Numbered from the stretch's first letter, positions 1-64,000 are shown. The stretch is DNA of 64,000 nucleotides from an uncultured delta proteobacterium (GCA_963826785.1 CAWGYD010000006.1:576001-640000); one strand, 5' to 3'. Numbers and translations are program-made. Notes: generated from the letters alone by a model not told the origin.

Positions 1-1025
1 AGCTGCTTAAAGGCGGGACGGCTGTTCACCGCCTCGGCCATGGCCCGGTCGATGGATGCGCCGGTCTCGGCCAGGGCCATTTTGGCCTTCCACAGGGTGA
101 TGGGGTCGACATTCTGGGCGATTTCATCGATCTTGGCAGAGAGCAGCTGGGGCATCTTCGGTACCCCGGGTTCGCCCAGAAGGGCCGATCCGGTGTGGAT
201 TTTTCGGGCCAATTCGGTGAGTTGGTTGAATAATCCGGCGGCGGGGCGCGCGTCGATTTCTCTTATAAAGGAGAGGATAACGTCGGTTAAGAGATCCGGG
301 GGCATCTCGTTTAGTTTTTCAAGGGAGATGTCCAGGGCGTCGGTGGCCATGTTGACCACCGAGGGGATAAGCGACAGCAGCAGGACCACCTTGGCCGGGT
401 ACTGCCACATCACCTGGTTGGCCATTTTCACCAGTGCGCTGGCGTCTTTGGCCGAGTGGTCCACCATTTCCTTTAATTCCCCGAAATCGATGGTCTCGAT
501 CCAGTTTTTAAAGCCCGGCGCAAGCGTCCGTGCAAAAAACTCGGGGTCATCCTTGTGGATATCGTTTAATATCCGGCATCCCCGGGTGATCAGGGTCCCG
601 GTCTGACCGGTGGCCAACCGGGCCGCCAAATCGCCAAACAGTTCCTTTTTTTCCCCGGTCTCCATCTGTTCAATGGTTTGGGCGGCGGTGTTGACCAGGT
701 CGAACAGCCCATTGACCAACTCCGGCAGGGGGCCGGTGATGTCGCGGATGAAGTGCCCGTCTTTAAAAAGGTACTGAAGCTCCGGATTTTCAAGCACGTC
801 ATCGGGGCGGGAGAGGCTCTTTTCGAGATACCTGCCCACCATCTTCAAAATGAATTTCTTGATTTTCTTGTCCCCGGCCACCACGGCCAGGACATCGGGC
901 AAAACGGCGGCCAGGCTCTGCCGGATTTCCCGGGTGGCAAGGAGCCGGGCGATGGCCGTATTCGTTTCTGTTTCCGAGACCCGCTCGATGCCCGGCGGCA
1001 ATTCTGTGGGATGGATGGATTTCAT
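1..1025 (-). CDS. Hypothetical alpha-helical protein, runs off the left edge (not in ORF track)
   Basis: Manual translation from ATG at 1025 (GAGGGA upstream): MKSIHPTELPPGIERVSETETNTAIARLLATREIRQSLAAVLPDVL... stays open to position 1; lies 44 bp downstream of the GMC gene on the same strand. Confidence 0.8.
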   Translation of the reverse strand, partial: MKSIHPTELPPGIERVSETETNTAIARLLATREIRQSLAAVLPDVLAVVAGDKKIKKFILKMVGRYLEKSLSRPDDVLENPELQYLFKDGHFIRDITGPLPELVNGLFDLVNTAAQTIEQMETGEKKELFGDLAARLATGQTGTLITRGCRILNDIHKDDPEFFARTLAPGFKNWIETIDFGELKEMVDHSAKDASALVKMANQVMWQYPAKVVLLLSLIPSVVNMATDALDISLEKLNEMPPDLLTDVILSFIREIDARPAAGLFNQLTELARKIHTGSALLGEPGVPKMPQLLSAKIDEIAQNVDPITLWKAKMALAETGASIDRAMAEAVNSRPAFKQ

Positions 1026-1068
1026 GATAGTTCCCTCTTTTAAGGAAAAATATTTCTTTTGCGTTCTT

Positions 1069-2448
1069 CTAAAGCGCCGCGGCCGCTTTGGGCATCTCCG
1101 GGGAGAGTCGATGTGCGGCATCGTTTATCTCGGGCTTTTTCCCGGCCTGATCCAGCTGATCCAGGGCCAGCAGATGTTTGGATAATCGGCGGCCCAGAGA
1201 CAATATGGTGGCGGTGGGCGGCAAGCCCCATTCCTGGGGGATGACCGAGGCATCGCACACATAGAGGTTGTCGAATTTCGTTTTAAGATCCGTATCCACG
1301 TGCTCGCCGATCTTGACCGTCCCGCCGGGGTGGGCGGCAAACATCCAGCCCCGGTAAATATCCGTGGCGCCGGCATGGGCAAGAATCCGCCGGGCGTGGT
1401 CGGCCCCCTTGTTCAGCTTTGCCTTGTCTTCTTTCGTCACGGATTTGGCCACCCATCCGTTTTTCGTGATCCGGCCGCCCAGGTCGTCTCTGATCTTGAT
1501 CATGATGGGAAGCACGTTTCTGTAGGCAAAGGCCTGTTTGATCTTGAACACCTCCAGGTCAAACAGGATCTTCATGAGATGCGGCATGTTGAAGTCGGTC
1601 ATGACGATGCCGTCATCGGCAAAATGGACCCCGGCGCTCATGGGGACGGCCCTGCCGTTGCCCAGCCCCCTGATCTTCCCGTAAACAAAGATCAGCGGAT
1701 CATAGAAGAAATCGTATCCCGTACCCTGCATGCCGGATTTGCGCAGGATCAAGGGAGATCCGATGCCGCCGGCGGCGATGATCGTCTTCGGCGCATAGGC
1801 CCGGTATTTTTCCTTGCCGCGGGTGTATTCGACCCCGACGGCGGCCTTGTTTTCGATGATCACCTTTTCCACCCGGGCATGGTTGATCATGGTGGCGCCG
1901 CTTCCCAGTGCATCGTCGATGAAATGCCGGGCGTTCCACTTGGCCCCGTAGGGGCATCCGTAGCTGCAGAGCTGGCATTTCACCCGGCATTTGTCCTGGT
2001 AGATGAACTTGTTGAGTTTGTGGGCGTCATATCCCAGGTCCTGTGCGCTTTCCAGAAATCGCCGCGGCCCCGCGGCCATCAGTTCATCGGCCAGAGGCGC
2101 CATGGGGATTTGATTCTTCATTTCCGAGGCTTCGGCCGAGACGTCCACGCCGTAGGTGTTGAGCATTTCCACCGGGGGATCAAAGGCGGTGCCGCAGTAA
2201 ATCAGGGAGCTGCCGCCGGTAGTGATGGCGCGGATCATCCCCAGCATTTGATTGGTGATCAACAGGCTTTTTCCGGGGATAAACGCCTGGGGCAGGACCT
2301 GGGTGAACTTGCCCCGGATGGGGTCGTTGTCCCCCCATTCCAGGATCAGCACTTTTTTGCCGTTTGCGGACAGGTCCTTTGCCACGGTGGCGCCGCCGGG
2401 GCCGCTGCCCACCACGATGGCGTCAAATTCGGTATTGGGGGATTTCAT
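1069..2448 (-). CDS. GMC-family FAD oxidoreductase with Cys cluster (copy 1)
   Basis: N-terminal DAIVVGSGPGG dinucleotide motif, CxxxCxxCxxGCP, AAGGIGSP, HPGGT, NLYVCDAS. Confidence 0.9.
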   Translation of the reverse strand: MKSPNTEFDAIVVGSGPGGATVAKDLSANGKKVLILEWGDNDPIRGKFTQVLPQAFIPGKSLLITNQMLGMIRAITTGGSSLIYCGTAFDPPVEMLNTYGVDVSAEASEMKNQIPMAPLADELMAAGPRRFLESAQDLGYDAHKLNKFIYQDKCRVKCQLCSYGCPYGAKWNARHFIDDALGSGATMINHARVEKVIIENKAAVGVEYTRGKEKYRAYAPKTIIAAGGIGSPLILRKSGMQGTGYDFFYDPLIFVYGKIRGLGNGRAVPMSAGVHFADDGIVMTDFNMPHLMKILFDLEVFKIKQAFAYRNVLPIMIKIRDDLGGRITKNGWVAKSVTKEDKAKLNKGADHARRILAHAGATDIYRGWMFAAHPGGTVKIGEHVDTDLKTKFDNLYVCDASVIPQEWGLPPTATILSLGRRLSKHLLALDQLDQAGKKPEINDAAHRLSPEMPKAAAAL

Positions 2449-2593
2449 GGCATGTGCCTCCTCATGGATGTGTGGATCGGATGAAATGAAAAACCTTCAG
2501 CAGGCGTTATCCCGCCCGGGTATTTTTGTTCGCACTCGCTCAACCGCTTTGGGAAAATCGTAACCATGATGCGCACCGTGAACAATGTTTGGA

Positions 2594-2648
2594 ATGTCGA
2601 CTGTCGACCGTCGACATGAATACTAATTTTTAAAATATCCGGTGTCAA
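2594..2648 (-). promoter_or_regulatory. Sigma70 promoter for GMC copy 1 with palindromic operator over the start site
   Basis: Minus strand TTGACA (2648-2643), 17 bp spacer, TAGTAT (2625-2620); just downstream is the near-perfect palindrome ATGTCGACTGTCGACCGTCGACAT (2594-2617). Confidence 0.7.
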
Positions 2649-2757
2649 GAAATTAAATGACCCGATTGAAATCCTTTGAAATCATATGTATGATTACCGG
2701 GTATATCCGTGATGACGGCAGGAATTAATTTTAACCGAATACGCGCAAGAGGGGAGT

Positions 2758-3147
2758 ATGGCTTCAGCAGGTGACGACAGGCTCAAAGGGATTTTAGATG
2801 ATGTTTATCGCAGCCGGGAGGCAAAGGAGAAGACGTACCGGGATCGGGCCTTAAAAATGTTTCCGCACGTCTGCGGCCGCTGCGGCCGGGAGTTTGAAGG
2901 AAAACGCCTCCGGGAACTCACCGTGCATCACAGGGACCACAACCACGACAACAATCCGCCCGATGGCAGCAACTGGGAGCTGTTGTGCCTTTACTGCCAT
3001 GACAACGAGCATGACCGGGATTCGGTGGCGCAATCCTATGACAGGGAGTCCCCGAATCGCGAAGCGGCTGTCGATTCAGATTTCAAGCCGTTTGCCGGAT
3101 TGGCGGACCTGCTTCGAAAAAAACAGTCGGAAACGAAAAAAAAATAA
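2758..3147 (+). CDS. yajD: YajD-family HNH nuclease-like protein
   Basis: YRDRALKMFPHVCGRCGREF...LRELTVHHRDHNHDNNPPDGSNWELLCLYCHDNEH is the YajD signature. Confidence 0.9.
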   Translation: MASAGDDRLKGILDDVYRSREAKEKTYRDRALKMFPHVCGRCGREFEGKRLRELTVHHRDHNHDNNPPDGSNWELLCLYCHDNEHDRDSVAQSYDRESPNREAAVDSDFKPFAGLADLLRKKQSETKKK

Positions 3148-3155
3148 GGGCCGAC

Positions 3156-4517
3156 CTAAGAAGCCGCCATCACCTTCTGTTCCGGTCTGGGTGCGGCCAC
3201 CGCCGCAAGCTTTCTTTTCCCGGGGGCTTCGGCTGCCGTGAGATGCCGGGCCAGCCGCTTGCCCAGGGCCAGGATGGACCAGGTGGGGGGCAGGCCCCAT
3301 TCTTCCGGCATGACCGAGCAGTCGCACACGTAGAGGTTCTCAAATCTGGTCTGCAGGTTGGCGTCCAGCTGCTCGCCCAGTTTTACCGTTCCGCCCGGGT
3401 GGGCCGCGATCGTCCAGCTCTTGTAAATTTCTTTGGCGCCGGCATTGGACAGGATCCGCCGGGCATGGGCGGCCCCCTTTTCCAGCTTGAGGTTGTCCTC
3501 CCGGGTCAGGGGCTTTCTCACCCAGCCGCCCCGGGTGATCTCTCCGGACAGATCGTCGCGGACCTTGATCATGATGGGAATCACGTCGGCATAGGCAAAC
3601 GACTGCTTCACCTTGAGAATTTCCAGATCAAAGGCGATTTTCATCAGGCGGGGCATGTTGAAATCGGTCATGACGATGCCGTCGTCGGCAAAATGGACGC
3701 CGGTGCTCATGGGGATGGCCCTGCCGCCGCCGGTCCCCTTGACCTTGCCGTAGACGAAAACCAGCGGATCGAAGAAGAAGTCAAACCCGGTGCCGCGCAT
3801 CCCGCTGTTTCGAAGGATCATGGGGGAGCCGATGCCGCCGGCTGCCACGATAATTTTTTCCCCAAAGACCTGTGTTTTTTTCTTGTTGTGGGTGTATTCG
3901 ACGCCGACCGCTTTCTTGTTTTCGATGATGACCCTGTTTACCCGGGCCTTGTTGATCATGGTCGCGCCGCTGGCCTGCGCTTCGTCCACGAAATGGCGGG
4001 CGTTCCATTTGGCGCCGTGGGGGCAGCCGTACATGCACCGCTGGCAATCGGCCCGGCATTTGGAAGCATCGATGAACTTTTCCAGCTTGTGGGCGTCGTA
4101 TCCCAGGTCCAGCGCGCTGTCCAGGAAACGCCGGGGCCCGGGCCCATGAGTTCGTCGGGAAGTTGGGCAATGGGCACGTCTTTTCTGACCGCCTCGGCTT
4201 CCCCGGATGATGTCCACGCCGTATTTTTTGAGCATTTCCACGGGCGGGGCAAATGCCGTGCCGCAGTAGATCAGGGAGCTTCCCCCGGTGGTGGTGGCGC
4301 GGACAATGGGGACCGCCTGGGAGGTCATGACCACGCTTTTACCGGGTACGAATGCCCGGGGAAATGCATTGAATATCGTGCCCTTGATGGGGTCGTTGTC
4401 ACCCCATTCCAGGATGAGCACCTTTTTGCCGGCCAGGGAAAGATCTCTGGCGACGGTGGCCCCTCCCGGCCCGCTGCCCACCACGATGGCATCATAATCG
4501 GTTTTCATTGATTCCAT
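3156..4517 (-). CDS. GMC-family FAD oxidoreductase (copy 2); about 25 codons read out of frame between two compensating indels
   Basis: Colinear with copy 1 along its length; the homologous peptide GEAEAVRKDVPIAQLPDELMGPG lies in another frame at about 4133-4208. Confidence 0.88.
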   Translation of the reverse strand: MESMKTDYDAIVVGSGPGGATVARDLSLAGKKVLILEWGDNDPIKGTIFNAFPRAFVPGKSVVMTSQAVPIVRATTTGGSSLIYCGTAFAPPVEMLKKYGVDIIRGSRGGQKRRAHCPTSRRTHGPGPRRFLDSALDLGYDAHKLEKFIDASKCRADCQRCMYGCPHGAKWNARHFVDEAQASGATMINKARVNRVIIENKKAVGVEYTHNKKKTQVFGEKIIVAAGGIGSPMILRNSGMRGTGFDFFFDPLVFVYGKVKGTGGGRAIPMSTGVHFADDGIVMTDFNMPRLMKIAFDLEILKVKQSFAYADVIPIMIKVRDDLSGEITRGGWVRKPLTREDNLKLEKGAAHARRILSNAGAKEIYKSWTIAAHPGGTVKLGEQLDANLQTRFENLYVCDCSVMPEEWGLPPTWSILALGKRLARHLTAAEAPGKRKLAAVAAPRPEQKVMAAS

Positions 4518-4659
4518 GGCAACCTCCTTCTTTGTTTTTCATGTGGGGCCTGGGCGGCAGAGGTGGTGAGGGATCCGGCCTTGATTAAAAAGCTTCCTGC
4601 GGCCGGGTTGCGGCAGGCGTTTGCCGAGGCCAATTACCCTTTTACGGGAAACCCTTTTT

Positions 4660-4691
4660 TATATATAAGTAATTTTCAAATACATTGTCAA
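4660..4691 (-). promoter_or_regulatory. Probable sigma70 promoter for GMC copy 2
   Basis: Minus strand TTGACA (4691-4686) followed 17-18 bp later by a TATATA-rich box. Confidence 0.5.
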
Positions 4692-4761
4692 CACATGCGA
4701 TCCGTGTTCACCCGATACCGGCCCGGTGGGTCGGCGTGAAGATCAGCCCGGAGAATAATCC

Positions 4762-5838
4762 ATGAATGAACAGATTCGAGATTTGATGGAGGCCCATGTC
4801 GCGCATGAGCTTGACCGGTTCAAGGAAGAAAACTTCAGAAAAGCCGTGGCCGCAGAGGTGGATGCCTTTTTCGATTGGAGTGCGGCGATCCGGCTCAGGG
4901 ATGCGGCAGATTCCGAACGCATACTGGCGATCGTAAAAAGATCCGTGGTGGAAATCCAATTCGACCCTGAGGCGGCGCACCTGGTGGGCGAATGGATCCG
5001 GGTGGTGCTCGATCTGCCGGAAAACCGGACCACCCCGGTAAAGGAAGTGGTCGCTCGCGGCCCCTATGCCGAGGCGGTTCAAAAGATCGCAACCCTGGAA
5101 GGGGCCAGAAAGCGCCTGATCCGGCGGTTTGTCGTCAGTCGGGTCTATTCGCGGCAGATCGCGGATGTCCTGTATGCGGGTATCCGGGATTTTCTCATGG
5201 AGGAAAATTTGATCACCCGGAAGATTCCCGGAATGGCCTCCCTGATCAAGTTCGGCCGGCTGGCCGTAAACAAGACCATGCCGCCCCTGGAGTCGCTCAT
5301 AGAAGCCACCGTGAAGCGATATATCGAAATCAACCTGACACGGATGCTTCGCCGGAGCGAGCGTTCCTTAAATGACTATTTCACCGCAGACCGGATCATA
5401 AATGCGGGAAACCGGATGTGGGAATCAGCCGAAAACAGACCTCTTTGCGAATACGCGGACCGGATCGATCCCGGGCAGACGGAGGAATTCAGGCGCCTGG
5501 GAAAAGATTTCTGGCGTCACTTCCGGCAAACCCCCTTTTTTGAAGCCGTCTGCCGGGGCCTGGCCGGTTACGTGTTTGCCGAGTACGGGGATCGAAAGCT
5601 AAATGAAATATGGCAAGCCGCGGGCATAACGCCTGAACTGGTGACGGACAATATCCTGGATGCACTTACCCCCGCCATTGAAACGGGGCTTGCCACCGGT
5701 TTTCTGGCCGCACGCATCCGTGCCCGCCTGGAATCATTTTACCTGTCGGATGCGGCAGGACAGGCATTAAGCGAGAAACCGGCTGTTGAAACCGGTCAGC
5801 AAAAGAAAGGCCGGAAAAGAAAAATCAACGAGGGCTGA
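4762..5838 (+). CDS. Hypothetical alpha-helical protein
   Basis: 358-aa ORF with GGAGAA RBS, divergent from GMC copy 2; no motif recognised. Confidence 0.75.
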   Translation: MNEQIRDLMEAHVAHELDRFKEENFRKAVAAEVDAFFDWSAAIRLRDAADSERILAIVKRSVVEIQFDPEAAHLVGEWIRVVLDLPENRTTPVKEVVARGPYAEAVQKIATLEGARKRLIRRFVVSRVYSRQIADVLYAGIRDFLMEENLITRKIPGMASLIKFGRLAVNKTMPPLESLIEATVKRYIEINLTRMLRRSERSLNDYFTADRIINAGNRMWESAENRPLCEYADRIDPGQTEEFRRLGKDFWRHFRQTPFFEAVCRGLAGYVFAEYGDRKLNEIWQAAGITPELVTDNILDALTPAIETGLATGFLAARIRARLESFYLSDAAGQALSEKPAVETGQQKKGRKRKINEG

Positions 5839-5885
5839 TTTTTCAGATCGCAACGAAATATGTCCGGATGCTCAACCTCCCATAA

Positions 5886-5917
5886 CCCTCTCAAGGGGGG
5901 TAATCCCCTTGAGAGGG
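5886..5917. terminator. Hairpin between convergent genes (probable terminator)
   Basis: CCCTCTCAAGGGG / CCCCTTGAGAGGG 13-bp stem. Confidence 0.65.
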
Positions 5918-5957
5918 CACAGAAAATCCAAACTCCCGGCTTTTTTTGATCAAAAGG

Positions 5958-7302
5958 TTACTTGAACTGGGCCGATTCCGTGGAATCCTCCATGGCGCCC
6001 ACCGAGCTTTTGCCGCCGGTGATGGTGTTCATCACCCGGTCGAAATAGCCGGTTCCCACAAAGGCCTGGTGGGTGATGGCCCGGTATCCGCCCTTCTTCC
6101 CGTCGTCGAACTCCTTTTGCTGGAATTTTGAATAGGCCATCATCCCCTCGTCCTTATAGCTTGACGGCCAGGTCGAACATGCCCAGGTTCAGCGTATGGA
6201 ACCCGGCCAGGGTGACGAACTGGAACTTGTATCCCATGGCCCCCAGCTCCCGCTGGAATTTGGCGATGTCGGCATCGTCCATGTGGGCCTGCCAGTTGAA
6301 GGAGGGAGAGCAGTTGTAGGACAGCAGCTTGTCCGGGTATTCCCGGCGGATGCCTTCGGCGAATTTTTTGGCCTGCTCGAGATCCGGTTTGGAGGTCTCG
6401 CACCAGATCATGTCCGCATAGGGGGCATAGGAGAGTCCCCGGGCGATGGCGGATTCCACCCCGGGCTGGATATAGTAGAATCCCTCGTCGGTGCGCTGGG
6501 AGCTGGTGATGAAGGGGAGGTCCCGTTCATCGATGTCGGAGGTGAGCAGCTTGGCGGCGTCCGCGTCCGTGCGGGCGACCAGGATGGTGGGCACGTCGCA
6601 GATGTCGGCGGCCAGGCGCGCGGCGGCCAGCTTGGTGATGAATTCCCGGGTGGGGACCAGGACTTTTCCGCCCAGGTGTCCGCATTTTTTCGCCGAAGCC
6701 AGCTGGTCCTCGAAATGGACGCCTGCAGCACCCGCTTCGATCATGGATTTCATCAGCTCAAAGGCATTCAGCGGCCCCCCGAATCCGGCTTCGGCATCGG
6801 CCACAATGGGGGCGAACCAGTAAGGTCCGTCCAGCCGGCAGTCGAGCACCTGGATCTGGTCGGCCCGGCGGAAGGCGTTGTTGATGCGCCGCACCACGTT
6901 GGGGACGCTGTTGGAGGGATACAGGCTCTGGTCGGGGTACATCTCGCCTGCCAGATTGGCATCCGCCGCCACCTGCCAGCCGCTGACATAAATCGCCTTG
7001 AGACCCGCCTCCACCTGCTGGACGGCCTGGTTGCCGGTCAGTGCCCCCAGGGCGGGAATGAACGCTTCCTTGTGCAGCAGCCCCCACAGGCGGATGGCGC
7101 CGGCCGTGGCAAATGTATACTCCGTTTTCATGGTGCCCCTGAGGTTGAGCACATCCTCTGCGGTATAGGGGCGCACAATCCCCTTCCAGCGCGGATCGGT
7201 TTTCCATGAATTTTCCAGGGCGCTGTGCTCTTCCGGATCGATCTGGTGACAGGAATGCCGCTTCTCGAGTTCAATCAATTTTTCATCAATGGTCTTGGTC
7301 AT
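5958..7302 (-). CDS. aceA: Isocitrate lyase, interrupted by a +1 frameshift near 6160 (sequence error or pseudogene)
   Basis: [13 protein letters not shown], catalytic [18 protein letters not shown]; the C-terminus ([11 protein letters not shown]...STESAQF) continues in ORF 5958-6143. Confidence 0.93.
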
Positions 7303-7314
7303 TTCACTCTTCCT

Positions 7315-8916
<1,602 letters not shown>

Positions 8917-9103
8917 CTCCTCCCATCTGTTCGTTGTTCGGTTTTCTTAAGATGGCAAATGGTGAATCTGATTTGACTTGCCGGAATTCATATTATTATC
9001 ATAGTTTATAATAACAACTCGTTTTGGATTTGTCACAGATCGTTTTATCATCACCAAAAGCAAATGGCGGATTCGGCTGGAGTCAGGGCCGCAGGAATGT
9101 TTA

Positions 9104-10885
9104 ATGGGGAAAAATATGACGTTATCGGCTGAAAAACCCGCCCGGTCCATCCTGGATGCCTTCGATGATTATCATGAGCGGTTCAGGCGCATTACCCTGC
9201 GGGCGGAAAAACGGTTCAGGGAAGAAGACTGGACCGGGTTCCGGAATGATGCGGCCGAACGCCTGGATGTGTATGGCCAGCGGGTGGATCAGGCGGTGTC
9301 TGAAACCACCGGCGCAATCCGGGACATTGATCCGCCGGAGCCGTTCTGGCGGGAAATCAAGGCGCGCTTTGCCGACATCACCGAAAAAAGGGACGACCGC
9401 CTCCTGGCCGAAACGTTTTTTAATTCCGTGACCCGCCGGGTTTTTGCCGTTGTGGGCGTAAACCCGGACATCGAATTTTCAGTGGCGGATTTTGAAGTGC
9501 CCGCGGCCGCAGACACCATCTGCCCGGAGTGCAGCGCATATGTCCACGGCGCGTCCGGGCCGGATACCCTAAAGATGGTGCGCGACATTCTTCTGGCTTT
9601 TCACGGCCGGATTCCCCTCTATGATATGGACGCGGATGCCGGGCGGATGGCGGTGACCATAGAAGCGCACCTGGCCCGCCTCGGCCTGGCGGGGGAGCGG
9701 ATGCGGGTGGAAATGGCGGACCCCGTATTCTACCGGGACAAGATCGCCTACCTGCTGGGGCGCATGCTCATTGCCGGGGCGGTGGTCCCGCTGGTGGTAT
9801 GCATCCTGCACATGGATGGCCGGTGCTTCGTGGATGCCGTGCTGATGGATGAAGACGACGTGAGCATCCTGTTTTCCTTCGCACGTTCGTATTTTCATGT
9901 CATCATCGATTATCCGGAGGAGCTGGCCGGGTTCATCAAGACCATCATTCCCCAGAAGCGCCTTTCCGAAATCTATACTTCCCTGGGATATCACAAGCAC
10001 GGCAAGGCCGAGCTTTTCCGGGAGCTGACGCGCAGCCTGGAACATTCCGGGGACCGGTTTGAAATCGCCCGGGGGGAGGCGGGGATGGTGATGTTCGTGT
10101 TTACCATCCCTTCCTTCGACGTGGTGTTCAAGATCATCCGGGACGCCTTCGATTACCCCAAGCACACCACTGCCGATGCCATCAAGGAGCGCTACCGGCT
10201 GGTGTTCAGGCACGACCGGGCCGGCCGCCTGGTGGATGCCCAGGAATTCGATCACCTCGAATTCGACCGCGCCCTGTTTCCCGAAGCGTTCTTAAAAGAG
10301 TTGACCCGCAAGGCGGGCAAAAACATCGTCGTCACCCGAAAAAACCTGGTCATCCGGCACCTGTACACGGAGCGGCGGCTGACTCCTCTGAACCTGTATA
10401 TCCAGGAGAATCCGCCGGAAGCGGCCACCCGGGCGCTCATCGATTACGGCTGGGCGGTAAAGGAGCTGGCGGCGAGCAACATCTTTCCGGGCGACCTGTT
10501 CTTCAAGAATTTCGGGGTGACCCGGCACGGCCGGGTGGTATTCTATGATTATGACGAGTTGAAGCTTTTGTCCGAATGCCGATTCCGGAAAAAGCCGGAA
10601 GCCCGGAGCATGGACGAGGTCATGTCCGATGAACCCTGGTTTGCCGTGTATGAAAACGACGTGTTTCCGGAGGAGTTCAAAACCTTCATTCATTTTCCCG
10701 ACTACGCGAAAGTCCCCTTCGAGTCCCTGCATCAGGACCTGTTTGACGTCGATTTCTGGCAGAATATGCAAAAGCGTGTGGAATCCGAAACGGCCGTCTA
10801 CATTCTTCCCTATGACAGCCGCCGCCGCATCAGCAGCGGTTTTTTGCGCGCATCCTCCGATCATTTCTTTTTCAACCGGAAATAA
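9104..10885 (+). CDS. aceK: Isocitrate dehydrogenase kinase/phosphatase
   Basis: AETFFNSV, FSFARSYF, GMVMFVFT, VFKIIRD, HDRAGRLVD, NIFPGDLFFKNFGVTRHGRVVFYDYDE. Confidence 0.95.
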   Translation: MGKNMTLSAEKPARSILDAFDDYHERFRRITLRAEKRFREEDWTGFRNDAAERLDVYGQRVDQAVSETTGAIRDIDPPEPFWREIKARFADITEKRDDRLLAETFFNSVTRRVFAVVGVNPDIEFSVADFEVPAAADTICPECSAYVHGASGPDTLKMVRDILLAFHGRIPLYDMDADAGRMAVTIEAHLARLGLAGERMRVEMADPVFYRDKIAYLLGRMLIAGAVVPLVVCILHMDGRCFVDAVLMDEDDVSILFSFARSYFHVIIDYPEELAGFIKTIIPQKRLSEIYTSLGYHKHGKAELFRELTRSLEHSGDRFEIARGEAGMVMFVFTIPSFDVVFKIIRDAFDYPKHTTADAIKERYRLVFRHDRAGRLVDAQEFDHLEFDRALFPEAFLKELTRKAGKNIVVTRKNLVIRHLYTERRLTPLNLYIQENPPEAATRALIDYGWAVKELAASNIFPGDLFFKNFGVTRHGRVVFYDYDELKLLSECRFRKKPEARSMDEVMSDEPWFAVYENDVFPEEFKTFIHFPDYAKVPFESLHQDLFDVDFWQNMQKRVESETAVYILPYDSRRRISSGFLRASSDHFFFNRK

Positions 10886-11066
10886 TTACACTTCCTGAAG
10901 CAGCAAGACTCGGCAAGGGGGGCCTGCGGCGGTTCTGGTCCCCATTTTTTCATTATGGCGTGGGTTGTTGAACCGCATTGATTTCATGCATGACATGCGG
11001 TATGAAAGGGAACCGGAGCGGGGCCGATCAAACCGGCCGCCATCGATCCGATCATATCTGTAAAGG

Positions 11067-13007
11067 TTGATAAATTTGAACGAAAACAATTCATTATTTA
11101 AAAATAACCGCAAAGTTTCATCCGCATACACCGCCGCCTCCGTCGAGGTTCTGGAGGGGCTGGACCCGGTGCGGCGGCGCCCCGGCATGTACACGGACAC
11201 CCAGCGGCCCAACCACCTGGTCCAGGAGGTGGTGGACAACAGCGTGGACGAGGCCATCGCCGGCTATGCCGACAAGATGGACGTGATCCTGTTTGAAGAC
11301 GGTTCCGTTCAGGTCTCCGACAACGGACGCGGCATGCCGGTGGACGAGCATCCCACGGAAAAGGTTTCCGGGGTGGAGGTCATCATGACCCGGCTCCATG
11401 CCGGGGCCAAGTTTTCCAACAAGGATTACCGGTTTTCGGGGGGGCTCCACGGGGTGGGGGTGTCGGTGGTCAACGCCCTTTCAAAGCGCCTGGAGATGGA
11501 GATCTGCCGGGACGGCCAGAAATTTGAGATCTCCTTTGCGGGGGGCGAAAAGGTGAGCGACCTGACGCCCACCGGCACTGTGGGGCAGCGCCGCACCGGC
11601 ACCACCATTCGGTTCTGGCCCGATCCCCAGTATTTTGACAGCATCTCCTTTGCCGTCTCCCGGCTCAAGCACAATCTGAGGGCCAAGGCGGTGCTCTGCC
11701 CGGGCCTGTCCGTGGGGTTCACCGACAAAAACACCGGGGAGACGGAAACCTGGCATTTCACCACCGGCCTGGGCGAATACCTGGCCGACCGGCTGGAAGG
11801 GGCGGAAATCGTCCCCCCGGCCCCCTTTACGGGAGAATTCGAGGGGCCGGAAGAATACGTGTCCTGGGCCGCCGTATGGCTGGCGGACGGCGGGGAAACC
11901 GTGGATGAAAGCTACGTCAACCTGATTCCCACCATCCAGGGGGGCACCCACGTCAACGGATTCCGGCAGGGGCTGCTCACCGCCCTGAGGGATTTCTGCG
12001 ACCTGCGCCGGCTGCTCCCCCGGGGCATCAAGCTGGCCCCCGATGACGTATGGGAAAAATGCGCCTACGTGCTTTCCGTGAAAATGACCGATCCCCGCTT
12101 TTCCGGCCAGACCAAGGAGCGCCTGGCCTCGCGCCAGTCCGCCGCCTTTGTTTCAACCGCGGTCAAGGACGCCTTTTCCATCTGGCTGAACCACCACCCG
12201 GACATCGGGGAAAAGATCGCGGAGATCGCCATTGATTCGGCCCGCCTGCGGATCCGGGCGGGCAAGAAGGTGGTCCGCAAGAAGAGTGTCAGCGGGCCCA
12301 CCCTTCCGGGAAAGCTGGCCGACTGCGTCAGCCAGGAATTCGAAGAATGCGAACTGTTCCTGGTGGAAGGCGATTCCGCCGGCGGATCGGCCAAGCAGGC
12401 GAGAAACCGCAACACCCAGGCCATCCTTCCCCTGCGGGGAAAGATTTTAAACACCTGGGATCTCGAGTCCGATTCCATCCTGTCTTCAAACGAGGTTCAC
12501 GACATCGCCGTGGCCATGGGGGTGGATCCGGGGTCTTCGGAGATCAACGGGCTGCGCTACGGAAAAACCATCATCATGACCGATGCCGATTCCGACGGCC
12601 TGCATATCGGAACGCTGCTGTGCGCGCTGTTTCTGAAGCATTTCAAACCCCTGGTGGCCGCCGGACGGATTTTTGCGGCCCTGCCGCCGCTATACCGCAT
12701 CGATATCGGCAAACAGGTCTTCTATGCCTTGGACGAGTCCGAAAAAGAGGCGGTTTTGAAGAAAGCCGAGGCCAAAAAACAGAAAGCCGCGGTTCAGCGG
12801 TTCAAAGGCCTGGGGGAGATGAACCCGGTGCAGCTGCGCGAAACCACCATGGACCCGGACACCCGCCGCCTGGTGCGGCTGACCATTGACGACGAAAACA
12901 CGGAATTTATTTATTCCCTCATGGACATGATGCTGGGCAAGAAGCATGTGGCCGGTCGGAAGCGCTGGCTGGAGGAGAAGGGAAACCTGGTGGAACTTAC
13001 CGATTAG
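11067..13007 (+). CDS. parE: DNA topoisomerase IV subunit B
   Basis: EVLEGLDPVRRRPGMYTDT, GHKL motifs, EGDSAGGSAKQA, PLRGKILN, DADSDG; short form lacking the GyrB insertion; start codon uncertain. Confidence 0.95.
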   Translation: MINLNENNSLFKNNRKVSSAYTAASVEVLEGLDPVRRRPGMYTDTQRPNHLVQEVVDNSVDEAIAGYADKMDVILFEDGSVQVSDNGRGMPVDEHPTEKVSGVEVIMTRLHAGAKFSNKDYRFSGGLHGVGVSVVNALSKRLEMEICRDGQKFEISFAGGEKVSDLTPTGTVGQRRTGTTIRFWPDPQYFDSISFAVSRLKHNLRAKAVLCPGLSVGFTDKNTGETETWHFTTGLGEYLADRLEGAEIVPPAPFTGEFEGPEEYVSWAAVWLADGGETVDESYVNLIPTIQGGTHVNGFRQGLLTALRDFCDLRRLLPRGIKLAPDDVWEKCAYVLSVKMTDPRFSGQTKERLASRQSAAFVSTAVKDAFSIWLNHHPDIGEKIAEIAIDSARLRIRAGKKVVRKKSVSGPTLPGKLADCVSQEFEECELFLVEGDSAGGSAKQARNRNTQAILPLRGKILNTWDLESDSILSSNEVHDIAVAMGVDPGSSEINGLRYGKTIIMTDADSDGLHIGTLLCALFLKHFKPLVAAGRIFAALPPLYRIDIGKQVFYALDESEKEAVLKKAEAKKQKAAVQRFKGLGEMNPVQLRETTMDPDTRRLVRLTIDDENTEFIYSLMDMMLGKKHVAGRKRWLEEKGNLVELTD

Positions 13008-13015
13008 TTCTTTTA

Positions 13016-13036
13016 TCCACCATTCCATTATTCCAG
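13016..13036. repeat. Half copy of a TGGAAT-rich interspersed repeat
   Basis: TCCACCATTCCATTATTCCAG matches the reverse complement of 28207-28226 with one indel. Confidence 0.55.
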
Positions 13037-13100
13037 TATGCTTACTTTTTGTCGGCAATAACAAATAATCTCAACAATTCATCATCAAGAATGCTGCTTT

Positions 13101-15413
<2,313 letters not shown>

Positions 15414-15474
15414 AGATCTGATGGGTGTTAAAATTCACAGTGGGTTAGAAACACAGAAAAATGCGCTTTTTTGA

Positions 15475-16916
<1,442 letters not shown>

Positions 16917-16920
<4 letters not shown>

Positions 16921-19487
16921 CCTATACCGTTTTCCTGCCGCCGGGCAGGCAATTGAATATTAAATTCCGTGTATTCTCCGATTTCCGTTTCCACGGTCAG
17001 TTCGCCCCCGTGATCCTTGATGATGCCGTAGCTCACGGACAGGCCCAGGCCGGTTCCCTCTCCAGTCTGCTTGGTGCTGAAGAAGGGATCGAATATTTTG
17101 CCGATGATCTCCGGCGCAATTCCCGATCCGTTGTCCCGGATGGCGATCTCGATGACAGACCGGTTTTTGTCGAAGCGGGTGCACACCCGCACCTGCCCGG
17201 GAGGCTCAACAATGGCCTGGTTGGCATTCATGAGCAGGTTTAAGAAAACCTGTTTCATTTTATCCACATCCATGGAGAGGACCGGCAGGTTTTGGTCGAG
17301 CTCGGTTTCGATCTCCGTTCCGCTCTTCTGGAATTGATGCCTTAGCATCTCGATGACTTCGGACAGGGCCGTGTTGATGTTGGCGGGCTGGGACCGGGTT
17401 TTCCGGCGCCTGGAAAAATTGAGCAGATCGGAAACGATGCGCCGGCAGTTTCCGGCCTGCTTTTCCACGATTTCAATGTCCTGAACGGCCTGTTCGTCGC
17501 CTTTGATCTGCCGTTTGAGCAGGTCCGTGTAACACAGGATGATGCCCATGGGATTGTTGATTTCATGGGCAACGCCCGCGGCCAGCTGACCCAGGGCAGC
17601 CATTTTTTCCGTCTGCTGGATGCGGTTCTCCACCTGTTTTTCCAGGGTGATGTCCCTTGCGTAGCGCAGGATTCCCCATATTTTATCGGCTTCATCGAGT
17701 ATGGGATAATAATAGACCATGAATATTTCGCCGGAAGCGGTGGTGATTTCTTCCTTGGCCGGTTGATGCGTGGACATGGCCTGGGAAAGCTGCCTTCCGG
17801 CCAGGGGCCATTCGCAGCCGTTTTCCAGTGGCCGGCATTTCTGGTTCAGCGCCTCCTCCAGGGTGATTGAGTGCCGTTTCAGATAGGCGCGGTTGGCCAT
17901 GCGGATGTCGAGATCGGGGCTCAGCAGGACCATCATGTCCGGTATGCCGTCAAACACGCTCTGGAGAAGCTCCTTGCTCTGCAGAAGCGCGGCAAAGTTG
18001 TTCAAGCTGTCAATGGTGATGCCGATCTGCTGGCCGATGGACATGAGCAGGGACTGCATTTCCGAAGACCGGTCTTTCAGGTCGATGCCCACGAAGGTCA
18101 TCACCCCCAGCACCCGTTCCCGGCAGACCAGGGGCACATTGAGACAGGTCTGGTTCTGCATGCAGGCAAAGTGGCTCATTTCCCCGTGTGCCGCCGTCCA
18201 GATGGATTCCTTCAAAGTGGAGGGCACCTGCCCGGATGCGGGCCTGTCCCCGGCTTTTATGGTGGGTGAAAGCTTATCGGCATTGCGCTGGTATTCCATG
18301 GCCAGGGCCGGGTTGTTCTTATCGCCGGAAAAGAGGTAGATGGCGGCCCCCCTGGCCGGAATGAGCGACAGGGTCTGCTCCAGCACCCCCGGAAAGATGT
18401 CCGTCAGGCGAAAGGAGCGTGTGGTGAGTTCGGCAATGCGGTTCAAGGTCAGCAGTTCCAGATCCCGGGCAGCCACTTTTTCTTTCAGCCGGGCGCGTGA
18501 AGATTCCAGGTCCCGGGTCCGATTATTGACGCGGACCTCCAGGTCCTCGGCATATCGGACCAGGTCCCGGCGGGCTTTTTGAAGATGGGCGGTCAGTTCC
18601 CGGGCGGCTTCGGACAGTTCGTGAATTTCATTCTTGCTGGAGGCTTCGGTTAAAAGCGCGATCTCCCGGTCATCCATCAACCCCCGCCGGAATATCCCCA
18701 GAAGGTCACGCAGGCTGTGAACCACCATGCGGTTGAACAAAAAACTGATGAGAACGTACATGAATATCAACATGACCAGCGTGGCACAGAAGACGGAAAA
18801 AGCCTTGCCTCGAATTTTGGCCAGCGCATCCTGGACGGGAATGCTCACCACGGTGATCCCGGCCAGCTGGTTTTCCCGGTAGCCGAACCCGCGTTTATCG
18901 CCGTACATCCTGATCAGCGACGGGGGCGCATCTTCGGGCCTTCCGTGGCAGTTCAGACACGAAGCGGTCATGAACACCGGCTGGGCATCCAGAAATCCAC
19001 TCGTGCCGCCGATCTCCCGTATGCCCTGCCAGTGCTTTTCCAGGGGATGTTTTTGGAAATATTCGATCATCTCCCGTTCCACGGGCGTGGGCGCCGATAC
19101 CGGGTTGCGGGCTTTTAAGGCCACCCTGCGGTACCGGTACATGGGCATGGATTCGTGAAATTTGTCCATTACCGCCCGGGATACGAAAGAGGTGGACATG
19201 GCTTCCATGATAAACGCATCCCGGCCGACCACTTCATACATCTTCGGACGCAGAATGCCCTGCACATAGGCCTGGGTGGATTCCACCGCCGCCAGAACGA
19301 TACGGGATTTGTTTAAGGCCTCCTGCTCGATGTGGTTTTTTTCGTGTGCATAGATCAGCCAGGCGGTCAGTCCGCAGAACAGCAGAAAAATCGTTCCCAG
19401 GGCGATCTGGAACTGGACCTGCAGTCCGCTACGTCGCCGTCCGCCGCGCTTCGGGTGATGCCCGTCGGCATCCGCTTGTTCATTCAT
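16917..19487 (-). CDS. Sensor histidine kinase with periplasmic heme-c (DUF3365-like) domain plus GAF and PAS
   Basis: Two TM helices flanking a domain with SCLNCHG; AHEINNP H-box; GTGLGL G2 box. Start moved to ATG 19487 because the ORF-track 5' extension overlaps the regulatory region. Confidence 0.88.
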
Positions 19488-19738
19488 GCAAATAAATCCG
19501 ATCTGAATTCCATTTTCACATTCATGCGCTGCCTGCGCCGCCGTCTCCCCTTTTGTTGTCCGGATATCATCTTGAATGCGAAATGGAATAAGAATATAGG
19601 CCAGTGCGATTAAAACCAGGTTCCTTAGCAAAAGATGTACCACATGAACAGAATAAATGATCAGGAGTGCCGGATAAAAGCCCGGCACGCGCAGGAAATC
19701 GAATTGATTTTGTTTTATCGAGGCGCCCTCTGGTGAAG

Positions 19739-19764
19739 ACAATGCCTCCATGAGGAGGCATTGT
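19739..19764. promoter_or_regulatory. Candidate enhancer (UAS) palindrome
   Basis: ACAATGCCTCC-ATGA-GGAGGCATTGT perfect 11-bp inverted repeat about 105 bp upstream of a sigma54 promoter. Confidence 0.6.
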
Positions 19765-19868
19765 TCCCTGTCTTTTTCATCCCCGCCTGTGCGTCGAAAC
19801 GGCTTTGCAAGATTGTTTTTAGGTTTAATATAAGCAGGTTGTAAAAAGAATCAATGGCCGGGGGAATC

Positions 19869-19884
19869 TGGCATGCCATTTGCT
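19869..19884 (+). promoter_or_regulatory. Sigma54 -24/-12 promoter of the yeiH operon
   Basis: TGGCAT-GCCAT-TTGCT, canonical spacing. Confidence 0.8.
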
Positions 19885-19988
19885 ATCCCTTGCTGATCTG
19901 TAACCAGAATGCAACGGACATGTCAATCCGCATGCCCGGCTTTATTGACACAACAGATGTTAAAAAATTTGTACATCAGGAGGATCAG

Positions 19989-21419
19989 ATGACATTGAAA
20001 AAGAGAACAAGTGACACGGATTATTGCGAAACCGTGCAGTGCGCCGAGGAAGCGCCGGCAACACCGTCCCGCATGGGATGGAAGGAGCTGTACCTCAAGG
20101 AGGACTGGTGGGCCATCTGGCTGGGAATGGGGATTGTCCTTGCCGCCTATCTGTTTTTCGCGGGCGGTTCCAGCATGAAGTGGATCGCCATCTCCCCGGC
20201 AAAATGGTCCACCCTGGGGGAACTGGGCGGTCATTTCGCCACCCATATCACACAATACATCGCCCAGTTTATCCTGTGGGGGGTGATTTTTACGGTCAGC
20301 CTGAAGACACTGGGATTCAAACTCTCCGAGTTTCTGCCCTCCTTTGTCTTCATCTACTTGTTTTCGGTGCTCATTTTTTCCATCGGCGCCTGGGACCAGG
20401 CCCATCATTACAACCTGGAGCCGCCGCTGGTGGCGCTGGCCCTGGGCATGCTCATCTCGAACCTGATCGGGCTGCCCAAGTGGATGGACGCCGGTTTCCG
20501 GGTCGAATATTACGTCAAGACCGGTATCGTGCTGCTGGGCGCGACGCTACCCTTCACCCTGGTCATGTGGGCCGGGCCCATCGCCATTTTTCAGGCCTCC
20601 ATCGTTTCCATCTCCACCTTCATGGTGATCTTCTTTATCGGAAAGAAACTCGGTCTGGACAGGCGGCTGTGCGCGGTGCTGGGCGCCGGCGGGGCGGTCT
20701 GCGGGGTCTCGGGATCGATTGCCATCGCCGGTGCGGTGGGCGCGAAAAAAGAGCATGCCCCCATCGCCATCACCATGGTGATTCTGTGGGCCATCGTCAT
20801 GATTTTCTTTTTGCCGCTCGTTTCGCGTGTCCTTCACCTGCACACCGGGGTCGTGGGGGCGTGGGTCGGTACGTCCGAATTCGCCGATGCCGCCGGTTTT
20901 GCAGCCGCCCAGGCCTATGGAAACCTGGCCGGCAAGGTCCCGGGCATCCATGGAACGCCCGATTCCGCCGTATGGGCATTCACCCTGATGAAGGTGGTGG
21001 GGCGCGACATCTGGATCGGCATCTGGGCCTTTGTCCTGGCCATCATCGCCACCACCAAATGGGAAACCAAGGCGGGATCGAAGCCGCAGGCCGCGGAAAT
21101 CTGGTGGCGCTTTCCCAAATTCGTGATCGGGTTCGCCCTGGCCTCCATCTTCATCACTGCGGTGGCCAGCCAGTATTCCTTCAGCGATTACAACGACATC
21201 ATCAAGCCCATGCTGGTGGCCCCCATCAAGACCCTGCGGACCTGGGCCTTTATCTTCTGCTTCTTCAGCATCGGCCTGACCACGCGGTTCCGCGAACTCG
21301 CCAGCACGGGCTCCAAGCCCTTCCTGGCATTCACCGGCGGGGTGGTCGTCAACGTGGTCATCGGGTTTATCCTGTCGGCCATCGTATTCAGCACCTACTG
21401 GATCAATCTGGCGCGATAA
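19989..21419 (+). CDS. YeiH / putative sulfate exporter family membrane transporter
   Basis: KEDWWAIWLG, YVKTGIVLLGA, GAGGAVCGVSGSIA, GAWVGTSEFADAAG, WWRFPKFVIGF; AGGAGG RBS before ATG 19989. Confidence 0.88.
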   Translation: MTLKKRTSDTDYCETVQCAEEAPATPSRMGWKELYLKEDWWAIWLGMGIVLAAYLFFAGGSSMKWIAISPAKWSTLGELGGHFATHITQYIAQFILWGVIFTVSLKTLGFKLSEFLPSFVFIYLFSVLIFSIGAWDQAHHYNLEPPLVALALGMLISNLIGLPKWMDAGFRVEYYVKTGIVLLGATLPFTLVMWAGPIAIFQASIVSISTFMVIFFIGKKLGLDRRLCAVLGAGGAVCGVSGSIAIAGAVGAKKEHAPIAITMVILWAIVMIFFLPLVSRVLHLHTGVVGAWVGTSEFADAAGFAAAQAYGNLAGKVPGIHGTPDSAVWAFTLMKVVGRDIWIGIWAFVLAIIATTKWETKAGSKPQAAEIWWRFPKFVIGFALASIFITAVASQYSFSDYNDIIKPMLVAPIKTLRTWAFIFCFFSIGLTTRFRELASTGSKPFLAFTGGVVVNVVIGFILSAIVFSTYWINLAR

Positions 21420-21540
21420 GCGCTTTTGTCTCCCCCGCACCACCGCGCGGGGGAAAGGGGTTGTTCAATTTTTTACTGATCCGGGCGCGTGCGGCCAAGT
21501 TTCGCCGGCCGCAGCCCGGAATTTTTCCGAAGGAGAACAT

Positions 21541-21768
21541 ATGGGCCGCAAGGCAAGCGATCAAAGTTGCTTACACTGCAAGCATTTCCGGAATTCCCCG
21601 AAGTTCCTGGAGTCGGTTTTCAAAGGGCTGACCGCCCTGAGTTCCGCCTATGGGTCCGTCCGGTGCCAGGACGGGATTTGCCTGCTCAATGACCTGTACC
21701 TAGCCGCAAACCGATGCTGCGATCAGTTTGAGTCGGGTTCACCGGCAGCCGGGAGGCTGAACGAATAA
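21541..21768 (+). CDS. Small Cys-rich hypothetical protein
   Basis: AAGGAG RBS; CLHCKHF...GIC...CCDQF; no signal peptide. Confidence 0.7.
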   Translation: MGRKASDQSCLHCKHFRNSPKFLESVFKGLTALSSAYGSVRCQDGICLLNDLYLAANRCCDQFESGSPAAGRLNE

Positions 21769-21931
21769 CCGGAACGGGTGCGAACAGGTGCTTCATTCAG
21801 GAGGCACTGCCACCTTGTGGATACATGATGTGCAGCGATACCACACTCCGGTCCGCAGGAGATTAACCAGTATCATTTTGGGTGGAAGACACACCCTGTC
21901 GATAATTTAAATCCAATGTAAGGAGGATCAG

Positions 21932-22795
21932 ATGAGTTATCCGGAAGAACCCAAAGGGAAGTTGATCCTTCCCAGGCGCTCATTTTTCAGAAGTGCCGGC
22001 ACGTTCATGGCCGGCGCGGCCATGACGGCCGCGGGCTGCTCCGCTTTGATGACGAAAAAGCAGGACAAAGACGCCCAGGCGGCTGCAGCCACCTGGCCCC
22101 TGCCGTACAAAACACTCGATGTGGAAGATGTTCGCGGCCGGGCACATGCCGGCTATTACAAAGGCAAGTGAGGCTACGGAGCCTTTAGCGCGCTGGTCAG
22201 CGCGCTTGCAGAAGAAGTCGGTCATCCATACAACGTCATTCCTTATGAAACCATGTCATTTCTCACCGGAGGCGGTTTCGGGTGGACCGGGACCTGCGGA
22301 TCGATCATTGCGTCGAGCGCTGTGGTCAATATGGTGACCCCGATGGATGATGCCAAGAAGATCATCGGTGAAATTTACGCCTGGTATGAACAAACACCGT
22401 TTCCGTCCGACATGGCCAACCAGTTGGCGCACAACAGGCAGTTTCAGGTGAAAAAATACAAGTCATCCGATATTCTGGTCCAGACAGTCGCGAATTCTCC
22501 CCTGTGCCATATATCCGTAACCCGGTGGTGCAAGGCATCCGGGTATGCTTCCAAATCCCCGCAACGATCTGAACGGTGTGCCCGTCTGACCTCGGATGTG
22601 GTCGCCTTCACCGCAACCAAGCTCAACAGCTATTTCGCCCAAACCTATAAGAGTGAATACGCCATGTCCGCCTCGGCCCAGGAATGCACCCAATGCCATG
22701 AATCCGGCAAGCCGTTTGAAACCGGCGGCTGGACCCGCGGCAAGATGCAGTGCGATACCTGCCATGATGTGGAACCGGATCATTTTGTGAAATAA
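21932..22795 (+). CDS. Tat-exported split-Soret-cytochrome-like (C_GCAxxG_C_C) diheme protein with in-frame UGA (selenocysteine), 287 aa
   Basis: ORFs 21932-22171 and 22253-22795 share a frame; readthrough gives YYKGK-U-GYGAFSAL. RRSFF Tat motif, GTCG, SPLCH, ERCARL, CTQCH and CDTCH. Confidence 0.88.
22187..22206 (+). promoter_or_regulatory. Bacterial SECIS-like hairpin
   Basis: AGCGCGCT-GGTC-AGCGCGCT, stem starting 16 nt after the UGA, apical loop starts with G. Confidence 0.75.
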
Positions 22796-22807
22796 AGAAT
22801 CAGTTGA

Positions 22808-22848
22808 ACCGGCGGTGGAACCCGGAAACGAAAACCGCCGCCGGTTTT
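22808..22848 (+). terminator. Hairpin after the cytochrome gene
   Basis: AACCGGCGGTGG...CCGCCGCCGGTTTT. Confidence 0.5.
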
Positions 22849-22890
22849 CGATAATTTTTGCCATTCAAAACTGTTTCAGAAAGGAGAATT

Positions 22891-24162
22891 ATGAAAACAT
22901 TCACGAAAATACCGGCGGTGCTCTGTCTGGCGCTGTCGGCGGTATTCCTAACCGCCTGGCTGATGCCGGCACCGGCTGATGCGGCTTATGTCATCGAACA
23001 GAAACTGGGCAACTATGATGCCAAGGTCAAACTGTACGGCTTTTCCCAACTGGAAGGCCGATTCGGAGAGGGCTTTTCCATCCGTTCGGATAAAAGCGAT
23101 GACGGACTTCGGTTCACCGCCCAGCGGATCCGGCTGGGCACCAACTACTATTACGGCAACATGTTCGGCAAACTGTTTCTCGATTTCAATCAGCCCCATG
23201 ACAAGAAGGGCGGCGGCCTGCCGGAAATGATCAAGGATGCCTTCATCGGCTACCGGTTCAACAACGCGGCATTTGTCCGCCTGGGCATGATCAAGACGCC
23301 GGTGGGCATGATGTTCACCACCCCGGGCTGGAACCTGGATATCGTGGAGCGCAACAAGCTGGACAAGGGCCTGGTCCTGGAGCGGGACATGGGTGTACTG
23401 CTTTCAGGCCGTTATATCGGATTCGGCGGCGAGAATGAAAAGACCGACGGCACTGAAATGGGTCACGAGCATGTGGGATATGGTTTCGGCTACGACATCG
23501 GTGTCTTCAACCCGGCGGGCCGGAGTGCGGCGGTGAAGCGTCAGGAGGAATTAAAAACAAGCAAAACCACCTACAGCATCGAAGACGGTGAAATCATATC
23601 GACCACGGAGAAAATCGACAACACCGTCACCGGTGATGCGCTGGCCTATGCCGCCCGCATCCACTTCGATTATGGCGAACCGCTGCATTTCGAAGCGGGC
23701 TACGGGGTCAGCGAGGAAGCTGGCGGCCGGGGCACCGAAGATTACAGTGTTTTCTCCACCGGCATCGATTCTTTGATCACGCCCCAGTGGAATGTCAAAC
23801 TGGACTATACCCGGGGATGGAATATTCTCGGCGTTAAAGATGATGACCAGACCACGGTGACCGCCATGGTGGGATACATGATCAATCCCAAATTCGAGGT
23901 GGTGGCCAAGCATTATCAGTCCCATGCCGACCCGGCTGCCGGAGAGAAAAGCGATCTGGGGAACACTTATGTCGGCCTCAATTTCTTCCTGACCGACCTG
24001 GGCAAGCCCATGGCTGATTTCAGCCGCGGCGACCGGCGCAAACTGCAGAACAACCGCATCCAGGTGAACTATATTTTTGCCAGCGGCGATACGGATGACT
24101 GGACCGGGCATTGGGGATACACCGATGACGCCGTTGCGGTTCAGTGGCAGTACAAGTTCTGA
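22891..24162 (+). CDS. Outer-membrane porin (OprO/OprP-like)
   Basis: AAGGAG RBS, signal peptide, amphipathic strands, RIRLG, IKDAFIGY, GMIKTP, RDMGV; terminal WQYKF. Confidence 0.8.
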   Translation: MKTFTKIPAVLCLALSAVFLTAWLMPAPADAAYVIEQKLGNYDAKVKLYGFSQLEGRFGEGFSIRSDKSDDGLRFTAQRIRLGTNYYYGNMFGKLFLDFNQPHDKKGGGLPEMIKDAFIGYRFNNAAFVRLGMIKTPVGMMFTTPGWNLDIVERNKLDKGLVLERDMGVLLSGRYIGFGGENEKTDGTEMGHEHVGYGFGYDIGVFNPAGRSAAVKRQEELKTSKTTYSIEDGEIISTTEKIDNTVTGDALAYAARIHFDYGEPLHFEAGYGVSEEAGGRGTEDYSVFSTGIDSLITPQWNVKLDYTRGWNILGVKDDDQTTVTAMVGYMINPKFEVVAKHYQSHADPAAGEKSDLGNTYVGLNFFLTDLGKPMADFSRGDRRKLQNNRIQVNYIFASGDTDDWTGHWGYTDDAVAVQWQYKF

Positions 24163-24236
24163 TTTCGACCGGGAAAATATTGCTGGACTGAAAACATGAT
24201 CCTGTGACTGCGGATCCGGTCGGTCCGTCACCATAG

Positions 24237-24283
24237 GAAATCCCCTTCGTCCCATTTATGAAAGATGGGCTGAAGGGGATTTC
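24237..24283. terminator. Hairpin terminator between convergent genes
   Basis: GAAATCCCCTTC...GAAGGGGATTTC followed by TGTTTT. Confidence 0.7.
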
Positions 24284-24304
24284 TGTTTTACGGCGGGGCG
24301 CTGG

Positions 24305-25420
24305 TCAGATCCGGCAGCCATCCGGCCGCGGGGCGCCGGTGCGGGTCATGGCGATCTGCCACAGCTGGATGAAACGTGCGCGGAACAGGCCCGCGCAGGA
24401 CAGCAGGTAAAAGCGCCACATCCGGTAAAACCGGGAGCCGTATTTTTTTTCCAGCAGGGGCCAGTTCTGATTGAAATTGATAAACCAGGCCATCAGGGTT
24501 CGGTCGTAATCTGTTCCCAGATTGTGCCAGTCCTCCATGACGAACCGGCCTTCCATGGCTTTTCCCAACTGGGCGATGGAGGGAAGCATGCTGTTGGGAA
24601 AGATGTAGCGGGAAATCCAGGGGTCGGTAAACCGGTTGCTTTTATTGCCGCCGATGGTCTGGATGAAGGCGATGCCGCCGTCGGAGAGGTTCTGCGCGGT
24701 TGTATCCATGTAGCATTCGTAATTTTTATATCCCACGTGCTCGATCATGCCGATGGAGACTACCCGGTCGAACTGCTGCCCCACTTTGCGGTAATCCTGC
24801 AGACGGATTTCCACCGGCAGCCCCCTGCAGATCTCGCGTGCCAGCGCCGCCTGGTTTTTGGATATGGTCACGCCGGTGACCCGGGCGCCGTATCTTTCGG
24901 CGGCAAATTTTGCAAACCCTCCCCAGCCGCAGCCGATGTCGAGCACACGCATTCCCTCTTTCAGGCCGATCTTGCGGCAAATCAGGTCCAGCTTGGCTTC
25001 CTGGGCAGCATCCAGGTCGGATGCTTTTTTCCAGTAAGCGCAGGAGTATACCATCCGCCGGTCGAGCATGGCCGCATAGAGGTCGTTTCCCGCATCATAA
25101 TGCTGCTTTCCCACTTTTAAGGCCCGCATGGGATTCTGCAGGTTCATCAGCCGGGCCTTTATCCCTGCCGCAATCAGGCTCAGGTGGGATCTGATTTTCT
25201 CGTCCAGTCGGGTCCGGTATACCCTGTCGATGAACTGGTCCAGGGCCGGGCATCCCCACCACCCGTCCATGTAGGATTCTCCGACAGCCAGGGATCCACC
25301 CGACAGGATGCGGTCGTAGAACCCGTCATGGTTCACCTTGATATCAAATGGCTTGCTGCCGTTGATGGTGATCCCGGCGGTGCCGAGAAGCTCCTCTATC
25401 AGCTGAATATGAGTTTTCAT
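24305..25420 (-). CDS. cfa: Cyclopropane fatty-acyl phospholipid synthase
   Basis: GESYMDGWW, HYDAGNDLY, YSCAYW, LDIGCGWGG, SIGMIEHVG, YIFP. Confidence 0.93.
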   Translation of the reverse strand: MKTHIQLIEELLGTAGITINGSKPFDIKVNHDGFYDRILSGGSLAVGESYMDGWWGCPALDQFIDRVYRTRLDEKIRSHLSLIAAGIKARLMNLQNPMRALKVGKQHYDAGNDLYAAMLDRRMVYSCAYWKKASDLDAAQEAKLDLICRKIGLKEGMRVLDIGCGWGGFAKFAAERYGARVTGVTISKNQAALAREICRGLPVEIRLQDYRKVGQQFDRVVSIGMIEHVGYKNYECYMDTTAQNLSDGGIAFIQTIGGNKSNRFTDPWISRYIFPNSMLPSIAQLGKAMEGRFVMEDWHNLGTDYDRTLMAWFINFNQNWPLLEKKYGSRFYRMWRFYLLSCAGLFRARFIQLWQIAMTRTGAPRPDGCRI

Positions 25421-25784
25421 GGCGCCTGGTATCCTGAATTTGAGATCATGTGAAACAACAGAAGATCTGCAGATAGAAATTTATCTTTCGTCATTTGGAA
25501 AATAAATGGGGTCTGCCATGTATTGTTTCTCCTAAACCCCGGTACGACGGCGGCCGATTCACCATCCTTTTACTAAAAATAAACTTGTAAAAACGGTTCC
25601 TTTCCGGTACTTCCAGAGTATCTGCTGCTGATATTTGAAGCTGAACGGAAACTCGCATCGTTTGGCCCATAGCTTCTTTTCAGGGTATGAACCATATTGC
25701 AGCTGCAATGCGCCTGCAGCGGAATCTGCATTTTCAGCGCAGATACGACTGACCATCAATTCTTGCGGAAAGATCCAACCTTCC

Positions 25785-26726
25785 ATGGCCAATGCATCCC
25801 CGATTGTGGGCAACAGCAGGGTTTTAAGACAGATGCTGAAAAAGGCGGCGGCGTTTGCGCCCGTGCCCCGTCCGCTGCTGATTGCGGGGGAGCGGGGTAC
25901 GGGAAAGGAACTCCTGGCGGCCTATATTCATGAAAAAAGTCCCTTTTCCGCCGGCCCCTTCATCGGGATCAACTGCGCCGTATTCAATGAAGAACTCCTG
26001 GGAAGCGAGCTGTTCGGCCATGAAAAAGGCGCCTTTACCGGGGCCTCCGCCCGGCGGCGGGGCTGCCTGGAGCGGGCTGGCGGCGGTACCCTGTTTTTCG
26101 ACGAAGTGGGCAACATGTCCATGCGCTTTCAGGAAAGCCTGCTGCGGGTGATCGAAACCCGGAGGTTCGAGCGCCTGGGGGGGCGTGAAACCCTCGAGGC
26201 CTCCGCCCGGTTCATCTTCGCCACAAATGCGGATCTGTTGCGGATGGCGGAAAAAAACGAATTCCGCAAAGACCTCTATGACCGGATCGCTTTTGAAGTG
26301 ATCACCTTGCCGCCCCTTCGTCAGCGGCGGGAGGACATCGGCCTGCTCATCGGCCACTTCACGGCCATGCTGGAAAAGGAAATCCCCAATTTCGAGCCCC
26401 GCTCCTTTTCCGCCGAAGCCATCCGGCAGATGACCGACTACTACTGGCCGGGCAACGTTCGGGAACTCAAGAACGTGGTGGAGCGCCTGCTGCTGCAGCC
26501 GGGCGATGACGTGGTGAGAACGGCGGACCTGCCGCTGGAGATCACGGCGGCCGCCCCGCCGGGGATCACGTTTACCGAAAAAGTGGAAGCCTACAAAAAG
26601 CACCTGATCTTGAGCGCCTGGCTGGAATCCGGCAGACGCCAGAAAAAAGCCGCCGATGCCCTGGGTGTCACCTATGACCAGTTCCGTCATTTTTTCCGGA
26701 AGTATGAACTGGGGGGGCTGGAATGA
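25785..26726 (+). CDS. pspF: PspF-like sigma54 activator (AAA-HTH, no receiver)
   Basis: GERGTGKEL, SELFGHEKGAFTGA, WPGNVRELKN, AADALGVTYDQFRH; directly upstream of pspA; start reassigned to ATG 25785. Confidence 0.85.
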   Translation: MANASPIVGNSRVLRQMLKKAAAFAPVPRPLLIAGERGTGKELLAAYIHEKSPFSAGPFIGINCAVFNEELLGSELFGHEKGAFTGASARRRGCLERAGGGTLFFDEVGNMSMRFQESLLRVIETRRFERLGGRETLEASARFIFATNADLLRMAEKNEFRKDLYDRIAFEVITLPPLRQRREDIGLLIGHFTAMLEKEIPNFEPRSFSAEAIRQMTDYYWPGNVRELKNVVERLLLQPGDDVVRTADLPLEITAAAPPGITFTEKVEAYKKHLILSAWLESGRRQKKAADALGVTYDQFRHFFRKYELGGLE

Positions 26727-26735
26727 CTTCGTAAT

Positions 26736-26773
26736 ATGGTGTTTTTCGCCATTTTAAAGGTGAAAAACACCAT
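26736..26773. promoter_or_regulatory. Paired PspF-type UAS
   Basis: ATGGTGTTTTTCGCC and GGTGAAAAACACCAT form a 15-bp inverted repeat with one mismatch; each arm is itself quasi-palindromic. Confidence 0.65.
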
Positions 26774-26838
26774 GAAACGGCAGTCCATATTTTGCTAAGA
26801 TAAAATTAATTGTAAGTAAATAAATTGCTTAAGTCTTT

Positions 26839-26853
26839 TGGCATAAAAGTTGT
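26839..26853 (+). promoter_or_regulatory. Sigma54 promoter of pspA
   Basis: TGGCAT-AAAAG-TTGT, with an AT-rich tract upstream. Confidence 0.7.
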
Positions 26854-26901
26854 ATTTTCAGGAGTAAAACTGGAGCAAATGCCAAAAGAGAGGAAACGAC
26901 C

Positions 26902-27606
26902 ATGGTCATTATCAGCAGAATCAAACGAATCATATCGGCAAATTTAAACAGCCTGGTGGAAAAGGCGGAAGACCCGGAATCCTTGATCCGGGAGCTCATC
27001 CGGGAGATGGATGCCAGCATCATCCGCTTGCGGGGCGAGGTGACCCGGTCCATTGCCGCAGAGAAGCGGCTGGCCCGGCAACTGGAAGGGGCGGAAAAAA
27101 AAGTCCGGCTGTGGCAGGAAAACAGCGAAAAAGCGGTTTCTGACAAAGACGATGACCTGGCCCGAAAAGCCCTGGCCCGCAAACTCCAGGAGGAGCGCAA
27201 GTGTGCGGACCTCGAAGAAGGGCATGTCCGGGCGAAGGAATCGTGCGCGCAGCTCAAAGCGCAATTGTGCCAGCTGGAGGACAAGGTGCAGGAGGCCCGG
27301 CGCAAGAAGGAGTTGCTGATTTCACGCAAGCGCAGCGCCGAAAGCCGCAAGGCCATGTTAAACGCCACCCGGGATTTTGCCTCCGCGGCCCGAAGGAGCG
27401 ATGAACTTCTGGCCGACAGCGGCCTGTCCGCATCCGATGCCTGCCGGTCCCTGGAAGACCAGGTGGTCACCATGGAAACAGAAGCCGAGGCCATGGGGGA
27501 ACTGGTGATCCGGGAGCCGTCCCTGGAAGCGGTCTTTGAAAAATCAAAAATGGAAACCGAAATCGAGCGGCAGCTTGCGGCACTCAAAGACAAACTGAAA
27601 AAATGA
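26902..27606 (+). CDS. pspA: PspA/IM30 family protein
   Basis: IISRIKRIISANLNSLVEKAEDPE, DDDLARKAL, coiled coil, IERQLAALK. Confidence 0.92.
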   Translation: MVIISRIKRIISANLNSLVEKAEDPESLIRELIREMDASIIRLRGEVTRSIAAEKRLARQLEGAEKKVRLWQENSEKAVSDKDDDLARKALARKLQEERKCADLEEGHVRAKESCAQLKAQLCQLEDKVQEARRKKELLISRKRSAESRKAMLNATRDFASAARRSDELLADSGLSASDACRSLEDQVVTMETEAEAMGELVIREPSLEAVFEKSKMETEIERQLAALKDKLKK

Positions 27607-27619
27607 TGGAATTGATGCC

Positions 27620-28195
27620 ATGCAGGAATATTACGATGCACTGAGTCCGATCCAGAAATTCTTCCTGTTCTCCGCCATTCTGGGCGGGACCATCTTCATA
27701 CTCCGGATGGTGCTCATGCTGGTCGGACTTTCGGACCATGACATCCATGACGGGGGGTTCGACAATGCGGACGTTCATCCGGATTCGGATGCCAGCTTCA
27801 AGCTCTTTTCCCTTCACGGCCTGACCGGGTTTTTCATGATGTTCGGCCTGGTGGGGCTGGCCCTGTCCAAGCAATTCTGGATTCCGGACCTGATGGCAGC
27901 GGCCGCCGGCATCGCCGCCGGGCTGGCCACGGTCTGGATGCTTGGAAAGCTGTCGGTCTCCATGATGAAGCTTCAGTCCGATGGCACTGTGAACGTCTGC
28001 AGCGCCATCGGCCAGGAGGGGAGAGTCTACCTGAAAATTCCCGCTGCCGGCACCGGGCAGGTCCAGGTCCCCTGCCAGGGTCGCCTGATGATCTATGACG
28101 CCGTATCGGCCGACAAGAATGAAATCCGGACCGGGGATCCGGTCATCGTCATCGATGTCACCGGCGGCAACGTGCTCGTCGTCGAAAAAGCATAA
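27620..28195 (+). CDS. NfeD-like membrane protein
   Basis: TM helices, FKLFSLHGLTGFFMMFGLVG, C-terminal OB-fold IGQEGRVYLKIP...GQVQV. Confidence 0.82.
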   Translation: MQEYYDALSPIQKFFLFSAILGGTIFILRMVLMLVGLSDHDIHDGGFDNADVHPDSDASFKLFSLHGLTGFFMMFGLVGLALSKQFWIPDLMAAAAGIAAGLATVWMLGKLSVSMMKLQSDGTVNVCSAIGQEGRVYLKIPAAGTGQVQVPCQGRLMIYDAVSADKNEIRTGDPVIVIDVTGGNVLVVEKA

Positions 28196-28206
28196 AAATG
28201 ATCTCT

Positions 28207-28290
28207 CTGGAATATGGAATGGTGGAATAATGGAGTTACGGCCGAAACAGGACGCCTTTAAACCCATCATTGCCTCATTCCATGATTCCA
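28207..28290. repeat. Imperfect inverted-repeat element (TGGAAT/ATTCCA units), REP/MITE-like
   Basis: CTGGAATATGGAATGGTGGAATAATGG ... CCATCATTGCCTCATTCCATGATTCCA. Confidence 0.55.
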
Positions 28291-28351
28291 CCCGACCGTT
28301 GATTTTCAAAGCGTTGTCATGAATTTATAATCCATCTTAGAGGAGGACGGC

Positions 28352-29947
28352 ATGGTTTACTTTTCACTGGCCATCGGCGCGTTTGTTTTCATTTTCATCT
28401 CCACGGTGCTCATTCTGGCCTCGCGTTACAAGCGCTGCCCGTCGGACCAGATCCTGGTCATCTACGGCCGGGTGGCAGAAGGCCGCTCCAGCCGGTGCGT
28501 GCACGGTGGCGGCACCTTTGTCTGGCCCCTGATCCAGGATTACGCCTACCTCAGCCTCACCCCCATCACCATCAGCATCCCGCTCCAGAACGCCTTGTCC
28601 TTTCAGAATATCCGGATCAATGTGCCCAGCACTTTCACCGTGGGGATCAGCACCGATCCCAACATCATGACCAATGCCGCCGAACGCCTCCTTGGGATCG
28701 GCGCGCAGAAGATCGAGGACATGGCCAAGGAGATCATCTTCGGGCAGCTGCGTCTCACCGTGGCCTCGCTCACCATCGAGCAGATCAACCAGGACCGGGA
28801 AAGCTTTCTGGAAGCCATCCGCAAAAACGTGGAACCCGAGCTCAACAAGATCGGGCTCTACCTGATCAACGTGAACATCACCGACATCACCGATGAATCG
28901 GACTACATCGAGAGCATCGGCAAGAAGGCGGCTTCCGAAGCCCTGAACAAGGCCAAGGTGGATGTGGCCGAGCAGGTGAAGCTGGGCTCCATCGGAGAAG
29001 CCGAAGCGGTGAAGGTCAAAGAGGTCCGGGTCGCCGAAAACGTGGCCGAATCGGAAAAAGGAAAGAAAAAAGCCCAGGCCGATCAGCGCATCTATGTCCA
29101 GGGCCAGGAGGCCGAGGCGGTTACCGGCGAAAACAGGGCCAAAGCGGATATCGCGACTTCCGAGGCGGAGCTGGAAATCAGGCGGGCCCAGGCCATGGCC
29201 GAATCCGAGAAAGGAAAGAAAAAGGCGCTTGCCGACCAGCGGATATTCGTTCAGGGCCAGGAAGCCGATGCGGTGGCCGGTGAAAACAAAGCCAAGGCCA
29301 ATATCGCGGATTCGGATGCCGAACTGGCCGTGAAACAGGCCGCGGCCCAGCAGCGGGGGGAAGTGGCCAAGCGCGAGGCCCAGGTGGAGATCCAGAAGGC
29401 CCAGTACCGGGCCGAACAGGAGCGGTTAAACGCGGAGGAGATCGTCATAGAGGAGATCGAAAAGCGCAAGATCGAAATCGCCGCCGATGCCGAAGCCGAA
29501 CGGATCAGACGCCGCGCCCGGGGCGAGGCCGACGGCATCCTTCTCAAATACGAGGCCGAAGCCAAAGGCCTCCAGAAGCTGCTCGACGGCAAGGCCGCGG
29601 GGTATGCCTCCCTGGTCACCAGCTGCGGCGGCGACGCCAAGGCCGCGGCCACCCTGCTGATGATCGAAAAACTCGAAGAGATCGTCAAACGGCAGGTGGA
29701 GGCGGTCAGCAACCTCAAGATCGACAAGATCACCGTCTGGGACAGCGCCAATGGCAACGGCAAAGGCTCATCCACCTCCAACTTCATCTCCAGCCTCATC
29801 AAAAGCGTCCCGCCCCTTCAGGATATCGCCTCCATGGCCGGCGTGGAACTGCCCGAATACCTGGGCAAGATGGCCGATGTGGAAGTTCCCGCGCCGGTGG
29901 CAATGAATTCGGCTGCGGCCGCTCAAAAGGACCGGGACAAGAATTAA
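28352..29947 (+). CDS. Flotillin (SPFH/band 7) with an internal 51-aa tandem duplication
   Basis: RYKRCPSDQILVIYG, HGGGTFVWP, EIIFGQLR, AEA-rich coiled coil, IDKITVWD. Confidence 0.92.
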   Translation: MVYFSLAIGAFVFIFISTVLILASRYKRCPSDQILVIYGRVAEGRSSRCVHGGGTFVWPLIQDYAYLSLTPITISIPLQNALSFQNIRINVPSTFTVGISTDPNIMTNAAERLLGIGAQKIEDMAKEIIFGQLRLTVASLTIEQINQDRESFLEAIRKNVEPELNKIGLYLINVNITDITDESDYIESIGKKAASEALNKAKVDVAEQVKLGSIGEAEAVKVKEVRVAENVAESEKGKKKAQADQRIYVQGQEAEAVTGENRAKADIATSEAELEIRRAQAMAESEKGKKKALADQRIFVQGQEADAVAGENKAKANIADSDAELAVKQAAAQQRGEVAKREAQVEIQKAQYRAEQERLNAEEIVIEEIEKRKIEIAADAEAERIRRRARGEADGILLKYEAEAKGLQKLLDGKAAGYASLVTSCGGDAKAAATLLMIEKLEEIVKRQVEAVSNLKIDKITVWDSANGNGKGSSTSNFISSLIKSVPPLQDIASMAGVELPEYLGKMADVEVPAPVAMNSAAAAQKDRDKN

Positions 29948-30032
29948 AGGAGCTGACGCGGCAGTAATCGCTTTGGAATGAAAAAAAACATGCGGCAACC
30001 TGCTTGATCAGAATGAGAAACAGCGCGCATGC

Positions 30033-32126
30033 TTATTCAATTGATTTCCATTTCGCTTGAAGGCAAGTTCCTTCGCCGATGTTGGATTTGATACTAAATT
30101 GACCGCCGGAAATTTCAACACGCTCCTGCATGCTGGTGAGCCCCAGACCATTTGCGCGATTTTGCAGATTGAAACCGACTCCGTTATCAATGATGCTCAG
30201 CGCGATTGAAGCGGCGGTTTTCGAAATCGATACATGAACCTGGTCGGCCCGGCTGTATTTGGCGATGTTGTTTAACGCCTCCTGGCTCACACGAAAGATG
30301 ACAATCTTAAGTTCCTCGGCAATTTCATTTTCAGAGACATTGAATTCAGTCACCAGCTGATGCAGGGGGTAGATGGTCTGGAAATTCTGACAAAACCAGT
30401 TCATTGTGGCGATGATGCCTTCTGAATCCAAAATAGGCGGGCGAAGCCCGGTGTGGATGGTTCTTGCCTCTTGAATGGCATCCTTGATCAGCGATCCCAG
30501 GAACTCAATGGCCTGAAATGCTTCATCCGGATCATTTCGCGTTGTATCGCGAAGGGCTTTATCGACGCTGAACTTCATCGCCACGAGGGTCTGTCCGATG
30601 CTGTCATGGATCTCGCCTGCAATCCGTTTCCGTTCTTCCTCCTGGGCGGAAAGCAGCCTGGCAGAAAGCTTCCTGAGTTGTTTTTCTGATTGGCCGAGCG
30701 ATCTGGCCACCATCTCCTGTTCAGTAATATCGATGCCCATCTTGAGTACAAGTAGTTTGCCGTCAAAATCCTCAAATGGACGATCATATACCTGATAAAT
30801 TCGGCAGTTCGGGCTGTACCACTTCCAATCTTGAATTATTCCGAAATCAAGGGGCATATTGACCGTGCAATCAGAACAGGGCTGTTTTTCACCCCTGAGG
30901 ATTTCATAGCAGTGCTTCCCTTCGGGGGCGCCGAAAGTCTCCCGGAATGTCCGGTTGGCATAATTAATCGAGTAATCCGGCGCCTGAATATAGACGAAAG
31001 CTGGTATTGCTTCCAATAGCGTGAACAGGCGCAGACGAGCGGAATCCAATTTTTTTTCACGTTTTGAAATTTCCTCCGTCATCTGGTTGAATGCAAATGC
31101 CAGATCCTGTATTTCAGTCGACCCCCGAATGGTCAGCTTTGAATAGGTTGAATTCTGTCCAAATGCCAAGGCCTGTTTTTGCAGCTTCTTCAGTGGCGAT
31201 ACAATTTTTTGTGAAATGAACATGGCGATGGCAAAGACAAAAATCACAAGGATCACCAAAATGCCCGCCTGTCGAACAGATCCGGAGATAATGGGTTGAA
31301 AGACTTGATGAACCGAACGGCTGGAACTGACGATCCATCCATTGAATTCGATTGGCGTCAACGCCACCATCTGATTTTCACCACCCAAAAAATGGGGAAT
31401 CACCGCAGTGACTTCTTTTCCATTCAGCGCAGCCCGGATTGCAGGGTTGGCCTTCAATGCACCCCGGTCTTTCCATTCCCGATGCTTTACCGGATATTCA
31501 AAAATGATGTTCCCTTCCCGGTCAAAAACAGAAATGGTCCGCGTATGATCTTTCTTCTTGCTGAGTAGTTTTCCCAGTTTATCCGGGTATATTGCGGCGA
31601 TTACAACACCGGCAGGCACACCCTTTTGGTCATTGATCCTCCGGCTGACTGCAATGACGGGTTCTTTTGTAATCTTGCAGATGGTCAGGCTGCTGATCGA
31701 CCATTCCTTTCCAGTGAGCGTTTCGTGCAAGTCCGCATGATCCGCAAAATCAATCCCGATCATTGAATCCATGCTCGATGCAACAATGCGGCATTGCGGA
31801 TCTACCCAGGCAAAATTGCGAACTTCGGGGTGATGCCTCAAATTGTCCTTCAGGATTTGATTCATTTGCGAGGGGGTTGGCGGATGCGGAAAGGTCAAGT
31901 GGAGGCCGATGTCGAATTCATGGTGCAGGATGTTGCGCAAATATTCATCAAACGTAGTGCTTACCGCACGCGCCACTTCCAGATTGGCTTGGTATTCATT
32001 GAACTCCCGCTCCTTGTATCGATGGTAGTGGTCAAATCCCTTGATGACCAGAACTGGCACAAGCACCCAAAAAAGTAATAAATACAATTTGCTGCGGATT
32101 GTTCTGAAAGGCTGAAATGCTTTCAT
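30033..32126 (-). CDS. HisKA_3 (NarX/UhpB-type) sensor kinase with Cache, HAMP and Cys-rich PAS
   Basis: AQEEERKRIAGEIHDSIGQ, FRVSQEALNNIAKYS, DNGVGF, GLGLTSMQER; CYEILRGEKQPCSDC. Confidence 0.9.
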   Translation of the reverse strand: MKAFQPFRTIRSKLYLLLFWVLVPVLVIKGFDHYHRYKEREFNEYQANLEVARAVSTTFDEYLRNILHHEFDIGLHLTFPHPPTPSQMNQILKDNLRHHPEVRNFAWVDPQCRIVASSMDSMIGIDFADHADLHETLTGKEWSISSLTICKITKEPVIAVSRRINDQKGVPAGVVIAAIYPDKLGKLLSKKKDHTRTISVFDREGNIIFEYPVKHREWKDRGALKANPAIRAALNGKEVTAVIPHFLGGENQMVALTPIEFNGWIVSSSRSVHQVFQPIISGSVRQAGILVILVIFVFAIAMFISQKIVSPLKKLQKQALAFGQNSTYSKLTIRGSTEIQDLAFAFNQMTEEISKREKKLDSARLRLFTLLEAIPAFVYIQAPDYSINYANRTFRETFGAPEGKHCYEILRGEKQPCSDCTVNMPLDFGIIQDWKWYSPNCRIYQVYDRPFEDFDGKLLVLKMGIDITEQEMVARSLGQSEKQLRKLSARLLSAQEEERKRIAGEIHDSIGQTLVAMKFSVDKALRDTTRNDPDEAFQAIEFLGSLIKDAIQEARTIHTGLRPPILDSEGIIATMNWFCQNFQTIYPLHQLVTEFNVSENEIAEELKIVIFRVSQEALNNIAKYSRADQVHVSISKTAASIALSIIDNGVGFNLQNRANGLGLTSMQERVEISGGQFSIKSNIGEGTCLQAKWKSIE

Positions 32127-32295
32127 GATCGCATGCCTTCTGAATCGGGGTTTATCTGTGTTGCATCGAATTCCTCTCGAGTCGGAGAAAGATTAAGTTA
32201 TTCATATTATGAATTCATATTGTATCAATAGATAATATATTTCAATCATTATTAGTGAGATTAAAAAGATGCATAACTGCGGAAGTGGCTTGGGC

Positions 32296-32310
32296 GCAAC
32301 AACTCTGCCA
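32296..32310 (-). promoter_or_regulatory. Sigma54 promoter toward the HisKA_3 kinase
   Basis: Minus strand TGGCAG-AGTTG-TTGC. Confidence 0.6.
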
Positions 32311-32394
32311 ATTTGCTTATATGAACAGTCGCCTGCCAAATTTTCATAAACCAAATCGATGCAAATCAGGCAAACTGGCTATTTGTTGCCAATC

Positions 32395-32440
32395 TGTGCC
32401 ATGACACACCTGATTTGAACTCATTATGTGTCATGGCACA
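32395..32440. promoter_or_regulatory. Paired enhancer palindromes, copy A
   Basis: TGTGCCATGACACA (32395-32408) and TGTGTCATGGCACA (32427-32440), 32 bp apart. Confidence 0.8.
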
Positions 32441-32550
32441 TCCCCAAATTCCTATTTTCGATCACCTCTACTACCCTTTTTTTTCGTTAACCCATGTAAT
32501 CATAAAGCATTTCTGGGTCATCGCGTTTATTTCCGTGAGTTGTGGCGATG

Positions 32551-32570
32551 TGGCATGGTTCTGGAAATAC
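32551..32570 (+). promoter_or_regulatory. Sigma54-like promoter (degenerate -12) of the copper operon
   Basis: TGGCATGGTTCTGGAAATAC, 16/20 identical to 47383-47402 and at nearly the same distance from the palindromes. Confidence 0.6.
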
Positions 32571-32663
32571 TAAAGGCATGGATGAGAATTGAATGTGAAA
32601 TCAGGTTCCTTCTCGCATTAATTTTATAACCAGATCATTTAGGCTTTTTCCAGGAGGTTGATA

Positions 32664-34145
32664 ATGAAAGTCAATGGTAATTCGGTATACATCAGCATCA
32701 TCCTGGGCTTGATTTGCTATACATCCATATCTTTATTTTCAGGCAAATCCTGGGCGATGCCGGCATTTGCAAGGAAATACCAGACCTCCTGCATTACCTG
32801 CCACAGCACTTTTCCGACATTGAACCCAACCGGGCTGGTTTACTATTTAAATGGATATCAATTTCCGGACAATGAACTCTATTTAAAACAGGAACCGCTT
32901 TACCTCGGCAACGAAGCGTACAAGCGACTCTGGCCCGAAGCCCTGTGGCCGGGTGAAATTCCCCAGTACTTTCCCATCAGCATCATTACCGTGCATGTCC
33001 TGGAGTGGAGTACCGATCCGAGGTACAACCCGCAAACCGGAAAGGATGAATCCGATTTTACGTTCGTGATGCCCCACGAAGTGGAATTGAGTTACGCGAC
33101 CAACCTGGGCGAACAATTTGCCGTATATTCGGATATCCGTTACATCAGCGATGATGACAGCGGTGAGGATTTCTCTTCCTGGGCCATGCTGAAAGCCTGG
33201 CTGATGTACAAGGGCTTATTCGGCCTGGACAATAAACTCCGCCTGACCGTGGGTTCCCTCGGGATGCACACCTTATGCCTTTTTACGGCCCCCGATGAAG
33301 GGGCCCTGACATTTGAAGGATATCTGCTCAACAACTGGGAAATACCGGATTTGAAAAGAGACCGGGATGGCCATGTTCTTCAGGCGGGTATTTCCGAATT
33401 CGAGGGCAATACGTTCAGTCTTCAGCCGCAGTCGGGATTCGAGCTGAGCGGATTTACGAAACGTCTGTTTTATTATGCCGGTGTGGTGAACGGTAACATC
33501 GACCAGGATCCGGGCAACCAGGTTTATTTCGAGGGTACGGGCAAAAATACCGGGACAAAAGATTATTACGGCGGCATGGCCATCAAAATCGGCGGGATCG
33601 GTTTCGACGGATCAGGAACTGAAGACAAGGACCTTACCGCTGCAAAACCCTCTGATTACTGGCGCGATGACAGCCTGACGATATCGCTCTTTGGCTATAG
33701 CGGCACCGGAAGGATAGAATCATCCGTAGACGATTCGGCTCTGGTGTACAGAGATGACGATTTCTGGCGATTCGGGGCGGGTTTCATGCAGCGATACAAG
33801 GATTTGAATCTGGGCGGCGGCATTATGCTGGGAAAAAATGAAGACCCTTATGGCAATTTATCGGATGCGGAGGTGGATTCGACGAGCTGGTTCATTGAAA
33901 GCTACTACTTCATCTATCCCTGGCTGATTCCGTTCGCAAAATATGAGGTGCTGGAATTTGACGACCTTCCGTCCAACTTGATGATCATCGATGCCACAGA
34001 CCGCAGCATCGTCACAGCCGGCGTCAAAGTGCATTTTCGGCCGAACATTACATTGCGGACGGAATATACGTATTACACCGAAGAGGACGGTTTCGACTAC
34101 GGCCGGAACAAGGACGTTTTTTTCGTTCTGAATGCGGCTTTTTAG
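32664..34145 (+). CDS. Outer-membrane beta-barrel with an N-terminal c-type heme motif
   Basis: AGGAGG RBS; signal peptide then MPAFARKYQTSCITCH; amphipathic strands; terminal LNAAF. Confidence 0.8.
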   Translation: MKVNGNSVYISIILGLICYTSISLFSGKSWAMPAFARKYQTSCITCHSTFPTLNPTGLVYYLNGYQFPDNELYLKQEPLYLGNEAYKRLWPEALWPGEIPQYFPISIITVHVLEWSTDPRYNPQTGKDESDFTFVMPHEVELSYATNLGEQFAVYSDIRYISDDDSGEDFSSWAMLKAWLMYKGLFGLDNKLRLTVGSLGMHTLCLFTAPDEGALTFEGYLLNNWEIPDLKRDRDGHVLQAGISEFEGNTFSLQPQSGFELSGFTKRLFYYAGVVNGNIDQDPGNQVYFEGTGKNTGTKDYYGGMAIKIGGIGFDGSGTEDKDLTAAKPSDYWRDDSLTISLFGYSGTGRIESSVDDSALVYRDDDFWRFGAGFMQRYKDLNLGGGIMLGKNEDPYGNLSDAEVDSTSWFIESYYFIYPWLIPFAKYEVLEFDDLPSNLMIIDATDRSIVTAGVKVHFRPNITLRTEYTYYTEEDGFDYGRNKDVFFVLNAAF

Positions 34146-34212
34146 ACGTTTGATCAAGCGGCGCAAACCGGACGATTTTGATGCCCACCGGTGATCCAGA
34201 AGGATAATCAAC

Positions 34213-34890
34213 ATGCGTTTTGCCTTCATATTGACTCTTTTCCTCTTTTGCTTCACACCCGTCTGTCTGGTTCATGCGGCGGAGCCCTGCAAGGACTGCG
34301 GCGCGGTTTCAGGGAAAATCACGGTATGGAAAACCCGGGTCCGGACACAAGGGGCGAGAAACGATCGGGATGTCATTGTCTTTCTTGAGAGGACCGGTAG
34401 CACGAATTTTCCCGCCGTGACAGGCCAGACAATGCATATGGATCAGAAAAACCTCATTTTCATCCCCCATGTCCTGCCGGTCATTAAAGGGAGCACGGTC
34501 AAGTTTTTAAACAGCGACACCGTTGACCACAATGTGTTTCTGCTTTTTGAAAAAACCGGGGAAAGCCTGGACCTGGGGACCTGGGGACAGGGAAAGACCA
34601 CCGAATACCTGTTCAATGAAGCCGGCGTCACCATTGTGCTCTGTAAGCTTCACCTGGAAATGGCCGCTTATGTGGTGACCATGGAAAACCCGTTCTTTTC
34701 CCAGGCTGGAATTGATGAAAGCGCGCAGTCCGCAGAATATTCCATAGCCAATGTCCCGCCCGGTTCATATGTCCTTCATGCATGGCACAAAAAGCTGAAA
34801 ATGAAGGAAGGTCCCGTGCATGTCACTGTTGAAAAGGATCACGTCACCCAAGTGGATATAACGATAACCAAAGCCAAATATGCGCAATAA
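34213..34890 (+). CDS. Secreted cupredoxin-like protein with a type-1 Cu motif and beta-sandwich flanks
   Basis: Signal peptide; MDQKNLIFIPHVL, FLNSDTVDHNVF, CKLHLEM (C-x2-H-x2-M), VPPGSYVLHAWH. Confidence 0.8.
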   Translation: MRFAFILTLFLFCFTPVCLVHAAEPCKDCGAVSGKITVWKTRVRTQGARNDRDVIVFLERTGSTNFPAVTGQTMHMDQKNLIFIPHVLPVIKGSTVKFLNSDTVDHNVFLLFEKTGESLDLGTWGQGKTTEYLFNEAGVTIVLCKLHLEMAAYVVTMENPFFSQAGIDESAQSAEYSIANVPPGSYVLHAWHKKLKMKEGPVHVTVEKDHVTQVDITITKAKYAQ

Positions 34891-34936
34891 GGGACTTGGG
34901 TGAATCTGATTTCGCGCATGTTTTTGCGGACTCTGC

Positions 34937-36850
34937 ATGATGGACAAGAAAAAAACCGTGGCAGTCAGTATCTTTCTCAGCTGTGTTTTTGCAGCCATAT
35001 GCTTTTCAGCGCCGTTTACCGAACCCCAAAGGGAAAAAAAAGACATAACGATTATTGCCAGAAGATACGCATATGCGCCGAACCGGATCATTGTGAACAA
35101 GGGGGATTTAGTTCGCATAAAACTGGGGTCAGTGGATGTCGTGCACGGTTTTTTCCTGGAAGGCTACGATATCGAAGCGGAGATTCACCCCGGAAAAATT
35201 CCGTTCAAGATCCGCCATCCGTCATTTGAATCTGAATTTTCATATGTGGATGAAATATCATTTACGGCCGATCGATCCGGCAAATTCCGCTATCGGTGCT
35301 CCGTCACATGCGGCACGCTTCATCCGTTTATGATCGGAGAACTGATCGTTCGGCCCAACTATTCCTTCTATGCGTGCATCGGGGGGCTCATCGGCGTCTT
35401 TGCCGCCTTTTTATTCTTCGTCTCCGCCGATCTCCGGAGTACGGCCGCGCCGGTTCTTCCGCGCCGGCCTTTTCGCCTCGATCTTTTCAAGACCATGCCG
35501 CGCCTGAAGCGGCTCATGAGCAACCGCGTCTTTCAGTTCACACTGATCCTGGTCAATCTGGCGGCGCTGGTTCTCTTTATCTTTGCCGGATTTTTCGGGT
35601 CCCCCATCGGCAACCACAACATCATCATCACGGTGGTGTGGATCTTCTGGTGGTTTGTGCTGGTCACCTTCATGATCCCTTTCGGGTCGCGCATATGGTG
35701 CATGGTGTGCCCCTTCCCCTTCTTCGGGGAATGGTTTCAGCGGCGCAAACTGCTCGGGCCATCCAACACGAATAGGAGCAAGTTAAAGGGATTTCAAAAA
35801 ATATGGCCGAAAAAATTATCCAATATGTGGATACAGAATATCCTGTTTCTTAGTCTTTGCACCTTCAGCACGATCCTGGTCACCCGGCCAGTAACCACCG
35901 CCGCAGTCCTGATGGGGCTGACCCTAACGGCCACAATCTTCCACATGGTATTCCGCCGCCGAACATTCTGCCGATACATATGCCCGATCGGCGGCTGGAT
36001 GAGTTTATACAGCAGGGCGGCCGTGGTTGAAATCCGTTCCATCAGCAATGGGGCTTGTAAAGGATGCGGTTCAAAAGCGCTGATTGACAACGGCAGGGCC
36101 TGGGGGTGTCCCTGGCTGATCAACCCGGGAAAAATGGACAGCAACAGCAACTGCGGCATGTGCATGGAATGCATCAGTTCATGCCCGAACAGCAATATGA
36201 CACTGCGGCTGAGACCTTTTTGCTCGGATACGGCGATTGACAGGTGTGACGAAGCCTGGATGGGGTTTATCATGATCACCCTTGTGATTCTCTATACTGC
36301 GATTTTTCTCGGGCCTTGGGGAACGATAAAGGAATGGGCCAATATTACGGAAATGGGCAACGTGAAAGGTTTTTTGATCTATTGCGGAATTATCTGGACC
36401 AGCAGCTTGATGATCCTCCCGGCGGTGTGGTTTGCAGCCGCAGGGTTGTCCAAATCACTTTCCGGTTCCAGTGCAGTCGATGTGAAAACCATCTTTATCA
36501 AATATTCCTACGTACTGGTCCCCCTGGGGCTGCTCGGTTGGATTTCGTTCAGCATCCCGCTTTTCATGATCAATTATACACATATTATCGCAACCCTGTC
36601 CGATCCGATGGGATGGGGATGGGATATTTTCGGGAATGCGCATACCCAGTGGCGGCCGGTGCTGCCGGAGTACATCCTCTACATCCAGGTGCCGCTGGTA
36701 TTGACCGGATTGGGTTACGCCTTGATAAAGAGCTATGAGATTTCAAAAAACCTCTACCCCGACGGTGCTCAGGCAGTCCGCAGCCTGATCCCGTTTGGAT
36801 TCCTTTGTACGCTGATATCCATCGTGCTGATATGCCTTTATGCGGGGTAA
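34937..36850 (+). CDS. CuA-cupredoxin fused to a NapH/NosH-like membrane polyferredoxin
   Basis: DVVHGF...CSVTCGTLHPFM (CxxxCxxxHxxM); RIWCMVCP, FCRYICPIGG, CKGC, GCPW, NCGMCMECISSCP; many TM helices. Confidence 0.85.
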   Translation: MMDKKKTVAVSIFLSCVFAAICFSAPFTEPQREKKDITIIARRYAYAPNRIIVNKGDLVRIKLGSVDVVHGFFLEGYDIEAEIHPGKIPFKIRHPSFESEFSYVDEISFTADRSGKFRYRCSVTCGTLHPFMIGELIVRPNYSFYACIGGLIGVFAAFLFFVSADLRSTAAPVLPRRPFRLDLFKTMPRLKRLMSNRVFQFTLILVNLAALVLFIFAGFFGSPIGNHNIIITVVWIFWWFVLVTFMIPFGSRIWCMVCPFPFFGEWFQRRKLLGPSNTNRSKLKGFQKIWPKKLSNMWIQNILFLSLCTFSTILVTRPVTTAAVLMGLTLTATIFHMVFRRRTFCRYICPIGGWMSLYSRAAVVEIRSISNGACKGCGSKALIDNGRAWGCPWLINPGKMDSNSNCGMCMECISSCPNSNMTLRLRPFCSDTAIDRCDEAWMGFIMITLVILYTAIFLGPWGTIKEWANITEMGNVKGFLIYCGIIWTSSLMILPAVWFAAAGLSKSLSGSSAVDVKTIFIKYSYVLVPLGLLGWISFSIPLFMINYTHIIATLSDPMGWGWDIFGNAHTQWRPVLPEYILYIQVPLVLTGLGYALIKSYEISKNLYPDGAQAVRSLIPFGFLCTLISIVLICLYAG

Positions 36851-36920
36851 AGAGAGGCCCCGCGCAAAGGAACCGACCAATGGATGATGATAGATAAGCA
36901 GTTTTATCCCTGACGAAATT

Positions 36921-37928
36921 TTGATCATGCCGATAAAGGAAAAAATTGCCGCAATGTGCGTCCTGGCGATCATAACCAGCATCCCGCTCGGGATATTGAT
37001 TTACCAGTATGTGCTTATCCCTTCCGCGTATCACGCCGGAGAAAAGGTGTTCAATATTACAGCGGTCGCTGAACCCAGCGGCGCATATACACTCGAGGCG
37101 ATAAACGGACTGAACTACTGGTGGAAACGCTTTGCCCCCATGACGCTGCAGTTAAACGTCGGGGACCGGGTGGTCTTGAATCTGAAAAGCGCGGATGCGA
37201 CCCATCAGTTTTATATTCCGGAACTCAATCTCGATCCGGTTACCGTGACGCCGGGCAGGGTGGCCCAATTATCGTTTGTCGCCGAAAAAGAAGGTATCTT
37301 TCAATATTTCTGCACCACCATGTGCGGCGACTGTCATACGTTCATGACGGGATGGATTGTCATTTCATCAGGCGAAAAGCAGCTCGATGCCCCCCATCCG
37401 ATTGTCTGCCCGTTATGCGTTCCGGATTTCGGCGCGCCGCCCCAAACCGACCTGGTTGATCTGGGCGAATACCTTTACCAGAAACTGGGGTGCGTGGGAT
37501 GCCATGGATGGCGCGGGAAAGGCGGCGTCCGGAACCCGAATTACGCCAAACAATCTGTTCCGGCGCACAATACCACAGCAGATAAGCTGTTTTTGCGAAC
37601 AAAAGCGGACGCCGATCAATTCGTCCGGTGGCTGTCTGATAATGAAGAAAGCCGACCATCAGAAGAAACGCCGCGTATCGCCATGTTCAGTGTCGTTCTA
37701 TCACGTTACACCGCGTTGAAAAGTATAGGCAGATCCGGGAGCATACCGGAAAAACTGGACAAGAACGGGCCTGAACCTCCCCTCTGGATGCCCGCATGGA
37801 TGCACCGGCTCAGCGATCGCGAACTGGATGCGATCATCGCATATTTTATCAGCCTGAAAACATGGGATGATGACGAAGCGGAGGAAGATTTGTTTTCACA
37901 GGTTGATCGAGGCGCAAATATATCTTGA
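36921..37928 (+). CDS. Membrane-anchored CuA-cupredoxin plus cytochrome c (CoxII-like fusion)
   Basis: One N-terminal TM; DATHQF...CTTMCGDCHTFM; CPLC; GCVGCHG; distal MPAW. Confidence 0.85.
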   Translation: MIMPIKEKIAAMCVLAIITSIPLGILIYQYVLIPSAYHAGEKVFNITAVAEPSGAYTLEAINGLNYWWKRFAPMTLQLNVGDRVVLNLKSADATHQFYIPELNLDPVTVTPGRVAQLSFVAEKEGIFQYFCTTMCGDCHTFMTGWIVISSGEKQLDAPHPIVCPLCVPDFGAPPQTDLVDLGEYLYQKLGCVGCHGWRGKGGVRNPNYAKQSVPAHNTTADKLFLRTKADADQFVRWLSDNEESRPSEETPRIAMFSVVLSRYTALKSIGRSGSIPEKLDKNGPEPPLWMPAWMHRLSDRELDAIIAYFISLKTWDDDEAEEDLFSQVDRGANIS

Positions 37929-38004
37929 ATTTTCATTTATCTTCATCTTTACAGACCCGCGTAGGTAAAGATGACGAGATCAAATCTTCAAAAAAAAGGA
38001 ACCT

Positions 38005-38292
38005 GTGATGAATCTCACAATCCCGGAAGCAATCATCAGTGAAACGTCAAAATGCGAGCATGATTTTTCCTGTCTCAAATCCGGTCAGCAGGTTAAAAGA
38101 CCGATCTGCCCGGTAGACTATGCCAATGGCCGCAATGTCATTTTTCTTAAAACGGATGAGCCGATCCCTTGTCACTACCAGATCCCGTTTGGATACGGAA
38201 TGGTATGCAGATGCCCCACCCATTTTGAACTTCACAAGAAAGGCAGGGAGCAGAAAACACCGCCGGCGCCGATATCGGAAACAAAGCGTTGA
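38005..38292 (+). CDS. Small Cys-rich hypothetical protein
   Basis: AAAGGA RBS; six Cys including CEHDFSCL, CPV, CHY, CRCP. Confidence 0.7.
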   Translation: MMNLTIPEAIISETSKCEHDFSCLKSGQQVKRPICPVDYANGRNVIFLKTDEPIPCHYQIPFGYGMVCRCPTHFELHKKGREQKTPPAPISETKR

Positions 38293-38326
38293 GCAGATCA
38301 TTACACAATCGGAAAAGGGTTCTGTT

Positions 38327-38626
38327 TTGAAAAATAAACTGTTTATCGGGCTGGTTTTGATTCAGTGCGCAATCCTGGTTTTTTTGCTGATCGACAATGT
38401 GATGACCGCAAAAGCACTTGAACCGAAATTTATCTTAAATGGCCGACTGGTCAAGGATTTGATGATAACCGACCTGGCACTGTGGAGCGAAGCCCGGTAC
38501 ACGCGCCATCCCTCACAGGCCGATATTTTTTCTCCGTTTCAGGATTTTCCGGGAGCGCCGGAACATTTCCCGTCCGGATCGATTATCGGGCCGCCCGGCA
38601 TGCTATCTGCCGGACTGACGGAGTAG
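38327..38626 (+). CDS. Small membrane-anchored hypothetical protein
   Basis: Probable TTG start; TM helix, then TDLALWSEARYTRHPSQADIFSPFQDFPGAPEHFPSGS; ends 3 bp before the permease. Confidence 0.65.
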   Translation: MKNKLFIGLVLIQCAILVFLLIDNVMTAKALEPKFILNGRLVKDLMITDLALWSEARYTRHPSQADIFSPFQDFPGAPEHFPSGSIIGPPGMLSAGLTE

Positions 38627-38629
38627 CAG

Positions 38630-39814
38630 ATGTATAAGCATCTTATGATCATGGAATTTGCCTTGTCATCGCTGTACAGGCGAAAATACAAGAATCTGCT
38701 GATGCTTGCCGTGTATTCCCTTGTCGTTTTTCTCCTGTCCTCCCTGGTCCTTTTGACCGATTCCCTGAAAACAGAAGCGGTCATGCTGACGCAGGAATCC
38801 CCCCAGTTGATCGTCCAGCGGCTGAAAGGCGGTCGCCATGATCTCATTTTGCGGGAATATGCCGCAAAAATCCACGAAATCAGGGGCGTTGATCGGGTGT
38901 CCCCCCGATTCTGGGGATATTATTTTGATCCGGCAACCCGGTCCAATTACACGTTCTGGGGTGCAGATGAAATGGGCCAGGATTTAAAATGGCTGGAGCA
39001 GGGCGAATTTTCCGGCAATTTCACCGGTCGGCGAAAAGAGGACCAGACGCTTCCGTGCATCATCGGCCAGGGCATTGCCGACCTTCGTTTCATCGGCATC
39101 GATGATTTGATCCCGGTGATGGGGTCCGACGGGAACCTCTATGTCCTAAAGGTATCCGGGGTTTTCAATCCAAATTCGTCCATACTGACCAATGACATGA
39201 TCGTCATGGGGATCGATACGATAAAGACCCTGTTTGAGATTCCGGAAAACATGGCAACGGATATCGCGGTGTATGTCAGAAATCAGCGGGAAACCGATAT
39301 GATCGGGCGAAAAATCCAGCAGCTTTTCCCCTCCGTGAGAATTATCACCAAACAGCAGATCCAGAATACATATAAAGCGCTGTTCAGCTGGCGGAGCGGT
39401 TTGATGGCGGCCCTTCTGCTCAGCTCCATTGCCGCTTTCGCCATTTTAACCTGGGATAAAGCGTTGGGGGCCACCGACTATGAAAAAAAGGAAATCGGAG
39501 TCTTAAAGGCAGTCGGTTGGAATACGGCCGAGGTGCTGGAACTGAAATTCTTTGAAGGGGCAGCCATATCGGCAACCGCTTTTCTGACGGGCCTGATCTT
39601 TGCCTGCGTCCACGTGTTTTATGCCGGGGGCATCCTTTTTGAACCGGTTTTAAGGGGATGGTCGGTCCTGTTCCCGAAGCTGAAGCCGCTTCCGGTCATC
39701 GATATTTATAACCTTTTGGCCATCTGGTTTCTTTCGGTGGTGCCCTATATGGCCTCCACCATTATTCCGTTCTGGAAAACGGCGGTGACCGACCCCGAAA
39801 TGGTGATGAAGTAA
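38630..39814 (+). CDS. ABC transporter permease, FtsX/MacB-like
   Basis: TM1, periplasmic domain, KKEIGVLKAVGW, three C-terminal TMs. Confidence 0.88.
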   Translation: MYKHLMIMEFALSSLYRRKYKNLLMLAVYSLVVFLLSSLVLLTDSLKTEAVMLTQESPQLIVQRLKGGRHDLILREYAAKIHEIRGVDRVSPRFWGYYFDPATRSNYTFWGADEMGQDLKWLEQGEFSGNFTGRRKEDQTLPCIIGQGIADLRFIGIDDLIPVMGSDGNLYVLKVSGVFNPNSSILTNDMIVMGIDTIKTLFEIPENMATDIAVYVRNQRETDMIGRKIQQLFPSVRIITKQQIQNTYKALFSWRSGLMAALLLSSIAAFAILTWDKALGATDYEKKEIGVLKAVGWNTAEVLELKFFEGAAISATAFLTGLIFACVHVFYAGGILFEPVLRGWSVLFPKLKPLPVIDIYNLLAIWFLSVVPYMASTIIPFWKTAVTDPEMVMK

Positions 39815-39823
39815 ACGAGACTG

Positions 39824-40306
39824 ATGATGAAAAACAAAACGCACCCCGGCGGCGCAAATGTAATGTCCATATCGATTTCCGGCCTGCTGATGATCTATTT
39901 GGTGATGGCCCTGACGGGATGCACCCGGAGTGCGCCGGAGTATGAACTGGTGGCGCCTGAAGACGGCCGGATCTGCATCCGGACAGCTGCGGTCAATGAC
40001 CACCACGTTCATTTCTTCACCTATCGAAATAACGACAAAAATATCAATTTTTTCGTTCGGACCGACGGCAAGGGAAAACTGCACACCCACTATGACGCAT
40101 GCTACAGCTGTTACAAGTATAAACGGGGGTTTGTAGTGAATGGCGATCATATCCGGTGCATTGCCTGCAACCTTGAATATAGGCTTTCAGATGAGTTCTG
40201 GGATTATGTCGGCGCCTGTGCGCCCATTCCCCTGAGCAGTGTAATTCAAAACGATTTAATTGAAATCAGGCTCAGTGCGGTTCAAAAAGGGGAGAAGCTG
40301 TTTTAG
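39824..40306 (+). CDS. DUF2318-like Cys-rich (Fe-S/metal-binding) lipoprotein
   Basis: LTGC lipobox; DACYSC, CIACN, GACAPIPL. Confidence 0.8.
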   Translation: MMKNKTHPGGANVMSISISGLLMIYLVMALTGCTRSAPEYELVAPEDGRICIRTAAVNDHHVHFFTYRNNDKNINFFVRTDGKGKLHTHYDACYSCYKYKRGFVVNGDHIRCIACNLEYRLSDEFWDYVGACAPIPLSSVIQNDLIEIRLSAVQKGEKLF

Positions 40307-40358
40307 GGCAACCTTAAAGACGATTTGTTTTTTAAATGCTTAAAAAGGGAGGCGAAAA

Positions 40359-40850
40359 ATGAAAAAAAGGATAACCGGAATTGCGGCGCTTTTCATCTTG
40401 TGTGTTTTTCCGTTGCACCTATTTGCGGCCGGTCCAGGCGAGGCCAATGATATCGGCGCATTTCCTTTCTGCAACGACTGCGGAATGGACCGGGAAATGT
40501 TTTCCAACTCCCGAATGCTAATCGAGTACGAAGATGGCAGTGCGGCCGGCATGTGCTCCATACACTGTGCGGCTGTCAATATGATCCGCAAGCCCACCGG
40601 TCGAATCATGGTGGGGGATTACCACACGAAAAATCTGATCGATGCGGAGACCGCCACCTGGGTGATCGGCGGAAATCAAGCCGGCGTAATGACGATAAAT
40701 GCCAAGTGGGCCTTTGAAAGCGAACCGGACGCCCGGGCATTTGTCCAGGCGCACGGCGGGACCATCGCCACATTCGACGATGCCTTAAAGGCGACTTTTG
40801 AAGAGATGTATGAAGATGTCAAAATGATCCGGAACAAACGGCGGCACTAA
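40359..40850 (+). CDS. nosL: NosL-family copper chaperone-like protein 1
   Basis: Signal peptide; CNDCGMDR, CSIHC, LIDAETATWVIG, GVMT, WAFESEPDARAF...HGG. Confidence 0.8.
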   Translation: MKKRITGIAALFILCVFPLHLFAAGPGEANDIGAFPFCNDCGMDREMFSNSRMLIEYEDGSAAGMCSIHCAAVNMIRKPTGRIMVGDYHTKNLIDAETATWVIGGNQAGVMTINAKWAFESEPDARAFVQAHGGTIATFDDALKATFEEMYEDVKMIRNKRRH

Positions 40851-40864
40851 GACAAAAGGGTACT

Positions 40865-41365
40865 ATGGAAATGGCGGGTTTGAAAAACGTTAAAATGGCC
40901 GCATGCACATCCATCCTGCTGTTTTTCTGCGCCTGGCCGATCAACGCCGGCGAATTTGACATGCCGGTAAAACCGGCGCCGGGGGATAAATGCATCGTGT
41001 GCGGGATGTTTGTTGCCCAATATCCCGACTGGACCGGTGAAATCATCTTTAAAGACGGACAGGTGCTGTTTTTTGACGGCTGCAAGGACCTGTTCAGATA
41101 TCTGTTCGACATGAAGAAATACAGCCCGGAGAAAGCGCGCTCCGACATTTCGGCCATTTTTGTGACCCAGTACTATGATGTGTCGTTTATCGATGCCGCC
41201 GGCGCCTGTTATGTCGCGGACAGCGATGTGTACGGCCCCATGGGGCGTGAACTCATTGCGCTTCAGAGCGCATCTGATGCCCGGATTTTTTTAAAAGACC
41301 ACAGGGGAAAACAAATCTACCGGTTTAATGAGATTACCCCCGAACTGGTTGAGGGGCTGGATTAA
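40865..41365 (+). CDS. nosL: NosL-family copper chaperone-like protein 2
   Basis: CIVCGMFV, FFDGCKDLF, IDAAGACYV...SDVYGPMG.ELI. Confidence 0.83.
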   Translation: MEMAGLKNVKMAACTSILLFFCAWPINAGEFDMPVKPAPGDKCIVCGMFVAQYPDWTGEIIFKDGQVLFFDGCKDLFRYLFDMKKYSPEKARSDISAIFVTQYYDVSFIDAAGACYVADSDVYGPMGRELIALQSASDARIFLKDHRGKQIYRFNEITPELVEGLD

Positions 41366-41392
41366 AATCGTGCCATCAGAAGGCAGGCAAAA

Positions 41393-42112
41393 ATGATTGA
41401 ACTGAAAAACGTGGTCAAACGCTACCCGACGGTGAAGCACCCGGACCGATTCGAGCAGGGTCACCGGCGCCGCACAAATGCGGTTGAGGGGATCAGCCTG
41501 AACATTGAAAGAAACGGGACCACTCTGATTGTGGGGGCAAACGGTGCCGGCAAAACGACGCTTTTGAGCATCATCGGCGGGATGACCCGGCCCACGAGCG
41601 GACGGGTCATCATTGCTGGCAGGGACATCTCCAGTCTCCCGGAACATTTTTTATCCGATATCCGCAAAACGCATTTCGGGTTTGTCTTTCAGAACAATCA
41701 ACTGATCCATGGGATTTCGGTCATTGAAAACATCATGGTTCCGGCATACACGTCGGGCCGAAAGCCGGCCCACCTGAAACAGCAGGCCATGGCGATCCTT
41801 GAGAAGTTCAACATCGGATTTCTGGCAAACCAGAAGATCGAAAACATTTCCGGCGGAGAGCAGCAGCGGGTGGCCATCGCCCGGGCGCTGATCAATGATC
41901 CGGAAATCATTGTTGCCGATGAGCCCACGGCCCACCTGCATCCGGATTTGACCGCTATGTTTTTGAAAACGGTTGCCGACCTGATCCGTGAAGGAAAAAC
42001 CGTCATTATCAGCAGCCATGATGCCCAGCTGGCAAATTCAGCAATCATCGAGCGGGTCATCGAACTGGCGGAAGGGAAAGTGGCCCGCGATGTGCAAATT
42101 TTGCCGAATTGA
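41393..42112 (+). CDS. ABC transporter ATP-binding protein (LolD-like)
   Basis: GANGAGKT, ISGGEQQRVAIARAL, ADEPTAHL, SSH. Confidence 0.93.
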   Translation: MIELKNVVKRYPTVKHPDRFEQGHRRRTNAVEGISLNIERNGTTLIVGANGAGKTTLLSIIGGMTRPTSGRVIIAGRDISSLPEHFLSDIRKTHFGFVFQNNQLIHGISVIENIMVPAYTSGRKPAHLKQQAMAILEKFNIGFLANQKIENISGGEQQRVAIARALINDPEIIVADEPTAHLHPDLTAMFLKTVADLIREGKTVIISSHDAQLANSAIIERVIELAEGKVARDVQILPN

Positions 42113-42122
42113 GGCAGAATGA

Positions 42123-43118
42123 ATGATTACTGATCCGGCCATCATCGGGCTGATGTTTACGGCCATTACCGGCGCCTGTTTTTTGATATACGCATCGGGC
42201 ATCGGCGTTCGGATCATCATCGGCTGGGACATGAAAAACGGGGATGAACGGCAGCTCCTTCTGGAGCGGAAAACCTGCCTCATTTCCGTGATCCTGTATT
42301 ATGTGATGCTCTGCGAATTTCTTTCCCTGTTCCTGTTTGTCTTTATTGCCGAAGACATCCATTCCCTGTTTATCGGCGCCATGTGCGCGGCCGGAACTTT
42401 AAATGTCAATGGGTTCGGATGGCCCGGATTGTTAATCAAGCTGATCAATCTCGTGTTGTGCGGCATCTGGCTGATCACAAATTATGTGGATAACAGAGGC
42501 TATGATTACCCGCTGATTCGGTTCAAATACAAATTTTTGTTGATCATCACCCTGCTGGTGGTCTGTGAAACCGCTTTGCTGTTTAGCTATTTTACCCGGC
42601 TTTCGCCCGAGATTATCACCTCCTGCTGCGGCACGCTGTTCAACGAAGACGCCCGAAGCGTTGCCGGACAGATTGTCTCGCTTCCAATGATTGAAACCAG
42701 CACGATATTTTACCTTTTGGTGGCGCTGACCGCTGGCACGGGCATTTATTTCTGCAGGACCGAAAAACTGGCCGGTGTATTCTCCGGGTTGAGCATCATG
42801 GTGCTGCCCGTCGGCCTGGCATCGATTCTATCGTTTATCTCGGTCTATTTTTATCAGCAGCCCACCCACCACTGCCCGTTTTGCCTTCTGAAAAAAGAAT
42901 ACCATCATGTGGGGTACATTCTTTATCTGGCATTATTTACCGGGGGCGTGGCGGGTGCCGGGACCGGCATCATCGATCGTTTTAAAACCCATGTCTCCAT
43001 TGAAAAAGTCGTGCCGAAGATCCAGAAACAGTTGTGCCGCGTTTCCCTTATCGGGTACGGCCTGTTTGTGGGGATATCCGCCTGCCCCATCCTGTTTTCC
43101 GATTTTATGCTCCGATGA
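42123..43118 (+). CDS. Polytopic membrane protein with Cys/His motifs
   Basis: Multiple TM helices; GAMCAAG, ITSCCG, PTHHCPFC. Confidence 0.8.
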   Translation: MITDPAIIGLMFTAITGACFLIYASGIGVRIIIGWDMKNGDERQLLLERKTCLISVILYYVMLCEFLSLFLFVFIAEDIHSLFIGAMCAAGTLNVNGFGWPGLLIKLINLVLCGIWLITNYVDNRGYDYPLIRFKYKFLLIITLLVVCETALLFSYFTRLSPEIITSCCGTLFNEDARSVAGQIVSLPMIETSTIFYLLVALTAGTGIYFCRTEKLAGVFSGLSIMVLPVGLASILSFISVYFYQQPTHHCPFCLLKKEYHHVGYILYLALFTGGVAGAGTGIIDRFKTHVSIEKVVPKIQKQLCRVSLIGYGLFVGISACPILFSDFMLR

Positions 43119-43388
43119 TCGATTGCCCGGATTCAGGGGGGTTTCCGCAAGGGAGACCTTTCGGATGGAACGGGGCCGGCCTGCCGCCGGAACGGCCGGG
43201 CCGTTATCCCGATGATAAAACTTGTTCCACAACCCCGCGCATACGGCCAAGCCGCCTGCGCCGACGCATCCAAAACAGGAGAAGCAGTTTCCGCCGCCGC
43301 ACTGCAGCACCTGAATCGCCCCCATGAACAGGGCGGCGATAAACACCTTCGCCTGAACGCCGCTACATTCTTTCTTTTTCAAATGCAT
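42933..43388 (-). CDS. Possible small Cys-rich membrane protein with a run-on tail
   Basis: AGGAGG RBS before ATG 43388; TM-like stretch then CGGGNCFSCFGC; the 3' part overlaps the convergent gene by 186 nt. Confidence 0.45.
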   Translation of the reverse strand: MHLKKKECSGVQAKVFIAALFMGAIQVLQCGGGNCFSCFGCVGAGGLAVCAGLWNKFYHRDNGPAVPAAGRPRSIRKVSLAETPLNPGNRSSEHKIGKQDGAGGYPHKQAVPDKGNAAQLFLDLRHDFFNGDMGFKTIDDAGPGTRHAPGK

Positions 43389-44241
43389 TCCTCCTGTTTT
43401 CGCGTTGTATAAGCACCTTGCGTGAATATGAAACCGCCCTGCCGGGGCATATGGATTCACAAATGCGGCAGGGCATGCAGGACAGCGGGTCAATCCGGGC
43501 GGTGTCCGTCACCTGGATCGACCAGGTCGGACATACGGATACGCATTTTCCGCATCCACTGCACTTGTCCGCGCACACATGAACCCGTTTTCCGAATGTG
43601 ATGCCAAGTCTGTTGGATAGCGCATCCAGGGCGCCGATGGGGCAGATCAGGTTGCAATAGGCCCTTCCGCCCTTTGCCAGAAAGCCCATCAGCAGCACCA
43701 GGCCAAGGTTCAGCAGTCCTGCGGTTCTGAAGAAATAGGCCAGGTCTGCCGGCGAGAACACGGCGCCCAGCATTCGTGGAAGCGTCGCAAAATTGCAATA
43801 GCTGCAGCAGAGACTGCCGATGCCGAGCGCGGATGCCAGAAAATAGACGGACAGGTATCCGTATCTAAATGACGGGGCCGGAATCCTGGAATAATCAATT
43901 TTCAGGCGTTCGGGCGCGATTTTGCTGCCCAACTCCATGCCGGCGCCCACCGGGCAAAGGTGGCTGCACCAGTATCGACCGAAAAAAAACGTGGAAACCA
44001 GGACCCCGGATACCAATGCCACGCCCATATAGCTTCTCAAAAACCCTGAAAAATATGTTTCCGCCGACATGCCGCTTCGCCACACAAAAAACATCCGGGG
44101 GCACCACGTACCGCAAAAATTGCTGTCGCCGGTGAACTGAAACAGAAATGAAAGCGGCGGCATGAACAGCACTATCGCCGCTGCCATAAACCAGTAGCGG
44201 TTCCGGGCAATAAAAGATCGGTTATTCGGGATGCCAGCCAT
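43363..44241 (-). CDS. Membrane 4Fe-4S binding protein (NapH-like)
   Basis: FCGTWCP, GRYWCSHLCPVG, LCCSYCN, YCNLICPIG, CSGCGKCVSVCP, CMPCRICESICP. Confidence 0.88.
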   Translation of the reverse strand: MAGIPNNRSFIARNRYWFMAAAIVLFMPPLSFLFQFTGDSNFCGTWCPRMFFVWRSGMSAETYFSGFLRSYMGVALVSGVLVSTFFFGRYWCSHLCPVGAGMELGSKIAPERLKIDYSRIPAPSFRYGYLSVYFLASALGIGSLCCSYCNFATLPRMLGAVFSPADLAYFFRTAGLLNLGLVLLMGFLAKGGRAYCNLICPIGALDALSNRLGITFGKRVHVCADKCSGCGKCVSVCPTWSIQVTDTARIDPLSCMPCRICESICPGRAVSYSRKVLIQRENRRNAFEKERM

Positions 44242-44842
44242 TTTCTTTCTCCGGGTTCGTAAAAATCAAAGGAACAGTCAAAATCGGTTTACCAGTCGCC
44301 GCATCATAGAAAGCCAGATGGTATCTGCCCTGAATAGAGGGTTTCAGAAAACCGGTCTGGCTATCCGAAGCATTTCCATTTATGAACTTCTTCAGGAAGG
44401 GAAAAATTTCAGAAAAACCGCCGGCAAGTTCTGCCGGCCGGGGGATATTTTCGTCAATGGCACTGCTGGAAGCCGGTTTGATCAGCGTCCATAGCGACAG
44501 CCGGTCTCCGGCTCTCAGGTCGTATAAAATATCTTGCCGCAGTTCGGGGGTCCGGCGAAAACCCATATCAATGACGGGCCTGGAAAGATAAATCTCGTAG
44601 TCCAATTGCGGCGACCCCACCAGTGCAACGCGGGCAGCGCCCTGAAAAGACGGGAGCACGGTTACGGTGGTGATCTGCGAATAATGCCCCTTCCCGCCTT
44701 CCATGACGGCCGGGTGACGGACTGCGCCGCCGGTTGCGGAGATGACGCCGATGGCATGGCCGGAGTCTCCCCACCGGTGGACGGCAAGCAGGCCACTGAC
44801 CAGGACCGCCAGTGAAAAATAGACAAGGTTTTTCAGCTTCAT
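44222..44842 (-). CDS. Membrane-anchored/periplasmic hypothetical protein
   Basis: N-terminal hydrophobic segment then HRWGDSGH; coupled between the TonB receptor and the ferredoxin. Confidence 0.72.
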   Translation of the reverse strand: MKLKNLVYFSLAVLVSGLLAVHRWGDSGHAIGVISATGGAVRHPAVMEGGKGHYSQITTVTVLPSFQGAARVALVGSPQLDYEIYLSRPVIDMGFRRTPELRQDILYDLRAGDRLSLWTLIKPASSSAIDENIPRPAELAGGFSEIFPFLKKFINGNASDSQTGFLKPSIQGRYHLAFYDAATGKPILTVPLIFTNPEKENGWHPE

Positions 44843-44853
44843 TTTGCCCCCTT

Positions 44854-47022
44854 TCAGAATCGGTACGTCAACCGGATCATGAAATTTCGCGGGGCCGCGG
44901 GACAGTATCGGACCACGCCGCTGGTGTCCTTTTCCACCTCGACCGCGTAGTGCCGGTCAAAAACGTTTTCCACGATGACGGCCGCCTCATAGGTGTTCTT
45001 TTCATATCCAACCATCGCATGGGTGATGAAATCATAGCCCTTGTATTTTTCTGTATTGGCGTTGTCGATGTAATAGGATCCCCAGGACAGCGTCTGCAGC
45101 CGGACCCGGAAACCGCTGGGATGCCGGTAGGCCGAAAACAGGGAATATTGATGTTCCGGGATAAAGGGGAGCGTATTGCCGCTGCGGTCCACATTGAGGG
45201 TGGCGTTTTCCATCCGCACCGGCTCCGAGAATTCGTCAAATGTGTAATCGGTATAGCTGTAGGTCAGGCCGGTCTGAAGCTCCGGGGTCACAAAAAAAGA
45301 CCCGGACCATTCGAATCCGATCTTGTCGGTTCTGCCGGCATTCACGTAGGCTTTGTAGCCATCCTGCTGAACCACCTGGATGACTTCATGTTCAACCGGC
45401 AGGTAGTAAACCGCCGCATCCATCACCCAGCGCAGGCGATCGGCCTTAAGGCCGAGTTCATAATTTCTGACCGTAACCAGGTCCAGGTCCGGATTTTCCG
45501 TCAACTCCCCTTCCGTCGGGGTTTGAAATCCCTGTGAAAAATTGCCGTAAAAATTGATGACTTCATTGAACTTGAACAGTATCCCCAGGCGGGGGCTGAA
45601 CGAATTGAACGTTTTGTCGATGTCTTCCATGTCAGAGGCCGGGACATATTGCCCCCTGGCCCAGTCATAGGTTTCCGTTCGGCTGCCGGAGATATCAAAG
45701 CAGGTTTCATCAAAGCGGAGTCCCGCATCGATGATCCATCGAGGCGATGGCCGAAATGATTCCTGGGCATAAATGCCGTACAACACAACATTTCGATCCT
45801 GGGTTTCAATTTTTTCCCCTTTTTCATCCGACAAAACTTTTGCAATCCGGTTTCCCGGGCCGGTGATAAAATCCCGGTACTTGAAATAATCGGTATCCTG
45901 GTCGTCCATCCGGGAAGTGACCCCGAACGACAGCGTGCCGTCCATCCCGGATATGCTGTGCACCTGATTGACCTGGATATCCGTTCCCCAGGTAATCGTG
46001 TCGGCTACATTTATCCGTCCGGTGATGGGATGATCATGGGACCAGAAGTTGCCGTACAGCAGGGGCGATATCGTAAATTGACCGATATCTGCTGATAATC
46101 TGGAATTGAAAAAAAAGATTTCCGAATACCGTCCGGAAAACTGCCACGGCCCATCGGTTTGCCTGGCGCGCCCGGTCTTTTTGTATTTATCGAACATCTC
46201 CGGGTCGAGTTTTCCGGGCAGCTGAATGCGCGCATCCGTATAACCGAAAAAATTCTCCCAGCGGGTGCCACTCTCCGACCCCGCCGCTGTCTGCACAGAT
46301 CCCTGGTTGATCTCAAATTTATTCCAGCGCCGCCAGGAGTTGCTGGCCTCTCTTCGGCTGCCGCTCAAGGTATAATAAAGAGACTCCCTGGCGTTATCTG
46401 AATAAGACAAGTGATAATTTCGGGTATCATAATCCCCTGCGCCGATTTCGGCGATTCCCCCTTTCATCTCAAAAGGACTCTTGGGGATGATATTGATCAC
46501 CCCGCCGGCCGCGTTTGCTCCCCATAGTGTTGAATTGGGCCCTTTGACCACTTCCACCTGTTTGATCAATTGCGTATCGATAAAATCAAGCCGGGTGAGA
46601 CTGTCGGGATCCGTAATGGGGACGCCGTCGAAAAGGACCATGATGTCCCGGACGCCGTAATTGGCTTTCAAGCCGGCCCCCCGGATGAGAATGCGCGAAT
46701 CATACCCCTGATTTTCGGATTCGATGAGCACCCCCGGCATGCCGGCAAGGATCTCTTTGATGTTAAACATTTTCGAATCCCGTATTTTATCCTCATCTGC
46801 GACTTCCATACTGGCGGGCACCTCGGATTGAGGCCTTTCCATGCGTGTGGCGGTTACAACGATCGGCGAAAGTTTATACACCATCGATCCGGATTCATCT
46901 TCAGAGGCAAAGACTTCCGGTGATTGGAATATGAAGGGGGTTAAGGTGGCAATGAATACGAAAATCAATATAAGGGGATGAAGTTTAAATATTCGAAACC
47001 AATTGATAACGCCCAAGTTCAA
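44854..47022 (-). CDS. TonB-dependent receptor
   Basis: IVVTATR TonB box/plug start, IRG, VEVVKGPNSTLWG..AAGGVINII, ENVFDRHY, terminal YRF. Confidence 0.93.
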   Translation of the reverse strand: MNLGVINWFRIFKLHPLILIFVFIATLTPFIFQSPEVFASEDESGSMVYKLSPIVVTATRMERPQSEVPASMEVADEDKIRDSKMFNIKEILAGMPGVLIESENQGYDSRILIRGAGLKANYGVRDIMVLFDGVPITDPDSLTRLDFIDTQLIKQVEVVKGPNSTLWGANAAGGVINIIPKSPFEMKGGIAEIGAGDYDTRNYHLSYSDNARESLYYTLSGSRREASNSWRRWNKFEINQGSVQTAAGSESGTRWENFFGYTDARIQLPGKLDPEMFDKYKKTGRARQTDGPWQFSGRYSEIFFFNSRLSADIGQFTISPLLYGNFWSHDHPITGRINVADTITWGTDIQVNQVHSISGMDGTLSFGVTSRMDDQDTDYFKYRDFITGPGNRIAKVLSDEKGEKIETQDRNVVLYGIYAQESFRPSPRWIIDAGLRFDETCFDISGSRTETYDWARGQYVPASDMEDIDKTFNSFSPRLGILFKFNEVINFYGNFSQGFQTPTEGELTENPDLDLVTVRNYELGLKADRLRWVMDAAVYYLPVEHEVIQVVQQDGYKAYVNAGRTDKIGFEWSGSFFVTPELQTGLTYSYTDYTFDEFSEPVRMENATLNVDRSGNTLPFIPEHQYSLFSAYRHPSGFRVRLQTLSWGSYYIDNANTEKYKGYDFITHAMVGYEKNTYEAAVIVENVFDRHYAVEVEKDTSGVVRYCPAAPRNFMIRLTYRF

Positions 47023-47103
47023 TATTTTCCCTCCAGGTCCTGATCCGTTCGCCCGTCCGCATTTGAAGCTTTTTATCTAAAAGCTATTCTAATTCTGAAT
47101 AGT

Positions 47104-47118
47104 GCAAATTGCGAACCA
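47104..47118 (-). promoter_or_regulatory. Sigma54 promoter of the TonB operon
   Basis: Minus strand TGGTTC-GCAAT-TTGC, 110 bp from the palindrome pair. Confidence 0.65.
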
Positions 47119-47227
47119 AACGTCATCCTCAATGATTTGAATTTGCCGGACCTGCGTCTGGGCCATTTTTAATAAAGATTCGCTACAACGTTCGAATGTT
47201 CATCCTCCCATTGGATCTGAAATCGTT

Positions 47228-47273
47228 TGTGTCATGGCACATTTTCCGCTGGCATATTCTGTGCCATGGCACA
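47228..47273. promoter_or_regulatory. Paired enhancer palindromes, copy B
   Basis: TGTGTCATGGCACA (47228-47241) and perfect palindrome TGTGCCATGGCACA (47260-47273), 32 bp apart. Confidence 0.82.
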
Positions 47274-47382
47274 TATGCGCAGTTGGTTGAATCAAATCCC
47301 TTTTCTGCCTGACTTCAAAAAACAAGTTGTATTTGTTCAGGTTCTTTTTGCCGTGAAGTTCTTCAAAACCGCTTTCCGGTAA

Positions 47383-47402
47383 TGGCATGGATCTTGGAAT
47401 AT
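47383..47402 (+). promoter_or_regulatory. Sigma54-like promoter (degenerate -12) of the secreted-protein operon
   Basis: TGGCATGGATCTTGGAATAT, 110 bp downstream of the palindromes. Confidence 0.6.
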
Positions 47403-47478
47403 TTGGATCGGGCAAAACTTGAATTCGTTTGTTTCCGAGCTGTCTTCCTTTTTCCCAAAAAGCTGGAAATTACTTCTG

Positions 47479-47688
47479 ATGATAGAAATTAATTACTGGG
47501 GCGCAAATGGGACGAACCGTCCTGATGAAAAACCATTATGCCCGATCCTGAACAGTCCTGCAGCGGATTGCTACTGCAGCAACATGCGCCAGAATATTCT
47601 GCTTATTCTGCGTTTCTGCGTCAGCAATTTCGGAGACTGCAACATATACAAACGGATTCAGTCAAAGGTGGATAAACCTCATCTGTAA
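47479..47688 (+). CDS. Possible small Cys-rich protein
   Basis: CPIL...DCYC...RFC...DCNIY; start uncertain, no strong RBS. Confidence 0.45.
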   Translation: MIEINYWGANGTNRPDEKPLCPILNSPAADCYCSNMRQNILLILRFCVSNFGDCNIYKRIQSKVDKPHL

Positions 47689-47824
47689 AGGAGGTGGTCA
47701 ATATCCAAAAGATAAAAATTTAGATTAATTGGACGTCTATTTTAGAAAGAGACCCGTCAGATCTGAATATCAAAAAAAGCGGGATCAGGATCGGTCTTCT
47801 ATCCGACCATAAAAAAAGGAGGTA

Positions 47825-50800
47825 ATGATCATGTTTAAACATAAGCGAAAGCTTGGGTGCGTTTTTTTGCTGATGATGCTGTGCCTGGCTGCCGGACCTG
47901 CAGGCGCCGAAGAGGATCTGTTATGGCCGGTCAAGAGCGATCTGGTCTGCAAAAATTGGAGCCTTGATGAGGCTCGGTCATGGGTGAAAGTCGGGGACGT
48001 GAAGATCTGGAATACCGACACAGACTTAAACGTGCAGGTCACAGCGATTGAAAACTTCAAAATTGCGACAATTCAAATCCATGTGGCAATGAACGATACC
48101 GACGAGTTCGTTCCCATTTTAAACAAGAAAAGTAAACCGATCCCTGGAAAATTTATCTATAAAACGGAATACCCGGGATTGACAGATGAACACAGCCTGA
48201 TCCTGCCGATTTCAGATCTCGATGTGTGCTGGGGAATGCCTGAAAAATGCCCCCTCAATCGCTACATTATCATCCACGCCGAGCTGGTGAAGTACGACGA
48301 GACGACCGGGAAATACGAGAATATCGGAGAGGGCGCCTATGGGCTTGGAAACAAAACATTCAGCCGGGTAGTTAAGGGCGATACCAACTTGGAAGGTACG
48401 GATTGGGGGTATTATTACGAGTATCCGCTGGCCAAGGTCGAGCCGGGGCATTTCATCGATGCCAATGTAAACGGTCTGGCATTCCTGACGCCCACCCAAT
48501 CCGGGACGACGGGTGATAATGGGCAATTCCGGTTCATCCCCGGGGAGCGCGTCTATTTTTTTGTGGGCAGTCTGAACCTGGGCGATGCCCTGGCGGACCG
48601 TTCGGTATCGCCGGCCGACCTTTTCGCGGGGGCCGATATGGACGACAACCGGGTCATCAACATGGCCTGGCTGCTGCAAAGTCTGGATGCGGACGGAATG
48701 GCCGGCCAGGGGGCGATTAACATCACCCAGGAGGTGGTCGCCTGTCTGGAGGACGCGCTGGAAGGCCTTCCCCCATTGCCGGATAATCCTGCTGAGTTCT
48801 TTACGGACGAGACCGCAGTCGGCGCCCTGATCCAGGCAACGCAGGCTTCCTGCAGCGCCCTGGTCCCCATTACACGGGAGGAAGCCTGGGAAAATCTCAG
48901 TTCCGGCCAGAAGGCCGCAAATTTGATGAAAAAAAACGTCTCCAAAAACCCCGATATGAAAAGCGACAAGGCCAAGATCGAAATCATGCCGGTCTACGTC
49001 CCCGCCCAGCGTTCGGATAATACCCCCACCACGGTGGTCTACCATGATGCGGACGGCAATGTGATCGAAGAGCGAAACGTCGCCAAGCCGGTCGTGGTCG
49101 CCTATATCGAAGAGGTCGAGGGCACCGGCGCATCGGACGTGTTCGTTGCCGTCTCGCGTGATGACGGTGACACCTGGAAGCGCAGGAATATTTCCAGGAC
49201 TGCGGATAAATCCTCCAAGGCCGGTTGCCCGGGGGACTCCCAGAAACCGATGTTGAACGTCAAAGACAACAAGATTCTCGTGGCGTGGACGGACAAGTTC
49301 TGCAGGGGCGGGCGCCCCCGGTACGCGATTACCGTCTGCCCGGACTTGGATGAGGATGGCTCACCCGATGAGAGCTGCGAGATTTGCCAGCTGACCAGTG
49401 AAGGTGAAATGTGCAGAATCGATTATTCCGACGACGATGCCTTCTACCAGGAAGATCTCTACGGCGCTTCAGGCCCCCAGCGCTCGGTGATTTACGAGGA
49501 ATATCCCGAAAAGGGCGAGGTCGCTTACAGCTGCGTCTGGGCGGCCCGGGGGATTATCGACCCTGATACTGGCGAGATCATGTGGTTCAAACCCGAGCGG
49601 CTCACCTCCGGCCGGCGCGACGCATTTCAGCTCAATTCCGCTGCGGCCGATGATGCCGGCTTCGCGCTGGTCTGGCAGGAGGACCCCAAGGGGCTGGTGC
49701 CGGGGGAAGGCGACGGCCCGGGCGAGGGATGGAGCGGTGCGAATACGCACAGCAAGTCCGATATCTGGTACAGTTTTATCAAATGGGATGATTTCGACCG
49801 GGTCTCGGAAAGCTATGACCCTCTCGACAACAGCGCGAACATCGTGGATCGGGATCCGGATGTCATCGGCAGGCTCAACGCCCTCGTTCCCATGTCGATT
49901 CCGGTAAAAATTACCGACAATGACGTCTGCAGCCTGGAGAACATGGTTCCCGGCGGGGGAAACGGAGAGCATGACTATGATGGGGAAGGCGAAGGCACCC
50001 ACTGCTACTGTGGTGATGTCGAAGCCATCGGCACGGCCGAGTCACCGGGTTCAAATCCGCTGTGCGCATACACCGTTCCTGTCACCAATCCCAAGGGCGA
50101 AGTTCACAACGTCTGTGTGACCACCGACGGCCGTCTGCTGGACGGTGATACCGGCGCATCCCGCCCCAATCTTTTCCTGCAGCCCTACATGAAGCCGGAC
50201 GGCAGCAAGAGTGCCTGGGCCATCCTCGGCTATGAGGAAAGCAAAGGCGTTGGCATACCGCCGGAGGGCGAACACGATGATGACCATGAGACTGCTGATG
50301 GAATCTCCGTTATCGCGCCGGAAGAGGGAGACGATGGCCGGTACAAGCCGGACGTGGGCAAAAACGTCATCTATCACAGCTTCGAATTCTCTCAGCCGGC
50401 CACGGTGGATGGCGGGGGCATCCTCAACCAGCCGGAGACGGACGCGGACGGCAATCCGGTCTACCTGGTGGACGAGTTTGGCCAACTGCTCCTCGACTGG
50501 AAGGGTAATCCGCAGCTGGCCTATGAAAACGCCCGCCGGGTCCGCTTCCTGGTTCAGCCCAAGTCCAAGGCCGGAGCGTCAAAGACCGTTCTGGTGACGC
50601 TCTACCGCCAGGGGGAAGAAGGCAGCGGGAAGCCCGCGGACATCTTTATGCGCCGTTTGAAGGCCCCTTCCAGCGGCAACCCCTATGCTTTTGGAGGCTT
50701 CCTGCCGGGCGCCCAGAACGTCAGCAGCGTGGAGCCTACCGAGTTGTTTCAGGATCCGTTCGACACGGAGGCGCCCGTCAAGATGCTCCGGTGGGCATGG

Positions 50801-51568
50801 TCGCCGGCCAACCTGGCCGATTCCTCCGCCAAAAACCCCTATACCGACGCCCGTGCCCACCGGGGGGCCTTGAATGGGGATGAGCTGATCATCGGCTACA
50901 CGTTGACGCCCAACTGGGGCAGGAAAGCCAATGACAAGTACGATCTTTATGTCCGGCGTTCTTTTAACGGGGGACAATCCTGGACAACTGATCCCGCGGA
51001 TCCAAACCCGATCGAACACAACGTCGTCTTCAGGGTGCCGGTGATCGATGATGTGAACCAGACCGTCACCTGGGACGAGGAGGTCGTCACCACACAATTC
51101 CAGCCGGGTGCATCCGAGCCGCCGCGCAATGTTTCCAACCTGCGCAACAACCGCACCAGCGTGCTGGAGCCGCGGATTGTCAAAACCCCGGGAAGTATTA
51201 CCAAACCGGACGGGACTGCCACCGGTTACCCCGAAGACATCCAGGATACCAGCGTCTACCAGGTGGCATACGGCCTGGAATTCAACCAGAACACCCTTCC
51301 CGAAGACGTCGTATTCCCGCAGCTGCCGCTGGATATTTATTACAGCCGGACAATGGACAAGGGGCAGCGGTATGAAGGCGTGATCATAACCCCCCAGGAC
51401 GGCAGCGGCAAGCCCCAGGAGGGCTGGAATCCTCTTGCCAAGGACAAGCCCGAGCAGGGCGCGGCCCAGGTGAAGCAGACTCCCGACGGTTCACGGATGT
51501 ACGGCATCTGGCTGGAAGAAGGTGAAAGCGGCAGCGATATCATGTTCCGCAGGGTGGATTACCGTTGA
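47825..51568 (+). CDS. Large secreted protein, choice-of-anchor O-like
   Basis: AAGGAGG RBS, signal peptide; SRDDGDTWK and SFNGGQSW Asp-boxes, PERLTSGRRDA, VWQEDPKGL.PGEG.GPGEGWSGA, DIWYSFI, TGASRP; family assignment from recall. Confidence 0.75.
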   Translation: MIMFKHKRKLGCVFLLMMLCLAAGPAGAEEDLLWPVKSDLVCKNWSLDEARSWVKVGDVKIWNTDTDLNVQVTAIENFKIATIQIHVAMNDTDEFVPILNKKSKPIPGKFIYKTEYPGLTDEHSLILPISDLDVCWGMPEKCPLNRYIIIHAELVKYDETTGKYENIGEGAYGLGNKTFSRVVKGDTNLEGTDWGYYYEYPLAKVEPGHFIDANVNGLAFLTPTQSGTTGDNGQFRFIPGERVYFFVGSLNLGDALADRSVSPADLFAGADMDDNRVINMAWLLQSLDADGMAGQGAINITQEVVACLEDALEGLPPLPDNPAEFFTDETAVGALIQATQASCSALVPITREEAWENLSSGQKAANLMKKNVSKNPDMKSDKAKIEIMPVYVPAQRSDNTPTTVVYHDADGNVIEERNVAKPVVVAYIEEVEGTGASDVFVAVSRDDGDTWKRRNISRTADKSSKAGCPGDSQKPMLNVKDNKILVAWTDKFCRGGRPRYAITVCPDLDEDGSPDESCEICQLTSEGEMCRIDYSDDDAFYQEDLYGASGPQRSVIYEEYPEKGEVAYSCVWAARGIIDPDTGEIMWFKPERLTSGRRDAFQLNSAAADDAGFALVWQEDPKGLVPGEGDGPGEGWSGANTHSKSDIWYSFIKWDDFDRVSESYDPLDNSANIVDRDPDVIGRLNALVPMSIPVKITDNDVCSLENMVPGGGNGEHDYDGEGEGTHCYCGDVEAIGTAESPGSNPLCAYTVPVTNPKGEVHNVCVTTDGRLLDGDTGASRPNLFLQPYMKPDGSKSAWAILGYEESKGVGIPPEGEHDDDHETADGISVIAPEEGDDGRYKPDVGKNVIYHSFEFSQPATVDGGGILNQPETDADGNPVYLVDEFGQLLLDWKGNPQLAYENARRVRFLVQPKSKAGASKTVLVTLYRQGEEGSGKPADIFMRRLKAPSSGNPYAFGGFLPGAQNVSSVEPTELFQDPFDTEAPVKMLRWAWSPANLADSSAKNPYTDARAHRGALNGDELIIGYTLTPNWGRKANDKYDLYVRRSFNGGQSWTTDPADPNPIEHNVVFRVPVIDDVNQTVTWDEEVVTTQFQPGASEPPRNVSNLRNNRTSVLEPRIVKTPGSITKPDGTATGYPEDIQDTSVYQVAYGLEFNQNTLPEDVVFPQLPLDIYYSRTMDKGQRYEGVIITPQDGSGKPQEGWNPLAKDKPEQGAAQVKQTPDGSRMYGIWLEEGESGSDIMFRRVDYR

Positions 51569-51722
51569 TTGCCGGTGCCGCAATACTGTTGTGCCGGCGT
51601 TTAAAAAGGGGCGGCCCTGCAGTGAGGCCGCTCCCATCCCCTTATCCAGATGGAGTCGATTCAAATAAGCGAGCAGAAAAGAATCTTCAAAAACACTATC
51701 ACTTGGAAAGGAGCGTGCCAAA

Positions 51723-53291
51723 ATGAAGAAAAAGACCATTTTCAAAATGATCGCCGTTATTTTCTTGATAACCGCATGTCTTGCAACCGGCACCCTTGTA
51801 TGGGGAGCCAAAGGGAACCAGGGGGGTAAACCGCCGGAAGACCCGGCGCCTGTGCCAGCCACGCCAATTGATGGGTACTACTTCTGGCGTCTCGGGCACC
51901 TGGACGGGCCCCATGATTCGTCCAAAACCCTGGGCATCTCCCGGGACGGCAAGGTGGCCGTGGGCGCCACCCAGGTGGTGGATTTCATGAAGGCTTGGCG
52001 GCTGGACATCGACTGGGCCATTTCCACCGGCGACGGGGTGGCACCGCTCTACAACGAGCTGCAGGTTCAGGAGAAAATAGGGAACGGGGAGGCTTATGCG
52101 TCCTCGAACATGACTGTCGATTCCTGTTCTTATAGCAAAGTGGACCCTGAGGATGCCAGTTCGGCCGACAACCTCGACTGGTGCGGATCACTGCCGGTCG
52201 GGACCCTCATGACGGGAACCGTCTCCTATGCAGCGGAATGGTTGTGGGCATTAGATCCTGAAGTTGATCCTTCTTTAGCTGAACCCAACTATCTGGGCAT
52301 CCCGGACTTCGGCGGCGGCCTCTCCGACATGAAGGCCAATGACGTTTCGGCCGACGGGACCATCATCGTGGGCACCGGAAACACCAAGACCGGCCAGCAG
52401 GCATTTCGCGCCGATACAACGACAGCCACGGTGGATGCAGAAACCGGCGAGACGGTTCTGGAACCGGTTCAGCTCACCATCCAGGAAGTAATCGATGGGG
52501 TGGTGGGGCAGACGCTGCAGACCAGCTCGGCCCAGGCCGTGTCCGCCGACGGGACCATCATCGCCGGCTACGGCGGGACCAAGACCGGCAACAAGGCCTT
52601 CGTCACGACCTTCCTGGGCACTGATGTGGATGCGGAGGGTAATGTCACCGCGATTTTGACGAGTACGATCCTGCCCGCCATGGCCGGCGGCAAATACGCC
52701 GAGGCCTACGCCCTGACCGTGACCGACGATGGCGTCATCTACATCGCCGGCCGCAGCGACAGCCCCAAGGGCCCCCAGGCCTGCATCTGGTTTGAAGGGG
52801 ATGATCCCACCACCACGGATATCGTCGAAACCTGGTCGGTCAAGGGAATCGGCGGGCTTTCCAAGAAGACGCTCGACAGCGTGGCCACCGGCATCGTCTG
52901 CCGCCCCGGATCGACGGCCGGCGACCTCATGGTCGTGGGACAAAGCCGGAGCATTCTCTACCCTTCGGAAGCCTTTGTCTGGACCGGCAACCCGGTGTTC
53001 GAGCCCGATGGCCCCTACACCTGGCCCGACGGCACGGAGCACGAATACATCGGCTACATGTACGACCTGGAAAAGATCCTGACCAAGACCGGAGCGGCCG
53101 AATCCTCCGGCATGGGATCGTCCTGGATCCTCAACCAGGGCACGGGCGTCGCTCTCAGTGATGTGGTCAATGCCGGGGACAATGGTCCTTCCGCCAGGAT
53201 CGTCGGTTGGGGCACCAACCCGGAAGGCGGAATCGAAGCCTGGCTCGTCACCAACTTCCCGTATGACGACCTGGCGTTTATCAAAGAATGA
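51723..53291 (+). CDS. Secreted HAF-type extracellular-repeat (beta-propeller) protein
   Basis: Signal peptide; repeats GISRDGKVAVG, DVSADGTIIVGTG, AVSADGTIIAGYG, MVVGQS, IVGWG. Confidence 0.8.
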   Translation: MKKKTIFKMIAVIFLITACLATGTLVWGAKGNQGGKPPEDPAPVPATPIDGYYFWRLGHLDGPHDSSKTLGISRDGKVAVGATQVVDFMKAWRLDIDWAISTGDGVAPLYNELQVQEKIGNGEAYASSNMTVDSCSYSKVDPEDASSADNLDWCGSLPVGTLMTGTVSYAAEWLWALDPEVDPSLAEPNYLGIPDFGGGLSDMKANDVSADGTIIVGTGNTKTGQQAFRADTTTATVDAETGETVLEPVQLTIQEVIDGVVGQTLQTSSAQAVSADGTIIAGYGGTKTGNKAFVTTFLGTDVDAEGNVTAILTSTILPAMAGGKYAEAYALTVTDDGVIYIAGRSDSPKGPQACIWFEGDDPTTTDIVETWSVKGIGGLSKKTLDSVATGIVCRPGSTAGDLMVVGQSRSILYPSEAFVWTGNPVFEPDGPYTWPDGTEHEYIGYMYDLEKILTKTGAAESSGMGSSWILNQGTGVALSDVVNAGDNGPSARIVGWGTNPEGGIEAWLVTNFPYDDLAFIKE

Positions 53292-53292
53292 T

Positions 53293-53419
53293 TGTTTGGC
53301 AGGGTCTTTGCCGCCGCTGAGAACTTCTCCTGTGAAAAGCTTTCCCAACGGCGGAAGACCCGCCTCCTGCCCTTGCACGCCGCAAACCCCCGACGTGCAA
53401 GGGCAGGTACCTCCAAACA
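53293..53419 (+). other. Intergenic multi-stem structure
   Basis: 14-bp perfect stem CCTGCCCTTGCACG/CGTGCAAGGGCAGG, a second GGGTCTT/AAGACCC stem, and closing TGTTTGG/CCAAACA. Confidence 0.5.
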
Positions 53420-53470
53420 CATACGCCTGGGTACCCAACGAAATTACATTCTAAAAAAAGGGAGATTGTT

Positions 53471-53968
53471 ATGAAAAGCGCATTTTGGAAACTGATTGTT
53501 GTCGCGGCTGTGGCCATAAGTCTGGGAATTGCACCGGCCGTGAATGCGGATGACGAATTGCCGGTGGTATCGGGCACTGTTGAAGCGGTTTACCGGGATA
53601 TCAGTACAATTGTCATATCTTCGGAGAGTGATGGCTATGTGACCATCGTGGGATTTCCATTCAATAATCTTGAGGCGCAACTGGAGAATGAATTCGACCC
53701 GGAGGGCCTTGATGCGGATGACATCACCATTGCGGTGGGGGATTGCGTGACCATCGAATACAGCGAAAAAATTCTCCCCTCGACCGGTGATGTTGTTAAC
53801 AAATGGGAGTCTTTGACCGCATATTGCGAAAATTGCACCGATTGCTATGAAGGCGAACTGACGCGCAAACCCATCAAACAAAAAGATCGCCCGAAACCGG
53901 ACAAACCAAAACCGGAGGGACCCAAAGCAGGGCCATGGGATGGAAATCCTCCCGGCCATTGCCGCTGA
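53471..53968 (+). CDS. Secreted hypothetical protein (possible OB-fold) with CENCTDC and Pro/Lys tail
   Basis: GGGAG RBS, signal peptide, VSGTVEAV, IAVGDCVTIEY. Confidence 0.75.
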   Translation: MKSAFWKLIVVAAVAISLGIAPAVNADDELPVVSGTVEAVYRDISTIVISSESDGYVTIVGFPFNNLEAQLENEFDPEGLDADDITIAVGDCVTIEYSEKILPSTGDVVNKWESLTAYCENCTDCYEGELTRKPIKQKDRPKPDKPKPEGPKAGPWDGNPPGHCR

Positions 53969-54200
53969 TAATTTTAAAAGCGGAATATCACCTGAATTGA
54001 GGTGACGAAACCAGGTTCTTTCCCGGATGCAGGAAAACATTGCCAGAAAGGAGGTGGAAAGGGGAAGCGCATCCTGCCGGAGTTCCAGTGGGAATAAGGG
54101 ATTCCGGGTGCGCGCCTGGTTTGAAAGGGACCCCTGAGCGGCTGAATGGGGCAGCGGGGAAAAAGCCTCTGCCCCAAACCGGGCAACGTCTTACGGGTGG

Positions 54201-55904
54201 TCAGTTGACGATTTTGAACTCATTTATTTTGCGATAAATAGTTCTTCGGCTGATACCCAGCAGGCGGGCGGCATCTGACTTGTTTCCAAACGATTTTTCC
54301 AATGCATTCTGAATATCCATACCGCATAGGGATTCGTTTTTCTTCAGTCCGGATTCATAGAAATCAAGCGCTTCAGATTTGATAAAATCAGCAGGCAATT
54401 CATCCATGCCGATCAGATTTTTGCGGCACAATATAAACGCATGCTCCAGGGTGTTTTTAAGTTCACGGATATTTCCCGGCCAGGCGTAGTTCATGAAATA
54501 ATTCATGACCCTGTGGGATACGCCTTCAATGCGGCGGTTGAACTTTCTGTTGAACAGGAACAAAAAATGTTTGACCAGAAGCGGAATATCATCCCGCCGG
54601 TCCCTCAAAGCCGGCATTCTGATCTGAACGACATTTAGGCGATAATATAAATCCTTCCGGAATGAACCCAGCCTCACTTTTTCCTTCAGATCCTGATTGG
54701 TTGCCGCAATCACACGCACATCCACCGGAAGGGTTTTAGAATCCCCCACCCGTTCAATTTCCATGTGTTCAAGCACCCTGAGAAACCGGAGCTGGACGGT
54801 CTGGGAGATTTCTCCGATCTCATCTAAAAAAATGATCCCGCCGTCTGCCCTTTGAAATCTTCCCATTTTATCTTTTACGGCACCGGTAAACGCGCCGCGG
54901 ACATGCCCGAACAATTCGCTTTCGAGCAGGCTTTCGGTCAAAGCGGCACAATTCACCCTGACCAGCGGTTTCTCATTTCGATCCCCTAACCTGTGGATTG
55001 CATTGGCAACCAATTCTTTTCCGGTTCCGCTTTCTCCTGTTATCAGTACAGAAGTATGCACATTTGCCAAATCTTTTATCAGCGAATAAACTTCCTGTAT
55101 TGGTTTGCTGTTTCCAACAATATTGTCAATTTCCAAATGGTGCTGCAGCGTGCGTTCCAACCGCACCATCCGCGTCTGGTCCCGAATCAGCATGACGGCC
55201 CCGGTAAAATCACTATCCATGGTCAGCATGGGCGTTGCTGAAATGCAGACCGTCTGATCCGGCTGTTTTCGTGCACAGCATTCAAGATTGTCAAACTCCA
55301 TCGGAGTCTTATGCATCAGGGTTTTATTCAGCGCGTCAACGCAGCCGGCATTGCATTTAAATGACAGCTCGGCAAAACTTCTGCCGATTGCATCATTCCT
55401 GTCGATATTGCAGATACCGGAGGCTGCCGTATTCATTTCGAGGACTTTCATATTTTTATCCACCGAAATGATGCCATCTTTTACGCTTCTGAAAATGGCT
55501 TCCATGTTCCGCCGGTATCGATCCCTGGCGTCCGCAAGCGCCTTGTGCCGCATGGCCATGCTTGAGGCGCGCAAAAGCGTATCCTGGCGTATCGGTTTGA
55601 CAATGTAATCAAGGGCACCCAGGCGAATGGCTTCTGCTGCGGTTTCTATCGTCGGAACGCCGGTAATGATAATGACCTGGCAATTGGAGTGCTTATCCTT
55701 GATTATTTTTAACAGATCAATCCCGGTCATGCCATCCAGGATAATATCGATAAAAACGAGATCAAAATCCATTTCGGCAAGAGCCGCTTGGGCGTCATCA
55801 TAATTTTCGGCCGTGCGAACTCCATATCCGGCGCCTTCCAAAAAACTCCGATACGTAAACCGGATGCTCTCTTCATCATCCACAATCAGAATGTTTTCTT
55901 GCAT
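54201..55904 (-). CDS. Sigma54-dependent response regulator (REC-PAS-AAA-Fis HTH)
   Basis: Receiver, PAS, GESGTGKE, GAFTGA, WPGNIREL, AARLLGISRRTIYRK. Confidence 0.93.
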   Translation of the reverse strand: MQENILIVDDEESIRFTYRSFLEGAGYGVRTAENYDDAQAALAEMDFDLVFIDIILDGMTGIDLLKIIKDKHSNCQVIIITGVPTIETAAEAIRLGALDYIVKPIRQDTLLRASSMAMRHKALADARDRYRRNMEAIFRSVKDGIISVDKNMKVLEMNTAASGICNIDRNDAIGRSFAELSFKCNAGCVDALNKTLMHKTPMEFDNLECCARKQPDQTVCISATPMLTMDSDFTGAVMLIRDQTRMVRLERTLQHHLEIDNIVGNSKPIQEVYSLIKDLANVHTSVLITGESGTGKELVANAIHRLGDRNEKPLVRVNCAALTESLLESELFGHVRGAFTGAVKDKMGRFQRADGGIIFLDEIGEISQTVQLRFLRVLEHMEIERVGDSKTLPVDVRVIAATNQDLKEKVRLGSFRKDLYYRLNVVQIRMPALRDRRDDIPLLVKHFLFLFNRKFNRRIEGVSHRVMNYFMNYAWPGNIRELKNTLEHAFILCRKNLIGMDELPADFIKSEALDFYESGLKKNESLCGMDIQNALEKSFGNKSDAARLLGISRRTIYRKINEFKIVN

Positions 55905-55907
55905 ACG

Positions 55908-57995
55908 TTACCCCTTTACGTTTGCTGCAGGTGCGGCCGGTAGATCGATGATTACCTTTGCAAAATCGTATTCCTGCCCGTCAATGGTCATTTTACCGGC
56001 ATGTTCGGCAATGATGCCATGGCTTATGCTGAGCCCCAACCCCGTGCCAACCCCTTTTGGCTTGGTGGAAAAGAACGGGTTCATGACTTTTTCGATGATG
56101 TCGGGAGAAAAACCGATACCGAAATCCAGAAAGGAAATTCTGACACAGGCCTTATCGTCAAAGGTAACCCTTTCGGCTTCTATCTGAATCATCTTGTCTT
56201 TATGTTTTTTGGGATAGCGTTTGTTCAGCGAATATCTTGCGTTGCTTAAGATATTGATAAATACCTGCTGTATTTCCTGGGGAATTGCGAATATGAGCGG
56301 AAGGTCGGGTTGGATATTCGCTTGAATGGATATTGCCTCCCGCCGCATTTGAGTGCCAATCAAAGCGAGGGCATCGTCTAAGATCTCATTGATATGAACG
56401 GGAATCTTGGATTGCCTCTCCCGCCTGGCAAAAGATAAAAGGCACTCCACGATCTGGGCGACGCGATTGCTTTCTTTTCTGATGCGTTTGGTGATGTCGA
56501 GATTTTTTTCATTGAGGTTGTTTTCATTAATCAGGATCTGGGCATAGTTGATGATACCGTTTATCGGATTGTTGATTTCATGGGCGACTCCAGCGGCCAA
56601 CTCTCCCAGGGCTGCCAGCTGCTCTGATCGATAAGTAACGGCTCTGGCAATTTTTATATCCGTTATATCCCTCAGGGTCACCAGCACCTTTTGCCGCCCA
56701 TCGGATTCCTCAAACGGCGTATATGTTTGTTCATATATCCGATCGTTTTCGGCATTAAATTCCGAACATTCGGTTTTTTCGGATAAAAAAGCCTTTAGCA
56801 TCAGACAGTCATCACATGGTTGATCATATCCGCGAAAATAGGAGTAGCATTTCCGGCCGTGGTGATCTCCCATTTGGGACTTTAATGATTCGTTAAGATA
56901 TTCAATCGTATAGTCCGGGGCTAATATGCCAACGCCGTCAGGGCGGTGGAAAAGAATTCTTTTAAATTTGTCGTGTTCGTTGCGCAGGTCTTGCTGAAAT
57001 TTCTTTAAATCGTTGATGTTTTTGAATGATTCGACAATTCCCTTGAGTTCGTTATTCGGCCCCCAAAAGGGCCGGACGGTAAGCAGGCAATGTATCAAGG
57101 TCCCATCCGTGCGGTATTTGGTCACTTCCTGGGTGATTTCAGTTGAGGCTTCTCCCTTGCTTAACTTCTGCAGCGGACAGACATCCCGATGGCAAAGATC
57201 TCCCCTGAACACCGCATGGCATTTTTGCCCGACAGCGGTTTTGGCATCCACCCCCGACAGGGACGCGAAGGCTTCATTGGCTTTCAGTATGTTAAAATCC
57301 AGGTCGATCAGCCGCATCCCCACGGATGCTGTTTGAAAAATCTGATTCAGTTCGCTGTGCGCGAGCAGAATCTCCCGCTCCATCTCCTTCCGGGCGGTGA
57401 TATCTTTTCCGATCGCATAGACACTTCTTTGCCCAAAATCATATGATGCGGGAATCAGGTTTAACAGAAGCGTTTTGACGCTTCCGTTTAAATTGAATTC
57501 AATTTCAATATCATTTGCGGCGGTTAAAAACGTCTTTTTCTCTGCCGTTTCCATTTTCCCCATATTTTGAATGGCATGATTCCAGAGTTGGCGGCCCATC
57601 AGGAATTCCCGGTGACATTCGAAAAAATCCTCCCCGGCATGGTTGAAGTCGATTAAATTCCCGGTATCATCAAAAATGAAGATCGGGACCAGCGCTTCTT
57701 GAAAGAGCAGTTGATATTTATGCTCGGTCTCCTTGATCGTTTTGTCTTTGATAATGCCTTCATTTAATCTCAAATTGGCGTAAAAAGCGGCAATAAAGAT
57801 CAATGCCAAAATCAGGCAGCGCTTCCAGAGTTCATGTAAATCCCGGGTAATCAACTGGGACCCAAAGGTCCCCTCGTGCAAAATAAATACATGGATGGCG
57901 GCTTCGAATATCCAGGAGAAAACACTGATCCCGAAGCCGAACCACAAAATTCGGTGTGTGTTGCTAAGACTCGTACTCACCTTGAAAGCACTCAT
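55908..57995 (-). CDS. Multi-PAS sensor histidine kinase
   Basis: Two N-terminal TMs, three PAS domains (two Cys-rich), AHEINNP, GTGLGL; start probably ATG 57995. Confidence 0.9.
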   Translation of the reverse strand: MSAFKVSTSLSNTHRILWFGFGISVFSWIFEAAIHVFILHEGTFGSQLITRDLHELWKRCLILALIFIAAFYANLRLNEGIIKDKTIKETEHKYQLLFQEALVPIFIFDDTGNLIDFNHAGEDFFECHREFLMGRQLWNHAIQNMGKMETAEKKTFLTAANDIEIEFNLNGSVKTLLLNLIPASYDFGQRSVYAIGKDITARKEMEREILLAHSELNQIFQTASVGMRLIDLDFNILKANEAFASLSGVDAKTAVGQKCHAVFRGDLCHRDVCPLQKLSKGEASTEITQEVTKYRTDGTLIHCLLTVRPFWGPNNELKGIVESFKNINDLKKFQQDLRNEHDKFKRILFHRPDGVGILAPDYTIEYLNESLKSQMGDHHGRKCYSYFRGYDQPCDDCLMLKAFLSEKTECSEFNAENDRIYEQTYTPFEESDGRQKVLVTLRDITDIKIARAVTYRSEQLAALGELAAGVAHEINNPINGIINYAQILINENNLNEKNLDITKRIRKESNRVAQIVECLLSFARRERQSKIPVHINEILDDALALIGTQMRREAISIQANIQPDLPLIFAIPQEIQQVFINILSNARYSLNKRYPKKHKDKMIQIEAERVTFDDKACVRISFLDFGIGFSPDIIEKVMNPFFSTKPKGVGTGLGLSISHGIIAEHAGKMTIDGQEYDFAKVIIDLPAAPAANVKG

Positions 57996-58350
57996 TGCCA
58001 GGACGCGTCCCAAAAGGGGGTTGAACGTTATCGCAACTATTGCCGCAATGAAAATGAGCGATTGTATAATTTATCAAGGAAAAAAAGATGTCAGCAAGAA
58101 CCATCGGAGAATTTAGCGAGTTGAAATTAACTATATCTGTAAATATGGAAAATGCAAATTCGTGTTACATATACTATTGGAATTATGGTATATATTAAAC
58201 ATTTATTTTTTGAATGGGGTGGCAAATCATTATGAACAGGTAAGATCGGGTTAGACGGCATAAGCGCCGGGTCAATAGTTCCTGATCTGAAAATCAAGAC
58301 CCGCATTATTTCTGACCATTGCGCCCTGGGTTTTCCGGATAATTTTTTCC

Positions 58351-58992
58351 ATGGATGCAACCTCCATCGCCGGGTTCCAGAACAGCCCGTATCATAAAAC
58401 GGCCGATGTGCGGATGCTCTATTTTTTTTTGCATCCGTCGACTGTGACCCTCGTGGTGCTGGCGGTTCTGGCGATATTTTCCATGATCATCCCCCAGTTC
58501 TGGTGCCGGTATCTATGCCCCTATGGTGCCTTGACCGGATTGGCTGGAGCCATGGGGCCCACCCGGATTCAGCGCAATGAAAACGCCTGCACCGGCTGCG
58601 GCAAATGCAGGAAAGCTTGTCCGAAACAGTTGCCGGTGGATCAAAAAAAGAAACTGGTCACGCCGGAATGCATCGGGTGCATGCAATGTGTATCCGCCTG
58701 CCCGGTAAAAGGGGCGCTGGCATTGCGGACAGTCGGATGCAAACGCGCCTGGTCTGCCAAAAAGATGGGGTTTGCGCTGGTTGCCGCCTGGCTGGTTGTC
58801 ATTTGCGGCGCGATGGGGACCGGGCACTGGAAAAGCGCGGGTTCAGGCAAGACATTTCAGCCGGGTCTGACCCATTTAAGCCGCGTCTCTTCCCTTCAAA
58901 CGGATGCGCACGTGCGCAAACCCGGGGATTTCGAACAACCGTTCGCAGAGGCTGGCGCCCGCATTTTTTTTTCAACCGGGAACAGCGGTTAA
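58351..58992 (+). pseudogene. C-terminal half of a YccM-like membrane 4Fe-4S protein (5' truncated)
   Basis: Begins mid-family at SPYHKTADVRMLYFF; only one WCRYLCPYG plus two ferredoxin motifs; in-frame stop about 20 codons upstream; no RBS. Confidence 0.65.
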
Positions 58993-59465
58993 ATCTGGAT
59001 TTCTTCCGGTGCGGGGGATTGAGGCGCCCGGTGATCGGCCCGGGAAATGGAGACTTTTTGCGGCTCGGGTGAATGGTTTGGTTTCTGGGCGCTCATCACC
59101 ACTGTCATCACGCCGACCAGGATAATGGCAACACCGATCCACCTCAGGGAGGGGACGGTCTCTCCCAGGTAGTAGCGGGCGATGAACACACTGAAAATAT
59201 AATCAAAAGCGGAAACGGGGACCACCAGGCTCAGGTCGCCCACCGAAAAGGCCAAAAGCAGCAGCGAGAAAAAGATGATATGGCAGCAAATGCCGATCAG
59301 GACCCGGGGGTGATGAATGACCGCACCGGCATAGCCCAGTGCCACGGACCAGAACGGGCCCGTAAAATACAGTGCCCGTACTTCATGCAGTCCCTTGGAC
59401 AGCAATCCGTTTCCAACGGCGAGGATCATGGTTGCAAACAACATGATCACGATCGGTTTCCACAT
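58989..59465 (-). CDS. Small DMT/EamA-family transporter
   Basis: GNGLLSKG, GDLSLVVP, LGETVPSLRWIGVAIILVGV. Confidence 0.82.
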   Translation of the reverse strand: MWKPIVIMLFATMILAVGNGLLSKGLHEVRALYFTGPFWSVALGYAGAVIHHPRVLIGICCHIIFFSLLLLAFSVGDLSLVVPVSAFDYIFSVFIARYYLGETVPSLRWIGVAIILVGVMTVVMSAQKPNHSPEPQKVSISRADHRAPQSPAPEEIQI

Positions 59466-59683
59466 AGGATGAGTAATTCCTTGATTTTTTATCGGTCTGA
59501 AAGCGTAAATCCCGGCAGCCGTTTCAAGTGCCGCCGAAGAAAAGAGGATGAAAATAATTTACCACACTGTAAGCACTGGTTCCGTGCAGACAAGCGTATT
59601 TGTGCGCCTGATGTCGGATTTACAGGCAAAAGACCCGCAGGCTGCCGGAAACTAAGATGTACGGCCAATAACAATTCAGCCGG

Positions 59684-59911
59684 CTACTGGTTGCCGAAGC
59701 CATTGAGCTGACCGCAGTCCGGGCAGTGCCAGGTGATCCCGTTGCACGAAAAATGCTTGAACTGGGCATCCATGCAGGTCTGGCAGATGGCAAAGCCGCA
59801 GCGGCAGGTCCAGCTGAAGGGAGCGGTGCCGCGGCAGCAGTGGCAGGTCCGGTCCCGGGTCCGCCGGCGCCGCCGCCGGAGGTTATCGGATGTCTCAGAT
59901 GGCTGATTCAT
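59684..59911 (-). CDS. Small Cys-rich (zinc-finger-like) protein
   Basis: Arg-rich N-terminus; CHCC, CRCG, CQTC, CNG, CPDCG. Confidence 0.7.
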   Translation of the reverse strand: MNQPSETSDNLRRRRRRTRDRTCHCCRGTAPFSWTCRCGFAICQTCMDAQFKHFSCNGITWHCPDCGQLNGFGNQ

Positions 59912-59928
59912 GGCAAGCAATGTACCGT

Positions 59929-59966
59929 AAGCGCCCGCACACCGGCTGAGAGGTGCGGGCGCTTTT
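59929..59966. terminator. Hairpin downstream of the RND gene
   Basis: AAGCGCCCGCAC/GTGCGGGCGCTT 12-bp stem. Confidence 0.6.
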
Positions 59967-60028
59967 CTATGATAATTGTTATTTACATCCCCGTTTAATC
60001 AACTCGCGGGATGGGTGTCAATTCATTT

Positions 60029-63000
60029 TCATATGCCTTCTTCGGCTTCCATTGCCGCCGGTCCGGGCAAGGCCTCGGCGATGTCCGCAGGCCGCATCCT
60101 GCCCCTGAGGCGTGCAATCCCCCGATGACTGTCATCTAAGATCATGTACCCGCAGGGGACCAGCAGCAGGGTGACAAAGGTGGCGAACATGACCCCGAAG
60201 CCCAGGCTGATGGCCATTGGAATGAGAAACTGGGCCTGGATGCTCCTCTCCATGAGCATGGGGGTCAGCCCTCCGAAAGTGGTGATGGAGGTCAGCAGGA
60301 TGGCCCTGAACCGCAGTTTCCCCGCCTCTATGACGGCGTCGTGGGGGGGCAATCCCCCTTCTCGCCTCAGAGAATTGATCTTGTCGATGAGCACCAGGGA
60401 GTCGTTGACCACCACCCCGGAAAGGCCCACAATGCCGAACAGGCTGATGATGCTGATGTTGAATCCCATCAGCAAATGGCCCAGGATGGCGCCCACAATG
60501 CCGAAAGGAATGGCCGACATGACGATCAGGGGCTGGGAGAACGACCGGAAAGGCACGGCCAGCAACGCATAGATGCAGAACAGGGCGATGAAAAGACCGC
60601 GGGTGATGTCGGACATCAATTCCTTCTGATCCTGGCCTTCCCCTTCGATGGTGGTGCGCAGGCCGGGATAATCGGCCTTCAGCTTCGGCAGAAAGGTGCC
60701 GGTCAGGTACTGCCGCACTTCGTTGGCATTGGTGGTCTTTTCGTCCACGTCGGCGGTGACCTTGATCACCCGGAGGCGCTGGGCCCGCTCGATGCTGGCA
60801 TATCCCCGCTCCATCCGGACTTCGGCCACCTTGGAAAACGGCACCTCGTCGCCCGCCGGGGTGCGGATGCGCATCTGCTCCACATTGGCCAGCGACTGCC
60901 GCTCGTTTTCAGGGTAGCGCACCAGGACCTTGACCTCGTTCTTGTCCCGCTGGAACCGCAGGGCCTCGGCCCCGTAAAAGGCATGCCGGACCTGCTGGGC
61001 CAGGTCATTCAGCTTCAGGCCCAGGCTGTCCGCCTCGGATTTGAGCGCAAGCTGCATCTCCATTTTGCCGGGCATGTAGCTGTCGCTCACATCAAATACC
61101 CCGGAGAATTTTTTAAGATCTGCCTTGAGGGCATCGGAAGCCGCAAGGAGCTGATCCTGATTGTCCAGGGAAAGGTGGACTTCCACCGGGTTGCTGGAAC
61201 TCTGGATTTCGCTTTTGAACACCACGGATTCGGCGTCCGGGATGGGGCCGACGGCCTGGCGCCACAGGCGGGTCAGCGCTTCGGATCCGATTTTCCGTTT
61301 CTCCCCGTCGAGCAGCTGGATCATGACATGGGCCAGGTGTCCGCCGGCATCCCCGCCGGACATGTGCTCCGCCATGTGGGCCCCGATCACCGAAGAGCTG
61401 TATTCCATCAGGGGGGGCGCATCCTTGGGCCGCTTTTTATCCTGATCCGCCAGCATCTGCTGCCCCTGCTGCTCGATGCGCTCCACCACCTGGCGGGTTC
61501 GGGCCTCGGGGGTTCCCGCCGGCATGGTCACCAGGCACTGCATGACATCCCCCTCCACCTTGGGGAGGAAGGTGAATTTGATGATGCCGGCGTTCCATAT
61601 CCCGATGGTCAGCAAAAGGACCACCAGCCCCACGGCCGCCGTGGCATACCGCCAGCGGATGCAGGCGTCCAAAATTTTTTGGTAGGGCTTTTCGATCACC
61701 CATTGAAGCGCCCGGGCCGTCTTCCCGGGCCGGGCGGTTTTCGGTTTTTTCAGGGCTTTGCTGCCGGCCAGGTGAGCCGGCAGGATAAACAGGGATTCGA
61801 TCAGCGAACCCAGCAGCACCACGATCACCACGATGGGGATGTTGCGCATCATTTTTCCCATGTTCCCCCCGGCCAGGAGCAGCGGCCAGAAAGCCACCAT
61901 GGTGGTCAGCACGGAAAAAATCACCGGACGCGCGACTTCGGCGGTGCCCACGGCCGCGGCCTTCAGGGGGGGCAGCCCGGCTTCCTGGTGTCGAAAGACA
62001 TTTTCGGACACGATGATGGCGTCATCCACCACGATGCCGAGCACCATGATGAAGGCAAACAGGGAAATCATGTTCAGGGAAACGTCAAACTGGGGGATCA
62101 TCAGCAGCCCGAAGGCGAAACTGACGGGAATCCCCAGGGTCACCCAGAACGCCAGCCGCAGGTTCAGGAAAAGTCCCAGGAGGAAACTCACCAGCACCAG
62201 CCCCAGAAACAGGTTGGAGGTGAGCAGTTCGATGCGGCTTTTCAATGCGGTGGACATGTCCTGGTAGGTCTTCACGGAAAGCCCGTCGGGAAGTCCCGGC
62301 TGGAGGGCTTCCACATAGTCCCGGACTTTGGCCGCAACTTCCAGTGCGCTCTGGTTGGCCACCCGATACACGTTGATGATGGCCGCGGGTTTTCCCTGGA
62401 AGTGGGCGGACAGATCCACATCGGCAAAGCCTTCGGAGATGTCGGCGATCCGGCCCAGGGTGATCCGGGTGCCGTTGGTCCGGGTGATGACCGGGATTTC
62501 CCGGTATTCCTCGGCCGTGTAGCGCCTTCCCTTGGCCCGGATGAGCACTTCCCCTTCCCGGGCGTCCACGCTGCCGGCCGGCAGGTCGAGGCTGCTTTCC
62601 GCCACGGCATCGGCCACCATCCCCAGGGTCAGCCCATACTTGCGCAGGGTCTGCTCGGAAATCTCGATATGAATTTCATCGGGACGAATGGCGGCGATAT
62701 CCGCCTGGGTGATCCCCTCGATGCTGGTCAGGTCGTCTTTGATATCCTGGGCCACGTTCTTGATGGTGGCCTCGGGCACGTCGCCGTAAACGGCGGTGCT
62801 GATGACCTGAATGCGCCGGGTGGCCTCCCGGACGACGGGTTCTTCCGCTTCCACGGGAAGGGTAGTGATCCGGTCGATTTCCGATTTGACCTCATCCAGC
62901 AGCTTCTTGCTGTCCCAGTCCTTCATCACCTCTATGGTGGTCAGGCCGAGACTTTCCCGGGCCACCGAATCGATCCGCCGGATGCCCTCGATACCGGCGA

Positions 63001-63223
63001 CGTTTTCCTCGATCTGGCGGATGACCCCTTCTTCCACCTCGGCGGGGGAAGCGCCCGGATAGGCGACGCTGATCTCGATGGCATCGAGTGCGGTATCCGG
63101 CAGAATTTCCATTTTGATGCCCAGGGCGGTCGTGATGCCGGCCACCAGGAAGAACAGCATCAGCAGGTTGGCGGCCACATGGTTGCCCGCAAACCAGGAG
63201 ATGATATTTTTCATGACGTCCAC
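60029..63223 (-). CDS. RND efflux permease (AcrB/AcrD/AcrF family)
   Basis: NHVAANLLM, YPGASPAEVE, GIVVDDAIIVSEN, GVVVNDSLVL, RFRAILLTSITT. Confidence 0.95.
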   Translation of the reverse strand: MDVMKNIISWFAGNHVAANLLMLFFLVAGITTALGIKMEILPDTALDAIEISVAYPGASPAEVEEGVIRQIEENVAGIEGIRRIDSVARESLGLTTIEVMKDWDSKKLLDEVKSEIDRITTLPVEAEEPVVREATRRIQVISTAVYGDVPEATIKNVAQDIKDDLTSIEGITQADIAAIRPDEIHIEISEQTLRKYGLTLGMVADAVAESSLDLPAGSVDAREGEVLIRAKGRRYTAEEYREIPVITRTNGTRITLGRIADISEGFADVDLSAHFQGKPAAIINVYRVANQSALEVAAKVRDYVEALQPGLPDGLSVKTYQDMSTALKSRIELLTSNLFLGLVLVSFLLGLFLNLRLAFWVTLGIPVSFAFGLLMIPQFDVSLNMISLFAFIMVLGIVVDDAIIVSENVFRHQEAGLPPLKAAAVGTAEVARPVIFSVLTTMVAFWPLLLAGGNMGKMMRNIPIVVIVVLLGSLIESLFILPAHLAGSKALKKPKTARPGKTARALQWVIEKPYQKILDACIRWRYATAAVGLVVLLLTIGIWNAGIIKFTFLPKVEGDVMQCLVTMPAGTPEARTRQVVERIEQQGQQMLADQDKKRPKDAPPLMEYSSSVIGAHMAEHMSGGDAGGHLAHVMIQLLDGEKRKIGSEALTRLWRQAVGPIPDAESVVFKSEIQSSSNPVEVHLSLDNQDQLLAASDALKADLKKFSGVFDVSDSYMPGKMEMQLALKSEADSLGLKLNDLAQQVRHAFYGAEALRFQRDKNEVKVLVRYPENERQSLANVEQMRIRTPAGDEVPFSKVAEVRMERGYASIERAQRLRVIKVTADVDEKTTNANEVRQYLTGTFLPKLKADYPGLRTTIEGEGQDQKELMSDITRGLFIALFCIYALLAVPFRSFSQPLIVMSAIPFGIVGAILGHLLMGFNISIISLFGIVGLSGVVVNDSLVLIDKINSLRREGGLPPHDAVIEAGKLRFRAILLTSITTFGGLTPMLMERSIQAQFLIPMAISLGFGVMFATFVTLLLVPCGYMILDDSHRGIARLRGRMRPADIAEALPGPAAMEAEEGI

Positions 63224-64000
63224 CCTTCCTCGTCCGCATCCACCGTCCGGACCCGCATGCCGTCCGTGACCGCCTTGAGCGGAGAGACGACCACCTGGTC
63301 GCCGGGTTCAAGCCCGCTGCGGATGACCACGCCGCGCTGATCCATGCGGGCGATATCCACGGTGCGGAAATAGAGCCGGTTGTCTTCAGGGGAAACCGCC
63401 CAGACCGTGTCCTTTCCGTGCATGGCCGCCCTGGGGATAATGGTGGCATCGGGCAGGGTAAATCCTTCGATCCGCACTTCCACAAACTGGCCGATGGCCA
63501 GTGGCGGCCGGGTGGCATAGGGGCTTTCGACCCGCACCACCACGTTGATCATGCGGGTCTTCTCGTCGATCTGGCCCTCGGCACGGGCCACATGGCCCTG
63601 CCAGGTGCATTTTCTGCCGGCCACATCTGCGGACACCGTAACGGGGGTGTCGGCATCGCCGTCGCAGGTAAACCCGGGAACCGCAAACCAGTTGAGAACC
63701 GAATCGTCCATGGGGACGACGATCTCGGCGGCATCGGTACAGTAAAGGGTGGCCAGCGGCTGGCCGGGGACGACGAACTGCCCCGGATCCACGGATTCGG
63801 CGCGGACCCGGCCATCGAAGGGGGCGACGATTTCTGTCCGCTTGAGGTCCAGGCGGGCCCTTTCCAGGGCGCCTTTCTGTGCGTCGAGACTGGCTTTGGC
63901 GGCCTCCAGCTGGGGTTTCTTGGCCACCAGGGACGGCGGTTCGGTCCCGGGATGCAGCTGCCGCCATTCGCCCTTGGCGGCTTCGGCCCCCTGTCGGGCC
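63211..64000 (-). CDS. RND periplasmic adaptor (MFP), 5' end beyond the window
   Basis: ARLDLKRTEIVAPFDGRV, GQFVEVRIEG, GLEPGDQVVV; frame stays open to the window edge. Confidence 0.92.
   Translation of the reverse strand, partial: ARQGAEAAKGEWRQLHPGTEPPSLVAKKPQLEAAKASLDAQKGALERARLDLKRTEIVAPFDGRVRAESVDPGQFVVPGQPLATLYCTDAAEIVVPMDDSVLNWFAVPGFTCDGDADTPVTVSADVAGRKCTWQGHVARAEGQIDEKTRMINVVVRVESPYATRPPLAIGQFVEVRIEGFTLPDATIIPRAAMHGKDTVWAVSPEDNRLYFRTVDIARMDQRGVVIRSGLEPGDQVVVSPLKAVTDGMRVRTVDADEEGWTS

Follow-up and report, generated by a model that had tools for sequence, protein, structure and literature searches.

CuA is familiar chiefly as the point of entry into oxidases and N2O reductase, and copper centres of this kind are normally found only in O2- and N2O-reducing enzymes. 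Clusters of nos genes contain CuA, NosL and NosH-like domains; NosR has an FMN domain and a regulatory role. At the outer membrane, the Cyc2 cytochrome-porins have been defined by AXPXFAR[Q/K][T/Y] ahead of a single CXXCH, PXL behind it, a length of more than 365 aa, a signal peptide and a 16-strand porin, iron-oxidising activity having been shown for three representatives and a potential of +208 mV for Cyc2PV-1 (PMC8406198). Cyc2 is a genomic marker for iron oxidation; Keffer et al. caution that its distant homologues have an uncertain function, and what they do in organisms without known iron oxidation is unsettled. In Acidithiobacillus ferrooxidans the rus operon is ordered cyc2-cyc1-cup-coxBACD-rus (PMC13741234, PMC10654088), and its Cyc2 hands electrons to a blue copper protein (PMC13741234). 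CcoG, a reductase of Cu(II), contains two FeS clusters, and within N2O reductase NosL serves CuZ rather than CuA (PMC7558416).

Here, we describe a conserved cassette of a sulfate-reducing bacterium in which copper centres seem to connect the inner membrane with a Cyc2 haem porin of the outer membrane. The Cyc2 family is known already; new is its CuA/polyferredoxin partner set without a linked oxidase, of which no description was found in the titles and abstract openings covered. The genes listed by the first-pass annotation all lie on the + strand at positions 32664-43118 of the window (the whole 64,000-nt stretch analysed), with intergenic gaps of 3-79 bases, and the host genome, 88% complete, carries dsrAB.

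The four redox genes

The first gene, g1 (32664..34145, + strand), encodes 493 aa with a hydrophobic stretch at residues 7-25, as expected of a signal peptide. From residue 31 onward it reads AMPAFARKYQTSCITCHSTFPTL, i.e. AMPAFARKY-x3-CITCH-x3-PTL, which fits the published Cyc2 motif, and its single CxxCH (C43/C46/H47) is invariant in 81 aligned homologues. The AlphaFold2 model (pLDDT 87.6) has 16 barrel strands and is matched by Foldseek to general porins; among PDB sequences nothing was found. Judged by motif, length and predicted strands, g1 is a putative Cyc2 cytochrome-porin, having the signal peptide, AXPXFAR[Q/K][T/Y], single CXXCH, PXL, length and strand number in common with Cyc2PV-1, A. 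ferrooxidans Cyc2 and Leptospirillum Cyt572, whose YPGFARKY its own FARKY resembles. The barrel and its CxxCH had been recognised correctly by the first-pass annotation, which did not name the known family to which they belong.

The secreted protein encoded by g2 (34213..34890, + strand) has a C-terminal beta-sandwich and the arrangement His ... Cys-x2-His-x2-Met with a short C-x2-H-x2-M loop, its ligands H106, C144, H147 and M150 being invariant in 78 aligned sequences; as had been proposed, it is a putative type-1 copper protein. The best PDB match is plastocyanin (E 0.0024), the plastocyanin/amicyanin alignment and the Pfam matches being weak. A complex prediction for g1, g2 and haem scored 0.04 against a mark of 0.32 and is given no weight.

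In g3 (34937..36850, + strand; Pfam COX2 and Fer4_5; about 11 hydrophobic segments) a periplasmic CuA domain is fused to a NapH/NosR/CcoG-like membrane polyferredoxin, a fusion that the annotation had rightly spotted. The CuA signature, His ... Cys-x3-Cys-x3-His-x2-Met in a cupredoxin fold, is present in both g3 and g4; in g3 the ligands are H70/C121/C125/H129/M132 and the best PDB matches are Thermus CuA domains (E 1e-11). The membrane core carries CxxCP, CxxxCP and two ferredoxin-type Cys groups, with cysteines conserved over 88 homologues; this copy lacks the third Cys of the first ferredoxin motif, so that 7/8 cluster cysteines are present. By hydropathy count the FeS centres lie on the cytoplasmic side, whereas CuA is periplasmic. 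NosR/NirI and NapH/NosH/MauN share with g3 a membrane core that carries CxxxCP-type motifs and a pair of ferredoxin-type Cys groups. However, g3 has a periplasmic CuA where NosR has its FMN domain, and it differs from these proteins in its first motif (CxxCP), about five extra C-terminal helices and the lack of a NapG/NosG partner gene, scoring 35.6 bits against the napH family cut-off of 213 (E 7e-9). With the CcoG/YccM cupric reductases it shares the same kinds of Cys motifs in a membrane protein, a similarity of motifs only; unlike CcoG, it has an N-terminal CuA in place of a C-terminal Ig domain and does not lie beside ccoNOQP.

The fourth protein, g4 (36927..37928, + strand; Pfam COX2 and Cytochrom_C), is the membrane-anchored CuA plus class I cytochrome c that had been predicted, with CuA ligands H93/C129/C133/H137/M140 and a haem motif C189xxCH paired with M288. 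Its model (pLDDT 89.2) best matches caa3 oxidase subunit II (2yev_B), which likewise combines a membrane anchor, CuA and cytochrome c, and all CoxB and NosZ family scores fall below cut-off. It differs from that subunit and from the NosZ CuA domain in having one anchor helix, no linked subunit I, and additional cysteines in the CuA loop (Cys136) and in the linker (C161xxC164). Since the loop Cys covaries perfectly with the linker Cys/His (52/52 versus 0/12), the two suggest an additional predicted metal site. A haem at the CGDCH inside the CuA loop was judged unlikely, because it would consume two CuA ligands and because of the same covariation. A close relative of g4, P0108, bears the NCBI name of a Desulfoluna limicola protein.

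As its outer-membrane end is Cyc2, the layout echoes the rus operon, which likewise opens with Cyc2 and whose further products include a cytochrome c, a type-1 copper protein and a subunit bearing CuA. Unlike that operon, the cassette holds no oxidase subunit I, its chain ends on a membrane polyferredoxin and its CuA domains number two; an additional domain and a short, amicyanin-like loop set g2 apart, a NosL/FtsX module takes the place of the cta genes, and the host is a dsrAB-bearing anaerobe.

Accessory module and flanking genes

Two small genes overlooked in the first-pass annotation follow g4, both on the + strand: g5 (38008..38292), an optional 94-aa Cys-rich protein found elsewhere only in locus L005 (62% identity; dN 0.32, dS 1.37), and g6 (38327..38626), a 99-aa membrane-anchored protein with an EARYTRHPS motif that belongs to the accessory module and is present in most cassette loci. 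The annotation's list of further genes stands, its order does not: on the + strand come an FtsX/LolCE-type permease (g7, 38630..39814; a weak assignment, its profile matches being below cut-offs), an FtrD-like DUF2318 probable lipoprotein with two CxxC (g8, 39824..40306; PF10080, E 1e-18), two NosL proteins (g9, 40359..40850, with CxxCGM and CSIHC; g10, 40865..41365, with CxxCGM), a LolD/MacB-type ABC ATPase not of the NosF type (g11, 41393..42112; best NCBIfam match LolD, below cut-off) and an eight-helix membrane protein with conserved MC, CC and HHCPFC motifs that belongs to no family (g12, 42123..43118). Both NosL proteins exceed the PF05573 gathering score of 24 (g9: 48.8 bits, E 1e-12; g10: 109.3 bits, E 2e-31); g7 and g8 occur together in 16/17 loci of sufficient length, and the Cys/His of g8 are conserved in 13/13. 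Neither Pfam nor NCBIfam has a model for g1, g5, g6 or g12, and the Atlas offered nothing beyond automatic names.

The label "nos-like" given to these genes proved too narrow: contig C3 carries another NosL-FtsX-LolD-HHCP set, next to which no copper enzyme was recognised. NosL proteins in a cassette without NosZ call for caution when denitrification genes are annotated.

Divergent from g1 lies a sensor histidine kinase (30033..32126, - strand; dCache-HAMP-PAS-HisKA_3 by Pfam), a possible regulator, whose GC3 (0.54) is low like that of the cassette; L005 has no kinase upstream. Convergent with g12 is a three-gene module (43363..47022, - strand; assigned by profiles) of a TonB-dependent receptor, a 206-aa protein and a NapH/YccM-like 4Fe-4S membrane protein, an optional companion also found beside the cassette in L005, L007 and L114 (3/46 loci). 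Promoter, terminator and sigma-54 scans gave hits at chance level only.

Distribution and modularity

All of g1, g2 and g3 accompany g4 in 13/13 related loci with at least 4.5 kb upstream, from Desulfobacterota and Acidobacteriota. The genes are intact, and the comparison with L005 (dN 0.16-0.26, dS 1.5-2.4) indicates purifying selection.

The cassette is modular, as Cyc2 plus cupredoxin and the CuA-FeS core also occur apart. Cyc2 and the type-1 protein are adjacent in 9/9 further top loci with downstream DNA; they stand before Rieske, cytochrome b and multihaem cytochrome c genes in six of the nine, all of one family, and before multihaem cytochromes in one, so that the quinone-linked modules behind this front pair are interchangeable. 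The g3+g4 core without Cyc2 is found in 75 other loci, mostly of Chloroflexota. Genes for P-type ATPase, CopC, HMA or DUF305 proteins are present in 20 of these loci, and a PCYCGC gene in 59. Seven loci carry a Cu(I)-type ATPase by motif; a P-ATPase cluster count of 17 loci included partial and opposite-strand frames, and the 11 loci with a DKTGT frame were used. This copper-homeostasis setting of the core in Chloroflexota, with the rival reading it brings, was not considered in the first-pass annotation.

A proposed copper conduit and its rivals

The reading that we favour, at a probability only slightly above one half (about 0.55), is a copper-based electron conduit between quinone pool and cell surface, spanning the envelope of a diderm anaerobe and supplied with copper by a module of its own. 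The membrane polyferredoxin of g3 would be fed by menaquinol or by an FeS donor in the cytoplasm, and from it electrons would pass to the g3 CuA and on to the CuA and haem c of g4; the soluble cupredoxin g2 would then carry them to the Cyc2 haem, which may exchange them through the porin with a small redox partner in solution, for instance chelated Fe or Mn. The quinol-FeS-CuA-haem/type-1-outer-membrane chain of the earlier annotation is thereby retained in outline, upheld by synteny and by the same Cyc2-cupredoxin pair before Rieske/cytochrome b elsewhere; the order and direction of the carriers, their partner contacts, copper occupancy and substrate are what we infer. Copper for the three cupredoxin domains most likely arrives by way of the two NosL proteins, FtsX/LolD, FtrD, g6 and g12, and a dedicated supply is made more plausible by the fact that Sco was not found in 3/5, and PCuAC in 5/5, of the cassette genomes searched. 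In favour of the conduit count the Cyc2 features of g1, its co-occurrence with g2-g4 and the exchange of quinone-linked modules. Against it count the g3+g4 core with copper-homeostasis neighbours, which points to copper handling, the occurrence of Cyc2 plus type-1 protein before sensor genes, the FeS centres of g3 on the far side of the membrane from its CuA, which leaves a gap in the route, the g3 copy short of one cluster ligand, the degenerate Cyc2 motif of L007, the fact that NosL serves CuZ rather than CuA, and the strict Cyc2 motif being present in 54/107 homologues.

Copper acquisition or tolerance is the main alternative, possible if doubtful: g3 would work like CcoG, electrons supplied by the chain would reduce periplasmic Cu(II) or Cu(II) at the porin, Cu(I) would be moved by NosL, the ABC system, FtrD, g12 and, where present, the TonB receptor, and the cupredoxins would act as relays or stores and not as a respiratory wire. 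The Cys motifs shared with CcoG, the copper-homeostasis genes near the core, the possible extra Cys/His site beside the g4 CuA and the metal-trafficking-like character of 6/12 genes, joined by the TonB module, are all consistent with it. Yet no CopA/CopC-type gene was recognised among the neighbours of Cyc2-type loci, Cyc2 and the type-1 protein also accompany Rieske/cytochrome b, which have no copper-trafficking role, and L129 keeps the four redox genes where the accessory module is absent; moreover, Cyc2-type g3 falls on its own side of a branch in a quick tree (27 rows, support 89; 26 rows, support 99), the "cassette" label there including short contigs assigned by g4 type with no Cyc2 visible. 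A redox-sensing relay, with Cyc2 and cupredoxins reporting the outside redox state to membrane sensors at little flux, is very improbable. It would suit the Cyc2-cupredoxin pair directly before HAMP-PAS and dCache histidine-kinase genes in L153 and L156 (2/9 loci), the kinase divergent from g1, those flanking L106, L181 and L182, and the resemblance of g3 to NosR; but profile searches found no signalling domain in g1-g12, no kinase lies beside L005 or L178/L179, and for a sensor, a haem, a pair of CuA sites and a supply module of its own would be a large outlay.

Very unlikely, too, is a displaced or remnant electron-delivery or maturation cluster for an N2O reductase or heme-copper oxidase encoded elsewhere, for all that its domains recall nos clusters and g4 folds most like caa3 subunit II. 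The host (G000) does have two heme-copper oxidase subunit I genes elsewhere, bo3-type and cbb3-type, both unlinked; nosZ occurs somewhere in 24/43 non-cassette genomes carrying the g3 core, and a subunit I lies some 7 kb upstream in L021. However, flanking nosZ or subunit I genes, which the first-pass annotation had named as the mark of such a cluster, were looked for and adjoin the cassette in 0/46 loci (L132, a weak match, being left out of the tally); this, with the co-occurrence of the four genes in 13/13, argues that the cassette is no nos remnant. A search of the entire host genome (88% complete) found neither nosZ nor a nirK-type multicopper domain, nor was the nosZ propeller found in ten genomes (G000, G401-G405, G717, G535, G664, G598), one cassette genome being a single contig; the same search gave 24 positives among 48 genomes. 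No heme-copper oxidase was found in three cassette genomes (G401, G403, G535), one of them 99% complete. The NosD family is absent in 4/5 genomes, the host having one weak match in an unlinked 995-aa frame on another contig, the ABC system is of the LolD/FtsX and not the NosF/NosY type, and intact genes under selection do not suit a remnant. The nosZ version of this reading is largely refuted. L093 served as NosZ reference, since the longest L092 frame is not NosZ; L061 was wrongly taken for a nosZ locus, its frame being a transposase-like gene, and the "nosZ" flag in L005 is in fact the CuA domain of g3.

Returning to the conduit, we tentatively give a slight preference to outward flow, towards a high-potential acceptor, over inward electron uptake from Fe(II), which seems a little less probable still, because no oxidase was found in the three genomes mentioned and because Cyc2PV-1 (+208 mV) and CuA and type-1 sites (about +250 mV) lie well above menaquinone (about -75 mV). 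More speculatively, free-standing CuA centres that belong to no oxidase or N2O reductase may form an undescribed extracellular electron-transfer pathway of anaerobes, joining their quinone pool to a Cyc2 porin that would reduce dissolved metals of high potential; one CuA loop would bear a third, Cys/Cys/(Cys or His), metal site. If the conduit is real, CuA would have a new use, in a pair of stand-alone domains coupled to a membrane polyferredoxin. With a complete, conserved partner set and no linked oxidase in sulfate reducers and Acidobacteriota, the role of distant Cyc2 becomes testable. Copper centres do not, as had been suggested, replace multihaem wires in this host, since its genome also has a multihaem-porin cluster.

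A conserved but rare cassette

The cassette occupies 32664-43118 on the plus strand and comprises twelve genes (g1 to g12) with intergenic gaps of 3-79 bases. Every motif listed for this interval by the first-pass annotation is present, yet its gene list is incomplete, two small genes (38008-38292 and 38327-38626) having been left out. The source genome (G000, the window being C6:576001-640000) is 88% complete and contains dsrA; its closest cassette relatives carry the labels Desulfobacteraceae and Desulfococcus.

Synteny was tallied over 46 loci with this type of g4, a CuA-cytochrome c. The loci come from metagenome contigs as well as genomes, a part of them are probably redundant, and one weak match was left out. 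The first three genes, g1 to g3, are present in all 13 loci having at least 4.5 kb upstream, FtsX and FtrD in 16 of the 17 having at least 2.3 kb downstream, and NosL together with the membrane protein g12 in 10 of 14 long loci. On the single contig of genome G717 the gene order is the same, minus the small gene g5. Desulfobacteraceae, Desulfurivibrionaceae and Thermoanaerobaculia are among the named hosts. The cassette is genuine, conserved and uncharacterised: a literature search yielded no paper describing it in the title or the opening of the abstract. Cyc2 is noted in Mn oxidisers (PMC9040806), in passages that mention no copper partners.

The cassette is rare. In a sample of 400 other genomes of the phylum, g4 has no match; a g4 relative gives strong matches (E < 1e-60) in 5/400 genomes from the order, and g3 is found in only 1/24 genomes of the family. 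GC3 across 30033-47022 is 0.54-0.67 versus 0.80-0.81 in the flanking genes; this low value and the patchy distribution suggest that the region was horizontally acquired. Relative to L005, a related cassette locus, g1 to g4 show dN of 0.16-0.26 and dS of 1.5-2.4, the latter near saturation. A choice-of-anchor O protein is encoded at 47825-51568, and its homologues also adjoin the cassette in loci L008, L009 and L179.

The porin-cytochrome and the predicted copper proteins

The product of g1 starts with AMPAFARKY-QTS-CITCH-STF-PTL. Published criteria for Cyc2 are AXPXFAR[Q/K][T/Y] followed by a single CXXCH and then PXL, a length above 365 aa and a 16-strand porin (Keffer et al., PMC8406198), the same source cautioning that distant homologues are of uncertain function. 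A count gives 16 barrel strands in the structure model (mean pLDDT 87.6), which resembles general porins in a fold search; a single CxxCH is present in 104 of 107 homologues, while 90 match a relaxed form of the motif and 54 the strict form. On sequence and structure, the g1 barrel is assigned to Cyc2. A tandem pair of Cyc2 paralogues lies upstream of the cassette in L096 (4242-7270).

The predicted ligands His106, Cys144, His147 and Met150 of the type-1 cupredoxin g2 are retained in 78/78 aligned sequences. In g3, the CuA domain, whose nearest structures are Thermus CuA, is followed by about ten more hydrophobic segments. The Cys motifs of this part (CxxCP, CxxxCP and two groups of ferredoxin type) would lie on the cytoplasmic side, judging from a hydropathy count. 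The first ferredoxin motif (residues 374-391, about 36056-36110) is without its third Cys, as it is in L005, L006, L096, L099 and L128, and in many Chloroflexota copies of g3 type a His replaces the second Cys position. In g4 (36927-37928), an anchor helix is joined to CuA and to a class I cytochrome c, the closest fold being caa3 subunit II. An extra, third Cys in its CuA loop is accompanied by a linker Cys in 52/52 sequences having it versus 0/12 without (loop and linker together at residues 129-164), in a set of related, non-independent sequences. The linker has the form CxxC in 37, Cys then His within 1-4 residues in 11, and another form in 4. Either a disulfide or a candidate additional metal site could account for this covariation.

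Three modules

The cassette is assembled from three modules: Cyc2 with the type-1 cupredoxin; CuA, polyferredoxin and CuA/cytochrome c; and NosL/FtsX/LolD/FtrD with g6 and g12. As to the first, the g1 profile matches 17/400 phylum genomes, and a cupredoxin lies directly 3' of Cyc2 in all nine best loci with downstream DNA. In six of these, from six genomes of one family (L152, L154, L155, L157, L158 and L159), the pair is followed by an unknown protein, Rieske, cytochrome b and a multihaem cytochrome c, the latter with 8 haem motifs where whole and above the ExtS and SoxX cut-offs; one has multihaem cytochromes, and two (L153 and L156) continue directly into HAMP-PAS and dCache histidine-kinase genes.

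The second module occurs without Cyc2 in 75 loci, Chloroflexota for the most part, its genes usually split; the triad is visible in 64 and a PCYCGC gene in 59. In raw counts, 20 of the 75 have at least one gene of the P-type ATPase, CopC, HMA or DUF305 kinds, 11 have a P-type ATPase frame, which in 7 has a Cu(I)-type motif, and one has an oxidase subunit I nearby. In a quick tree, Cyc2-type g3 sequences fall on one side of a branch. The PCYCGC-CuA-polyferredoxin-CuA/cytochrome c module (L010-L084) is widespread, chiefly in Chloroflexota but also in Actinomycetota and one archaeon, often with copper-homeostasis genes around it, and deserves separate study. Further g3-type genes stand 3' of octahaem cytochrome, trihaem cytochrome and cytochrome b genes (L183:4057-9660) and beside two reductive-dehalogenase-family genes (L024:2048-11884).

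A second, divergent set of NosL, small protein, FtsX, LolD and HHCP membrane protein is found in G000 at C3:336424-341334; a cluster of alternative-complex-III-like and cbb3-type genes lies about 15 kb away. In L129 (1884-3979) the cassette is without the NosL/ABC module, and a weak YtkA-like match, below cut-off, and a rubrerythrin-like gene are inserted; YtkA/CtaK is a CuA assembly factor.

Electron flow and competing readings

The cassette is best read, with a probability of roughly 55%, as an electron conduit to the Cyc2 haem. Electrons supplied by the quinone pool, or by an FeS donor in the cytoplasm, would enter g3 and pass through g4 and g2 to the haem. CuA and type-1 sites lie at about +250 mV and menaquinone at about -75 mV. 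A potential of +208 mV is given for Cyc2PV-1 (PMC8406198). Flow from quinol to the outside is tentatively favoured, since it is downhill on those potentials and some carriers are without an oxidase for incoming electrons; the inward direction, Fe(II) uptake to an unlinked oxidase plus an uphill branch via g3, is nearly as likely. In the rus operon, Cyc2 passes electrons to a blue copper protein and a CuA oxidase (PMC13741234, PMC10654088); the cassette is proposed to work in the same manner, but it terminates on a polyferredoxin.

The main rival, CcoG-like copper reduction and trafficking, is possible though clearly less probable, and would overlap with the conduit if the acceptor were Cu(II). 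As for copper supply, of the canonical CuA chaperones Sco was not found in 3/5 and PCuAC in 5/5 of the cassette genomes searched, and therefore the NosL/FtsX/LolD/FtrD/g6/g12 module would be the obvious supplier; against this sits N2O reductase, in which NosL supplies CuZ, not CuA (PMC7558416). Two further readings are weaker still and improbable, namely redox sensing and, about equally so, a role in serving an oxidase or nos system encoded elsewhere. The first-pass annotation had reasoned that a cluster consistently flanking nosZ or oxidase subunit I would be an accessory cluster, displaced or remnant; neither gene is seen in any of the 46 loci. A search for the NosZ propeller was negative in G000, G401-G405, G717, G535, G664 and G598, and the same search was positive in 24/43 other genomes (with these it took in 50/80 loci, its built-in controls being without the NosZ family). 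NosD is missing in four of five genomes searched, with one weak unlinked match in G000; a multicopper/NirK-type domain is present in G401 and G403 and was not found in G000, G717 and G535. A COX1-family gene of some kind occurs in 3/5 and 4/5 related genomes (two sets) and was not found in G401, G403 and G535, the last 99% complete. On these searches, the cassette is neither a nos nor an oxidase remnant. G000 itself has bo3-type and cbb3-type oxidase genes, unlinked to the cassette, and, at C1:264584-290594, a large cluster of multihaem cytochrome genes that also encodes a candidate porin of 656 aa.
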